DNA of 53,948 nucleotides from positions 1 to 53,948 of IMG/VR virus record IMGVR_UViG_3300012665_000551; one strand, 5' to 3'. Below, piece after piece: positions 1-53,948 of this stretch (within the stretch, counting starts at the first letter, position 1; each line of letters begins with the position of its first letter). Position numbers and translations under genes: made by a program. Under the pieces are notes generated by a model that did no database searches, was not told the DNA's origin, and was given only the letters and a program-made list of their open reading frames with translations. The stretch comes from a virus. Its lineage: Duplodnaviria > Caudoviricetes.

Positions 1-65
1 ATGCTATCAACAAAGTTATAGGGACAGTTGAAAAAATTGAACTAATGGCAATGCTCTCACGCTGA
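1..65 (+). CDS. 3' end of an upstream gene (partial, ...AINKVIGTVEKIELMAMLSR*)
   Basis: Open frame from base 3 to TGA at 63-65, followed immediately by a TAAATA box. Confidence 0.45.
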   Translation, partial: AINKVIGTVEKIELMAMLSR

Positions 66-71
66 TAAATA
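66..71 (+). promoter_or_regulatory. T4-late-like promoter core (GATAAATA)
   Basis: TAAATA in intergenic DNA ahead of the structural module; T4 late consensus is TATAAATA. Confidence 0.6.
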
Positions 72-141
72 AAGTATCTAGAAAAGACTTATGCAGAATC
101 CCTCTGCGTAGACCTAGAACGTCAAATTAAGGAGAAACAAA

Positions 142-537
142 ATGGGACGTCCATTAAGAAAAGATGTAAACGGTGTTGATGTAATCGGAACAGGTGCTAC
201 TACAGCTACTGGTGTACGAGTTGAGTTTTATGATGCATCATTAAGAACAGATGGTGTTATTATCAAGCAACGTGGTGCAAAGACTTATGTAGTTGCTCGC
301 GTTGGCGATATTGGCACTACTGCAAATTATGTTACAGCAACGCTAGTCTCCGATGCTCCAAACGCTTACGGCGAAATGAGAATCACAGGATACGTTGGTG
401 GTAACGGCGTTGATAACACTAAGCAAATCGCTAAGTTAACCAAGCGTGTAGCTACAGGCTTTGACGGTGTTAAGTACAATTGGTACCTAGACAACGATTC
501 ATCAGCAGACTACATTGTACTAACAGCAATCGTTTAA
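142..537 (+). CDS. Hypothetical virion-associated protein
   Basis: 131 aa ORF with AAGGAG SD, first gene after a late-like promoter. Confidence 0.75.
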   Translation: MGRPLRKDVNGVDVIGTGATTATGVRVEFYDASLRTDGVIIKQRGAKTYVVARVGDIGTTANYVTATLVSDAPNAYGEMRITGYVGGNGVDNTKQIAKLTKRVATGFDGVKYNWYLDNDSSADYIVLTAIV

Positions 538-551
538 TTTAGGAATTAGAA

Positions 552-1610
552 ATGGGACAAGTAATACAAGTCAATGGCGATTATAATATAAAAGCCAAAC
601 AAGGTGCTACAATCACTTTAGATACTGGTCCCACAGGTCAAACTAGAGTAACCGGTAATTTAGTTGTTGAAGGTGATACTTTATTCATTGAAACTAATCA
701 GTTAACAATCAATGATAACATCATCACAATAAATGCCGGCGAAACAGGTGCTGGCGTATCGTTAGGTACTGCAGGTATTGAAGTCGATAGAGGAACTGAA
801 TATAATATTGGTTTTATTTTTGATGAAGCTGATAATTCATGGAACATTGTTGGCGGCTCAGAAGGTTCGTATTTTTTCGTAGATACTAATGGCGATTCTG
901 CAAGCAGGCTGCGAGTAAAAGAAATTTTAACTGATATTACTGACGACGGTGATTTAATTCTAATTGGAGAAGGCACTGGAGTAGTTAAAGTTGGTAACCG
1001 AGGAGATGATACAGGAACAGTGTATGCAGACCTTGTTGTTGATAACGATCATATTCCAAACAAGCGATATGTAGATCGAGCTATTCAAGATTCGCCTACT
1101 TTTCAGATTAGAGCGTTAGATTCTCGAGTAGTTATTCGAGACAGCGGTGCAACACCTAATACTATCGATACTGCTGGCTCGCTGGCGTATTGGCAATCAA
1201 TCACTGACAATACTGAAACTGAAAGTGCAGTTGGATTTATTGTAAATGATATAGTGGCTGCAGAAATATACGAAGACCGAGCAGAACTGTTTGGTTTAAA
1301 TATTTTTAACGAATATGTAGGCCCAAGTTCACCTGATAATGTAGTGTTGCAGGCTCTTAGTACTCCTGCAAATATTAAATTTGACACAAATAAAGAAGCA
1401 TTACCACAAGGCGGTAAGGTTCAATTTACATATGGAATACAGCTAGATTCTATTGGGGGATTAGGAAATCCTGGAGTAGTTTCAAACTCAACAGTAGTGT
1501 ATGCTAGAGCACCAAGTATTGGTACAACTGGAATTTTCTTTGTTAACTCGGTCGACAACGGCGAGATTATAAGTAAAAGAAAAGCATTACTCTTTAGCAT
1601 GATTTTCTAA
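552..1610 (+). CDS. Putative virion structural/fibre protein
   Basis: Beta-rich Gly/Asp/Thr fibre-type motifs (GNLVVEG, DNIITIN, AGIEVDRG); hydrophobic C-terminus ALLFSMIF. Confidence 0.65.
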   Translation: MGQVIQVNGDYNIKAKQGATITLDTGPTGQTRVTGNLVVEGDTLFIETNQLTINDNIITINAGETGAGVSLGTAGIEVDRGTEYNIGFIFDEADNSWNIVGGSEGSYFFVDTNGDSASRLRVKEILTDITDDGDLILIGEGTGVVKVGNRGDDTGTVYADLVVDNDHIPNKRYVDRAIQDSPTFQIRALDSRVVIRDSGATPNTIDTAGSLAYWQSITDNTETESAVGFIVNDIVAAEIYEDRAELFGLNIFNEYVGPSSPDNVVLQALSTPANIKFDTNKEALPQGGKVQFTYGIQLDSIGGLGNPGVVSNSTVVYARAPSIGTTGIFFVNSVDNGEIISKRKALLFSMIF

Positions 1611-1622
1611 CAGGAAAAAGAA

Positions 1623-2000
1623 ATGATTTATAGTACAAGATTAACAACAAGTAGTGATCAACCAGTTTACACCAGTACAACTACTGGAGAACCAATTGGT
1701 GGGTTAATAGTGGGACAGCAAAACGCAATCACTACTATGATTATTTGTAATACAGCAACTCCTGATCTAACAGACGAAACAGTTGGCAGTGCAACAATCA
1801 CTATTAATTTATGTAAGTACGACCCATTAGGGCCAACTAGTACTACCACTAATCGGATTATCAGTGAACTAATTGTACCTGCAGGCGAAACTGTATTCTT
1901 AAGTGAAGAGCGTATTGTGTTAGACAGCGGAGATCAAATTAGAGCAACAGCATCAGTAGGTAATAGACTAAGCATAACAGTGAGTGCATTACCAGTATGA
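1623..2000 (+). CDS. Small beta-rich virion adapter-like protein (paralog of 6077 and 20912 genes)
   Basis: Shared pattern IICN...VPAGET...IVLDSGDQIRATAS...VS. Confidence 0.6.
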   Translation: MIYSTRLTTSSDQPVYTSTTTGEPIGGLIVGQQNAITTMIICNTATPDLTDETVGSATITINLCKYDPLGPTSTTTNRIISELIVPAGETVFLSEERIVLDSGDQIRATASVGNRLSITVSALPV

Positions 2001-2533
2001 GATTCTTAAAACAAAAATCTCTCAGTAGATTAAATCCTACAGATCAAACACTTTTTACAAATCAATACGGCCGCGCTGTAATGAATCTAAAAGGTGGATT
2101 GATGTTACCAAAAGGTACAACAGAAGAGCGCCCTTTTGGTACTATGCCCGGGCAGTCTGGCGCTAGACACCCTGCAGGTGTTAATGGATATATTCGATAC
2201 AATACAACTAATGATCCTCTTACAGGATTAGATATCGGTATCGAAGCGTATGTACAAGATCATTGGGAAGTTATACGTGCGCCAGGTGCTAAATCTATCT
2301 ACAAACAGACCCTAGGCCCAGGTGACGGTATCGAAACAACATTTGGTCCTCTAGATCAAATTCCTAGCTCTGCAAATAACATTATAGTATTAGTAGAAAA
2401 CGTTATGCAAATTTCAGATACTAACTATAGTCTTGCAGACAACTATTTAGGCTCAGGAAATACATATATTGTATTCACTAGTCCTATTCCTTACACTAAA
2501 AATATCACAATATTATTTGGCTTTGCTAACTAA
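1997..2533 (+). CDS. Putative virion structural protein
   Basis: LPKGTTEERP...GYIRYNTT motif also present in the 407 and 350 aa genes; ATGA overlap with the previous gene. Confidence 0.65.
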   Translation: MRFLKQKSLSRLNPTDQTLFTNQYGRAVMNLKGGLMLPKGTTEERPFGTMPGQSGARHPAGVNGYIRYNTTNDPLTGLDIGIEAYVQDHWEVIRAPGAKSIYKQTLGPGDGIETTFGPLDQIPSSANNIIVLVENVMQISDTNYSLADNYLGSGNTYIVFTSPIPYTKNITILFGFAN

Positions 2534-2575
2534 CTAGGATCTAGGTAAATATACATATCGAATTGGAGATATGTA

Positions 2576-3664
2576 ATGGCCCTAGTATTAGTAGACCGTG
2601 TAAAAGTAAGATCCCAAACAGCAGGAACGGGTACAATTACCCTAGCGGATACTGCCTTGGGTTTTCAAAGTTTTGAAATTGTTGGCAACGGTAATGAAAC
2701 GTACTACGGTATTGTCGACAACGTAGGAAATTGGGAAATTGGTCGCGGCACGTATACCAATGTTTCTACTGTAGGCTATCTAAGCCGTGATTCAGTCATT
2801 TCATCATCAAACAATAACGCTAAAATAAATTTTCCAGTTGGCGGGAAAAACGTATTCGGCACATTTCCATCAAGTCTAGCACAAAACATTATAGGTAGTG
2901 TAAGTCAGTTAGTTAACGGATCAGCTACAGCAAGCCTTGGCACAGACGGTCTATTAGCAGTTCCTGGAAGAGTAGTTACTCCCGAAATAGAAGGTGCTTC
3001 TGATGGCCTAGCAATTTACTCTGATTGGACTAAAGAAACTGGCATTAGTATTGTTTCACTAGATAATTTAGAATCAGTAACGTTAACGTCGGATAGACTT
3101 GTAGCTATTTCAACTAATTTTGCAACGTTATCACAAAAAGATTGGATTTTTGAAACCACCGGTAACTTAAAACTACCAGCAGGCGGCGACATCGTTGACA
3201 GCAACGGGACTAGTGTATTAGGCGGCACTGGAACTACTGATAGATTAACTAACGGACTTGATGAAATTGTTGCTAATGTAGCTGGCGGCATAACATTTCC
3301 AAATAGCGCAGTACAGCGAGACACCGGTAGTATAAATTGCCAGCCCGGGGTAGATACTGTAGTGTTTACCTCATCACAAGAAGGTATACAAACAATTAAA
3401 CTATTGCTTGAAGTTGAAGGTACTGTGACCACAGGAGATGCTGATACGCAATCATGTGAGATGATTGTTGCTAAGAGTTTTAGAGGACCAACAGTAGCGA
3501 CTACAGTATACGCTGTTGTTCATACAAGCGTGGCTCCACTAGCAACATTTACAGCCGAGTGGAACGTATTAATCAGTAGAGTTGAAGTAACCTGTCGTCC
3601 AACAAGCCTAACTAACAATGTTACTGTTAAATCATTTGCAACAGAAATTACAACATCAGATTAA
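2576..3664 (+). CDS. Putative tail fibre-like protein
   Basis: N-terminus LVLVDRVK..S.T.GTGTITL of phage fibre type; GGAG SD; own TAAATA box at 2546-2551. Confidence 0.6.
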   Translation: MALVLVDRVKVRSQTAGTGTITLADTALGFQSFEIVGNGNETYYGIVDNVGNWEIGRGTYTNVSTVGYLSRDSVISSSNNNAKINFPVGGKNVFGTFPSSLAQNIIGSVSQLVNGSATASLGTDGLLAVPGRVVTPEIEGASDGLAIYSDWTKETGISIVSLDNLESVTLTSDRLVAISTNFATLSQKDWIFETTGNLKLPAGGDIVDSNGTSVLGGTGTTDRLTNGLDEIVANVAGGITFPNSAVQRDTGSINCQPGVDTVVFTSSQEGIQTIKLLLEVEGTVTTGDADTQSCEMIVAKSFRGPTVATTVYAVVHTSVAPLATFTAEWNVLISRVEVTCRPTSLTNNVTVKSFATEITTSD

Positions 3665-3674
3665 GGAATAAATT

Positions 3675-4898
3675 ATGGCAGGCATAATAAGTGATGATAG
3701 CGATCTAGGTGGAATTAGTAATTTTGGTAGTGAACCACCAGACACGCCTTCACTAGGTAAAATAAGCGGAAAGATGTTAGGAAAGCGTATATCTGACTCG
3801 CTTGATAACTTAGAACGCAACGGCATTGACTTAGCTTTTGATACAGATCTTATGTATTTAAAAGTAGGACCATACAAAGCACCTAGCCTACCAGAAAATA
3901 TTTACGAAGATGGAGATCCCAGCGGAAATATATCGGCAACCGGTCGCGGCATCGGAATTAACATTGACGGCTTTTCTAATGATCTAACTGTAAATGGATC
4001 TGCCCATGTATCAACTAACTTAACAGCAACAGGAAGTACAGCTACTTTTTCTAATATTGTTTTTAACAACGCAAATAACATAAGCTCTGTAGTTGGAGAT
4101 ATTATAATTGCCCCCACCGGAGCTGATGCATATGTACAATACGGGGAAGTTCAAAATACCGCTTTAAAAATTAAAGACAATTTCATCCAAGCTACTGGTA
4201 TCGATCAAAGTATTGTACTTGATGCTAGCGGAACTGGAAGAGTTGAAATAGAAAGCAATGCAATTATAGCCGGCAATTTAAACATTGGCGCTAATATAAA
4301 TGCTCATGCAGATGTAATGATCGACGGACAGTTAATTATTGGTAACGACCCTATAGATACCATTACTATTAATACTGATTTTACACAAACTATTGAGCCG
4401 GGAGTTGACAATTCTTATGATTTAGGATCTAGTTCTAAAAAATGGAGAACACTTTACCTAAGCGGGTCTACAGTGATTACCTCTGCAGAGATTACTGATC
4501 TAAGAATTAGCGACCAAACATCGTTTTCAGGTAACACAATTACTAGCATTCAAAGTAATGATAATTTAAATTTATTGTCAGACACTGGGATAATTGCAAT
4601 AGAAGATTTAACAATCGAAGATAATGTTATATCTAATACTCTTGATACTCCTTTAATATTTAAAAGTACCGGAAGAGGATATGTTCGATTTGACAGCACA
4701 AATGCTGTATTAATTCCTGCAGGCGACATATCACAACGACCATTCGGTGAAATCGGTGAAACTAGATGGAATACTGAGTTTCAGTATCTTGAATGTTTTG
4801 ATGGTTCAGTTTATCAAGTAGCGACAGGTGGCGGTACAGTTGTCACGGCAACAGTCATGCAAGAACTTGGCGAATTATATAGCTTGATATTAGGTTAA
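3675..4898 (+). CDS. Virion structural/fibre protein (paralog of 5020 gene)
   Basis: GKISG...NLERNGIDLAFDTDL.YL, YDLGSSSKKW, IPAGDISQRP...GETRWNTE; ends SLILG. Confidence 0.7.
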   Translation: MAGIISDDSDLGGISNFGSEPPDTPSLGKISGKMLGKRISDSLDNLERNGIDLAFDTDLMYLKVGPYKAPSLPENIYEDGDPSGNISATGRGIGINIDGFSNDLTVNGSAHVSTNLTATGSTATFSNIVFNNANNISSVVGDIIIAPTGADAYVQYGEVQNTALKIKDNFIQATGIDQSIVLDASGTGRVEIESNAIIAGNLNIGANINAHADVMIDGQLIIGNDPIDTITINTDFTQTIEPGVDNSYDLGSSSKKWRTLYLSGSTVITSAEITDLRISDQTSFSGNTITSIQSNDNLNLLSDTGIIAIEDLTIEDNVISNTLDTPLIFKSTGRGYVRFDSTNAVLIPAGDISQRPFGEIGETRWNTEFQYLECFDGSVYQVATGGGTVVTATVMQELGELYSLILG

Positions 4899-4910
4899 TT
4901 TTTCAATCTG

Positions 4911-5019
4911 CATAAATACTAACGATTACAAGAAACGACCATTTCTTGTATGATCAGACTGTGGTAAACCCGCAATGCAAGGTGGTTAACCGTGAAACAC
5001 GGGGTATTAAGGAGAGCAC
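4911..5019 (+). promoter_or_regulatory. Late-like promoter (CATAAATA 4911-4918) followed by a structured ~95 nt 5' leader
   Basis: Stems TACAAGAAA/TTTCTTGTA (4927-4950), TGTGG/CCGCA (4960-4974) and CCGTG/CACGG (4990-5002) precede the AAGGAG SD. Confidence 0.55.
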
Positions 5020-6072
5020 ATGGCTATCGGTCGAATTTCCGGTCCGCTCTTAAAGTCAAACCTCATCAGAGATGGTGTGGATTTAGCCTTTGAGACAGAC
5101 CTTTTATATCTTGATGTTAATAATAGCCGCATTGGTGTAAATACCAGCTCACCTCAATACTCACTAGATGTTGTCGGAAGTGCAAAGACAACAACATTAA
5201 AAGTAGATGATCAATTTACTATCGGAAACTTTACAGTATCCGGTAACACAATAGCTAGTACTGCTCAAACAATTAATTTTACAACAGTTGGTGCAGATGT
5301 TACTGCATATCATTCCAGATTATTAGTAAATGATATCGAGCTCAACGGCAATACAATTTCCACAGTAGCAACAAATCAAAATCTAGAACTACGTCCATCA
5401 GGCACTGGAATATTAGACATCCAGTCAGATGCTAGAGTTACTGGTACACTCGAAGTTGACGGAAATATTACAGCAACGGGTAACATTACAATCGATGGTA
5501 ATTTAATTATTGGTAATGCTATCACTGATACAATTACTATCAATGCTAGTATTAGAAGTAGTTTAATTCCAGAAACTAATAACGCACACGATCTTGGTTC
5601 TCCGTCGTACAATTGGAGAAATTTATATGCGCAGACTATTACTGCGGACACACTTTCACTAACATCGTTTAATGTAGGCAATTTAGTTTTTACAGATAAT
5701 CAAATTACAACTACCACAGGACAGGATCTTATATTAGATGCTAATGCGGCAGGGTCGGTAGTACTAGGACACTATGCTGTTCGTGACAACGTTATCACAA
5801 ACTTTGTTAACAACTCTGTTTCAACCTTTAGACAAACTGGAACAGGATATGTAAAAATTGAAGGAACAAATGCGTTTGTTCCACCTGTAGGATCTACAGC
5901 TGATCGACCAACAGCATATGCCGTTGAAGGCATGACACGATATAATACAGATTCTAAATCTTTAGAAATCTGGGACGGATTACAATGGGCAAGTCCAGCA
6001 GGTACCATTGGAGCAGTTTCGGAAGGAACAGCAACAGATATCGCTGCAAGATTTGCACTAATTTTAGGATAA
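5020..6072 (+). CDS. Virion structural/fibre protein (paralog of 3675 gene)
   Basis: GRISGPLLKSNLIRDGVDLAFETDLLYL, RIGVNTSSPQYSLDVVG, PVGSTADRP...GMTRYNTD; ends FALILG. Confidence 0.7.
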   Translation: MAIGRISGPLLKSNLIRDGVDLAFETDLLYLDVNNSRIGVNTSSPQYSLDVVGSAKTTTLKVDDQFTIGNFTVSGNTIASTAQTINFTTVGADVTAYHSRLLVNDIELNGNTISTVATNQNLELRPSGTGILDIQSDARVTGTLEVDGNITATGNITIDGNLIIGNAITDTITINASIRSSLIPETNNAHDLGSPSYNWRNLYAQTITADTLSLTSFNVGNLVFTDNQITTTTGQDLILDANAAGSVVLGHYAVRDNVITNFVNNSVSTFRQTGTGYVKIEGTNAFVPPVGSTADRPTAYAVEGMTRYNTDSKSLEIWDGLQWASPAGTIGAVSEGTATDIAARFALILG

Positions 6073-6076
6073 AATA

Positions 6077-6409
6077 ATGCCAACCACATTTAAAAATTCA
6101 ATAAACACTGGCATAGGAACATCTCCAGTTGATGTATTAAGTACTCCTGAGGGATTCAGAACTACAGTTATAGGCTGTAATCTTGCTAACATAACTGATT
6201 ATGACACAGTTAACGTTGATGTAATAGTAGTAGGCGATGGCAGTGATTCAGCATACTACGTTAAAGGAATAACTATTCCTCCAAACTCGTCTCTTAAAGT
6301 TGTTACCAACGGTGAAAAATTAATTTTGCCCGAAGGTCATATTCTAAGAGTTGTTAGCGATACTGCCAGCAGTATTGATGCAACAGTAAGTTTTGTAGAA
6401 ATATCATAA
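6077..6409 (+). CDS. Small beta-rich virion adapter-like protein
   Basis: TTVIGCNLAN...IPPNSSL...KLIL..GHILRVVSD...VSFVEIS; similar to 1623 and 20912 genes. Confidence 0.65.
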   Translation: MPTTFKNSINTGIGTSPVDVLSTPEGFRTTVIGCNLANITDYDTVNVDVIVVGDGSDSAYYVKGITIPPNSSLKVVTNGEKLILPEGHILRVVSDTASSIDATVSFVEIS

Positions 6410-6419
6410 GGAATAACAA

Positions 6420-6791
6420 ATGGCTAATTCAAGTTATTATTTAGGTACCGATCCACAATCAAGACTAGGTGATACACCTAGATTTTTCTACGCACTTCGA
6501 AAAAATGAAAATGGTAGCATGTTCTTAGTAAGAAGCGATCAGATGAAAGAAGCTGATTCTATTGAAATTAACACACCCGGGCATCCAGAAAACAATTTTG
6601 ACGGATTTGAAGTAGGTGTAGATTTCTTCGAAGGACTTGATGTTAATCACAATGCGCCTTATGAAAATTTAAAGTATCAACAATATAGATGGGATGATAG
6701 GGCTATTTTTTATTACATTGACGACGATGGACAATTAGTAGCAAGGATTAATAGCGGCCACACATATACTGCTGGCGTTTCAGAGGACTAA
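6420..6791 (+). CDS. Hypothetical protein in the fibre module
   Basis: 123 aa ORF with AAGGA SD, tightly packed in the operon. Confidence 0.7.
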   Translation: MANSSYYLGTDPQSRLGDTPRFFYALRKNENGSMFLVRSDQMKEADSIEINTPGHPENNFDGFEVGVDFFEGLDVNHNAPYENLKYQQYRWDDRAIFYYIDDDGQLVARINSGHTYTAGVSED

Positions 6792-6799
6792 AATAAATT

Positions 6800-9700
6800 A
6801 TGGCTGATTTTAAATTAAGTAGATTCAAATGTACATGGAGAGGCGAATGGTCGTCTATCACTAGATATAATCCAGACGATATCGTTAATTTTGGTGCATT
6901 GGTATATGTGTGTCTTACTTCGCACACTTCGAACAGCGACTTTTACTCGGATCTAAATGCAGTTAACGGAGATATACCTCCGTTAGCAATTCCTAAATGG
7001 GAACTAATGGTCAACGCTGCACGTTGGACAGGCGATTGGCAAACATCGTATGATTATGTTGTAGGCGATATTATCAAGTATAGTGGAGTTTCTTATATTT
7101 GTACAGCACCACATACTTCATCAGATGTGATCAGTGGATTTTACACAGAGATTTCACATTGGACTGTGTTGATTTCTACAGAAACTTGGTTTTCAACTTG
7201 GTTACCATCTACTTACTACAAACTAAATGATGTTATTAGATTTGGTGGTAGAGTTTATCGATGCAGCCTCCCACATATTTCAGCAGGCGGCGAAAATCCT
7301 ACATTAGAAACAAGTATTGCCAACTGGGATATAGTTAATATTTCAGACAACTGGAGTGGAAATTGGCAAACAGCAACATTATATAAAACAAACGACTTAG
7401 TCAAATATAGCGGTAAAGTTTATCGTTGTACTACTGGACATGTGTCAACACAAAATATAGAAGAAGGGATACCTTACGATATAGCAAATTGGGAACTAAT
7501 TCATAACGGCATCCAATATCGCGGTGATTGGCAATCGACTGTATTATACTATCCAAATGATATTGTAAAATTTGGCGGATATATTTACAAAAAGAATAAT
7601 GTTCTAGAAGTTTCAGATGTATTTTTTAACTCCACTAAGTGGGAAATATATTCTCCAGGTGTCGAGTTTGAAACAGCATGGAACCCCTTAGTTCAATATA
7701 ATAAAGGTGACATTGTTAGTTATGGCGGAAACATATATGCAACTACTGTTGATATTTTTGGTTCCGAACTAACTCCTGGAATTGAACCTGGAATTAACAA
7801 CGAGTGGTCGCTGGTATTTGAAAATAGCAGAATGCGCGGCCAGTGGAATAGTGCTACTCAATATAGACCCGGAGATGTAATTAGACGTGGCGGCAATTTA
7901 TATGTTGCTATACTTAAAAATTTATCTGTTGACCCCGATACAGCAGAAGACGGAAGCACCACTAACTCAACATACTGGCAATTAATCACCACTGGAATGA
8001 GATGGCGCGGTATTTGGGATACCGATACTACCTATGTTACGGGCGACACTGTACTTTGGATAGCTAGTACATATAAGTGTATTGACAAACATGTATCGGA
8101 TGCTACAAATAGACCAGACGATGATTCGTTAGTTGGTATGGGTAGTGAAGCTGGCTCCGGTGACAGTACATTAACTGGCAGATACTGGATTAAAATTACC
8201 GAAGGATCTGCAGTTAATAGATTGAGAAATCGCGGCGACCTACGCACATTTGGCTTAGACGAAGATGGCAGCACTGTGGGATTCACTAATATAACAGTTG
8301 GTAATGTAGGACAAGCTGTTATTGCATCGAGTACAGAAGGTGCCGGCTGGGTCGATCTTAATCAAAGTAATCGAGTATACTACGTTTCTCTCACAGGAAT
8401 AGATGAAGAGACCCAAGGCGGCTCACCTAACTCTACATTTAGAACTCTAAGATATGCATGTGATTATATTCTTGCTGACCAAGCAACTAGATCACCTGCA
8501 ACTATATTTGTTAAAACAGGAGTATTTGAAGAAATATTACCAATACGTGTTCCTGCATTTGTAGGAATTGTAGGCGACGAATTACGTAGTACAGTAATAA
8601 CTCCTGCAAATCAAGTTTTATCTACAGCTTATCTGAATACACTAGCTTTAGCATCTGCTTACATACAAGACATTGCAGAATTTATCATACAAGAAATTCA
8701 AGTAGGTGCAGACGATCCAGAAGAACCAACTACTGTTTTATACGGAACTGTTCCGCAGGACTTTTCGGGATCTTCTGCATCTCCGAGCGAAGTATTAAGT
8801 ATTAAATCATTATTAGAGCTGTTTGAAAGTAGAATTACAACATTTAATTCACAAACACCAACTAGTACAAATAGTATAACTACTGATGTTTTTAAACTAA
8901 ATGCTGCACAACAACTAGTCAATAATAAATCTTTTATTCTCAATGAAGTCACACTGTATCTTGAAGAAACTGCGGCATTCATGGCTCCTTCAAGATGGAA
9001 TCAAGACATTAACACACTAGTCGATGCATTAATTTACGACCTACAATATACTGGTAATTATAAAATTTACGAACTTGCAACATATTTTATAAATGCAAAC
9101 TCATACGATAGAAATAAAATACAAAACATGTTTTTATTACGTGACGGAACCGGTTTACGAAACATGACGTTCAGAGGATTATCCGGTACATTAACTCCAG
9201 CACAAACTCAAATAGAATACATATACCAACGTCCAACCGCAGGCGCATATGCAAGTTTAGATCCAGGTTGGGGAGTTGGCGATAGTACTGCATGGGTAGG
9301 AACTAAATCTCCATATGTACAAAACGTAACAACATTTGGTACAGGCTGCGTTGGTCTAAAAGTTGACGGAGACTTGCATGCCGGCGGCAATCAAACTATT
9401 GTTACCAATGACTTTACACAAATTTTAAGTGACGGCATCGGAGTATGGTGCAACAGCTCAGGTCGATCGGAGTGTGTTTCGGTCTTTACTTACTATAATC
9501 ATATTGGCTATCTATGTACTGCCGGAGGTAAGATTCGAGGCACAAACGGTAACTGCTCATATGGAAAATTTGGAGCAGTATCTATAGGTTCAAGCGCAGG
9601 TGAAAATCCAATTACTGCCACTGTAAACAATCGATATTACGAAGCAGATGTTACCGAGATATTATGTAACAACGGACAATTAAAGAAATTTTTCTTTAGT

Positions 9701-12355
9701 AATGCCGGCACAACCTATACACAGGCAACAATGACACTGGCAGGTGCAGGTATTAATGCTTCGGTACTAGTTGACGAATTTAGAGATGGTGGCACCTATG
9801 AAGTTAGAATTACTGATCCAGGTGACTCTTCAAATGCAGGCGGCGCAGGCTATACATTTACAACTAATTCTGCACAAAGCGGAACTTCTAGCTCAATTCA
9901 ACTAGCTGGCTCTGACTCTGCCGAACGTGATGTATACATTGGCATGCGAGTGTATATAAGTGCAGGCCTGGGAGTTGGGCAATACGGTTATGTTGCAGAC
10001 TTTGATGATGCTGGAAAATACGCATACGTAGCAACAGAGTCAACACCGAGTATAACAGTGTTGAGTACTAGTTCGTCCGGAAATACAGTAACACTTAATT
10101 CTTCTTTACCCGAATCAGTAAAAGTGGGAGATCCTGTAATATTTTCGTCCACAGATGATTCACAATTTGGAAACATACAACCATTAACTGTGTATTATAT
10201 TAAAACGCTTGGCGGCAATATTATTACACTTAGTTTAGACGGCAGCGATCTTGACCCAGTGTATTTCTTAATTAATAGTGATAATAGTGTCAGTAACATG
10301 ACCATTCACTTTTTAGGTTGGGAAAATGTTATTCCTGGAACTGCAATAGAAAGCACACTTGATGGTACATCGGTATATTATGTTGAACCTAGAGTTAGCT
10401 TTACTAGTCCCGGCTTTACTACTACTGCATCAGTTATGCCTGCAAGTAAACAGTGGACTGCTATTACACGATCAGATACTACGTTTTTTGCATCTGCATT
10501 AGATGTTAACTATGTTGGAGTTTCGACTAACGGAGAAACATGGAGCCAATTACCCGGCCTTCCAGAGACAGCAAACTGGACAAACATTAAATTCGTAGGC
10601 GACGTTCTTATGATATTTGGTGCAGACGGTGAAGCTGCACGTTCAACCGACGACGGAGTGACTTGGACAGCAATGACGATGCCGCTTGGTCTTGAATATC
10701 GAGATGTTGCTTATGGAAATAGTGTTTGGATAGCTATTCCTAGTGGTAGTGCAACGTATGCAAAATCAATCGACGGCGGCGTAAACTGGACTTCGGCAGC
10801 ACTACCAGAAGGTGCAGACTGGAATTCTATTACATACGGCAAAGGTAAATTTGTTGCGGTAGCATTAGGTGATTCGTCAGCAGTTGATACAGTATACAGT
10901 ACCGACGGAACCAACTGGACTGCCGGCAGTATTGGCACTGGTGCTATTAGTGTAACATATGGAAACGGAATTTATGTTGCAATTGCAGGCGGTACCGCTT
11001 CGGCAATAGCAACATCAATTAGCTTTGACGGCATAACTTGGACAACAGGAACACTACCGTCTACATTAAATTGGCAACAAGTTACTTACGGACAAGGTCT
11101 GTTTGTTGCAGTTGCTAGCGGAACAAGCACATGTGCAACTTCAGAAGATGGGTTACTCTGGACAACACAAAATATTGGATCTTCGGCAACATGGGCAAGC
11201 GTGGTATTTGCGCCCGGCGTGTCATCATTAGTTGGCAAATTTGTTGCAATATCTGGATCATCAGTTAATTCAAGTGCAGCTAGAATTATTAATACAGGAG
11301 CTACTACTAAAGCTAGAGCAGTTGTTGTATCTGGAAGAATTAGTGAATTTAAAATATGGGAACCTGGTAGCGGTTACAGCTCTTCTCCAATAATGTCAAT
11401 AACAGATCCTAATAATACCTCTGAAGTAGCAACACTGGCTAGAATTGGAAACGGAGTATTAGCAAGTCCGACTATCCTTAATGCAGGTACAGGATGGGCA
11501 ACTACCAGTACTTCTGCAACAATAGTAGGTGACGGATACAAGGATCAATATCACCTTGGAAGTGATTTAATTATTAATAATTTAAGCAGACTTCCTGGTC
11601 CTGGTGATAACTTAAGGTTCACAAGTATTGACGATTATACATACAAACTATTATCAGTTACTATTCTATCTGGTTCATTCCCAAATGTAACAGCAAGAAT
11701 CTCAGTGGCAAAAGATATTGGTAGAGAAGAATCCCCAGCACATGACGAAGTAATACAAATTAGACAATTATATAGTCAGGTTCGATTAACAGGTCACGAC
11801 TTCTTAGATATCGGCCTAGGTAATTTTGAACAAACTAATTATCCGGATGTATTAAATCCAATAGGTACAGTAACAGCACCTGAACAAGAAGTACAAGAAA
11901 AAGAAGGTGGTCGTGTGTTCTACACAAGTACTGACCAAGACGGTAACTTCCGAGTTGGTGAGTTGTTTGCGGTAGAACAAAGTACTGGAACAGTTACACT
12001 AAATGCGCAGTTCTTCGAACTACAAGGTCTAGAAGAACTAACACTTGGTGGTGTTACTGTTGGTGGATCAGGAGTTGTTATTCGTGAATTTTCAACAGAT
12101 TCATTAATGGTAGCAGACTCGAATAATATTATATCAACACAAGCAGCTATTAAGGCCTACATAACTAGAAGAGTATCAGGCGGTGGCGCAGATGCTATTA
12201 CGGGCGCTCTTACTGCAGGTGTGACTAAAATTGGTCCTGATACAATTGAAAACGTAACAGGCGAAGAAACAATTTTTGCAGCGAAAGTGAACTTTAAAGG
12301 CGGCATAGACGGTGATTGGCTAACCCATTCAATGTTCTTGTCAAGCGGAGTGTGA
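6800..12355 (+). CDS. Giant tail fibre/appendage protein (1851 aa) with CBM5/12-like repeats, a putative beta-helix and Asp-box-like propeller repeats
   Basis: About nine W...Y..(N/G)D(I/V)V.(Y/F)GG..Y.C repeats; SPYVQNVTTFG...NDFTQ.LSDGIG region; STDDGVTW and SIDGGVNW repeats. Confidence 0.75.
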   Translation: MADFKLSRFKCTWRGEWSSITRYNPDDIVNFGALVYVCLTSHTSNSDFYSDLNAVNGDIPPLAIPKWELMVNAARWTGDWQTSYDYVVGDIIKYSGVSYICTAPHTSSDVISGFYTEISHWTVLISTETWFSTWLPSTYYKLNDVIRFGGRVYRCSLPHISAGGENPTLETSIANWDIVNISDNWSGNWQTATLYKTNDLVKYSGKVYRCTTGHVSTQNIEEGIPYDIANWELIHNGIQYRGDWQSTVLYYPNDIVKFGGYIYKKNNVLEVSDVFFNSTKWEIYSPGVEFETAWNPLVQYNKGDIVSYGGNIYATTVDIFGSELTPGIEPGINNEWSLVFENSRMRGQWNSATQYRPGDVIRRGGNLYVAILKNLSVDPDTAEDGSTTNSTYWQLITTGMRWRGIWDTDTTYVTGDTVLWIASTYKCIDKHVSDATNRPDDDSLVGMGSEAGSGDSTLTGRYWIKITEGSAVNRLRNRGDLRTFGLDEDGSTVGFTNITVGNVGQAVIASSTEGAGWVDLNQSNRVYYVSLTGIDEETQGGSPNSTFRTLRYACDYILADQATRSPATIFVKTGVFEEILPIRVPAFVGIVGDELRSTVITPANQVLSTAYLNTLALASAYIQDIAEFIIQEIQVGADDPEEPTTVLYGTVPQDFSGSSASPSEVLSIKSLLELFESRITTFNSQTPTSTNSITTDVFKLNAAQQLVNNKSFILNEVTLYLEETAAFMAPSRWNQDINTLVDALIYDLQYTGNYKIYELATYFINANSYDRNKIQNMFLLRDGTGLRNMTFRGLSGTLTPAQTQIEYIYQRPTAGAYASLDPGWGVGDSTAWVGTKSPYVQNVTTFGTGCVGLKVDGDLHAGGNQTIVTNDFTQILSDGIGVWCNSSGRSECVSVFTYYNHIGYLCTAGGKIRGTNGNCSYGKFGAVSIGSSAGENPITATVNNRYYEADVTEILCNNGQLKKFFFSNAGTTYTQATMTLAGAGINASVLVDEFRDGGTYEVRITDPGDSSNAGGAGYTFTTNSAQSGTSSSIQLAGSDSAERDVYIGMRVYISAGLGVGQYGYVADFDDAGKYAYVATESTPSITVLSTSSSGNTVTLNSSLPESVKVGDPVIFSSTDDSQFGNIQPLTVYYIKTLGGNIITLSLDGSDLDPVYFLINSDNSVSNMTIHFLGWENVIPGTAIESTLDGTSVYYVEPRVSFTSPGFTTTASVMPASKQWTAITRSDTTFFASALDVNYVGVSTNGETWSQLPGLPETANWTNIKFVGDVLMIFGADGEAARSTDDGVTWTAMTMPLGLEYRDVAYGNSVWIAIPSGSATYAKSIDGGVNWTSAALPEGADWNSITYGKGKFVAVALGDSSAVDTVYSTDGTNWTAGSIGTGAISVTYGNGIYVAIAGGTASAIATSISFDGITWTTGTLPSTLNWQQVTYGQGLFVAVASGTSTCATSEDGLLWTTQNIGSSATWASVVFAPGVSSLVGKFVAISGSSVNSSAARIINTGATTKARAVVVSGRISEFKIWEPGSGYSSSPIMSITDPNNTSEVATLARIGNGVLASPTILNAGTGWATTSTSATIVGDGYKDQYHLGSDLIINNLSRLPGPGDNLRFTSIDDYTYKLLSVTILSGSFPNVTARISVAKDIGREESPAHDEVIQIRQLYSQVRLTGHDFLDIGLGNFEQTNYPDVLNPIGTVTAPEQEVQEKEGGRVFYTSTDQDGNFRVGELFAVEQSTGTVTLNAQFFELQGLEELTLGGVTVGGSGVVIREFSTDSLMVADSNNIISTQAAIKAYITRRVSGGGADAITGALTAGVTKIGPDTIENVTGEETIFAAKVNFKGGIDGDWLTHSMFLSSGV
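11906..11960 (+). repeat. 55-nt perfect direct repeat, copy 1 (copy 2 at 20454-20508)
   Basis: GGTGGTCGTGTGTTCTACACAAGTACTGACCAAGACGGTAACTTCCGAGTTGGTG identical in both genes. Confidence 0.9.
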
Positions 12356-12395
12356 TTTAACAAATGAATAAATATACTGTAAGGATGGAGTAAAA

Positions 12396-15300
12396 ATGGC
12401 CGAATTTAAATTAGGTAGAATCAGGTTTGTATGGAAGAGTGACTGGATCACTTCAACCACATATTATAAAGATGACGTTATTTCATACGGCGGGAAAACC
12501 TTCCTATGCGTAGTAGGACACTCCGCAGCGGCAGATTTTTATACCGATCTAAATAATGTTCCAAGCAAATGGAATCAGTTCTCAGACGGACAAGATTGGA
12601 AAGGTGACTGGAACGATGCAGTTACATATAAAGTCAACGACATAGTTAAATATGGCGGACTATTATATATTGCCAATCTTGGTCATACTTCAGGATCAAC
12701 ACTAGAAGAAGATCAATCTAAATGGGATTTGTTAGCAGAATCGTTCAACTGGACATCTGGTTGGGATACTGACACAACTTACAAAGTAAACGACCTAGTT
12801 AAATATGGCGGATACGTTTATATATGTACAGAAGCTCATACTTCAGCACTAACAACAGCATTAGGTCTTGAAGATGATCAAGCCAAGTGGGATGAATTCT
12901 CTGTTGGAGTTGACTGGAAAGGCGATTGGACTGCTAATACAAGATTTAAAGTTGGTGATATTGTCAAGTACGGTGGTACAACATATGTTTGTAATCTACA
13001 TCATACTTCAGCATTAACAACAGCACTAGGACTCGAAGCCGATCAAGCCAAATGGGATTATTATAATCAAGGGTTTGAATACAAAGGCACATGGACTACT
13101 GATGGTGCAGTAAGATATAAAATCAACGACGTTGTTAAGTACGGCTCAGGCACATGGATTTGTACTACGGCTCATACACAGACTACTAGCTTTGTAACTG
13201 ACCAGACAAACTGGGCCCAGTTTGTTGAAGGTATCGAATATGAGAACGACTGGTTACCAGGCCTAGTTTATCAAAATGGCGACATTGTCAAGTACGGCGG
13301 CAATTCGTATATTTCTACAACTACTCATCTTTCTAGCAGTGTTCCTCCATCAGACAATACAAATTACGATTTATTCACCGAAGGATTTAAATTCTTTGGT
13401 GATTGGAATTCAATTACTACATTTAAAATTGGCGAAGTTGTTAGATTAAACGGTTATACCTATGTAGCCGTTGCAAACAGCACAAATCAATCTCCACCAA
13501 ATGCCATATACTGGTCTTTATTAAATCAAGGTATTAAGTGGAGAGGTGACTGGGTCAATGCTACTGCATACAAACTTGGCGATGCGGTAAAGTACGGGCC
13601 AAATAGTTATATCACCATATTAGCACATGATTCAACAACAGGAAGTGATAGACCAGATAACGATATTTCAGGAACATTCTGGAATTTACTTGCTGCTGGA
13701 AACGAAGAAAGCGTTTTAACCACTTCCGGTGACTTGGTTATTTACGGCGGAGCTGGTCCAACAAGATTGCCAATCGGCGATACCGGACAAGTTCTTACAG
13801 TCAGTGCTGACAATTTACCTGCATGGGAATACTGGGGTCGTGTTGCTAAGGTATTCTACGTGGCACCTCATGGTGTTAACAGCCCAGCACCAACTTACGG
13901 ATTAACAATTGATCAACCTTGGGCATCTATTAGATACGCTTGTGATCAGATCGAAAAAGGCTACCAGAATCAAAATGCTGGTTGGCTATTGGCACAAAAT
14001 AGAACATTCATTCAGAAAGAAATTGTTGAATGGACTGACTATCAAATAACCAATAACATTGCACCGTTTACATCTGCGTTTACCTATAATAAAGAGACAT
14101 GTCAGCGCGATATGGGACTGTTAGTTGATGCTATTGCATACGACTTAACACATACTGGTAACAGCAGAGCAATCCAAGCAGCCGAGAGATATTTTACAGC
14201 ATTAGGTGTATCTTATATCACTGGTCAAGAAGACGAAACCGTAGCATCTATTAACTATGGTGTGAGTTTAATCGGCAGTGTTCTAGCACAGGCAGCACCT
14301 TCTGTAAACTATCAAGGCTCCAACGGTATTTTAGTAGCAGATAGAATTCTTCAAGTTACTTCTAACAGCTATGCAGCTGAAACCGGTACGGTTGAAATTG
14401 CTACATCATTAGCAAGCATTGTAACTGATGCAATTACAGCAGGCGATTTAACAGGACTACCAACTTTAGATTTACCAACCTATACACTCAATGTTAAAAC
14501 TGGACAATACTACGAAGTATTGCCTATCATTGTGCCTGCTCTTACAGCAGTTGTTGGTGACGAATTACGTGGTTCACGAGTTTCACCGGCTGCAAAAATC
14601 ATTGCAGACAATGACAAAGCAAAATCAGTAGCCGCTTATCAAAGATTAAAAACAGTATCTCAAGATATTGTGACTAATACTACTGTAACTCCAAGTTCAG
14701 GTAATACTGAAACTCAAAATAAGACTTCTCAGAACGAAGGAGACGCTGGAAGTACTACAGCAGTTTCTAGAGTAACTACCTTAGCAGCTGAAATCAAAGA
14801 CATTTTAACAAACGGAGAAGCAGCAGCTGACGCATTCAGCACTCCAGACCCTACAGGTTATAATACTTCGTATCTAATTGGATACGGTGATGCTAGAGCC
14901 CAACTAGAAGCAAATAGAGCGTTTATCAAAGCTGAAATTACAGGTTGGATCTTTGATAATTATAGTGATACTGTTACTGCTTCAAGTGCAACTGATAATT
15001 CAATGACTATTTCAGACACTAGCTGGATGGCAGTTAACATGCCTATTAGATTTGCAGCCAGTGTTGGTGGCGTGTTAACAGGTGTTACATACTATGTTCA
15101 AAGTATTATCAGTGGAACTAAATTCACTGTAGGCGCAACACGCGATACTATTGACGTTGTTCCGCAAACAACGGCGTCATTCTCTACTACTGTACAGTTC
15201 TATTACATCTCTGCAACATGCGAAAGAGATGTAGGACACATTATCGATGCATTAAAGTATGACTTAACATACGGTGGAAACTATCAGACTAGAATTGCTG

Positions 15301-18300
15301 CTGATGCATATTTCACATATGGAGTAGGAACATATGGAGTAGGCGAAGGCGGAGTAACGCTTGCAGCTTATACACATATGAAGAGTATTGTAAATTCTGT
15401 TATTTTAGAAACTGCAATTACTCGTACTCCAAGTAACACAGCAACTCAGAATACAGCTGGAACTCCAGGATCTGCAGGATCTGCAACTTTTGGATCTGCT
15501 AGAATGCAAGATATTGTTGATACATTAACTAACAGCGGCACATTACCTGCGCTGATTGCTCCAAGCGTATCATGGGTATCTACTGAATTACAAACTGCTA
15601 GAACACGATTAGTAAATGCTAAAGCAACTATTCAAAGCGATGCAGTAGAGTATGTTAAGCGTGAATTCCCGACATTGAGTTTCAATTACACTACTTGTAG
15701 TAGAGACGTTGGGTATATTGTTGATGCACTAGGTTACGACCTAGCATTTAACAGCAACTTTGCATCTGTTAAAGCAGGCCTAGCATATAGAAGAGGTACA
15801 AGTTCTGCACAACTAGTTGTTGCTGATCAATTGGCAGCGACTCAGGCTATATTAGATTTTATATCTAAAGAAGCATCGTTCATTGCAGCTAGCGGAGCCC
15901 AAGCACTTGTTGATCTAATTTGGACTGACTTGATTGCCTACGTTAATACAGGTACTTCTCCGTTAATAATCGGAACAAACACGCCCGACACTAATTTGAA
16001 TCTAATCAATGGTGCAAAAATTCTTGAACTCAACAAAGAATTTTTAGTTGCAGAATCAACAGCTTACATTGACTTGACTAACAACTCAACAGTAACTTCC
16101 GCTACTACAACTACTGATAGATTTACATCTTCAAGCACATCATGGATGGTAGCAGGCGACAAGATTAGATTTGTTGGAACAGCATTTGGTGGTGTTAACA
16201 CTACTACTGACTACTTTGTTAAACAAGTAATCGGCGGCACAGAATTCACAATATCTGAAACACTAGATGGTGCAGTAAAAAATCTAACTACTGCCACAGG
16301 AACAATGACTGTTGTTTACAGTTATGATTCTGCAAAATGTCAACGTGACGTTAGAGAAACTATCGATGCTATTGTGCATGATATGATATACGTTGGTAAT
16401 TATGCATCAACGTATGCTGCTAAGTATTACAGAAATGCATTAACTGGTTCTAAACTAGAAAATATGTTCTTGGTTAGAAACGGTTGTGGCGCACGTAATA
16501 TGACATTGACAGGATTAGACGGATCCAGTGACGGTAATTTAACAGCACAACAAGATGCATTGTTACCAGCTAATGCATTCGGAACACGTCGTCCACGTGC
16601 TGGTGCGTATGTATCCCTAGATCCGGGTTGGGGACCAAACGACAGTCGTGTATGGGTTACCACAAGATCTACCTACGTACAAAACGTGACAACATTTGGT
16701 ATTGGTTGCGTTGGTCAAAAAATTGACGGTAGCTTACACAGTGGAGGTAACGATTCTATCGTTTCCAACGACTTTACACAAGTATTGTCAGACGGTATTG
16801 GCGCATGGGTTACTAACTTAGGCCGTGCAGAACTTGTTTCTGTGTTCTCATACTATAACTACATTGGTTATCTAGCTGAAAACGGTGGTAAGATTCGTGC
16901 TACAAACGGCAACAACTCTTATGGTACATATGGTGCTATTGCTGAAGGTGTTGACGTTACTGAAGTTCCAGTAACTGGTAAGATTAACAATAGAAATACA
17001 GAAGCCAGCGTTGACGAAGTACTCACAGACGGCAGCAGAGTATTGTTGATGGAGTTTGGTAACGCCGGTTCTGAATATACTTCAGCAACATTTAATATTG
17101 CAGGTGCAGGCTCAGGAGTTAGTACACTGGGTAACGAAACTCGTGACGGCGGTGTGTTTAATGTTCGACTAACTGATCCAGGCGATAGCAGTGGAACAGG
17201 CGGAGTTGGATATATTACCGCTGGCAATCAAGGTCAAGCAGGTAGTACTACTTCTATAACACTTGCTGCTTCCGATATACAAGGAAGTGATGTATATGTT
17301 GGAATGAGCATATACTTAACTGCAGGTCTTGGAGCAGGACAATACGGATATATTGCAACATATAACTCAGCAAGTAAGATTGCTACTGTTAATAAAGAAA
17401 GTACAGGTACAGCAGGGTGGGATCATGTAATAGCAGGAACAGCTATTGTTGCACCTGATGTAACTACAACTTACTCGATTACTCCTAGAATTACATTTAC
17501 AGCACCTAATTATACTCAAGCAAAGGCAAATATGCCAGCGTCGAGAGATTGGTCTGACGTTGTTTGGGGCAATGGATCTGGTTCTTACTCAGCAGTTAGT
17601 ACAACTGGCGGAACAGGAACATTTGCATCGTTCGATGTATCTAGAATAAACGGTGTATATACAGTTACATTATATGCAGGTGGTACGTTATATGCAGCAG
17701 GTCAAGTACTAACTATTGCAGGAACAAGCCTAGGCGGAACAAGTCCTGCTAACGATTTAATAATTACAATTTCTTCAGTAACAAGTCCAAGCGGCGGCAT
17801 TGTAACATTTACCTACGTTGGAAATGCAGTTACTCCAAGATTTGTAGCAGTGGCAAGAGATTCACTAACTGGCGCAGTTTCATCGAACGGTATTGATTGG
17901 ACTGATATTACATTACCAGGATCAGCTACTCAGTGGTCAGCAATTGCCTATGGAGTTGTTTCAAATGTTGGTTATTTTGTAGCGGTAGCTAAAGAATCAT
18001 CAACAGCAGCTTGGTCCACAAACGGATTAAACTGGAACTCTGCTAACTTAGGTGATACTGTTGATTGGTGCGATATTGCTTATGGTAATGGTACATTTGT
18101 TGCTATTGCTGAAAGTGATTCTAGTACAGCATTTAGAGCTGTTAGTACCAACGGTGGTAGTACATGGGCTTTCAACACTGTTGCTACTGGAGCAAAAGCA
18201 ATTGCTTACGGTGGCGGTAAGTTTGTTATAGTTGAAGGTAACTTCTCAAACAGTTTTGCATATTCAGTTAACGGTAGCGTATGGACTGTAGGAACACTTC

Positions 18301-20900
18301 CGTCTAACGACGATTCTACAGAATCTAACTGGGTAGACATTGCATACGGTAATAACAGATTCGTTGCAATTTCTGATAGCTCAGCTATGGCAGCATATAG
18401 TCTTGACGGTATAACATTTACTAAGAGCAATATGCCAGTTACTGCTGAATGGACTACAGTTGATTATGGCCAAGGCGTATTTAACGCAATGTCATACGGC
18501 GAGTACTCTGCTACTTCACCAGACGGTGTAACATGGACTTCTAGAAGCAGCATCTATCAAACTGTTGATGTTACAGTAACAGCCAAAGACACTAATGTGG
18601 GATATGTAGCAAGATCATTACCAACATCTGCATACTGGACTGATGTTATTTGGACTGGTACAAAATTTGTAGCAGTTGGACACGATAACGGTGCCGTAGG
18701 TGCAGCATATGCAGCATCAAGCACAACTGGTGAATCTTGGAGCTCTGTGACACTTGGAGTAGTAAGTGGACAGTATGAATATTCTGCTGTATCTTATAAC
18801 GGCAGCAGTACATATGTTGCAATTTTAACTAACACTCGTCATGTAAGCACATCAACTGATGGAGTTACATGGGCAGGAACTGTTAATGCTATTCCAGGAT
18901 CAGCATCTCAGTGGAGTGACTTAGCTAACAACGGAACTAGATTCGTAGCAATCAGTGCCAGTGCTAACAGAACTGCACACAGTACAGACGGTGTTACATG
19001 GACTAACGGAACAATCTCCGCTTCCGCTACAGAATATACCAGCATAGCAAACGGTACTATTAACGGTACTAACTATTTTGTAGTTACTTCGGGATTAACT
19101 TCAGCTAGCCAGGTAAGTGCGTATTCAACAGACGGCATTACTTGGACTGCTAACGCAACAGGCTTCCCAAGTTCACAACTTTGGAGTTCAGTGGCATACG
19201 GTGGTAGCAGATTTGTTGCTGTATCTGGCAATACTGCAACTACTAGTACCGCAGCAGCGTACAGCACTAATGGTACAACATGGGCAGCAGCAACGATGCC
19301 AGGCGCAGCAGCACGTTGGAACAAAGTAATTTACGGTGGTGGCGCATTTACAGCATTTGCTTACAACAGTAATAGAACTGCATATTCCACTAACGGCGTT
19401 ACATGGGTAGAAGGTCCAGCATTGACTTCTACAGCTAACTGGTATGCTGGTGCATATGGAAACAGTAGAAATGTAGTATTAGCTACCGGTGGTACAACCT
19501 CTGCAGCAAGTAACAACTTTGTATTGGATACTAACTTATTGACTACTAGCTCAGGTACAACTGATCTCAACGTTAACGATAGACTAGTATTCCAACGTGA
19601 TTCTACTAGTGCTGAAATATTTGGTGGTGTAAGATACGAAGATACTGTATATTATGTTACTAGTATTGCTAATAGTACACAATTTACTATATCTACAACA
19701 CGCGGCGGCAGCAATTTTGTATTAAGTAATAGCAGTGGATCAATGTTAGCAACTGTAAGTAAAAATTATACAACTTCTGCACTAGGAAATTATCTAGGAA
19801 CACCGCAGTGGGTAGTACTTGCTTCTGGTTCACAAGGATTGATGCGTATTAGCCAAGGAGCTAGAGCAATCGGTAGAGCAACAGTAGTTGCTAATACCAT
19901 AAGTTCAATCAAGATTCACGAGCCAGGTTCAGGATACACAGTAGCACCTACAGTAACAATCACTGATCCTAATAATACAGGAGCAGATGCTACAGTTCAA
20001 GTTAGAATTGGTACTGGAGTACTAGCACAACCAACATTTGTGTCTAGAGGATCTAGTTATTCAGCTGCTTCCGCTGAAGTAGTAGGCGACGGTTACGCTG
20101 ACAATTATCAAGTAAGTTCGTTCATTGGCATTAAAGATCTAAATGCTATACCTAGAAATGGTTCTAGCTTTAGAGTAGTTGGTATTGACGATGTCTACTA
20201 CAGAGTTGTTAACGTAACGAACTTATCAGGTCAGTCTGCTCCGTACACTGCAACTATTCAAATTAGTCCAGCCTTTGCAGCAGCTGAAACACCAGAACAT
20301 GAAACTGATGTAACAATGCGTATACGTTATAGTCAAGTTCGATTAACAGGACACGATTTCTTAGATATTGGTACTGGAAATCAAACAGATACTAACTATC
20401 CTAACTTACCAGTATATGATCCAATTCCTGCCAACGAAACTGTTGATACGAACGGTGGTCGTGTGTTCTACACAAGTACTGACCAAGACGGTAACTTCCG
20501 AGTTGGTGGTTTGTTCAACGTTGAGCAGTCGACTGGTGTTGCAACATTGAATGCTGACGCATTTAACATTGCAGGATTGAACGAACTAAGTTTGGGATCA
20601 GTAGCGTTAGGTGGTGCAGGCGCAACAATTAATGAATTCAGTACAGACCCGTTCTTTACTGCGGATTCGGATACTGTTGTACCAACACAACGAGCAATTA
20701 AAGCCTACATTACTAGCCAAATCGGTGGTGGCGGCTCTAGTTTGAACGTAAATACCCTTACAGCAGGTGTAATATACATTGCAGGTCAGACGATTGCGAC
20801 AACAACTAATGTTGCAATCAACATAAATACAAAAGTTAATTTCAAAGGTGGTATTGCAGGCGATGCCCTTGTGTTGAATTACTTCTTATTAAACAATTAA
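12396..20900 (+). CDS. Giant tail fibre/appendage protein (2834 aa), paralog of the 1851 aa gene
   Basis: Same N-terminus (MAEFKLGR...W), CBM5/12-like repeats, four CxRD helical repeats, many S.DG.TW repeats, shared C-terminal YSQVRLTGHDFLDIG...GGRVFYTSTDQDGNFRVG; TAAATA at 12369-12374. Confidence 0.75.
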   Translation: MAEFKLGRIRFVWKSDWITSTTYYKDDVISYGGKTFLCVVGHSAAADFYTDLNNVPSKWNQFSDGQDWKGDWNDAVTYKVNDIVKYGGLLYIANLGHTSGSTLEEDQSKWDLLAESFNWTSGWDTDTTYKVNDLVKYGGYVYICTEAHTSALTTALGLEDDQAKWDEFSVGVDWKGDWTANTRFKVGDIVKYGGTTYVCNLHHTSALTTALGLEADQAKWDYYNQGFEYKGTWTTDGAVRYKINDVVKYGSGTWICTTAHTQTTSFVTDQTNWAQFVEGIEYENDWLPGLVYQNGDIVKYGGNSYISTTTHLSSSVPPSDNTNYDLFTEGFKFFGDWNSITTFKIGEVVRLNGYTYVAVANSTNQSPPNAIYWSLLNQGIKWRGDWVNATAYKLGDAVKYGPNSYITILAHDSTTGSDRPDNDISGTFWNLLAAGNEESVLTTSGDLVIYGGAGPTRLPIGDTGQVLTVSADNLPAWEYWGRVAKVFYVAPHGVNSPAPTYGLTIDQPWASIRYACDQIEKGYQNQNAGWLLAQNRTFIQKEIVEWTDYQITNNIAPFTSAFTYNKETCQRDMGLLVDAIAYDLTHTGNSRAIQAAERYFTALGVSYITGQEDETVASINYGVSLIGSVLAQAAPSVNYQGSNGILVADRILQVTSNSYAAETGTVEIATSLASIVTDAITAGDLTGLPTLDLPTYTLNVKTGQYYEVLPIIVPALTAVVGDELRGSRVSPAAKIIADNDKAKSVAAYQRLKTVSQDIVTNTTVTPSSGNTETQNKTSQNEGDAGSTTAVSRVTTLAAEIKDILTNGEAAADAFSTPDPTGYNTSYLIGYGDARAQLEANRAFIKAEITGWIFDNYSDTVTASSATDNSMTISDTSWMAVNMPIRFAASVGGVLTGVTYYVQSIISGTKFTVGATRDTIDVVPQTTASFSTTVQFYYISATCERDVGHIIDALKYDLTYGGNYQTRIAADAYFTYGVGTYGVGEGGVTLAAYTHMKSIVNSVILETAITRTPSNTATQNTAGTPGSAGSATFGSARMQDIVDTLTNSGTLPALIAPSVSWVSTELQTARTRLVNAKATIQSDAVEYVKREFPTLSFNYTTCSRDVGYIVDALGYDLAFNSNFASVKAGLAYRRGTSSAQLVVADQLAATQAILDFISKEASFIAASGAQALVDLIWTDLIAYVNTGTSPLIIGTNTPDTNLNLINGAKILELNKEFLVAESTAYIDLTNNSTVTSATTTTDRFTSSSTSWMVAGDKIRFVGTAFGGVNTTTDYFVKQVIGGTEFTISETLDGAVKNLTTATGTMTVVYSYDSAKCQRDVRETIDAIVHDMIYVGNYASTYAAKYYRNALTGSKLENMFLVRNGCGARNMTLTGLDGSSDGNLTAQQDALLPANAFGTRRPRAGAYVSLDPGWGPNDSRVWVTTRSTYVQNVTTFGIGCVGQKIDGSLHSGGNDSIVSNDFTQVLSDGIGAWVTNLGRAELVSVFSYYNYIGYLAENGGKIRATNGNNSYGTYGAIAEGVDVTEVPVTGKINNRNTEASVDEVLTDGSRVLLMEFGNAGSEYTSATFNIAGAGSGVSTLGNETRDGGVFNVRLTDPGDSSGTGGVGYITAGNQGQAGSTTSITLAASDIQGSDVYVGMSIYLTAGLGAGQYGYIATYNSASKIATVNKESTGTAGWDHVIAGTAIVAPDVTTTYSITPRITFTAPNYTQAKANMPASRDWSDVVWGNGSGSYSAVSTTGGTGTFASFDVSRINGVYTVTLYAGGTLYAAGQVLTIAGTSLGGTSPANDLIITISSVTSPSGGIVTFTYVGNAVTPRFVAVARDSLTGAVSSNGIDWTDITLPGSATQWSAIAYGVVSNVGYFVAVAKESSTAAWSTNGLNWNSANLGDTVDWCDIAYGNGTFVAIAESDSSTAFRAVSTNGGSTWAFNTVATGAKAIAYGGGKFVIVEGNFSNSFAYSVNGSVWTVGTLPSNDDSTESNWVDIAYGNNRFVAISDSSAMAAYSLDGITFTKSNMPVTAEWTTVDYGQGVFNAMSYGEYSATSPDGVTWTSRSSIYQTVDVTVTAKDTNVGYVARSLPTSAYWTDVIWTGTKFVAVGHDNGAVGAAYAASSTTGESWSSVTLGVVSGQYEYSAVSYNGSSTYVAILTNTRHVSTSTDGVTWAGTVNAIPGSASQWSDLANNGTRFVAISASANRTAHSTDGVTWTNGTISASATEYTSIANGTINGTNYFVVTSGLTSASQVSAYSTDGITWTANATGFPSSQLWSSVAYGGSRFVAVSGNTATTSTAAAYSTNGTTWAAATMPGAAARWNKVIYGGGAFTAFAYNSNRTAYSTNGVTWVEGPALTSTANWYAGAYGNSRNVVLATGGTTSAASNNFVLDTNLLTTSSGTTDLNVNDRLVFQRDSTSAEIFGGVRYEDTVYYVTSIANSTQFTISTTRGGSNFVLSNSSGSMLATVSKNYTTSALGNYLGTPQWVVLASGSQGLMRISQGARAIGRATVVANTISSIKIHEPGSGYTVAPTVTITDPNNTGADATVQVRIGTGVLAQPTFVSRGSSYSAASAEVVGDGYADNYQVSSFIGIKDLNAIPRNGSSFRVVGIDDVYYRVVNVTNLSGQSAPYTATIQISPAFAAAETPEHETDVTMRIRYSQVRLTGHDFLDIGTGNQTDTNYPNLPVYDPIPANETVDTNGGRVFYTSTDQDGNFRVGGLFNVEQSTGVATLNADAFNIAGLNELSLGSVALGGAGATINEFSTDPFFTADSDTVVPTQRAIKAYITSQIGGGGSSLNVNTLTAGVIYIAGQTIATTTNVAININTKVNFKGGIAGDALVLNYFLLNN
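20454..20508 (+). repeat. 55-nt perfect direct repeat, copy 2
   Basis: Identical to 11906-11960. Confidence 0.9.
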
Positions 20901-20911
20901 TGGAGATATAA

Positions 20912-21232
20912 ATGGCAACAGGATTATTAGGACAAGCAGCTTTAGCTGCTACAACGAACACATCAGTGTACGTCGTGCCCGCATCCACTTTTACTGTACT
21001 TTCTGTGTCAATTTTGAACAGAGCAACAACTACAGCAACCGTTAGAGTGGCACTTGCAGATAGCACAACGCCAACAAACGCTGAATGGATCGAGTATAAC
21101 ATAGAACTCGGCGCAAGCGGAGTGCTAGAAAGAACAGGCATTATGATGAATGCCGGCAAACAATTAGTAGTTTATGCCAGTAACGCTAACGTTTCTGTTA
21201 GCTGTTTTGGCATTGAAACTTCAACCACATAA
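20912..21232 (+). CDS. Small beta-rich virion adapter-like protein
   Basis: VYVVPA...SVSILNR...VRVA...IEY...GVLERTGIMM.AG..LVVYAS; GGAG SD. Confidence 0.65.
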   Translation: MATGLLGQAALAATTNTSVYVVPASTFTVLSVSILNRATTTATVRVALADSTTPTNAEWIEYNIELGASGVLERTGIMMNAGKQLVVYASNANVSVSCFGIETSTT

Positions 21233-21246
21233 CAGGAGCAGGTAAA

Positions 21247-21573
21247 ATGGGAAGACAAGTAACTTCATTTGGAACAGAGGGCGTATCAAATAGAACCCTG
21301 ATAGCTAGCGCAACATTGGTAGCCGGCGAAAGAATTTTTGCAAATACAACAGCCGGTCCTTTCACGCTAACATTACCGTCAACACCAGCTGACGGCGCCA
21401 CAATTCAAATTATTGATGTAGCTGGAACTTTTAGAACAAATAACGTAACTGTTGCTCGAGGCGGCGAAAAGATTCAAAACCTTGCAGAAGATTTGACTCT
21501 TAATCTTAACAACGCAGCAATTACAATGATTTATAGCGGCTCAACCTTTGGTTGGGTATTCGTTGGCCCATAA
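21247..21573 (+). CDS. Stand-alone tail-fibre hinge/adapter-like domain protein
   Basis: NTTAGPFTLTLPSTPADGATIQIIDVAGTF.TNNVTVAR.G..I...EDL...Y...GW, a repeat typical of T4-like long tail fibre proximal subunits. Confidence 0.6.
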   Translation: MGRQVTSFGTEGVSNRTLIASATLVAGERIFANTTAGPFTLTLPSTPADGATIQIIDVAGTFRTNNVTVARGGEKIQNLAEDLTLNLNNAAITMIYSGSTFGWVFVGP

Positions 21574-21588
21574 TAGGAAATATTAGAC

Positions 21589-22662
21589 ATGGCAAAACTT
21601 TCTGATTTACTTTCTACGAGAGAAATCACTGCCAACCAAACTAACCTTGAAAAAGGAAAAGTTTGGACCATAACTAATACTGACCAGTATGCTTGTGTTT
21701 TAGAAGACATTGGCTTTTGCTGGCAGTCACCGGGTTGTGGGACAGCGACTATCGAAGTATGGGGGGCAGGTGGCAGTAGTTCAAAACAATGCTGCTGCTC
21801 CGTGAGCATGCCAGGAAATGCGCCTGCTTACTCTAAAAAAACAATTGCAGTATTTCCTGAGTCAAACGTTATTGCGTATGCAGGGTTACCTTGTAAAAAC
21901 GATGATCTTTGCTTCCGCGGATGCAGCCAACCTAGTCGAGTGGTATGGGAAAATGCTCGAGATCTATGCGGGTCAACTAGAGGATGTATGTGCTCACAGG
22001 GCGGTATCAGTGGACATGCGTTCTGTTTAGGTGATGGCGGTTCGGGTTATAGCTCACCATATTGCTGTTACAAAGATTGCGGATTCTGTTTTACACAGAT
22101 CACAACAGGTAGCGATACTGGACGTTGCGGAATTATCTGTAACTTTGGTCGACGTTGCCGCAGCGGCGGTACAGATGGTACCGGTGACTTAATTTGTTTA
22201 GCAAGTGCATACGGTGGCGACATCAACAAGCAAGGGCTTTTTAGCAAAATGGATTTTAGACATCAAAACGCTCCTTGTAACTGCTGGTTTACTCAGTATG
22301 TTCCATACGCAGCAGGTGTATTTTCTGAAGATGCAGGATACATTGTTACCAGCATGGACGGTGATAGTCCAGGATATAACTGGTCAGGTGCTGGTATGGG
22401 CGCATTTACTCAAGCATTAACAGGTATATCGCCAAATCCAAATGGCGGTATGGCATTTATGCCGTGTCAGGCTGCTAATGCCTGCGGATGTTATGAACAA
22501 ACTGGTTGCGCACATGTACTAGCATACGGACTGGCCGCACCCGGCGGTCAACCATGCGGCGGCGTTCGCGATCACGCACACCCGGGCGGTATGGGCGCAG
22601 TTAGAATCACGTATCGTGGTACTAACTCAACAGAGAAGAACTGTCGTAGGGGGACTATATAA
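21589..22662 (+). CDS. Cys/Gly-rich protein A (putative fibre tip or adhesin)
   Basis: About 29 Cys in 357 aa by manual count; IEVWGAGG, CCC, FRGCSQP, GGMGAVRI. Confidence 0.7.
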   Translation: MAKLSDLLSTREITANQTNLEKGKVWTITNTDQYACVLEDIGFCWQSPGCGTATIEVWGAGGSSSKQCCCSVSMPGNAPAYSKKTIAVFPESNVIAYAGLPCKNDDLCFRGCSQPSRVVWENARDLCGSTRGCMCSQGGISGHAFCLGDGGSGYSSPYCCYKDCGFCFTQITTGSDTGRCGIICNFGRRCRSGGTDGTGDLICLASAYGGDINKQGLFSKMDFRHQNAPCNCWFTQYVPYAAGVFSEDAGYIVTSMDGDSPGYNWSGAGMGAFTQALTGISPNPNGGMAFMPCQAANACGCYEQTGCAHVLAYGLAAPGGQPCGGVRDHAHPGGMGAVRITYRGTNSTEKNCRRGTI

Positions 22663-23948
22663 TGGCTGTATTAAGTCAACTGTTAGGCAACAGAGATTTA
22701 GCCTGGGAAGACAACCTAGAAAAAGGTCGTATCTGGGTTTATCAAGAAGGAAACGAATACTCTACTAAGTTCTGTATGAACGGAACTGGTGGTTGCTGGT
22801 GCTGGAAATCTCCGGGCACCGGTAAAGTGGTTATTGAAGCATGGGGAGCATCTGGTTCAGGTGCTAGAAGTTGTTGCTGTGCGAAGGGTGTTGCAGGAAA
22901 TCCAGGCGCATATGTAAGAAAATGTATCTGTGTTAATAATACAAACTGGATGTGTGGCTGTATCGGATATAGCTGCGGCAATGCTGACTCTGAACAATTC
23001 CGCGGATGCAGCGAACCTACTATGGTAAATTGGACTGGTTGCGCAATATATCCACAATATCTACAACCATTAAACCCACTGGAATTAAACGGTCAAGATT
23101 CATGGAAAGGAAATAATCCATGGGGTCTTGGAAATCAAGAAACTCTTGGAAGTGTTGAATATCATACACCAGGCGGCTACTATCAAGGTGGTACTAGTTG
23201 TATTGGTACAAACAACTGTGTATGTGCTAATGGCTACGGCAATGCAGGAAATGGCTGTAATGGCCAAAGTAACTTATGCTGTGCTGCTGGTGCAACTTGT
23301 GGATGTCTATGTGCTCAAGGTGGTAAAGGCGGATACACTATCTGTTCAAACAATCCAACTCCGTTTACCTGTTTCACAAGCGGCCCTGGGTTCTGTGGTA
23401 CAAAAGTTGGTTATCACAACATGTGTAATACTTCACAACACGAATGCGGTATAATTTGTAATATGAGAACCACGCGATGCACTAATTGGAACTGGTACGA
23501 TATTGCCTGCGGTTTCGGCGGCGATGTAAACTGCTGTGGTATGTTCTCATGTGTTACTATGCTAAACTGTACAATGCAATGTAACTGTGCAGGACAGCAT
23601 CACATACACACTTCAGCTGGAAAATATGCAACTGAAGGCTCAGTACTTTCATTTACTCCAGCTCAAGACAGTGAAATGGCAAGAAGCTCAGGAATGAATC
23701 TTACAGGTCAACGTTTGTTAAATGCTTCAGGCAGCAGATGGCCATCATACGGATACGTAAATGCTTGTTATAACAGTTTTAGTGGTTGTAACTGCTACGA
23801 AGATATGGGATGTCATCCAGGCAATCCAGCAGGAACACCAGGCATGGCAGCATTGCCATGTGATCAAGTTCGAGATCACGGAGTTCGTGGCGGCCACGGT
23901 GCTGTAAGAATTAAATTTATACCTGACGAAGGAGCAACAGCATACTAA
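22662..23948 (+). CDS. Cys/Gly-rich protein B (paralog)
   Basis: About 41 Cys in 428 aa; IEAWGASG, CCC, FRGCSEP, CAQGG, GGHGAVRIKF. Confidence 0.7.
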   Translation: MAVLSQLLGNRDLAWEDNLEKGRIWVYQEGNEYSTKFCMNGTGGCWCWKSPGTGKVVIEAWGASGSGARSCCCAKGVAGNPGAYVRKCICVNNTNWMCGCIGYSCGNADSEQFRGCSEPTMVNWTGCAIYPQYLQPLNPLELNGQDSWKGNNPWGLGNQETLGSVEYHTPGGYYQGGTSCIGTNNCVCANGYGNAGNGCNGQSNLCCAAGATCGCLCAQGGKGGYTICSNNPTPFTCFTSGPGFCGTKVGYHNMCNTSQHECGIICNMRTTRCTNWNWYDIACGFGGDVNCCGMFSCVTMLNCTMQCNCAGQHHIHTSAGKYATEGSVLSFTPAQDSEMARSSGMNLTGQRLLNASGSRWPSYGYVNACYNSFSGCNCYEDMGCHPGNPAGTPGMAALPCDQVRDHGVRGGHGAVRIKFIPDEGATAY

Positions 23949-23949
23949 T

Positions 23950-24978
23950 ATGGCAAACTTAAAAACTTTATTAGAAAGAAAATTAGATCAAATTGACTAC
24001 GATGAAACTAATCTAGCAAAAGGCCAAATTCAAAGTTTTGGTGTATCTAGTTCAGGACATTACGGTGGTGCAACCAGCGGCGGTACAATATCATGTATAT
24101 TTTGCTGGCTTGCTCCTGCAAACGGTCGAGCTGTTATAGACGTTTGGGGAGCAGGTGGAAGTACTCCGTTGTCTCGATGCTGCGGAGCTAGTTTACCTGG
24201 CAACCCAGGCGCATGGTCTAGAAAGTGTATCTGTATAGATGCAGGACAGATGATCTGCGGTAAGATTGGATTCAGCTGTAATAACGCTACTGCTGCTTGC
24301 TTTAGAGGTTGCAGCGAACCAACAGAAGTTTGTTGGGCAGGAAAAGATAGAACTGGCGGAACTACAGTCCGTGGTTGTATCTGCGCACAAGGCGGTCGCG
24401 GCGGCACATTTATATGTATGACAGGTGGCGGCGTTATGTACTGCTGCTTTGCAAACGGTAATGCATTCTGCGGAACACTCAGTGGATCAAATGCAGGGTG
24501 TGGTGTAATTTGTAACTATGGTGTTGCTACTGGTACTGCGGGATGTGCAGAATCTTGGGGCGGAGACATCAATAAGAGAGGCGGATTCTCTTGCATGACT
24601 TTTGGATTTTGCTGGGCAGCATGTATCTGTGCAGTAACTGGACACGTTGCAGTTGCTCCTGGCATTTATGCCTGCGACGGCATGGTAGTGACACATGGTT
24701 ATGAAAATGATAATGGTTTTGCACAATGGAGCGGTTCCGGTCTACATCAATATATTTCGGCACTAAATGCTGGAAGCCCACAACCATCAAGAGGCATACC
24801 TTTTGCAACTTGCTACAACGGCGGTAAGGCATGTGCTTGCGGTGAAAGAATGGGCTGCGGAGTTTATGTTCCGCACGGTAGCGGAGCTCCAGGTACTAAT
24901 CCTTGCGGCGACTTTTGCCATCATGGCTGGAGAGGCGGCAACGGACTAGTTAGAATTAACTTCATACCAAAGGATTAA
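23950..24978 (+). CDS. Cys/Gly-rich protein C (paralog)
   Basis: About 31 Cys in 342 aa; IDVWGAGG, FRGCSEP, CAQGG, GGNGLVRINF. Confidence 0.7.
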   Translation: MANLKTLLERKLDQIDYDETNLAKGQIQSFGVSSSGHYGGATSGGTISCIFCWLAPANGRAVIDVWGAGGSTPLSRCCGASLPGNPGAWSRKCICIDAGQMICGKIGFSCNNATAACFRGCSEPTEVCWAGKDRTGGTTVRGCICAQGGRGGTFICMTGGGVMYCCFANGNAFCGTLSGSNAGCGVICNYGVATGTAGCAESWGGDINKRGGFSCMTFGFCWAACICAVTGHVAVAPGIYACDGMVVTHGYENDNGFAQWSGSGLHQYISALNAGSPQPSRGIPFATCYNGGKACACGERMGCGVYVPHGSGAPGTNPCGDFCHHGWRGGNGLVRINFIPKD

Positions 24979-24983
24979 GAAAA

Positions 24984-25640
24984 ATGGAAAAGAATTTTGT
25001 ACACGTTTTACCAGACGAACCGAATAAGAGTGCAACTACAAAAAATCTAACAGTGGATTGCGTATATACAGGCGTTCAATTTTTGCTGTTAAGTGTTAGA
25101 GAAGGCACAGTTGCAATGATAGAGGGCAGTAGCAATTCACGCGAAATCCTCGAAGCTGATTTGAGATTTACTGGTGAGAGAAGTGAGCCAGGTACATCAT
25201 ACATTATATTAGATGCTGATGTCCATACATGGGAAGCAGCGTATTTGAATCATGCATACACACACGGTGATGTAGCTGATTATACTGCTACATTACCAAC
25301 AGGTGAAACTTGGACCTATATGTGGAATGACGTAGGCGGCACTACCGGAGTTATTAGCCAGTGTCATCATGTTAATGGTTTAAAATATAACGCTTCTACT
25401 AACACGTATACTAGACCACCATATATAACATTCCAAACATCAACTCCCGCTCAGTGGGAAGAAGGTATTACTAGCCAGATCAAGATCATGGAAGAAGCAT
25501 TAATGAACAATGCCAAATATACTAAAGCGCAAATTGAAGAGATAACTGAATATAAAAAGTATTTAGACAGCGCAATTGCCAAGTATAAAGGTGTTGACGT
25601 TTGGAAGATTCCTACTCCAAAATATCCAAATATGGGCTAA
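24984..25640 (+). CDS. Putative tail fibre assembly chaperone-like protein
   Basis: Directly follows the Cys-rich genes; helical C-terminal part (EYKKYLD...WKIPTPKYP) is reminiscent of Tfa-type chaperone ends. Confidence 0.45.
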   Translation: MEKNFVHVLPDEPNKSATTKNLTVDCVYTGVQFLLLSVREGTVAMIEGSSNSREILEADLRFTGERSEPGTSYIILDADVHTWEAAYLNHAYTHGDVADYTATLPTGETWTYMWNDVGGTTGVISQCHHVNGLKYNASTNTYTRPPYITFQTSTPAQWEEGITSQIKIMEEALMNNAKYTKAQIEEITEYKKYLDSAIAKYKGVDVWKIPTPKYPNMG

Positions 25641-25730
25641 AAACTCCCTAAACTTAGAACCAAGATTAGCCTTGCATGATTGATTATATGGATATATAAT
25701 CAATGCAGGGCTAATTTATTTCTGGAGTTT
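25641..25730 (+). promoter_or_regulatory. Long intergenic hairpin pairing with the SD, with a late-like promoter (GATATATA) at its apex
   Basis: AAACTCC/GGAGTTT, ATTAGCCTTGCA/TGCAGGGCTAAT and TTGATTATAT/ATATAATCAA arms. Confidence 0.65.
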
Positions 25731-25732
25731 AA

Positions 25733-26665
25733 ATGAGATCTAAAGCATTTTTTATTAATGGCGGCGCAGGTAGAATGATTTGTTCAATACCTGCTTTCGA
25801 AAAATACCAAGAAGAATCAGGGGACAAGGACTTTATTATTGTCTGCGAAGGCCCAACTGATACTTTTAAAGGCCATCCTACACTCGAACAGCATGTGTAT
25901 GATTCATGGCATAGAAATCTTTTTCAAGAAAAGGTTAAACACATGGATGTAATAAGCACAGAGCCTTATCGGATCTGGGAATATTACAATCAACAATGCT
26001 CCATTGCACAAGCATTTGATATCCAATTAAACAACAAAGGCATTAGAGATCTACCTAAACCTACTCTTAGACTATCTAAAGACGAGTTACTCAACGGTAG
26101 ATATGTGATCGGCGAAGTCAAAAAGAAACTTAAAAAAGAAAAAATTGTAGTGTTTCAGCCGTTTGGTAGGGGTATAGAGTATATCGATGAAACACTAATT
26201 GATAAAAGCGGTCGAAGTTTTGAACTTAAAGATGTTAAAGAAATAATTAAAAAACTTCAAGCTGAAGGATATGCAGTTATTCTAATGTCAGAATTTAAAG
26301 TAGATTTCACAGATGCAAAATTTAAAGAAGAAGTTGCTACTCCAGAAAATTTAGGAATTCGTCAGTGGGCTGCTATTATTAAATATGCCGACAAGTTCTT
26401 AGGCTGCGATAGCTTAGGACAACATCTAGCATACAGTATGGATACACCATCGGTAGTGGTAGTTGGATCTACTTATCCAATAAATGTGTCATATCCAAAT
26501 GCTAGTAATGTAGATATTCTTGATATGGGTGAAATTGATAGAGAATATAGTCCTATCAGAGTTACACAAGACGAACGAATTGATAGAAAGAATGAACCGT
26601 TAATGACTATGACTAAAGAAATAGTTGAATTGGTAATTGAACACGTAACAGGAAAAACTAAATGA
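25733..26665 (+). CDS. Glycosyltransferase, GT9 (heptosyltransferase)-like, GT-B fold
   Basis: N-terminal GGAGRMICSIPA; VVFQPFG; WAAIIKYADKFLGCDSLGQHLAYS..TPSVVV.GST resembles the GT9 DSG..HLA.A...P.V.L.G.T signature. Confidence 0.7.
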   Translation: MRSKAFFINGGAGRMICSIPAFEKYQEESGDKDFIIVCEGPTDTFKGHPTLEQHVYDSWHRNLFQEKVKHMDVISTEPYRIWEYYNQQCSIAQAFDIQLNNKGIRDLPKPTLRLSKDELLNGRYVIGEVKKKLKKEKIVVFQPFGRGIEYIDETLIDKSGRSFELKDVKEIIKKLQAEGYAVILMSEFKVDFTDAKFKEEVATPENLGIRQWAAIIKYADKFLGCDSLGQHLAYSMDTPSVVVVGSTYPINVSYPNASNVDILDMGEIDREYSPIRVTQDERIDRKNEPLMTMTKEIVELVIEHVTGKTK

Positions 26666-28482
26666 GCTTAACTACTATTGAGAAAACAAAAAAACCAGTC
26701 TGGATTGCAGGAATTGCAAGAGGACATAACGCAGGTGTGTGCCTATTAAAAGACGGAGAAATTGTCTTTTCTATCGAAGAAGAAAGATTAACTCGACAGA
26801 AGTATGATGGCGGCCCGTTTGCTAGCATGATCAAGATTTTAGAGTATACTGATAAACTTGATTTTTTAGTTATTGCACATACACAACCATTACACGAAAC
26901 TGCCGGAAAAATTGACTATTCCGGCGACGACGTCTATACAGGACTTGCTAGAAAAATTGGACTAATTGATCGTAAAGCAAATTCACGTAACCATCCTCAA
27001 GTTATTGATCTAGCACATATCCATCACAAGTTACATGCCGCTTGTGCTTTTTACCGCAGCGGCTGGGAAGATGCAGTGGCTCTTATTGTTGACGGAGCAG
27101 GCACGTTCTTTCCGTTTAGTATTCATAACCAGCAACAGATGTTTTGGGAAGTTGAATCGATAATCGACTGCAATTATCCTGCTGAGTTTAAAACTTTATA
27201 CAAGCACTACGGAACAAGAGAAGGTACAGCAGCAGCTTATATTCCGGATTTTTCTTCGCAATCATTAGGCGAAGAAGGCAGTACACATGAAGCACTGATC
27301 AGTGATCGTGCAGGTATTGTAAAAGTGTACGAGGGCATAACAGAATACTGCGGTTTCTCTGGAATTGAAGCAGGCAAGACTATGGGATTATTTCCATACG
27401 GAAAACCAAATGACGGCATTCCGCCTTTATTTGATACCAGTGGCGCTCACACAATTTCTAATAGAAATTTAATTATTCCTAGATATCCACAAGGATCTAC
27501 AGTAAATCAATTTTTATTCCCAGCACTAGAAGAAAACCCACAAGATCCAACTGAAGATATCACCACTATGCAGAATCGTAGAGATCTTGCATATGCTTGC
27601 CAGACCCAATCACAGGCACAAGTGGCTAATTTAATCCGTGCTGCGGTAGAAAAGAGTGGTAAAAAGAAAGTTGTTATCAGCGGAGGATACGGATTAAACT
27701 GTGTTGCTAATTATCATTACCTTGAAGCTCTTAAAGATGAAGGTATTGAAATTTATGTTGAACCTATCAGTAATGATGCAGGCACTGCAATGGGTGCTGC
27801 TTTGCTATTCTGGCACGACCTTAAAGGTGATACTACTATTAGACCTTACGGTACATTGTATCTTGGACCAGAGCAGAAATATACAGCAGAAGAAGTTGCC
27901 GATAAATTAGAAAACGATGAAACTATCAGCGATGCTACACATAAAGACGTTGTTAAATTACTACGTGAAAAGAATATTGTTACAATTTTCCAAGGTCGTA
28001 GTGAAAATGGGCCACGTGCATTAGGTAACCGCTCTGTGTTATTTGATCCAACATTTGAAGACGGCAAGGATTATGTAAACATGGTTAAACGCCGTGAATA
28101 TTTCCGTCCTTTTGCAGGATCAATTTTAGCCGAAGATGCACAAGCATGGTTTGATCTACGCGGCATGAAAGACAGTCCGCATATGATGTATGCGGTAAAT
28201 TGTCAAGACGGTATTGCTGAAAAGATTCCAAGCATTATTCACGTAGACGGTACGTGTCGTATTCAAACAGTTACTCCTGAACAGAATAAACATTACTATG
28301 ATCTAATTAAAGCATTTAAGGATGAAACAGGTATTCCTATTTTGTTTAATACTAGCTTTAACTTAGGCGGTGAGCCGTTAGTTGAAACTGTCGATGATGC
28401 TATTTGGACTTTACGAAATTCGGATATCGAATATCTGTATCTTCCAGAAATTGGTAAATTATTGCACATTCCAAACGCTTAA
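26662..28482 (+). CDS. Carbamoyltransferase, NodU/CmcH/TobZ family
   Basis: EEERLTRQK, HHKLHAACAF, VDGAG, GKTMGL.PYG, SGGYGLNCVAN, DAGTAMGAA, GRSENGPRALGNRS, KRREYFRPFA, HVDGTCRIQTV, NTSFNLGGEP. Confidence 0.93.
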   Translation: MSLTTIEKTKKPVWIAGIARGHNAGVCLLKDGEIVFSIEEERLTRQKYDGGPFASMIKILEYTDKLDFLVIAHTQPLHETAGKIDYSGDDVYTGLARKIGLIDRKANSRNHPQVIDLAHIHHKLHAACAFYRSGWEDAVALIVDGAGTFFPFSIHNQQQMFWEVESIIDCNYPAEFKTLYKHYGTREGTAAAYIPDFSSQSLGEEGSTHEALISDRAGIVKVYEGITEYCGFSGIEAGKTMGLFPYGKPNDGIPPLFDTSGAHTISNRNLIIPRYPQGSTVNQFLFPALEENPQDPTEDITTMQNRRDLAYACQTQSQAQVANLIRAAVEKSGKKKVVISGGYGLNCVANYHYLEALKDEGIEIYVEPISNDAGTAMGAALLFWHDLKGDTTIRPYGTLYLGPEQKYTAEEVADKLENDETISDATHKDVVKLLREKNIVTIFQGRSENGPRALGNRSVLFDPTFEDGKDYVNMVKRREYFRPFAGSILAEDAQAWFDLRGMKDSPHMMYAVNCQDGIAEKIPSIIHVDGTCRIQTVTPEQNKHYYDLIKAFKDETGIPILFNTSFNLGGEPLVETVDDAIWTLRNSDIEYLYLPEIGKLLHIPNA

Positions 28483-28527
28483 TATTTTCATGTCTCGAAC
28501 CGATAAATATAACATGAGGAACGAGAC

Positions 28528-28968
28528 ATGATAAATTTTAGCAAATATTTCAGCAATGATGTAAAAAATACCCTTAGGGTTCAGAATGGAGTTAACTTTT
28601 CCTATAAGGGTCCATGGGTTCCAATGCTCAGCGAGTCTACTAAACTTGATGAGTGGTATGTTGGCGATTTTATGGCAGCGGAATATACTATAGTAATTGA
28701 TCTTAGCAATACAGCAAAAGAAATGATCAAGGCATTAGTAGTTGCCGGCCCAACATCTGCTACAGTAACCGTATACGGCAGAACAAGCACTACAATACCG
28801 CTGTTAGACGTATTTGCAGCCGTAGATAATTCTAAAGTAACTATCACTGTAAGCCCGTTAGTTAGTATCGACGGATCAACTTCGGATGTATCTTCTGTAG
28901 CACTAGGCGGAAAAGTAATTTACAGCGCCAACTATTATCATACACTTAACGCTCTAACTCCTTTCTAA
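28528..28968 (+). CDS. Hypothetical virion-associated protein
   Basis: 146 aa, GAGGA SD, TAAATA at 28504-28509; loosely similar to the C-terminal domain of the 2576 gene. Confidence 0.65.
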   Translation: MINFSKYFSNDVKNTLRVQNGVNFSYKGPWVPMLSESTKLDEWYVGDFMAAEYTIVIDLSNTAKEMIKALVVAGPTSATVTVYGRTSTTIPLLDVFAAVDNSKVTITVSPLVSIDGSTSDVSSVALGGKVIYSANYYHTLNALTPF

Positions 28969-29022
28969 CTTTTGTGCTAAATACTTTTACGCAGTAGTTG
29001 AAGTAGGAATAATAGCGAGAAT

Positions 29023-29616
29023 ATGACAATACAATACATACCCCTTGAGTCTAAAAGTGGCTTTAAAAGCCCTGGATTCTACGTCGACGAAACCGGAAGA
29101 GTTTTTGTTAACGAACTAATAATCGCACCAGAAAACGGTCTAAGTGTTTTACGAGCAGACGAAGTCTATATACGTGGAGTACAATTATTAGAAGGTGCAG
29201 GTGACGGTTCGTCACTTATTGCTCTAGGCAATAATATACTTGCTAGTTCGCTTACCACATTAGGCACACAAGAATATCTATACGTTGACGGTGATATCAG
29301 TTTCTCCCAAGGAGTAAACGAATATATTAGTGTAGTCAATGGTCTTGTTGCAATAGATAGTATTTCTGCAACAGGCAGAATCGATAATATAACTGTTGGA
29401 TTAACAGATCCAGCAGCATCAAAATTTACAACCACAACAATTACAGGTAGTGCAACAGTTCAAGGCGCCAGCGTATTGACCACTGTAACAGCTACTAGTA
29501 TTTCCGCTTCAGGAAATATTGAAGTAGAGACACTCCCCACTTTGGCAAATCACGTAACAAGAAAAGATTATGTTGATAATAGAATATCAGCATTTGCAAT
29601 TGCTTTCGGAGCATAA
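29023..29616 (+). CDS. Putative fibre connector protein
   Basis: SSLTTLGT, GRIDNITVG...P....FT, HVTRKDYVD; ends FAIAFGA; TAAATA at 28978-28983. Confidence 0.65.
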   Translation: MTIQYIPLESKSGFKSPGFYVDETGRVFVNELIIAPENGLSVLRADEVYIRGVQLLEGAGDGSSLIALGNNILASSLTTLGTQEYLYVDGDISFSQGVNEYISVVNGLVAIDSISATGRIDNITVGLTDPAASKFTTTTITGSATVQGASVLTTVTATSISASGNIEVETLPTLANHVTRKDYVDNRISAFAIAFGA

Positions 29617-29624
29617 GGTAAAAA

Positions 29625-32600
29625 ATGGCAAAAAGAAAAATTAATAATTATGTATTTGAATCAGGTATCAGCAAAGATGCTAACTTGTTTCCTAAAGCGT
29701 ATGCACTTTTTGTTGCAAATAAAGAATTTTTAAAAGCTCAAGTTGTAGCTTTTATCAATTATAATATTGAAAACAATGTCGGAGTATACAACGGATATGC
29801 ATACAGTTCAGACAAATGCTTTCGAGACGTTGGCTATTTTCTAGATGCAATTGCACACGATTTACGCTACGGCGGCAACGTAAAAATTAGACAAGTATCA
29901 GAATATTTCTGGATTGACGGCCAGCCTATGATTCGTGGTGATGTTAGTCCAGAAATTACAGGACAACAATATATACGTGATCTTCTTAACAATTATATTT
30001 TTACAAATACTCCTGTAACTCCAACTTACGATCAAGTAGCTGTTAGTCAAGTTACAATTCCAGGAAACAACGGCGAAAGTGGGGCAGCAGCCGCAAACAC
30101 AGCACTGTGGGCAATCTTAGGCGACGTTATCACTAACGGTACACCTTCTATTCCAGAAAAAGTTACTGGTGTTACTTCGATTAGAATAAGAGAAAAAATT
30201 GACCAGTCAGCATTATTATTGATAACTGATACAAGTAGTGGTACTGTGTTGTATAACTTTGCTGATCCTGCGAACTCAGCAGATATTACATATAAAAAAG
30301 GTTACAGCAGCGGCGACAACCAACCGCTTAGTGATTTAGATTTTCCTAAATGGTGGCACTCGTCTGATACAATTACAATTATTGACCTATCAGCAAATAC
30401 CTCAACGTTATCAGCAGATGCTGACATACAGATTTTTGTCGAAGATCCTTATCAAACTGTTAGACCTTGGGATTTCGGTACAGACGCTATTGAACGTATG
30501 CGTGTATCAACTCCACAGGCCATGCTTGATGCTGACTTTGAATACGGATTACAGCCTACAAAGTGGCAGGCAATTGGTGTACAATTAGGATATCCTTCAA
30601 TCTATGAAATACCAGGAACAGATGCTGGTGTAACTACTATTGTTACTGATGCATCAGCAACTACTAACTATTTTGGTTCCTCTCAAATTACAGTCACTAC
30701 TAGCGGTCCTCATGGATTCACTGTAGGTACAGCTATTACTGTAAAGGGTGTATCACAAGGTGTTCAATCAGCATCGAGAGCAGAAGGCTCGTTTATAATC
30801 AGTGTAGTACCAACTCCGAATTCATTTATATATTATGCAACATCTAAAGTTGGCACAACTCTAAATCAGAGTTTGTATACTCCAAACATACAGATTCGAC
30901 AAGGCGGGTTTTATACTGGATCATCAATTGGAGTACCTACTTTTTCTTTAGTTAGCAATGGTGCAACACTAGGTATTACATCACAGTTTGTTACTCCAAC
31001 GGATTCTAGCAATGTATCGTTTGTTGGAACTTCACCTGGTATAGGTTCTCCAATTTCCGGGTCCCCAAGTATTCAGTCCGGGACCTCAGTAACTGGTGTT
31101 GTTGGATCAGGAGTAATTGTTGCATCTGTTAAAAATACAACAACTGAATTAGATACATTTATTGATGTTGACAGCACTGTGGGAATACAGTCTGGCATGG
31201 CTGTAGCTAACGATCTTGGTCAGGCACGATTTATTTCCAATGTATTAGGAAATCGATTATCGCTTACGGGCGCAATTGGTAGAGTACTTACTGGGTCAGA
31301 AGGCGTCGATGTTGGTGTAACTGGCATTAATGTTGAGTCTATTGGAGTAGGTGCTGTATTTGATGTTAATCGTACCGGGGGAGTATATGCCGTTATTGGA
31401 TCAACAGACAGTACAGTTAACGGACAAAATTATGCAAAGGGCGATGCTATTAGAATTCTTGGCACATCAGTCGGTGGAGCTACGCCCTTAAACGATATAT
31501 TAGTTGTTGTTCAAGATGTCGATAGCGGTGGCGCAATCATCAACTTTACATATAGCGGAACAGCTATATCCGGTGGTGCAACATACACAAATGTATTGCA
31601 AGGATCAACAACTGGTACTGGTACTAACGTTGTAATATCTGTTGTAAGAACAGGAGGCAGCGGAATTTACAATGTCACTATTACAAACGGTGGTGCCGGC
31701 CACGAGCCTGGAGATCAAATTACATTCTCGGGCGGCTTCCTTGGAGGTTCCAGTCCTGCGAATGACATTGTTATACAAGTAAACGGAGTTTCGTTTGGAA
31801 CACAGGCAGCAGTAGACTTTACTGTGTTAAGCGGATTAGGAGTTTCAGGCAATGCAGACTACGTTGGATTAAGTGGATCAACTGAAACACAATCCGGCGC
31901 AGGAGCAGTATTTACAATTACACGTACTGGCGGATCATACTTTTCTGCTAGAACTAACAATGGAACTGGCTATAGAGCAGGAAATAAAATACTTATTGCG
32001 GGTACTGATTTAGGTGGCACAACACCCCTAAACGACTTAGAGTTAGAAATTCAAACAGTAAATCCTACAACAGGAGCTATTCAGTCAACGCTTGAATCTG
32101 GCACAATTGCACTTGGCGAATCAATATCGATATATCCGACCTTAACGCTATCTGAGCCAACTACAGGAATTATTACTAGCGGTACAGCATTAACTACTGG
32201 TGCGTTAGCTACTATCGAAGTATCGTTCCCTGCAAATCACGGTCTAGTTCCGGGTTCGTCAATACTCACTAGTATTACATCAACACCCGCACCAACTTTA
32301 AGTGCGGCAACCGTAGCACTGCCAAGCTCATTAACATGGCAAGGAATAGCGGCCAGCGATGGAAGATGGGTAGCGGTGGCGAACGGTAGCAGCTCCACCG
32401 CTAGATCAATTGACGGTAGTGGGTTCGTTGCAGGTGGTACATTACCAGCAAGTGCAAACTGGACTGCTGTCGCTGGCGGAACATATAGCGGTACTAACGT
32501 ATTCGTTGCTGTTAGAAACGGCAGTGATACTGCTGCAAGAAGTACAGACAACGGAGTAAGCTGGGGCAATATAACGTTGCCGTCAGTGACTAATACCGCT

Positions 32601-35501
32601 TGGACCTCAGTAACTTATTATAACAATGTGTTTGTTGCTGTACGTAACGGATCAGCAGGCGCTGCATACTCGCTAGATGGCGGCGCTACCTGGAGTACTG
32701 GTACATTGCCAGGAACAAGTGCTTGGACAGATGTAGTTGGCGGGACTATTGGCTCACTAAGTTACTTTGTAGCCATTGCTTCTGGAGGTACCGCAGCAGC
32801 ATACAGCTTTGATAACGGTGCATCTTGGATTGCATCAACATTACCAACAAGTTCAACTTGGTCAAGTATCGCATATGGTAATAGTCGATTTGTTGCAATT
32901 GCATCAGGTTCGACCGCAGCAGCGGTTAGTACGGATGGTACTACATGGACAGCAGTAGTTATGCCAGCAAATACTACATGGAATTCCATTACATTCGGTG
33001 ACGATGTATTTGTTGCAGTTTCTAGAGCCACAAATATTGTTGCAACATCATTCTTAGGAACAACTAGTTCGTGGACTCAGGGTACTTTGTCAACAACAGC
33101 TGACTGGGAAGAAATTGCATACTGGAGTTACAGCGGCGTAGGACAATTTGCTATAGTGGGTAATGGAACAACTGGCGGGACAATACGTTTAATATCAGCT
33201 AATCATCAACTGGCCAGCGGCCCGTTTGTAATTACAGAAGTTCCTACTCAAACTACATTAAGATTCCCTGCAAGAACAACAGGGACTATTACAGCATCTC
33301 CTGTACCAATCACAGGATTGATTTATTCAAGACCAGAATCTTTCTTTGTACACAGACCATATGACGGCGGCGTACAATTAGGCACAGGCGGGCCACAACA
33401 CGGTGCGCAAGCAATTCGTCAAAGTAAAAAATATATTCGTTACCAATCAGGTAAAGGTATTATGTTTACTACAGGTGCGCTATTTGCACCTAGCTATGAT
33501 TTACAATCTGCAAGTGCAGCAGGCCTAACTACAGGTTCACTAATTACTTTTGTAACAGATGACACTGATCACGGATTGCAGGCTGGCGGTGTAATCGAAA
33601 TTACAGGAATGACTAGCTTTGAATTTAACGGTGTTTACACTGTTGAAAACATTAAAGATTCTAGAACTTTCCGTGTAAGAAGTTTGAATGTACTAACTAC
33701 ATTAACTCCAACTTTAGGACCAGAGGCCAAAGTAGTAGTTAAAAATTGGCATGGTTCAACAGTACGAACAGGTCCGTTTGATGACCAGAACGGATTGTTT
33801 TGGCAATACGACGGTCAGCATCTAGCATTAGTTAAGCGTACAAGCACTTTCCAAGTTTCTGGATCAGTTGCAGTAAACACAGATTCTAATGCAGTGACTG
33901 GAACAAACACTAGATTCCGTGATCAACTCAAAGTAGGAGATCGTGTGGTATTGAAAGGTATGACACACACGATTACCGATATTGCTAGTCAAACTTCTCT
34001 GACATTTAATCCAGACTATAGAGGTAATACTAATCTATCCGGCGCAAAAATGTGTCTAGTAGAAAATTTTGTAATACCGCAGAGCGAATGGAATATGGAT
34101 CGAGGTGACGGTACTGGCCCAAGCGGGTTTAATATTAATCCGTCACGCATGCAGATGATCGGTATACAATATTCATGGTACGCTGCTGGCTTTATTGAAT
34201 TTATGTTGAGAGGCGCCGACGGTAAGTTTGTGTTCGTGCATAGAATTAGAAACAGTAACATTAATACAGAAGCGTATATGCGTACTGCTAACTTGCCTGT
34301 TCGTTACGAAGTTGAAAATATTAGTGCTAGAGGACAGTTATACGAAGCATTATCAAGTGGAGATACCACTATGCGACTAACTGATGCATATTTCTTCCCA
34401 AATGCCGGCACATTGTATGTTGGAAACGAATTAATTAGTTATACTGGTAAAACCGGTAATACACTAACGGGATTGAGCAGAGCAGCAAGTTTTAGAAATT
34501 TTGCGCAAGGATCAACTAGAGTTTATACTGCAGGAAATGCATCGTCGCATGCAGTAAATGAAGGAGTAACATTAATTAGTAACACAATTACTCCTGCAAT
34601 TAGCCATTGGGGTTCTGCATTATTAACTGACGGACAATTCGATGAAGATCGAGGATATTTGTTCAGTTATACTGCTACATCTATTAATATTACAACTACT
34701 AAAACTACTGCGTTCTTGATTAGACTAGGACCTTCAGTATCTAATGCAATTGTAGGAGACCTTGGTGAAAGAGAGTTACTAAACAGAGCTCAACTGTTAT
34801 TAAAACAAATTGCAGTTTCTGCTGATGCGGTAACTGGCGGTGGTGGTATCGTTATTGAAGGAGTATTAAATCCTCAAAACTACCCATCAAATCCAGCAAA
34901 CATTAGCTGGGGCAACTTAAATGGACTTGCATCTGGTGGACAACCTAGCTTTGCACAAATTGCTCCAGGCGGTACAGTTGACTGGGCCAGCGGTGCTAGT
35001 CAGGTTACAAAAACTGCGTCAACTGCAACCGGATTCAACGTTGACCGTAGAAACTTTTTGTATTTTAAACAACAAAGTTGGGAAGCAGCAGGTGCTGTGA
35101 TTGGTACTGAGATTCGAGATTCTGGCAAATTCCCAGCTGGTACTCGTGTATCACAAATCTTTGGACCAGCAAACTACATCGGAAGTAGTGCGGGTAACGA
35201 GTATCTTGTATACTTTACTCAAAACTCAGTTGCAAACATTACAGGTGATTCTAATGTAACGTTTGTATTTGGACAACCACCGTACGCACAGCCAGGCGAG
35301 ACAGTATTTTCGTTTATTACAAATCCAGGGGAAACCAGCACATTGGATCTAAGTGAGTTGAAAGAACTTACTACAACAGCACTGGGCGGAAGAGGAGCGT
35401 TTCCAAATGGCCCAGACGTGTTAGCTATTAACGTGTATAAGGTAGCCGGTACAGCAACTCCGGGTAACATTATTCTACGTTGGGGTGAAGCGCAGGCTTA
35501 A
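29625..35501 (+). CDS. Giant virion structural/fibre protein (1958 aa) with Asp-box repeats
   Basis: RMRVSTPQAMLDADFEYGLQPTKW; G.GY..G..I.I.G..LGG.TP.ND repeats; STDNGVSW, SLDGGATW, SFDNGASW Asp-boxes; YIRYQSGKG. Confidence 0.7.
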   Translation: MAKRKINNYVFESGISKDANLFPKAYALFVANKEFLKAQVVAFINYNIENNVGVYNGYAYSSDKCFRDVGYFLDAIAHDLRYGGNVKIRQVSEYFWIDGQPMIRGDVSPEITGQQYIRDLLNNYIFTNTPVTPTYDQVAVSQVTIPGNNGESGAAAANTALWAILGDVITNGTPSIPEKVTGVTSIRIREKIDQSALLLITDTSSGTVLYNFADPANSADITYKKGYSSGDNQPLSDLDFPKWWHSSDTITIIDLSANTSTLSADADIQIFVEDPYQTVRPWDFGTDAIERMRVSTPQAMLDADFEYGLQPTKWQAIGVQLGYPSIYEIPGTDAGVTTIVTDASATTNYFGSSQITVTTSGPHGFTVGTAITVKGVSQGVQSASRAEGSFIISVVPTPNSFIYYATSKVGTTLNQSLYTPNIQIRQGGFYTGSSIGVPTFSLVSNGATLGITSQFVTPTDSSNVSFVGTSPGIGSPISGSPSIQSGTSVTGVVGSGVIVASVKNTTTELDTFIDVDSTVGIQSGMAVANDLGQARFISNVLGNRLSLTGAIGRVLTGSEGVDVGVTGINVESIGVGAVFDVNRTGGVYAVIGSTDSTVNGQNYAKGDAIRILGTSVGGATPLNDILVVVQDVDSGGAIINFTYSGTAISGGATYTNVLQGSTTGTGTNVVISVVRTGGSGIYNVTITNGGAGHEPGDQITFSGGFLGGSSPANDIVIQVNGVSFGTQAAVDFTVLSGLGVSGNADYVGLSGSTETQSGAGAVFTITRTGGSYFSARTNNGTGYRAGNKILIAGTDLGGTTPLNDLELEIQTVNPTTGAIQSTLESGTIALGESISIYPTLTLSEPTTGIITSGTALTTGALATIEVSFPANHGLVPGSSILTSITSTPAPTLSAATVALPSSLTWQGIAASDGRWVAVANGSSSTARSIDGSGFVAGGTLPASANWTAVAGGTYSGTNVFVAVRNGSDTAARSTDNGVSWGNITLPSVTNTAWTSVTYYNNVFVAVRNGSAGAAYSLDGGATWSTGTLPGTSAWTDVVGGTIGSLSYFVAIASGGTAAAYSFDNGASWIASTLPTSSTWSSIAYGNSRFVAIASGSTAAAVSTDGTTWTAVVMPANTTWNSITFGDDVFVAVSRATNIVATSFLGTTSSWTQGTLSTTADWEEIAYWSYSGVGQFAIVGNGTTGGTIRLISANHQLASGPFVITEVPTQTTLRFPARTTGTITASPVPITGLIYSRPESFFVHRPYDGGVQLGTGGPQHGAQAIRQSKKYIRYQSGKGIMFTTGALFAPSYDLQSASAAGLTTGSLITFVTDDTDHGLQAGGVIEITGMTSFEFNGVYTVENIKDSRTFRVRSLNVLTTLTPTLGPEAKVVVKNWHGSTVRTGPFDDQNGLFWQYDGQHLALVKRTSTFQVSGSVAVNTDSNAVTGTNTRFRDQLKVGDRVVLKGMTHTITDIASQTSLTFNPDYRGNTNLSGAKMCLVENFVIPQSEWNMDRGDGTGPSGFNINPSRMQMIGIQYSWYAAGFIEFMLRGADGKFVFVHRIRNSNINTEAYMRTANLPVRYEVENISARGQLYEALSSGDTTMRLTDAYFFPNAGTLYVGNELISYTGKTGNTLTGLSRAASFRNFAQGSTRVYTAGNASSHAVNEGVTLISNTITPAISHWGSALLTDGQFDEDRGYLFSYTATSINITTTKTTAFLIRLGPSVSNAIVGDLGERELLNRAQLLLKQIAVSADAVTGGGGIVIEGVLNPQNYPSNPANISWGNLNGLASGGQPSFAQIAPGGTVDWASGASQVTKTASTATGFNVDRRNFLYFKQQSWEAAGAVIGTEIRDSGKFPAGTRVSQIFGPANYIGSSAGNEYLVYFTQNSVANITGDSNVTFVFGQPPYAQPGETVFSFITNPGETSTLDLSELKELTTTALGGRGAFPNGPDVLAINVYKVAGTATPGNIILRWGEAQA

Positions 35502-35504
35502 AGA

Positions 35505-35786
35505 CTATCGAGCAAGTTGGCTGCTTTCCCAAGCAGTCAGCTTGTTTAGCAATTCTTTTCTGATATTTGAAATAGTTTCTCTAGTTTCAACAACATCTGT
35601 AGGCATGCGATTGCTTATATACAAAGCTTCGTGATGTCTGTCTAAAAAGTTTATTTCATTTTTTAACGAAGTTAATAGTTCAGTTAACGAATTCTGTAAT
35701 CCTTCATTCGTAACCGCTGCAATTCGTTTTTGAAACCCTGTGTATTCCTGAAGGAATTGGGGGCTATTCTGTATTTTTGGAATCAT
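35505..35786 (-). CDS. Hypothetical helical protein
   Basis: 93 aa ORF, last of the minus-strand block, overlaps the upstream gene end. Confidence 0.6.
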   Translation of the reverse strand: MIPKIQNSPQFLQEYTGFQKRIAAVTNEGLQNSLTELLTSLKNEINFLDRHHEALYISNRMPTDVVETRETISNIRKELLNKLTAWESSQLAR

Positions 35787-36156
35787 TTGTAATCACCAGT
35801 ATAGTTTCTAATTTAGTTCTAGTAATGTCATTATTTAATGTATGTCTAAGACCGGTATGAATCTGTTTGGGCAGCGTATTAAGGCTTGCCCAGCATACAG
35901 TGTTTGATGCTGTAGTGATAAATTCATTGTCTACGAGACATACATATGTGCCATACTCAAACCCACTATCAGCACTAACATACAATTCTATAGGCAGTAT
36001 TCGTCCTCTAGAATATTTAGACATTAACTCTTCCGCACAAGAAATTACTGCTCCGTCTTTAATAAAGGTAGGAACAGTCCATTTTTCTTCTTCTAGGATT
36101 AATAAAATTCGTCCTGTAGATTTTGATAAAAATAGTAATCCTGCACGTTGTTGCAT
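35764..36156 (-). CDS. Degenerate NUDIX-like protein (start reassigned to MQQRAG at 36156)
   Basis: AGLLFLSKSTGRILLI...W resembles a Nudix N-terminus, but no GX5EX7REUXEEXG box is present. Confidence 0.5.
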   Translation of the reverse strand: MQQRAGLLFLSKSTGRILLILEEEKWTVPTFIKDGAVISCAEELMSKYSRGRILPIELYVSADSGFEYGTYVCLVDNEFITTASNTVCWASLNTLPKQIHTGLRHTLNNDITRTKLETILVITNDSKNTE

Positions 36157-36167
36157 ATTACTATATA

Positions 36168-37832
36168 TCAGGGATTTAGATCTAGTCTCCAAGATCCGGA
36201 CGGGTATTCGCCTTCGAACGATTTCAGCCAAGTACCGTTAGCAGTATCCCATTTATATTGTAATCCAGTTTTTGAATTTTGGAATATTAATGTGATTTCT
36301 TCGAATTTAATATTTTCTATAATTGAAATACTATTTTCATTTTCAGTAATGTTGGCTGTTGCTTTATACACTTTACTGTTATACATAACTATAGATCCAG
36401 TAGTATATACTACAGTAGTCTTTGCATTAGTGATCCAAGGATACTCTGAAATTTTCCAAGCAGGAATTAGATCAATCCATTCAGAGCCACTCCATTCGAT
36501 TATGGTATTAGCTCTAATTATAGGATCACTGTTATCTGTATTTTTCCAAGCATCTGGGCCATCATACGGATCTCTACTACTACCGTCAGATGGGTCTTGT
36601 CCGTAGGTCATTAACCCGCCCACATTCTCGCTTGTGTTTACTGCATCAAGTACTAGATATCTAGTACCTTCTGATATCAGTTGATCTGAATATTCTTTGT
36701 TTGGACGCTTAGGATTAAATTTGTACGGATCGATAATAGCATCTACAGTGCCTAGGTTATTTTGATTTCTATGGATGCTTTGTATAACAGTATTTGATGG
36801 CTTGTCTGTAATTGAAACTACTAATATAGTAGGGTCAATAACATTAATTGTAAATGTTCCTCGTATTTCAGTTCCGTTTGGCTGTGTGAAGAATATTTTA
36901 CTGTATCCTGCAATGTAATTTCCGAACAACGGAATAATTTCATCCCAGGAAACCCGTCTTCCAATCTTTGCTGGTGTTTCAAAACCTAAAGATCTCACTA
37001 CTTCACTTGGTTCTAACAATGATACATTATAATCATTTGACGCTACATTACTATTGTTTAACAATAACACTCCAAAGTCTGGATTTTTAGTTGAGAATCG
37101 TACTCCGGCGGCAGCATCTGGATTCATAGTAAGATTTTCTAATCCTTCAAGTTCTCCGTTTTCACTGAAAATATTCATTACAATATTTTGTACAACTCCT
37201 AGGCGCTTGACCTTTGCAGGAGGACTGATATATACTGGCATGCTGAATTCAAAAGAGCAAATATCAATTTCAGATTCTGCACCTGCTGGAATAGTTCTTG
37301 AACTAAAATTTATAGTTTCAAGATTAATAACACTTAAACTGGTCCAGTCAATATAGTTGTCTGTGGTTTGTATTTCAAAACTAGGATTAAAGAAAACTCC
37401 AATTTGTTCAACTATTTGTAATTTTTGATCCGTATTCGAAGTCCATATATCGGCCTTCATTTTCATAGTATACGGTGTAGGCATTAATCTTTCAACAGTA
37501 TATGCAGCACCTTGTGTTTGATTGTATACTGGATTGTTGCCATCAAACTGATAATCGCGTTCTCTTATATGCATCTTGCTAACATAGCTAGCATCACTTA
37601 ACCTAGTCCTATCTAGTTCTAACCCTGTAATGTAACAGGCAATCTTAGGCACAGTCGCCATTTTATTTTCAGAGTTGTCTTTAATAATAGCAGCAACTTG
37701 TCTAGTCATGTCTCCGTACGAAACAGGAATATGTCGTAGTGTACCGTCGCCGGCTTTATATTGGAACCCAATAAAGAATCGCATAAACTGCGTAACATAT
37801 CGGCGTAGCTGCCCGTCGTAAAAAAAGTCCAT
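36168..37832 (-). CDS. gp15: Tail terminator/sheath stabilizer, T4 gp15-like, with C-terminal extension
   Basis: FFYDGQLRRY...IPVSYG...PTPY...IWT.NTDQKLQIVEQI..FFNP; adjacent to gp14 and gp13. Confidence 0.75.
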   Translation of the reverse strand: MDFFYDGQLRRYVTQFMRFFIGFQYKAGDGTLRHIPVSYGDMTRQVAAIIKDNSENKMATVPKIACYITGLELDRTRLSDASYVSKMHIRERDYQFDGNNPVYNQTQGAAYTVERLMPTPYTMKMKADIWTSNTDQKLQIVEQIGVFFNPSFEIQTTDNYIDWTSLSVINLETINFSSRTIPAGAESEIDICSFEFSMPVYISPPAKVKRLGVVQNIVMNIFSENGELEGLENLTMNPDAAAGVRFSTKNPDFGVLLLNNSNVASNDYNVSLLEPSEVVRSLGFETPAKIGRRVSWDEIIPLFGNYIAGYSKIFFTQPNGTEIRGTFTINVIDPTILVVSITDKPSNTVIQSIHRNQNNLGTVDAIIDPYKFNPKRPNKEYSDQLISEGTRYLVLDAVNTSENVGGLMTYGQDPSDGSSRDPYDGPDAWKNTDNSDPIIRANTIIEWSGSEWIDLIPAWKISEYPWITNAKTTVVYTTGSIVMYNSKVYKATANITENENSISIIENIKFEEITLIFQNSKTGLQYKWDTANGTWLKSFEGEYPSGSWRLDLNP

Positions 37833-39106
37833 TAATCGTCCGCCTTTGGTCTAAGAGCTTTTGACAGACTCTGTTTTTCTTTAATAACCTTACCGTTGAT
37901 AGTAGAAGTGTTATCGTTATTAATAAATTCAGTCTTCTGTGTTTTTCTTGCGTCCTTGCCTTCAAACACATTTCCACTTGCAACATCGTTGTCACTTAGG
38001 TTGCTCATAGTCATTCTTACATTATCTTCAAATTTAATCCAACGCACTCCGTTGAATCTAAACAATCTGTTTGGATGATAGTCGGTTCGTAAATGGAATT
38101 GACCGTTAACTGGTCCTAGTGGGAATGACATACTAGCACTAAACAATGTTCCGTTAGGTGGAAGACCATCCTCGGTTAAATAGCCGTCGTATCTATTGGC
38201 TGTAGGTTGTGCAAATACAGAGGCTGTATTAACTCCTACATACATTGGGTTGCCGTCTTCATCAAATATTGGAATACCATTTTCATCTGTGGCTTGAGTT
38301 TGTATGCTAGCATCAAGTCGATCGGTATCAGTACTAACTAAATCAATAGATCCTAAAGAATTTCTTTCTATAGTATAGAATTTAGAAGTATCATACCCAC
38401 TTCTAGGAGCATCTGCTTCTGCTTGATCAAGAACTGCTTGAGTAATTTGCATTTCTTTGTCATACGTTGACATAATATCACGCAGTGTAGTTGTAGTATC
38501 TCCGCTAAGTCCAGACGGATCAGCGAGGCCGTCAAGAATATCTTTAAACTCTTGACTATCAACAAGTGGCTTGCATTTGGCACGATATAAATGCGGGTAC
38601 CAAGTTACTGAAAATCCTTCTGCTGCACGATTTACTTCTTCAACAACATAAAAACGTTTTAGTGCAAACTGTAAATCATTGAGAGCATACTCATCTTTCA
38701 AATGTGGCAATTCAATAACATCACCTGAAATTAATTTTCTACCTAGTTTTTCAACAGTATCGTTGATGTGAAATGTAATAAAGATTGTATCATTTTGTAA
38801 AAATAATCCAAACTGGCTTAGATTAAAGTCGATATCTTGTAGACTATAAACACCTCGCATGACGTAAATGTCTGGATCATACTTGCGATCTCTATTTTCT
38901 AAGAACAGTAAATCTTGTATTTGTCCAACACCGGTAGAAGCATACGCAGGAGTGCTAGGAGTATCACCTTGCGTAGATGCTCCTGGTCCTAGGTATTTGT
39001 GTAGGTGTACATCTGTACCGCCCACTTGAAACATTTCCCAGACAGTTTTGTCTATGAATTTGTAATCGTTGCCCTTTTGTGGGCGATATAAACTTAATCT
39101 TGGCAT
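37832..39106 (-). CDS. gp14: Neck protein, T4 gp14-like (start reassigned to MPRLSL at 39106)
   Basis: LSQFGLFLQND..FITFH...GDVIELP...FYVVEEV...HLYRAKC; synteny with gp13 and gp15. Confidence 0.7.
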   Translation of the reverse strand: MPRLSLYRPQKGNDYKFIDKTVWEMFQVGGTDVHLHKYLGPGASTQGDTPSTPAYASTGVGQIQDLLFLENRDRKYDPDIYVMRGVYSLQDIDFNLSQFGLFLQNDTIFITFHINDTVEKLGRKLISGDVIELPHLKDEYALNDLQFALKRFYVVEEVNRAAEGFSVTWYPHLYRAKCKPLVDSQEFKDILDGLADPSGLSGDTTTTLRDIMSTYDKEMQITQAVLDQAEADAPRSGYDTSKFYTIERNSLGSIDLVSTDTDRLDASIQTQATDENGIPIFDEDGNPMYVGVNTASVFAQPTANRYDGYLTEDGLPPNGTLFSASMSFPLGPVNGQFHLRTDYHPNRLFRFNGVRWIKFEDNVRMTMSNLSDNDVASGNVFEGKDARKTQKTEFINNDNTSTINGKVIKEKQSLSKALRPKADD

Positions 39107-39136
39107 ATGTATATTTACCGCAAGATAAATACTTAT
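39107..39136. promoter_or_regulatory. Back-to-back late-like promoters for gp14 and gp13
   Basis: TATTTA at 39112-39117 (minus-strand TAAATA) and TAAATA at 39126-39131, each 5 nt from its ATG. Confidence 0.7.
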
Positions 39137-39892
39137 ATGAGTACAACTGACCAAACAAAACAAGAAGTAGTTAATTATTGTCGCACTATGCTGGGCGATG
39201 GCATGATCGACGTTGAACTTGATCCTATACATTACGAAACTGCACTTAACCGTGCATTAGCGGTGTTTAGACAGCGGTCAGATAATGCTGTTGAAGAAAG
39301 TTTCATGTTTCTAACATTGGAAACCGATACTAACGAGTATATTCTTCCAGCAGAAGTTCAGCAGGTTCGACAGATTCATAGAAGAAGTATAGGTTCAAGA
39401 ACCGGCGGCGGCACCGGAGGAACTGTTTTTGAACCGTTTAACTTGGCCTATACAAATACCTATTTGTTAAGCTCAACTAATATGGGCGGGCTAGCTACAT
39501 ACGAACTTTTTGCCGGATATCAGGAAATGGTTGGTAAAATGTTTGGCTCATTTATCAACTATACTTGGAATCCCCAGAGTAAAAAACTTGTTATTATGCA
39601 ACGTCCACGTGGCGAAGAAACTGTAATGATTCAGGCATATAATACTCGCCCAGACTTTGCATTAATTACAGATGTGTATGCAGGGCAGTGGATTAAAGAT
39701 TACACTCTAGCTAACTGTAAAGTTATTCTTGGTCAAGCTCGTGAAAAGTTTGCTCAGATCGCTGGCCCAGCAGGCGGCAGTAGTTTAAATGGCGCAGCAA
39801 TGAAATCTGAAGGCCAAGCAGAAATAGAAAAACTCACAGAAGACCTCAAAACTGGAGTTTCCACCCAAGGTTGGAGTTGGGTAATTGGTTAA
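39137..39892 (+). CDS. gp13: Neck protein, T4 gp13-like (start reassigned to 39137)
   Basis: YCRTMLG..MIDVELD...WIKDYTLA..K..LG..R.KF..I.GP.GG..LNG..MK.EG..EIEKL. Confidence 0.85.
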   Translation: MSTTDQTKQEVVNYCRTMLGDGMIDVELDPIHYETALNRALAVFRQRSDNAVEESFMFLTLETDTNEYILPAEVQQVRQIHRRSIGSRTGGGTGGTVFEPFNLAYTNTYLLSSTNMGGLATYELFAGYQEMVGKMFGSFINYTWNPQSKKLVIMQRPRGEETVMIQAYNTRPDFALITDVYAGQWIKDYTLANCKVILGQAREKFAQIAGPAGGSSLNGAAMKSEGQAEIEKLTEDLKTGVSTQGWSWVIG

Positions 39893-39901
39893 AATAAAAC
39901 C

Positions 39902-39930
39902 TTGACTTTTACATAAATTTATATTATAAT
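39902..39930 (+). promoter_or_regulatory. Sigma70-type promoter
   Basis: TTGACT (39902-39907), 17 bp spacer, TATAAT (39925-39930). Confidence 0.75.
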
Positions 39931-39950
39931 ATTCTTAATTGGAGAATATT

Positions 39951-40628
39951 ATGATCATAGGAATATGTGGTTTTATCGGATCAGGCAAAGATACAATTGC
40001 CGACTACTTGGTTAACTTCCACGAATTTAGACGAGAGAGCTTTGCATCTACTCTTAAAGATGCTGTGGCCTCAGTGTTCGGTTGGGACAGAACACTACTT
40101 GAAGGCCGTACCAAGGAAGCACGTGAGTGGCGAGAACAAGTGGATCCTTGGTGGGCTGAACGACTAGCAATGCCCACACTTACTCCTAGATGGGTACTAC
40201 AATATTGGGGTACAGAAGTATGCCGTAAGTCATTTCATGATGACATCTGGATTGCTTCATTAGAAAACAAACTACGTTCTAGCAAAGACAATGTTGTGAT
40301 TAGCGACTGCCGTTTTCCAAACGAAATACAAGCTATTAAAAATGCAGGCGGACAGATTGTTTGGGTACAGCGTGGCGAGTTGCCAGACTGGTACAGCGAT
40401 GCTGTTGAAGCAAACAAGGGTTCAAATATTGGATTGAACGCAATGAAAATGCGAAAAATTCACGCCAGTGAGTGGGCTTGGTTAGGCAGTAACTTTGATG
40501 TGATTGTTGACAACAACGGATCAATTGAAGAACTTTTTCAACAATCTAAACAGTTGTTAGAAGTCAGCGATCAGATCACCTTGGCGCCAACCACTGGAAT
40601 CTTTGCTAATAATAATAGCACAATTTGA
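39951..40628 (+). CDS. gp1: Deoxynucleoside monophosphate kinase, T4 gp1-like
   Basis: IIGICGFIGSGKDT P-loop, SFA..LKD, TPRWVLQYWGTE, VVISDCRFPNE, HASE; GGAG SD supports the start at 39951. Confidence 0.9.
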   Translation: MIIGICGFIGSGKDTIADYLVNFHEFRRESFASTLKDAVASVFGWDRTLLEGRTKEAREWREQVDPWWAERLAMPTLTPRWVLQYWGTEVCRKSFHDDIWIASLENKLRSSKDNVVISDCRFPNEIQAIKNAGGQIVWVQRGELPDWYSDAVEANKGSNIGLNAMKMRKIHASEWAWLGSNFDVIVDNNGSIEELFQQSKQLLEVSDQITLAPTTGIFANNNSTI

Positions 40629-40892
40629 ACATACAGTCTTTAAATTATTAGGACGGCAATTGTTTAGATTGCCGTCTACGTGAAATACTTTAAAAATAGC
40701 AGAACTGCGGGATTTGAACCCGCACTTCTCGCATTCAGATTTAATAGCATACCCTGCTAATTTCCATCTAGGTATACCTGATCTAAATCCTTTAGACATA
40801 CAGGTTTCACACAAGCTTCTGTAATAGGTTTTATTTGCCTTGTGGTAGTTAACCGCACGAGGTCTTTCGCCGCATTTGCATAATGGTCTCAT
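40557..40892 (-). CDS. Small Zn-binding HNH-like protein
   Basis: CxC, CETC, CEKCGF, HVDGNLNNC...NL.TVCSNC. Confidence 0.7.
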   Translation of the reverse strand: MRPLCKCGERPRAVNYHKANKTYYRSLCETCMSKGFRSGIPRWKLAGYAIKSECEKCGFKSRSSAIFKVFHVDGNLNNCRPNNLKTVCSNCAIIISKDSSGWRQGDLIADF

Positions 40893-40991
40893 ACATTTAT
40901 TTACACCTTTTTAATCCCTTTACATAAGACTGGTTTTTGTTAGAACTACGCTAAATAAAGATGAAGTCATATTATACCAGGAGATAAAGTA

Positions 40992-43900
40992 ATGGCACTA
41001 GTTTCCCCAGGCGTACAAGTTACGGTAATTGATGAGAGTTTTTATACTCCTGCAGAGCCAGGAACAACTCCTCTTATCGTCGTAGCTACAGCCGAAAACA
41101 AATCAAACGCAGCCGGCACAGGCACAGCCGCTGGAACTACAGCAGCGACCGCTGGTCGAGCATACAAAATTACAAGTCAGCGAGAGCTAGTTGACACATT
41201 CGGGGTACCTTACTTCGAAACTACTGCAACTGGTAACCCAGTACACGGCGGTGAAGTAAACGAATACGGATTGCTAGCAGCATACAGCTACTTAGGCAGT
41301 TCAAATGGCGTGTTTATTGTACGTGCCAATGTTGACTTAGCCGAACTAGTTGGGCAGGCGATCGAGCCAGGCTCACAGCCAGACGATGGCAAGTGGTGGG
41401 TAGACACTGACGATACTACATATGGCGTCCAAGAATGGAATAACGATCTGCTATCAGCAGGTGGCCAGAAATTTACCAGTAAAGCACCTATCGTATTAAC
41501 AGACAGCGATGTTACTAGAATCGAATCCGGAACAGGCATTATCAGTGAAGAAGTTTATCGTAGACCAAAAGGATCAGTTGGTTCTATTGGTGATTACGCA
41601 ATAGTATTTGAAACTGTAGACGGCACCGGTAGCTTTAGTGCTGTTGCAGAACAAGCAAGATTGTTTTATAAGAGCGAAGGAAACAGTGCAGCTGGAATCG
41701 GAGCAGGAGAGTGGGTACTAGTTGGAAGCCAGGAATGGGTTGCTAGCCATCCTGTTGCTACTGCTAACGGTAGTGTTACTACTGGTACAGCAAAAATTAA
41801 CGGTGAGACTATCACTGTAAATGAGGCAACACTAGCTAGCGTAGCTACTGCAATTTCTGGAGTAACCGGAGTTTATGCTTCAGTTACAGCAGCAGGCGTT
41901 CTTCAAGTGTATTCCGACGGAGCAACTTCAACCGCTGGCGATTCTACATTAAGTGGACAAATTGTAATTAGCGATCTTTCTCCAGCAAGTGTTCTTGGTG
42001 GAATTACCGCAGGTACATATTTACAACCTGCATTACAACAATCGCCACACACTTCTGTGCCATTGTTTAAGAGAAAAGACTCAATCGGTGGAGTTACACA
42101 AGTTGGTCGTCCAACGGGATCTGTTTGGGTTAAAACAACAGAATCCGGTGCAGGAGCACGTTGGAGAGTTAAGCGTTATAACTCCGCAACTCAAGCATGG
42201 GATGCGTATTCTGCATCATTGTACGAAAACGGTAGCTCAGCACTGTATTATTTAGATAGAGCAGGCGGTGGCTTAAACATTGCGTTAGATTCGATCTACG
42301 TACAGACAAATGCCAACGAAGAATATAGTTTTAGATCACCGGACGATATTGAAGGACTAGACACTAGTTTAGAAACAGCATCTTTCCGTGTATGGCGTAG
42401 ACGTGCAACAGGAGCTACTGTTATTACTTCAGCGATTATTGCTAGTGGCTCAATCATTGGTGGTGAAAAATCGTTCAGTATTAAAGAATCATTAAAGACT
42501 GGCGCCGCGTTAAGCGCAGCGATTCCTGTTACTGTAACATTGTCAGCAACTGCTAGTTTTGCTGATCAGTCACACCAACTTGCAACTGCTATTAACCAAG
42601 CAGGATTTACTAACGTTGAGGCTAGTGTAACATCTGATAACAGAGTAACACTAACACACAAGTTAGGTGGTGAAATTAGAATTACTGATACTAGCGGTGT
42701 TTTTGCAGCTATCTTCACAGCATTTAATATCGACACACTAGCAGGTACTGAAGGATTCTTTACAGCACCGTCTGGTAGTGCAGACGATTTTGTAGTTTCA
42801 AACTGGAAACCACTAGCTGCTGATAATTTCTATGCTGGTAATACACAGCCATTGAACGAGCCAACAGACGGTCAGTTATGGTATAATCCAGAAGTATCAG
42901 ATGTGGACATTATGATTCACAACGGTACAACTTGGAAAGGATACAGAGATACCGGTAGCCCATACGTTGAAGCAGCCAGCGATCGAGTAGGATATACTCC
43001 AATTGTTGCTGCAAGCAATCCGTATATTTCAGGTGTAACTGTAACTGGTGACTTATGGATCTCTACAGCAGATATCGATAACTACCCTACAATTTACAGA
43101 TACGACACTGACTTGCCTGGTGTGCCAGCAAAAGACCGTTGGGTACTTGTTGATAAAGCAGATCAAGTAACTGAAGAAGGAATTGTATTTGGAGATGCAC
43201 GTTGGTCCGACGGCGGAACTTCTAAGACTCCAACAAGTATTAAACTACTTGCAAAATCAAATCATTTAGATCCAGATGCACCAGATCCAGCATTATATCC
43301 AAAAGGTATGTTGTTATGGAACCTACGTCGTTCAAGTGGAAACGTTAAGCGTTATGTTAATAACTATATTGACACAGCAGCTGACAACGTGCGCATGAAC
43401 AATACTAGCATGTCGGGATATGAAACTGATCGTTGGGTTACAGCTTCTCCAAACGGTGAAGACGGTTCAGGAACATTCCGTCGCAAAGCACAACGTATTG
43501 TAGTTACACAAGCAATCAAGAGTGTAATCGATACTAGCTTAGAGATCCGTGACGAAGAACGTAGAAACTTTAATCTAATTGCTTGCCCTGGTTATCCAGA
43601 AGCATATGCAAACTTGATCAACTTAAACATTGATCGCGGTCTGACAGCATTTATTATTGCAGATACTCCATTGAGATTAGCTGCTGGTTCGACAGGATTA
43701 TTGAACTGGGCTACTAATGCAAACGGAGCACTTGACAACGGCGAACAAGGGTTAGTTAGCTACGACGAGTATTCAGCATTGTATTATCCAAACGGATTTA
43801 CCACAGACCTAAGTGGTTCTAACGCAGTTGTTCCAGCTTCACATATGATGCTAAAAACAATTTCGTTAAGTGACCAAGTTAGCTATCCATGGTTTGCTCC

Positions 43901-44414
43901 AGCAGGAACACGCCGTGGTGGTATTGTTAACGCAACATCAGTTGGTTACTTAGATGCAGCCAGCGGTGAATTCCAAACAGTACAACTAAGCGAAGGCCTA
44001 AGAGATACACTATACGATCAAAAGATCAACCCGATTCCATTCTTTGTTGGAGTAGGACACGTTGCATTTGGTCAGAAAACTCGTGCAAGAAATGCTTCGT
44101 CATTAGACAGAATCAACGTAGCACGTTTAGTGGTGTACTTACGCAGCCAGTTAAACAAATTAGCAAGACCGTATCTGTTTGAACCGAACGATCAAATCAC
44201 ACGTGACGAGATCAAAGGTGCTGTTGACAGTCTATTGCTAGAGTTGGTAGGCTTACGAGCAATTTATGACTTCGTAGCTGTTTGTGATGATTCTAACAAT
44301 ACACCAGCAAGAATCGATAGAAATGAATTGTACGTGGATATTGCGATTGTTCCTACAAAAGCAGTTGAGTTCATCTACATACCATTGCGTCTAAAGAACA
44401 CAGGAGAGATCTAA
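40992..44414 (+). CDS. gp18: Tail sheath protein, T4 gp18-like, with large insertions
   Basis: MALVSPGVQVTVIDES; PWFAPAG.RRG; LY..KINPI; GQKT...S.LDRINV.RL; FEPND..TR; CDDSNNTPARIDRNEL; PTKAVEFIYIP; TAAATA at 40952-40957. Confidence 0.95.
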   Translation: MALVSPGVQVTVIDESFYTPAEPGTTPLIVVATAENKSNAAGTGTAAGTTAATAGRAYKITSQRELVDTFGVPYFETTATGNPVHGGEVNEYGLLAAYSYLGSSNGVFIVRANVDLAELVGQAIEPGSQPDDGKWWVDTDDTTYGVQEWNNDLLSAGGQKFTSKAPIVLTDSDVTRIESGTGIISEEVYRRPKGSVGSIGDYAIVFETVDGTGSFSAVAEQARLFYKSEGNSAAGIGAGEWVLVGSQEWVASHPVATANGSVTTGTAKINGETITVNEATLASVATAISGVTGVYASVTAAGVLQVYSDGATSTAGDSTLSGQIVISDLSPASVLGGITAGTYLQPALQQSPHTSVPLFKRKDSIGGVTQVGRPTGSVWVKTTESGAGARWRVKRYNSATQAWDAYSASLYENGSSALYYLDRAGGGLNIALDSIYVQTNANEEYSFRSPDDIEGLDTSLETASFRVWRRRATGATVITSAIIASGSIIGGEKSFSIKESLKTGAALSAAIPVTVTLSATASFADQSHQLATAINQAGFTNVEASVTSDNRVTLTHKLGGEIRITDTSGVFAAIFTAFNIDTLAGTEGFFTAPSGSADDFVVSNWKPLAADNFYAGNTQPLNEPTDGQLWYNPEVSDVDIMIHNGTTWKGYRDTGSPYVEAASDRVGYTPIVAASNPYISGVTVTGDLWISTADIDNYPTIYRYDTDLPGVPAKDRWVLVDKADQVTEEGIVFGDARWSDGGTSKTPTSIKLLAKSNHLDPDAPDPALYPKGMLLWNLRRSSGNVKRYVNNYIDTAADNVRMNNTSMSGYETDRWVTASPNGEDGSGTFRRKAQRIVVTQAIKSVIDTSLEIRDEERRNFNLIACPGYPEAYANLINLNIDRGLTAFIIADTPLRLAAGSTGLLNWATNANGALDNGEQGLVSYDEYSALYYPNGFTTDLSGSNAVVPASHMMLKTISLSDQVSYPWFAPAGTRRGGIVNATSVGYLDAASGEFQTVQLSEGLRDTLYDQKINPIPFFVGVGHVAFGQKTRARNASSLDRINVARLVVYLRSQLNKLARPYLFEPNDQITRDEIKGAVDSLLLELVGLRAIYDFVAVCDDSNNTPARIDRNELYVDIAIVPTKAVEFIYIPLRLKNTGEI

Positions 44415-44415
44415 A

Positions 44416-45051
44416 ATGGCATTAACCTCATTAAATAATTACTCTGTACAGACAGACGGTCCTGGTAGCAATACCGGACTGTTAATGCCAAAACTAAAAT
44501 ATCGCTTTAGAGTGACTCTTTTAGGTTTTGGTGTTGAAGCTAGTACAGTTTTAACTAGACAAGTAGTAGATATCGGTAGACCAAAGGTCAGCTTTGAAGA
44601 AATGGAATTGCCTATTTACAACTCCAAGGTAAAACTAGCTGGTCGTTATAGCTGGGAAAACGTTACATTAAACTTAAGAGATGACGCAAACGGTGAAGTT
44701 GCTAGACTAGTTGGTCAGCAAATTCAGAAGCAGTTCGACTTTATGGAACAGGCTTCTGCACGTAGCGGTATTGACTATAAGTTTACACTACGTTTAGAAA
44801 TTCTAGACGGCGGTAACGGTGCAAAAGAAACACAAGTGTTAGAAACATTTGAATTATACGGTTGCTTTGTACAGAACGCAGACTACGGTGATGTTAACTA
44901 CGGAACTAACGAACCTGTTCAAATTGCATTAACTATTGTTTATGATAATGCTATTCAAACAAATGGAACTGTTGGTATTGGTACTAACGTTGGTCGTGCA
45001 GTTGCTTCCGAACTAACAACTGGTCAATCTAGTGCTGCTCCGTTAGGTTAA
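44416..45051 (+). CDS. gp19: Tail tube protein, T4 gp19-like
   Basis: Follows the sheath gene; PKLKYRFRV, KLAGRYSWENVTLNLRDD, FELYGCF, IVYDNA. Confidence 0.85.
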   Translation: MALTSLNNYSVQTDGPGSNTGLLMPKLKYRFRVTLLGFGVEASTVLTRQVVDIGRPKVSFEEMELPIYNSKVKLAGRYSWENVTLNLRDDANGEVARLVGQQIQKQFDFMEQASARSGIDYKFTLRLEILDGGNGAKETQVLETFELYGCFVQNADYGDVNYGTNEPVQIALTIVYDNAIQTNGTVGIGTNVGRAVASELTTGQSSAAPLG

Positions 45052-45066
45052 TTAGCAGAGCAAATT

Positions 45067-45097
45067 AAAAAACCCAGGTTTTTCCTGGGTTTTTTTT
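45067..45097 (+). terminator. Rho-independent terminator, potentially bidirectional
   Basis: AAAAAACCCAGG-TTTTT-CCTGGGTTTTTTTT. Confidence 0.85.
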
Positions 45098-45113
45098 CGG
45101 CATAAATATTAGT

Positions 45114-46283
45114 ATGGCAAATAAATTCACTCGATTTTTAAAACAAACCTTTACCGGAGCTACCAACCCCAAGGGAAATGTTGGTAACTATCAACATGCT
45201 ACTAGACTATATCTAGACAATAGTTATAGGCTGATGCCTCGAAGTAAATTTTTGTATTATGTAAGATTTGAATTACACAAGTCAGCATTACAATCACAAG
45301 CCTTTACAAACAAACATGCTGACGAAATCGGCTATCTTATTAAGACTGCAGATTTTCCCAAATTCAATATTGATTCAACTGTAAAAAATCAATACAATAG
45401 AAAAAAGATTATCTATAAACAAATTAATTATGAGCCTGTAAATTTAACATTTCATGACGATTCAGCAGGCATAGTAAATGCATTATGGGCACTGTACTAC
45501 GGTTATTATTTTGCAGATAGGGCGTTACCAGATGCAGCTTGGGGTGACACGCTGTACATGAAAACTAATGATCCCAGAACTAACTTTAGATACGGGTTAG
45601 ATAATAATAAAAAATCGTTTGATTTTATTAAATCAGTTTCACTGTATACACTAAGTCGTAGAAGGTTTAACGGATACACATTAGTTAATCCTAGAATTAA
45701 AAGTTGGACACACGCTGCCGGCGATTACAGCGCATCAGAATTTATGGACCATCAAATGAGTCTAGAATACGAAGCAGTCCAATATACTGCGGGCCAAGTA
45801 AAATATGGATCGCCTAAAGGATTTGCTAGCTTATACTATGACACAACTCCTAGCCCACTATCAGTAGCAGGCGGTGGCGTTGCAAATTTATTCGGTGACG
45901 GCGGAGTATTAGACGGTTTGGAAAGTGTTTTTGGCAATGTGGGAGATGGTACAGCCTTTGGATCCGTAGGAGGATTTTTAGGTACAGCAATTTCAGCAGC
46001 GAATACTTTTAAAAATTTAGGTAAAGTTAATATCGGCAGAGAAGTAGTTGGAATTTTAAGTAGTCCAGCAGGCATATTAGGTGCAGTAAACACAGTAGGT
46101 GGTCTTATAGGAGCAGCCGTTCCTAAAAATTCAAATTCATCTGATACTACTACCGCTTCTCCAAGATCGATGATTGCAGATAACGGTTCAGTAAATACAC
46201 AATCGTCTGTGCAGATATACAATCCAGGAAATTCAGTTACATCTATAGCAGATATACAAGCGGATACTGCACGTCAGGCATAA
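45114..46283 (+). CDS. Tail-tube-fold baseplate/tube junction protein (gp48/gp54-like)
   Basis: K.ADFPKF.I....NQYNRK......YEPVNLTFHDD...TLVNP.I.SW...MSLEYE, a tube-like pattern with a Gly-rich C-terminus. Confidence 0.6.
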   Translation: MANKFTRFLKQTFTGATNPKGNVGNYQHATRLYLDNSYRLMPRSKFLYYVRFELHKSALQSQAFTNKHADEIGYLIKTADFPKFNIDSTVKNQYNRKKIIYKQINYEPVNLTFHDDSAGIVNALWALYYGYYFADRALPDAAWGDTLYMKTNDPRTNFRYGLDNNKKSFDFIKSVSLYTLSRRRFNGYTLVNPRIKSWTHAAGDYSASEFMDHQMSLEYEAVQYTAGQVKYGSPKGFASLYYDTTPSPLSVAGGGVANLFGDGGVLDGLESVFGNVGDGTAFGSVGGFLGTAISAANTFKNLGKVNIGREVVGILSSPAGILGAVNTVGGLIGAAVPKNSNSSDTTTASPRSMIADNGSVNTQSSVQIYNPGNSVTSIADIQADTARQA

Positions 46284-46299
46284 CATTAGAGATCATACT

Positions 46300-46674
46300 A
46301 TGGCAGACTATTCAAACTTACCAGTTATACAAACAACAGATTCGGCAGATGCAACAAAAATATTTTTTGATCAGTACGGTATTCGACCGTTAGAATTCGC
46401 TGCCAACGAAGTTGATTCAGCCATTGCATTTTTTAAAGGAAAAGGATTTGGTGAAACAGCGGCAAGGACCACAGCGGTTACTATTTTAAAACAAGCTAAA
46501 TCTGAAAATTTATCAGTGTTTAGACTTTTAGATACCTTAGCAGGGTTAGATGCGTTAACTCTATCCTCTCTAGTCGCAGAAATTCTAAATAACAATCGAA
46601 AATCTATTTCAGTTCTTGGCTATCGAGTAACGAATGTTTACAAGAACGATGCTGTAAGAAACGTTGCACCATAA
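46300..46674 (+). CDS. Hypothetical protein
   Basis: 124 aa ORF, translationally coupled (TAATG) to the next gene. Confidence 0.7.
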   Translation: MADYSNLPVIQTTDSADATKIFFDQYGIRPLEFAANEVDSAIAFFKGKGFGETAARTTAVTILKQAKSENLSVFRLLDTLAGLDALTLSSLVAEILNNNRKSISVLGYRVTNVYKNDAVRNVAP

Positions 46675-47114
46675 TGGCAAAATTTGCTCAAGGAAAATTT
46701 GAATTAAAAAATCCTGAAAAGTATGTAGGGATTAAAACTCCGCTGGCTCGCAGCAGTTGGGAATTTGTTTTTATGCGAATGCTCGACGAACATCAGGGTG
46801 TAGAAAAATGGGCCAGCGAAAGTATACAAATACCTTATCGTTGTCCGTTAACAGGAAAATACACAGTATATGTGCCAGATTTTTTTATTGTGTACAATGA
46901 TAAAAATGGTGGAAAACATGCTGAAGTTGTAGAAGTAAAACCTGCAAATCAAACCATACGAGAAAATGTAGGCAAAAGTCGCTACAATCAAGAACAGTAT
47001 ATTAAGAATATGGCTAAATGGGAAGCTGCTACTGCTTGGTGTAAACAAAAACAAGTGAGATTTAGAGTGGTTAACGAGGGCGATATTTTTCATCAAGGTT
47101 CAAAAAAGCGATAA
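46674..47114 (+). CDS. gp4: Head completion protein, T4 gp4-like (TnsA-like nuclease fold)
   Basis: GKF..KNPEKY.G...RSSWE..FM..LD.....WASE...IPY.......YVPDF...VEVKP...N.AKWEAA. Confidence 0.85.
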   Translation: MAKFAQGKFELKNPEKYVGIKTPLARSSWEFVFMRMLDEHQGVEKWASESIQIPYRCPLTGKYTVYVPDFFIVYNDKNGGKHAEVVEVKPANQTIRENVGKSRYNQEQYIKNMAKWEAATAWCKQKQVRFRVVNEGDIFHQGSKKR

Positions 47115-47121
47115 GTAAAGT

Positions 47122-47610
47122 ATGACTAAAAAATTAGAAGAATTATTCAATTTAGAAGAAACACAAAAATCTGCTAAGGTAGTAACCGCTAAAGTAGAAG
47201 AAGTTCCTTCACATGAACAAGTTACTAGTTTAGAAAAAAGTTATCAAGAAGTAGCAAAAATTACAAAAACTCTCCCTGAGATTCAGGAACTAGATTCTTT
47301 AGATGACTCAGAATTAGATAATCTAGCATCTAAAGCAGAAGAAGCCTATGACAATTTAATGGATTTAGGCATGAATGTAGAAGTACGCTACGCCAGCAGA
47401 ATTTTTGAAGTAGCAAGTAGCATGATGAAAAATGCCATTGACGCTAAAACAGCAAAAATAGATAAGAAACTAAAGGCCATTGATATCCAAATGAAGAAGT
47501 ATAAAATTGACAAGGATAACAATGAGGACCCGAATGATGTGTTAAACGGTGTCGGTTATGTAATAACAGACCGCAACGAATTATTGAAAAAATTAGGGCA
47601 AAAGGACTAA
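47122..47610 (+). CDS. Putative terminase small subunit (gp16-like)
   Basis: Helical protein with RIFEVASSMMKNAIDA and C-terminal DRNELLK, loosely like gp16; lies upstream of the large terminase. Confidence 0.45.
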   Translation: MTKKLEELFNLEETQKSAKVVTAKVEEVPSHEQVTSLEKSYQEVAKITKTLPEIQELDSLDDSELDNLASKAEEAYDNLMDLGMNVEVRYASRIFEVASSMMKNAIDAKTAKIDKKLKAIDIQMKKYKIDKDNNEDPNDVLNGVGYVITDRNELLKKLGQKD

Positions 47611-47618
47611 ATATGATT

Positions 47619-48179
47619 ATGAAGTCATTTCGTGAATATCTAACAGAAAGCAAAAAAGTTTATACTTTTAAAATTAAGGTAGCCGGTGAGCTACCTGAAA
47701 AGTTTGTTGATAACTTGAAACAGCAGTTAGCAGATTGCAAGTGTGCAAGTATTGAAAAATCTAAATCAACTCCGATTCAGTCGAAGCCGATAGATTTTCC
47801 AAATTTAACAAACGCAGAAGTATCAATTTTTGAGATTATTTGTGAATACCCAATTGGTGTTCAAGAAGTTCTAGAAAAAGTAAAAAATACCGGTATCTCT
47901 GAAGCTAATATCATTGTTAGAACAGGGTCAGATCCGGGTGAAACAGAATTAATGACGTACGATCCTGAACCAAGTGGTGAAGCAGTACTAGCTGAGCCAG
48001 AGTATAAGGACACTAAAATCAAGCACAAGGATTACTTTGGTGACGATTTTAATAAAGGTTTCTTAAAAGATTTAGCAAAGACCGCTAAGGCTCAAAAGAA
48101 AGAAGATGGCCAAGGTGAATTTAAACTGCCTAAGGGCAAACAAGACAAAGCTGGTGCAAAAAGCGCCTTAGGGAGTTAA
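47619..48179 (+). CDS. Putative prohead-associated/internal protein
   Basis: N-terminus MKSFREYLTE resembles the T4 capsid-targeting sequence; alternative start at 47613. Confidence 0.55.
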   Translation: MKSFREYLTESKKVYTFKIKVAGELPEKFVDNLKQQLADCKCASIEKSKSTPIQSKPIDFPNLTNAEVSIFEIICEYPIGVQEVLEKVKNTGISEANIIVRTGSDPGETELMTYDPEPSGEAVLAEPEYKDTKIKHKDYFGDDFNKGFLKDLAKTAKAQKKEDGQGEFKLPKGKQDKAGAKSALGS

Positions 48180-48184
48180 TACAA

Positions 48185-49006
48185 ATGGATTTTAATAAAT
48201 TAATGCAAACAATGCGTGAACTGGATCGTCCAGTTGGCGAAGCAGCAGTACAAGAATGTGGCGACCCAATGATGGGCGGAATGGCACCTCCGATGGCACC
48301 TACTCCTCCACATAATCCTCCGACACTGACTGTTAATTTAAATGCTCAAGGCATGGACGACATTGAAAGTATCATGAAGTTAATGACTAAAGTTAACCCG
48401 GATATGATTAATCAACCAACTCCACTTGCTCAGCCACTTACACCACCGCCGATGACGGCTATTCCTAGTATTTCTAGTATTGGTGATTTAGGCAATTTAG
48501 ATAAAGGTCCGTTAAAAATGTTGCCAGACTTAGATTCTGATAACGATATGATGCCAGGCGGCGAAATGGACATGGATGCTGATTACAACGACGACGGTAA
48601 ACTAGACCGTCACGAAAAGGATCATGCATCTGAAAAAGGACTATTAAAATCTTTAGATCTTGATAAAGATGGCGATCATGACATGAAAGATCATGAAGCT
48701 GAAAAAGACAGCGAATCCGACGAAACTCCTGACTTTGAAAAAGGTGAAGAGGAAGAAGGTGATGAAGACGACGAAAAGAAAAAAGAAGCATTCGGTAATT
48801 CTGTCGCAGGTCACGGTGGCCCAGAGTATAAGGGAATGTCTGCGTCAACCCCAAGTGGCGATGATATGCACAAGCAAAAAGGCACATATCCTAAAGTAGC
48901 CGGCGGCGACAATCCTATGCAACGTGTTAAAGAAGGCGGCGATCTACGTGCTCAAATTCGCGCAGAATTGTTGCAACGATTATCAGAAGCTAAAGGAGCA
49001 AAATAA
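48185..49006 (+). CDS. Low-complexity acidic Pro/Met-rich protein, possibly scaffold or internal
   Basis: Pro/Met tracts, DYNDDG and DKDGDHD loops, Glu/Asp run. Confidence 0.6.
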   Translation: MDFNKLMQTMRELDRPVGEAAVQECGDPMMGGMAPPMAPTPPHNPPTLTVNLNAQGMDDIESIMKLMTKVNPDMINQPTPLAQPLTPPPMTAIPSISSIGDLGNLDKGPLKMLPDLDSDNDMMPGGEMDMDADYNDDGKLDRHEKDHASEKGLLKSLDLDKDGDHDMKDHEAEKDSESDETPDFEKGEEEEGDEDDEKKKEAFGNSVAGHGGPEYKGMSASTPSGDDMHKQKGTYPKVAGGDNPMQRVKEGGDLRAQIRAELLQRLSEAKGAK

Positions 49007-49359
49007 TGGCCGAATATGCAAGAGTAAATGGTTTAGCATGTACTGTAGGCACAGTATATTCTTTAAATGCAAAAGCATTCTTAGTTACAGTTAAAAACGC
49101 TGCTGCAAGTGCGAGAGATCTACGTGCAGAAGATGATGCTGTAGACGAAACAGTTGAAATGATTGTTAAAGAAATTAATCCTTTAATGTTTTTTGTAACT
49201 GATTCATCAGCTGGAACAATGCACATTATTACTGATGTAAGTCTTTCAGCAGCAGATATCCAATCTAGAATTAGAAACCTAGGTACAGCAGTTGGTCCTA
49301 ACGATGTTGATGTTACTGGAACTACTGTTGCGGCAGCAGCAAGTGTTACTGTTGCTTAA
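49006..49359 (+). CDS. Small putative structural protein
   Basis: 117 aa Ala/Val/Thr-rich, AAGGAG SD, followed by a terminator. Confidence 0.6.
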   Translation: MAEYARVNGLACTVGTVYSLNAKAFLVTVKNAAASARDLRAEDDAVDETVEMIVKEINPLMFFVTDSSAGTMHIITDVSLSAADIQSRIRNLGTAVGPNDVDVTGTTVAAAASVTVA

Positions 49360-49376
49360 TATAACAACATAAACCC

Positions 49377-49402
49377 AAATAGGCTCTCCGGAGCCTATTT
49401 TT
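49377..49402 (+). terminator. Rho-independent terminator
   Basis: AAATAGGCTC-TCCG-GAGCCTATTTTT. Confidence 0.8.
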
Positions 49403-49418
49403 ATGAGTAAATAACAGT

Positions 49419-51005
49419 ATGGCAAAATCACTTGACGGCAATTTAATTAAGAAGGCTCACGCTCCTCAACGATACACGTTAGAGGAAGTTAAGCATCTAG
49501 AAGCTTGTATGGATCCTATTGACGGCCCATTATACTTCTGTAAAAACTTCTTAAAAATACAACATCCAGTACGTGGTTCGATTCCGTTCGTTCCTTACGA
49601 ATATCAAGAACGATTGATTAGGTCGTATCATAACTATAAACAGTCTATTGGTATGTTACCTCGTCAGATGGGCAAAACAACTTGTGCAACAGGTTATCTT
49701 TTATGGTATACTATGTTTGTACCAGAAGCACAGGTGTTAATTGCTGCTCACAAATATGAAGGTGCGCAAGACATTATGAATCGTTACCGCTTTGGTTACG
49801 AAAACTTACCAGACTTTATTCGTGCTGGTGTTTACTCATATAACAGAAATACAATCGAATACGACAACGGCGCACGTATACAGGCAACAACTACCACAGA
49901 AAACACAGGACGTGGTAAATCTCTTTCATTAATCTATTGCGATGAGTTTGCATTCGTGCAACCACCGGAAAAAGCTAAAGAGTTCTGGACTGCGTTATCA
50001 CCAACGCTGTCAACTGGTGGTAAGTGTATTATTACATCAACCCCAAACAGTGACGAAGATCAGTTTGCATTGATTTGGACAGAAGCTAATAAAAAGTTTG
50101 ACGAATATGGTAATGAGCAGGAATTAGGGCTGAATGGATTTCACAGTTTTTTTGCACACTGGAACGAACATCCTGATCGTGATGAGAAGTGGGCAGAAGT
50201 AGAACGTAGCAAAATTGGAGCAGAACGATTTAGACGTGAATTTGATTGTGAATTCTTGATCTTTGATGAAACACTAATCAACGCTGTTAAACTTGCAGAT
50301 ATGAAAGGCGAAGAACCTATCATGACTATGGGTCAAACACGCTGGTATAAAGATATTAACCCTAATGCAACGTATCTAGTATCACTTGACCCTAGTCTAG
50401 GAACAGGTGGAGACTACGGTGCTATACAAGTTTTTGAAATGCCCTCAATGGATCAAGTAGCAGAGTGGCGGCACAATCTAACTCCTATACAAAGTCAAAT
50501 TAAACATTTAAGAGACATATGCAAATACATCCACGATCGAGGAGAAGAGCGTGGAGGCATACCTCAAATATACTATTCTACAGAGAATAATACAGTCGGT
50601 GAAGCAGCTCTTATATGTATTACTAATCTAGGAGAAGACAACATACCCGGATTGTTCTTAAGTGAACCTATACGTAAAGGTCATGTGCGTAAATTCCGTA
50701 AAGGCTTTAATACTACACACAAATCTAAAATTACCGGATGTAGTCAGCTTAAACACTTAATTGAAACTAAGCAAATGAGCATTAAGAGCAAGCCGTTGAT
50801 TTCAGAACTTAAGACGTTTGTAGCACACGGAGTTGGATATGGTGCTAAAACTGGAGAACATGACGATCTAGTGTCGTCGCTGTTATTGATCATTAGGATG
50901 GCAGGGATACTAGCAGATTGGGATCCTAAAATTTACGAGAAAATGACTGAAAAAATCACCGAAGATCAGATGCCCATGCCGATCTTTGTAAGTGGACTCA
51001 TTTGA
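49419..51005 (+). CDS. gp17: Terminase large subunit, T4 gp17-like
   Basis: YEYQ, Walker A PRQMGKTT, Walker B LIYCDEFAF, ITSTPN, nuclease acidic motifs LDPSLGTGGDY and HDDLV. Confidence 0.95.
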   Translation: MAKSLDGNLIKKAHAPQRYTLEEVKHLEACMDPIDGPLYFCKNFLKIQHPVRGSIPFVPYEYQERLIRSYHNYKQSIGMLPRQMGKTTCATGYLLWYTMFVPEAQVLIAAHKYEGAQDIMNRYRFGYENLPDFIRAGVYSYNRNTIEYDNGARIQATTTTENTGRGKSLSLIYCDEFAFVQPPEKAKEFWTALSPTLSTGGKCIITSTPNSDEDQFALIWTEANKKFDEYGNEQELGLNGFHSFFAHWNEHPDRDEKWAEVERSKIGAERFRREFDCEFLIFDETLINAVKLADMKGEEPIMTMGQTRWYKDINPNATYLVSLDPSLGTGGDYGAIQVFEMPSMDQVAEWRHNLTPIQSQIKHLRDICKYIHDRGEERGGIPQIYYSTENNTVGEAALICITNLGEDNIPGLFLSEPIRKGHVRKFRKGFNTTHKSKITGCSQLKHLIETKQMSIKSKPLISELKTFVAHGVGYGAKTGEHDDLVSSLLLIIRMAGILADWDPKIYEKMTEKITEDQMPMPIFVSGLI

Positions 51006-51015
51006 TAAATACACT

Positions 51016-52680
51016 ATGGATCCAAGAAACAACATCGCACAAGATTTATTCTTTAAAATACGCAGCCGCTTCACTGGCCTAAAGCTAGGTGACGAGGCAG
51101 GCGCAATTACCATTGACCCTGCGCAGGCAAGGTTCTTTGACTTCGACTATTCCGAAGGTGAAAATGCCATTGGTCACATCAGTGTAAGTTTAGCTGAAAT
51201 GAACTCGATGAAAGTGTATTATAGCACCGGCATTACAGAATCAATGGACGAAAAACAGCGTGCCGGATGGTACGGATTTTTAAAAGAATTACGTCAATTT
51301 GCAAAACGCAGATTAATGGCATTTGATACTAGAGATATTGCTAAAGATAATCTAGACAAACGAGATTACAAGTTTCTATCACAGAAACAAATTACTACAC
51401 CAGTCGGAGAAAGCATTATGGCAGAAAGCAGCATGTACGGTACTAGAAACGTAAGCTACCAAAAATTAGAAAATACCAGATTGATTATCAAACACAGTCA
51501 AGCATTGGCAGACGATATGGCTCCGGGTGCAAGAAGCAGAAACATTTCTGGCTTGTTTGTTGAAAATGCCGACGGTGAAAGATTTAAATATCCGTTTATT
51601 CACTTAGCAGGTGCTCGAGCCATGCAACGCCATGTTGCAAATGGCGGAGTTCCATATGACGATATCGGTAAGAGCATTGTTGGCATGAGCGAAGAAATTG
51701 CTCAATTAAAAAGTTTCAGCAATTATGTTGTTCGAAATGACTTAATGAATGATGATACGAACGGTATCGTTGAGCGCAGCGGCCTAGCATTAAATAGTCT
51801 TAGAGAACAGGTTGCAAAATTAGCAAAGCAAGCTCACTACGAGGCATATAAAGAATCATTCCAGGCACAAAGTCCAATGGAAGTACCTCAAGAAGTAGTA
51901 GAAGATTTCACTGAAAAATTTACAGTTAAAAACTTTAAAGAAGATATTAAATCTGTATTCCCGGTATTATACAGACTAATGCAAGAAGAAAATACAATAG
52001 GCTATGACGACATAGTCGCAATGACACAAGAATCAACTAACGATGCCGACGCTGAAATCGATGTTGAAGAATCAATGGATGAGTTTTCAACTTTTGAGTC
52101 ATGGGTGATGGGACTAGGTGAAGACAGTGCTATTACTAGTACAGATGAAGCAGAACAACAAACAGCAATACAAAATTTACAAGAATTAGTAAGCGAAACT
52201 TTCCCAGCAGGCGTAGACGGAACAAATGCTATCGAAGGCCTCAAAGGTATTATTGAAGATCCGCAATTATTTAAAGCTATTAAAGAACAAGCAAAGCAAG
52301 ATCCAGAGATGGACGTTCGTGGACTAGTGCATGAATGGTTAGAACAAAATGCATCTGCGGTCGTTAACGAAATTGATTTTGGCGACTACGAGCAGGCACC
52401 TGAAGAAGTTCCACAAGAATCAGAAGAACACAACGAAGAACAATCTAATAGAATGGATGTTAATGAACTTGCAGAATTTATTCACAGCTTCTATGATCGT
52501 AATTCAGGCACATTCCCTAAAGGTCCAGAAGGCGTTTGCACAATGGTAGGCAAAAAGTTTGGTGAACAGGCAGAACATGTTGCTCGTAAGATGGTAGAAA
52601 GAATGGCTCCACAACAACAAGCACCAGAGTTAGCAGAGAATCCAGAATTGGCTCGTATTAGACAACTTTCAGGCATGTAA
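51016..52680 (+). CDS. Large acidic hypothetical protein, possibly prohead core-associated (start reassigned to 51016)
   Basis: Globular N-terminal half, acidic C-terminal half, ends ELARIRQLSGM; TAAATA 4 nt before the ATG. Confidence 0.65.
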   Translation: MDPRNNIAQDLFFKIRSRFTGLKLGDEAGAITIDPAQARFFDFDYSEGENAIGHISVSLAEMNSMKVYYSTGITESMDEKQRAGWYGFLKELRQFAKRRLMAFDTRDIAKDNLDKRDYKFLSQKQITTPVGESIMAESSMYGTRNVSYQKLENTRLIIKHSQALADDMAPGARSRNISGLFVENADGERFKYPFIHLAGARAMQRHVANGGVPYDDIGKSIVGMSEEIAQLKSFSNYVVRNDLMNDDTNGIVERSGLALNSLREQVAKLAKQAHYEAYKESFQAQSPMEVPQEVVEDFTEKFTVKNFKEDIKSVFPVLYRLMQEENTIGYDDIVAMTQESTNDADAEIDVEESMDEFSTFESWVMGLGEDSAITSTDEAEQQTAIQNLQELVSETFPAGVDGTNAIEGLKGIIEDPQLFKAIKEQAKQDPEMDVRGLVHEWLEQNASAVVNEIDFGDYEQAPEEVPQESEEHNEEQSNRMDVNELAEFIHSFYDRNSGTFPKGPEGVCTMVGKKFGEQAEHVARKMVERMAPQQQAPELAENPELARIRQLSGM

Positions 52681-52695
52681 GAAGCAATGCTACAT

Positions 52696-52724
52696 AAAAG
52701 GACTCTTCGGAGTCCTTTTCTTTT
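52696..52724 (+). terminator. Rho-independent terminator with C(UUCG)G tetraloop
   Basis: AAAAGGACTC-TTCG-GAGTCCTTTTCTTTT; CUUCGG loops are typical of T4-like terminators. Confidence 0.88.
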
Positions 52725-52757
52725 GGCAAAATAAATCAAAAAAATCACAGATAATCA

Positions 52758-52786
52758 TTGACCTTGCTAAATAAAAAGCGCATAAT
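52758..52786 (+). promoter_or_regulatory. Sigma70-like promoter with an embedded late-like box
   Basis: TTGACC, 17 bp spacer, CATAAT; TAAATA at 52768-52773 inside the spacer. Confidence 0.6.
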
Positions 52787-52843
52787 AAAACATGTGCATA
52801 AGGCATATAAAACATTTTAGGCATAACATAGGAGGCATTTAAA

Positions 52844-53836
52844 ATGGCAACTCTCGCAGAAATCCGTGCTAAACTTCAAGAAGCACAATCAAAGTCCACA
52901 GGACAATCCACAGGCGGTGGAGACAACGCAATTTACCCACATTGGAACATGCAGGAAGGCAAAGAAGCTGTAGTACGTTTCTTACCAGATGGCAATCCTA
53001 ACAACACATTCTTCTGGGTAGAACGAGCAATGATCAAATTGCCGTTCGCAGGTATCAAAGGTGAAACAGACAGTCGTCCAGTTCAAGTGCAAGTTCCTTG
53101 CGTTGAAATGTACAACGACGGTACAGTTTGCCCAATCCTTTCAGAAGTACGTGGTTGGTTCAAGGATAAGAGTTTAGAAGAGATGGGTCGTAAGTACTGG
53201 AAAAAACGTTCGTACATTTTCCAAGGCTTTATCGTTGAAGATCCACTTAAAGAGGAAAAAACTCCAGAGAATCCAATCCGTAGATTTATTATTGGCCCTC
53301 AAATTTATCAAATTATCCGTTCAGCATTAATGGATCCAGAGTTGGAAGAATTGCCAACTGACTTCCTTAAGGGTGTTGACTTCCGTATTGCTAAAACAAG
53401 CAAAGGTGGTTTCGCTGACTACTCTACATCAAAGTGGAGCCGTCGTGAGCGTTCATTAACAGAAGTCGAAGCAGCAGCTATCGAATCTAATGAATTGTTT
53501 AACCTGTCAGACTTCCTACCTAAGAAACCAACTGATATTGAACTTAAGGTTATGAAGGAAATGTTTGAAGCATCCGTTGATGGCGAAGCATATGATATGG
53601 ATCGTTGGGGACAATACTTCAAACCAGCAGGTATGGGTTCAGCTACTGGTGATCCTAACAAGCCATACACTCCAAAATCTAGTGCGTCTACTAGTGCTCC
53701 TGCAGATGATGCAGATGACGACACTCCTGCGCCTACTGCAAGTCCTGCTCCAACAGCAGCGGCCGCAGCACCGGCAGCAGAAGGTGCAAGTCGTGCGCAA
53801 GACATTCTTGCCATGATTCGCAATCGTCAGAAGTAA
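52844..53836 (+). CDS. gp32: Single-stranded DNA-binding protein, T4 gp32-like
   Basis: AVVRFLPD, CPI, KYWKKRSY, IVEDP, GVDFRIAK...GFADYSTSKW, flexible acidic/Ala-rich tail; AGGAGG SD. Confidence 0.9.
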   Translation: MATLAEIRAKLQEAQSKSTGQSTGGGDNAIYPHWNMQEGKEAVVRFLPDGNPNNTFFWVERAMIKLPFAGIKGETDSRPVQVQVPCVEMYNDGTVCPILSEVRGWFKDKSLEEMGRKYWKKRSYIFQGFIVEDPLKEEKTPENPIRRFIIGPQIYQIIRSALMDPELEELPTDFLKGVDFRIAKTSKGGFADYSTSKWSRRERSLTEVEAAAIESNELFNLSDFLPKKPTDIELKVMKEMFEASVDGEAYDMDRWGQYFKPAGMGSATGDPNKPYTPKSSASTSAPADDADDDTPAPTASPAPTAAAAAPAAEGASRAQDILAMIRNRQK

Positions 53837-53847
53837 TTAGACTAAAC

Positions 53848-53877
53848 ATAGAGTGTGAGGCAACTCACACTCTATTT
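53848..53877 (+). terminator. Stable hairpin or terminator after gp32
   Basis: ATAGAGTGTGAG-GCAA-CTCACACTCTAT, 12 bp stem with GNRA loop and a short U tail. Confidence 0.65.
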
Positions 53878-53897
53878 CTCAACAGGGCAAAAATAAT

Positions 53898-53948
53898 ATG
53901 GCAAAAGCATTTGATATTTCTAAATTTAGAAAGTCAATTACTAAATCT
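53898..53948 (+). CDS. 5' end of a probable RecA/UvsX-like recombinase (truncated by the window)
   Basis: MAKAFDISKFRKSITKS follows gp32; only 17 codons are visible. Confidence 0.45.
   Translation, partial: MAKAFDISKFRKSITKS

Follow-up and report, generated by a model that had tools for sequence, protein, structure and literature searches.

What do a glycosyltransferase and a carbamoyltransferase do among the tail-fibre genes of a phage, and on what do they act? The question is raised by a stretch of 53,948 nucleotides (the window, meaning the whole of the DNA analysed), which is a ~15% fragment of a very large T4-like, Kyanoviridae-like myovirus genome. An earlier note, made from the letters alone, had described a cluster of adapter, Cys-rich and chaperone-like genes with two coupled enzymes, and had proposed that the enzymes decorate the virion. 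Its observations on genes, coordinates and flanks stood: all ten ORFs of the cluster lie on the + strand at the positions it gave, both adapters match tail-fibre PHROGs, and fibre or virion genes are present on either side (Table 1). Its 'late-like promoter' and its 'chaperone-like' label were not confirmed. As an interpretation it was borne out in part, namely for the linkage and the glycan, and not for direct carbamoylation of protein, AAH/TibC membership or the late promoter.

Table 1. Features of the fibre module and of the enzyme pair within it
Feature	Position	Strand	Description	Basis
Giant tail-fibre protein	12396..20900	+	2834 aa; upstream flank of module	phrog_9851 tail fiber, E 1.9e-191
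a106	20912..21232	+	Small fibre-adapter-like protein, heads module	phrog_11338 tail fiber protein, E 2.8e-8
a108	21247..21573	+	Small, like N-proximal segments of tail fibres/tail spikes	17 PHROG families
C1	21589..22662	+	Cys-rich (8.1%), Gly-rich (14.8%) glycine-rich-domain protein	phrog_4205
C2	22662..23948	+	Cys-rich (9.6%) paralog with ~90-aa insertion	phrog_4205
C3	23950..24978	+	Cys-rich (9.1%), Gly-rich (18.7%) paralog	phrog_4205; AF2 model
o218	24984..25640	+	218 aa, conserved partner of Cys-rich genes	41-member alignment A4
Hairpin	25666..25714	+	Conserved; then U-rich run to ~25724	MFE, covariation
GT9-like	25733..26665	+	GT9-fold (GT-B) glycosyltransferase, ortholog of cyanophage T4-GC 302 'hypothetical protein'	
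CT	26662..28482	+	NodU/CmcH/TobZ-type ATP- and carbamoyl-phosphate-dependent O-carbamoyltransferase, T4-GC 303	Pfam, PHROG, PDB
o146	28528..28968	+	Conserved gene downstream of CT	Conserved synteny
o197	29023..29616	+	Small tail-protein-like gene	phrog_26941 tail protein, E 7e-4
1958-aa protein	29625..35501	+	Virion structural or fibre protein; downstream flank	phrog_5838 virion structural protein, E 1.3e-253

The locus unites in one conserved block two adapter genes, between one and three genes for Cys-rich adhesins with glycine-rich domains, a partner of the o218 type, and the genes of a GT9-fold glycosyltransferase and of an O-carbamoyltransferase (CT). The giant fibre protein upstream carries five CBM5/12 carbohydrate-binding modules (PF02839), a108 is closest to phrog_31104 (E 6e-24) and phrog_972 (tail fiber proximal subunit, E 6e-11), and the position of a106 is conserved among relatives including S-CAM3 and P-SSM2. 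Downstream of the enzymes, o146 has no family match in Pfam, PHROG and further profile searches and is probably structural.

The neighbourhood of the enzyme pair was surveyed from both sides. Specifically, CT adjoins the GT9-like gene in every one of 80 IMG/VR loci seeded with the latter, a set with many near-duplicates, and is a complete ORF within 2.2 kb in 78 of them (L034 and L048 end inside CT); at least one Cys-rich ORF is found in all 67 loci that extend 4.5 kb or more upstream, and three in 64. When two Cys-rich proteins served as seeds (80 loci, again with many near-duplicates), 66 loci held the GT9-like gene, and the remaining 14 end no more than 2.1 kb past the match, short of the expected GT9 start. 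Among 50,697 phage records, relatives of the GT9-like protein at 35% identity or more number 23, the phages being S-CAM1, S-CAM3, S-SSM7/S-SSM6a, Sf-FS3, P-SSM2, P-SSM5 and the AG-345 single-cell viruses, while Cys-rich matches occur in 21 records from the same phages, beside the pair in AG-345-O18, AG-345-P14 and P-SSM2. Even in L060, where the pair runs opposite to the fibre genes, the block stays together. In every informative locus, under either seeding, the pair thus stays with the Cys-rich genes, and the linkage is obligatory. Since the pair is locked to three Cys-rich fibre-tip genes, the phage probably sugar-coats its own host-recognition proteins; decoration of its fibre or host-recognition proteins is the best-supported reading, to which we give about an even chance. 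Genes that share a hyper-variable module may, however, be linked by common inheritance without a common function.

The Cys-rich genes stand out from every neighbour, whose Cys content is 0-1.3% as against 8.1, 9.6 and 9.1% in C1, C2 and C3. They are indeed paralogs, as had been proposed (C3 shares 38% identity with C1 and 41% with C2, and all three match one PHROG), and nine of 59 family members reach Pfam PF21722 (Gly_rich_2). The model of C3, the only one of the trio modelled (pLDDT 82), has as its top PDB match the cyanophage Pam3 fiber (7ypx_A, E 9.5e-6), followed by the ALK/LTK glycine-rich domains and the Bxb1 tail tip, all at modest TM-scores of 0.24-0.48. From this likeness the trio is predicted to fold like the glycine-rich domains of fibres and adhesins, receptor-binding proteins to which the T-even gp38-type adhesins may also be compared, and C1 is a putative fibre-tip adhesin. 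The family has 8-12% Cys, with an invariant CC pair inside a conserved CCC motif, which is not known as a feature of such glycine-rich-domain receptor-binding proteins. Its partner o218 shares an N-terminal motif F..(L)PD...Y.GP, with Y28 and G30 invariant in its alignment, and in L060, L069 and L074 genes of the o218 type are interspersed with Cys-rich ones. Searches of o218 against Pfam, PHROG and NCBIfam were empty, and the sole lead to the chaperone label is a weak one, an ESM-Atlas neighbour cluster with PF16778 (tail assembly chaperone, score 0.86), so that o218 is possibly an assembly chaperone.

As to the enzymes, the coupling seen earlier is real, the CT start codon (ATG, 26662-26664) overlapping the stop codon of the GT9-like gene (TGA, 26663-26665), and so is the assignment of CT (Carbam_trans_N PF02543, E 3.8e-27; Carbam_trans_C PF16861, E 1.4e-57; phrog_1601, E 2.7e-168). 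Its PDB matches are 7xb6, the novobiocin carbamoyltransferase (9s2t), GdmN and TobZ (E 6e-59 to 4e-45), and it is 63% identical to S-SSM7 gp121. The suggestion that an S- or O-carbamoyl group is placed directly on protein is not supported: CT belongs with the O-carbamoyltransferases of sugars and small molecules, and it matches HypF only marginally. In a quick tree, the 36 GT9-adjacent CTs, that of the window included, all fall in a single clade (SH-aLRT 98), to which neither the other cyanophage CTs nor cellular NodU and NolO belong. The GT9-like assignment also holds (26 bits to PF01075, for which the cut-off is 22), and the enzyme is a putative ADP-heptose-dependent transferase, with four scattered Cys (17, 38, 89, 225).

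TibC and AAH are cytoplasmic, use ADP-heptose and O-heptosylate an adhesin encoded nearby, according to the available text of PMC4358343, and the note had named them as GT9-related enzymes. The GT9-like protein is not a member of this family, the bacterial autotransporter heptosyltransferases (BAHT): its model can be aligned with TibC over residues 96-391 only, so that the N-terminal beta-barrel is missing, there is no CxxC and therefore no iron finger, and its TIGR04414 score of 18.9 bits falls short of the cut-off, 200. The protein works like a BAHT at most.

The closest known genes are found in cyanophages. The pair is the published 'LPS genes' T4-GC 302/303 of cyanomyoviruses, part of a set (T4-GC 302-308) that comprises P-SSM2 gp307-313 and S-SSM7 gp120-133 and is also present in S-CAM1 and S-CAM3. 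T4-GC 302 (annotated as hypothetical) and T4-GC 303 ('Nol-like carbamoyltransferase') are orthologs at 41-57% and 48-63% identity, and the set lies in the same place, after a106/a108-type, Cys-rich and o218-type genes and between fibre genes. There are differences nonetheless: the genomes of the window's clade are ~350-364 kb, the window's pair has no adjacent heptose genes and is preceded by a covarying hairpin with a sigma-70-like promoter, and its GT9-like protein is shorter (310 aa versus 370-415 aa). In the accessible parts of PMC1079782 and PMC3037559 the set is treated as host-LPS genes or 'stuffer' DNA, and no tie to Cys-rich fibre genes is made there; the three proteomes described in the available text of PMC3037559 are those of S-SM1, S-PM2 and Syn9, none of them among the GT9-like matches found here. 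Outside cyanophages, the Pseudomonas LPS inner core (WaaC/WaaF with WapO/PA5005) likewise unites a GT9 transferase and a NodU-family CT in one cluster, the product being an O-carbamoylated L-glycero-D-manno-heptose and WapO the putative carbamoyltransferase for heptose II (PMC8005017, in the part available). There, however, the acceptor is Kdo-lipid A in the membrane, whereas the phage genes travel with fibre genes, and the N-terminal domain of the phage GT9-like protein is unrelated in sequence to WaaC/WaaF. For glycosylation of virion proteins there is a precedent in mycobacteriophages, whose glycosyltransferases, encoded among the structural genes, glycosylate subunits of the capsid and of the tail tube (Freeman et al. 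2023, as excerpted in PMC12619734); that system differs in GT family, targets (capsid, tail tube C-termini) and sugar, and carbamoylation is not reported in that excerpt.

A candidate sugar comes from the relatives. An ADP-heptose cassette is carried, often right beside the pair, by P-SSM2, S-SSM7, S-CAM3 and the 350-364-kb metagenomic genomes: an rfaE_dom_I kinase, an rfaE_dom_II adenylyltransferase, an ADP-heptose 6-epimerase (TIGR02197, E 1.5e-71) and a cupin occur in all five large relatives, with a HAD phosphatase-like gene in G001, G002 and G004. In P-SSM2, S-SSM7 and S-CAM3 the heptose genes lie directly 3' of CT, between fibre genes, and in G002 and G003 far from the pair; the window, which covers ~15% of its genome, holds no heptose-pathway gene. 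Given the cassette in relatives, the donor sugar is probably heptose. This lends support to the carbamoylated glycan proposed earlier, though not to a virion protein as its acceptor.

Instead of its own virion, the phage might remodel the envelope of its host, the pair adding carbamoyl-heptose, from phage or host ADP-heptose, to a host glycoconjugate (LPS core, S-layer or other surface glycan), which might keep out superinfecting phages, prevent new particles from being lost by adsorption to cell debris, or protect against grazers; the pair would then have come to lie in the fibre module by a chance insertion, the region being hyper-plastic. Most of the GT9 enzymes that have been characterised are heptosyltransferases of LPS, the GT9-like model has WaaF and WaaC among its nearest folds, and the heptose cassette of G002 and G003 lies among non-structural genes (e.g. 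Clp protease, aminotransferase). Carbamoyl-heptose is a known LPS-core feature (PMC8005017), and a change of host LPS or cell surface is what the available passages of PMC1079782 and PMC2984593 propose.

The control region bears on the same point. Late-type motifs (xTAAATA) are placed before genes in the window, as ATAAATA eight times on the + strand and never on the - strand, and include GAATAAATATA at 12368 (5' of the giant fibre gene), CGATAAATATAA at 28503 (o146) and GCTAAATAC at 28977 (o197). The gap before the GT9-like gene (25641-25732), where a late-like promoter had been claimed, lacks the motif; it holds a sigma-70-like promoter instead (TTGCAT-N17-TATAAT, 25672-25700), embedded in the conserved hairpin. 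Only four TTGnnn-N16-18-TATAAT sites exist in the window, a further one being at 39902, 5' of a dNMP kinase gene. The hairpin (MFE -29.9 kcal/mol, z -6.07; 10 of 11 consensus pairs with compensatory changes in 23 sequences) resembles an intrinsic terminator for the transcript of the fibre genes before it, and within the clade of the window it separates the pair from these genes. An early, moron-like unit with its own promoter fits this arrangement as well as a morphogenetic unit does.

Against action on the envelope, late-type motifs stand 25-61 nt 5' of the GT9-like gene in distant relatives (L059, L069, L070, L071, L074, L076, L080, L081 and L083), and the pair is never away from the Cys-rich fibre genes in informative loci, at GT9 identities of 36%-81%, a strict tracking of one fibre-gene family that is not expected of an envelope-acting moron. 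Moreover, the phages are lytic T4-like myoviruses, and the N-terminal (acceptor) half of the GT9-like protein has no sequence-level match to any solved GT9, LPS heptosyltransferases included. The LPS of marine Synechococcus is reported to lack heptose, which would leave no native core acceptor. On balance we regard envelope remodelling as unlikely.

Less favoured again, and rather improbable, is an acceptor outside the virion, such as a soluble protein, o218 as a transient assembly factor, a small molecule or a free glycoconjugate, the product of which would be diversified by the variable tailoring genes of relatives. Within the pair or next to it, relatives have a sulfotransferase (PF17784, E 7.5e-31), several paralogs with a weak likeness to 2OG-Fe(II) oxygenases, an unassigned gene of 278-316 aa and a second GT9 copy, and S-SSM7 adds a halogenase-like and a methyltransferase-like gene, so that the locus resembles a natural-product or Nod-factor-style tailoring island (in Cupriavidus, NodU adjoins NodS and a sulfotransferase). 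But no scaffold-forming enzyme (polymerase, NRPS/PKS, chitin-synthase-like) was found in the loci examined, and it is fibre genes, not biosynthetic ones, that accompany the pair throughout.

T4-type phages glycosylate 5hmC, and the two enzymes might hypermodify DNA, CT carbamoylating a hydroxymethylated base in the manner of the MetaGPA 5hmC carbamoyltransferase and the GT9-like enzyme adding its sugar to DNA; we consider this barely credible, as profile searches found no hydroxymethylase among the window ORFs scanned, and PF00303 (thymidylate synthase/dCMP hydroxymethylase) is absent from all five relatives, three of them 98-100% complete (the search control was positive in 10 of 14 genomes), so that no clustering of the pair with dCMP/dUMP hydroxymethylases was found and DNA modification is unlikely. 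A Tet_JBP search also gave no match, which carries little weight with its control silent. It is true that a phage carbamoyltransferase of the same superfamily makes 5-carbamoyloxymethylcytosine, but in the available text of PMC8670742 the DNA-acting enzymes co-occur with PF00303, and CTs on unmodified contigs adjoin glycosyltransferases. The CT of the window belongs to the clade that is marked by a neighbouring GT9-like gene, and the 'thymidylate synthase' neighbouring a CT in S-RIM44 is ThyX, beside a different CT lineage.

For decoration of the phage's own fibre apparatus, we infer that heptose is the donor, that the carbamoyl group goes onto a sugar and that the glycosyl group goes onto a virion protein. 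More specifically, (i) the GT9-fold enzyme would O-glycosylate a phage-made protein of the fibre apparatus, most likely the Cys-rich adhesins or an adjacent fibre, with ADP-heptose supplied by a phage cassette elsewhere in the genome or by the host, (ii) the translationally coupled CT would make carbamoyl-AMP from carbamoyl phosphate and ATP and (iii) it would then O-carbamoylate the heptose, parallel to the carbamoyl on heptose II of the Pseudomonas LPS core. The outcome would be a phage with a decorated receptor-binding tip.

Nearly all genes of the window, a 53.9-kb IMG/VR fragment that represents ~15% of a genome by the CheckV estimate, are carried on the + strand, and PHROG matches to tail sheath, tube, neck, terminase, gp32-type SSB and dNMP kinase identify it as part of a T4-like myovirus. 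The nearest isolate relatives of the two enzymes of interest, a GT9-like glycosyltransferase and a carbamoyltransferase (CT), are found in Kyanoviridae cyanophages, and the nearest metagenomic relatives lie on contigs of 350-364 kb. At the nucleotide level the enzyme pair had no match in 50,697 phage records (megablast), ARAGORN found no tRNA in the window, and five proteins had no match in PADLOC. The gene arrangement described in the earlier note is real, and its ORF positions are correct. Specifically, the small adapter genes a106 and a108 hit PHROGs of tail fibres, the start codon (ATG) of the CT gene overlaps the TGA of the GT9-like gene (the claimed ATGA coupling), fibre and virion proteins of 2834 aa and 1958 aa bracket the block on the two flanks where virion genes had been noticed, and the three Cys-rich genes C1, C2 and C3 are indeed paralogous, with C3 being 38% identical to C1 and 41% to C2 and all three matching phrog_4205. 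Near the N-terminus of the 2834-aa fibre lie five modules of the chitin/carbohydrate-binding type CBM5/12, a hint that this fibre binds a glycan. Past the other flank, a 666-nt stretch overlapped only by short ORFs separates the 1958-aa gene from the minus-strand neck genes. Coordinates are collected in the table.

Coordinates of the features discussed, in the window and in related records
Feature	Record	Position
Examples of the xTAAATA late-type motif	window	65, 4912, 12368, 20823, 28503, 45102
Genes preceded by ATAAATA or CTAAATA	window	142, 5020, 12396, 20912, 28528, 29023, 40992, 45114, 52844
2834-aa fibre gene	window	12396-20900
Hairpin before the GT9-like gene	window	25666-25714
GT9-like gene	window	25733-26665
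CT gene	window	26662-28482
Inverted repeat at gene o146	window	28490-28530
666-nt stretch	window	35502-36167
Short ORF over this stretch (155 aa, - strand)	window	35764-36231
ADP-heptose cassette	L101 (G001)	8085-10926
ADP-heptose cassette	L100 (G002)	6410-9364
ADP-heptose cassette	L104 (G004)	2272-5116
ADP-heptose cassette	L102 (G005)	1052-3571
ADP-heptose cassette	L108 (P-SSM2)	13791-16389
Extra genes between or after the enzymes	L186	13289-13861
Extra genes between or after the enzymes	L137	12664-14608
Extra genes between or after the enzymes	L117	11413-12339
Extra genes between or after the enzymes	L058	10652-11635
Adapter/Cys-rich fusion gene	L193 (AG-345-O18)	3018-5294
Glycosyltransferase-carbamoyltransferase pair	L112 (Xoo-sp13)	2757-6452

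The linkage of the enzyme pair to the Cys-rich genes is stronger than could be known from the window alone. When loci were collected with the GT9-like protein as seed (the best 80 of 127 relatives were kept), a GT9-like ORF was present in 80/80 and a complete CT ORF lay at most 2.2 kb away in 78, the remaining two (L034 and L048) ending inside the CT gene. At least one Cys-rich ORF, defined as at least 200 aa with at least 7% Cys and at least 13% Gly, was found in all 67 of these loci with at least 4.5 kb of upstream sequence (three in 64, two in 2 and one in 1). Seeding in the opposite direction with two divergent Cys-rich proteins (10 and 70 loci) recovered a GT9-like gene in 66/80; the locus sets overlap and hold many near-identical contigs, so that all these counts, including the 62/80 loci with both enzymes, speak for consistency and not for independent events. 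The 14 loci without the GT9-like gene end at most 2.1 kb past the match, before the expected gene start, and in the four that have only this gene the contig breaks off. Co-occurrence of the pair with the trio, for which the earlier note had proposed a gene-neighbourhood survey, therefore holds in both seeding directions.

This linkage persists across considerable divergence, as the window's GT9-like protein shares as little as 51% identity with its counterparts in the loci and 36-41% with those of cyanophage P-SSM2 and the AG-345 single-cell viruses, and the most divergent Cys-rich proteins are 20-27% identical to C3. Relatives of the GT9-like protein at 35% identity or more occur in 23 of the 50,697 phage records. 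C3 itself had no match in these records (tblastn), and the Cys-rich proteins of S-SSM7 and S-CAM3 were used as substitute queries, matching 21 records of the same phages. Inspection of P-SSM2 and the remaining AG-345 fragments showed Cys-rich ORFs adjoining the pair, and in one locus (L060) the pair is oriented opposite to the fibre genes and still adjacent. Among isolates, the module is carried by five lineages: S-CAM1, S-CAM3, S-SSM7/Sf-FS3, P-SSM2 and P-SSM5.

C1, C2 and C3 contain 29, 41 and 31 Cys (8.1-9.6%) and 15-19% Gly, whereas every neighbouring protein has 0-1.3% Cys. Aligning 59 members of the family, taken from the window and from related loci, reveals a common architecture, with an MAxLxxLL N-terminal helix, a WGAGGSG...CCC...PGN..GAY core in which C77 and C78 are invariant and C76 nearly so, and a GG.G.VRI C-terminal strand. 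The AlphaFold model of C3 (pLDDT 82) has a predicted fold resembling solved fibre and glycine-rich domains: the best structural match is the fiber of cyanophage Pam3 (7ypx_A, E 9.5e-6, TM 0.37/0.48), followed by the glycine-rich domains of ALK/LTK (E 2e-4 to 1e-3) and the tail tip of mycobacteriophage Bxb1 (E 3.8e-3), TM-scores being modest overall (0.24-0.48). At the level of sequence, C3 matched no Pfam family at E values up to 1, nine of the 59 family members match PF21722 (Gly_rich_2, best E 7.6e-10), and the family profile found nothing significant among PDB sequences (best E 0.18). The trio therefore reads as fibre-tip, receptor-binding-type proteins with an unusual cysteine load, as judged from the predicted fold. 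In the single-cell virus AG-345-O18 a 758-aa Cys-rich protein (9.6% Cys) begins with a fused N-terminus of the a106 type (MASGRLG...), which suggests that adapter and Cys-rich tip form one physical unit. The 218-aa gene between the trio and the enzymes (o218) had been called chaperone-like, a label that does not hold, its one lead being a weak ESM Atlas neighbour; its product has no Pfam, PHROG or NCBIfam match, and all its ESM Atlas scores are at most 0.88 and serve as leads only.

The GT9-like protein matches PF01075 at 26 bits (cut-off 22, E 6.9e-6; 25.8 bits in the window's own record), and the match covers only residues 169-257 of the C-terminal lobe. Its predicted fold is of the two-lobed GT-B type and closest to solved GT9 enzymes. 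The nucleotide-sugar motif of GT9, D(S/T)G..H.A, is present in the C-lobe, where D226, S227, G229, Q230 and H231 are invariant among 34 homologs; CDSxGQHLA aligns to VDTGLSHL of WaaC and NDSGLMHV of WaaF with a low hhalign probability (4-6%), and the Pfam match spans the same stretch. Sequence-level alignment to solved GT9 enzymes is confined to this donor motif. More specifically, the N-lobe, which binds the acceptor in GT9, gave no sequence alignment to solved chains from which an Asp equivalent to the catalytic one of the LPS enzymes could be assigned, and its charge varies across the family (pI 5.0-9.3) to a degree that makes it uninformative as a proxy for membrane association. The family profile found nothing significant among PDB sequences, the best hit (E 0.046) being an unrelated cytidylyltransferase, and the best 120 of 2780 matches in a homolog search, each with 70% identity or more, bear uninformative names and gave no cellular context. 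More distant homologs (24-26% identity over ~80% of the length) occur in 32 records from Vibrio phages of ~78 kb and Aeromonas phage HJ05 (H84-H115).

Membership in the TibC/AAH family of bacterial autotransporter heptosyltransferases (BAHT) was considered and rejected. According to PMC4358343, TibC has an N-terminal beta-barrel before its catalytic core and BAHT enzymes carry a four-Cys iron finger in the C-lobe, whereas the 310-aa phage model aligns, from its residue 1, only from TibC residue 96 onwards, and the four Cys of the phage protein (17, 38, 89 and 225) form no CxxC. Its score against the BAHT equivalog model TIGR04414 is 18.9 bits, far below the cut-off of 200.

The donor sugar is likely to be heptose, to judge from gene association. 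In P-SSM2, S-SSM7 and S-CAM3 the genes directly after CT are annotated as heptose kinase/adenylyltransferase, 'phosphoheptose isomerase', 'cysteine dioxygenase' and nucleotide-sugar epimerase, and in P-SSM2 and S-CAM3 a fibre gene again comes next. All five large metagenomic relatives (G001-G005, three of them 98-100% complete) encode a heptose-7-phosphate kinase, for which rfaE_dom_I is the best NCBIfam model, a heptose-1-phosphate adenylyltransferase matching rfaE_dom_II, an ADP-heptose 6-epimerase (TIGR02197, E 1.5e-71) and a cupin; a fifth part, a HAD phosphatase-like gene, turned up in G001, G002 and G004. The cassette lies just past the 1958-aa-type fibre gene in G001, G004 and G005 and is located far off in G002 and G003. 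The window, at its share of the genome, holds no heptose-pathway gene. A SIS-type GmhA isomerase was found in 0/5 of the large relatives, the 'phosphoheptose isomerase' of P-SSM2 matches HAD-type profiles only, and weakly, and the 'cysteine dioxygenase' is a small cupin with a weak lyxose-isomerase match. Therefore, the cupin may substitute for GmhA as a non-orthologous enzyme, and the published records may be mis-annotated here.

In the cyanophage literature the carbamoyltransferase and the heptose genes appear as host-like or 'LPS' genes of unassigned role; they are possibly 'stuffer DNA' according to PMC3037559, and PMC7378029 gives them as LPS genes. The published reading, that the pair alters the host surface (PMC1079782 and PMC2984593), fits the enzyme families, and the control region of the pair bears on it as well. 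The late-type motif of the phage is xTAAATA; in the whole window ATAAATA occurs eight times on the + strand and zero times on the - strand, and the exact T4 consensus TATAAATA has 0 sites against 5.6 expected. A late-like promoter had been proposed before the enzymes, but the 92-nt gap there holds no xTAAATA. It contains a hairpin (-29.9 kcal/mol, z -6.07), a U-rich run (to ~25724) and then a Shine-Dalgarno sequence. Eleven pairs of the hairpin are kept across 23 relatives, 10 of them with compensatory changes, and it occupies the same position, between o218 and the GT9-like gene, in L004-L055 and others; an Rfam scan of the region at 20-30 kb gave only a sub-threshold miRNA-hairpin match over it, which is taken as chance. 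Inside lies TTGCAT-N17-TATAAT, with a conserved TATA(T/A)AT box and a TTGnnn box 17 nt upstream, one of only four TTGnnn-N16-18-TATAAT sites in the whole window (a further one lies before the gene for dNMP kinase). In the window's clade, most relatives have TTGnnn-N16-18-TAnnnT in or beside the hairpin at shifted positions, whereas more distant relatives have xTAAATA 25-61 nt before the GT9-like gene instead.

Hairpin and U-run thus look like a terminator overlapping a sigma-70-like promoter, and with the missing late motif they make the pair in the window's clade look, on these sequence features, like a separate transcription unit that follows a terminator and has a host-type promoter. Such a unit neither proves nor excludes a role in morphogenesis. 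A moron-like promoter of this kind fits alteration of the host surface, but the linkage to Cys-rich fibre-tip genes does not, and we regard the host surface as a rather unlikely target; even if the host envelope were the target, there would still have to be a reason for such strict linkage to a single family of fibre genes. Just downstream of the pair, a 9-bp inverted repeat (CATGTCTCG ... CGAGACATG) lies on either side of the late-type motif and the Shine-Dalgarno sequence that precede gene o146, takes in the start codon of this gene and may control translation.

Marine relatives have extra genes between or after the two enzymes. These inserts include a sulfotransferase (PF17784, E 7.5e-31), several 180-220-aa paralogs with sub-threshold 2OG-Fe(II)-oxygenase matches (two or three in marine relatives), an unassigned protein of 278-316 aa starting MKRLFVFGCSYT, and a second GT9 copy; S-SSM7 has in addition another CT as well as halogenase-like and methyltransferase-like genes. 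Such variation in tailoring is expected of a surface glycan under diversifying selection and is also compatible with a small-molecule product. Some other non-virion acceptor or product is held to be improbable.

The carbamoyltransferase combines a Kae1-like N-domain with a YrdC-like C-domain (PF02543, 96 bits; PF16861, 194 bits) and matches 7xb6, the novobiocin carbamoyltransferase (9s2t), GdmN and TobZ over its full length. Its HIHHKLH aligns to HHRAH of 7xb6, and GPRALGNRS and NTSFN are identical in the alignment; from the TobZ literature we take the residues of these three motifs to be catalytic. Identity is 63% to S-SSM7 and 48-51% to S-CAM3, S-CAM1 and P-SSM2. Assignment as a NodU ortholog was rejected (NF041651, 143.7 bits against a cut-off of 1000), NodU and NolO falling outside the phage clade. 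The suggested S-carbamoyl group on the Cys-rich proteins, formed directly in the manner of HypF, is likewise rejected on a marginal match (TIGR00143, 23 bits against a cut-off of 466; HypF_C_2 under its cut-off). In a quick maximum-likelihood tree of 45 rows, whose long branches make the deep order unsafe, the 35 other GT9-adjacent CTs all group with that of the window in a single clade (SH-aLRT 98). Outside it fall S-TIM4 orf42, an S-RIM44 fragment, S-SSM7 gp123, the second copies in L081 and L083, Xoo-sp13, cellular NodU and NolO, and a Streptomyces enzyme. The 765-aa carbamoyltransferase of the Xanthomonas jumbo phage Xoo-sp13 has an annotated glycosyltransferase directly upstream, and glycosyltransferase-carbamoyltransferase pairs thus recur outside cyanophages.

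According to PMC8670742, which described the 5hmC carbamoyltransferase, DNA-acting carbamoyltransferases co-occur with PF00303 (thymidylate synthase/dCMP hydroxymethylase), and CTs of unmodified contigs adjoin glycosyltransferases. PF00303 was found in 0/5 of the large relatives, with the control positive in 10/14 genomes, so that the clustering with dCMP/dUMP hydroxymethylases named in the earlier note as contrary evidence was not seen; a Tet_JBP search found no match, and carries little weight since its control was silent too. The 'thymidylate synthase' beside the S-RIM44 CT was discarded as a link to DNA modification, the gene being ThyX and the CT of another lineage. DNA as the target, which the carbamoyltransferase family could in principle serve, is very improbable given the absence of PF00303 from the five relatives and the position of the CT in the GT9-adjacent clade, apart from that of S-RIM44.

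For the proposed decoration pathway for virion proteins, the linkage has become stronger; the late promoter, the chaperone label and direct S-carbamoylation do not hold. That the acceptor of the enzymes is part of the fibre apparatus has, in our judgement, about an even chance of being correct. The main argument is the strict two-way linkage to one fibre-tip gene family; further arguments are that (i) the block is kept through rearrangement, (ii) block and heptose cassette lie between fibre genes in three isolate lineages and (iii) the acceptor lobe shows no sequence match to that of LPS enzymes. In the most far-reaching form of this reading, heptose would be attached to Cys-rich adhesins of the polyglycine type by a stripped-down GT9 enzyme whose accessory parts are unrelated to those of the TibC/AAH lineage, and would then be capped by a dedicated carbamoyltransferase. 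Sulfotransferase and oxygenase genes would add further variation to the glycan in relatives, and a cupin would stand in for the GmhA isomerase in the ADP-heptose pathway of the phage. The complete proposal, that widespread T4-like cyanophages glycosylate their own receptor-binding tips with carbamoyl-capped heptose made by a cupin-based ADP-heptose route, is put forward tentatively, at somewhat less than even confidence. A module for virion glycosylation, or adhesin heptosylation, built from already catalogued genes is plausible and partly supported. Phage virion glycosylation is cited in PMC12619734 (a 2025 Arch Virol 'moraphage' paper on a different lineage). Phage-encoded heptosylation or carbamoylation of fibres was described in none of the titles and abstracts listed by searches of full-text literature outside subscription journals.

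The claim of decoration is directly testable, since five isolate lineages carry the module. If the fibre tips are decorated, this would be (i) the first glycosylated receptor-binding protein of a T4-type phage, (ii) a second, independent route of protein heptosylation beside TibC/AAH and (iii) an added layer of host-range determination, and supposed auxiliary metabolic genes would become morphogenetic genes. To our knowledge, the 'LPS genes' of cyanomyoviruses have been without explanation since 2005. Cyanomyoviruses are among the most abundant viruses of oceans and lakes, and if the proposal is true, a rapidly diversifying glycan made by the phage would help to set both which hosts they infect and how stable their particles are in marine and lake water.
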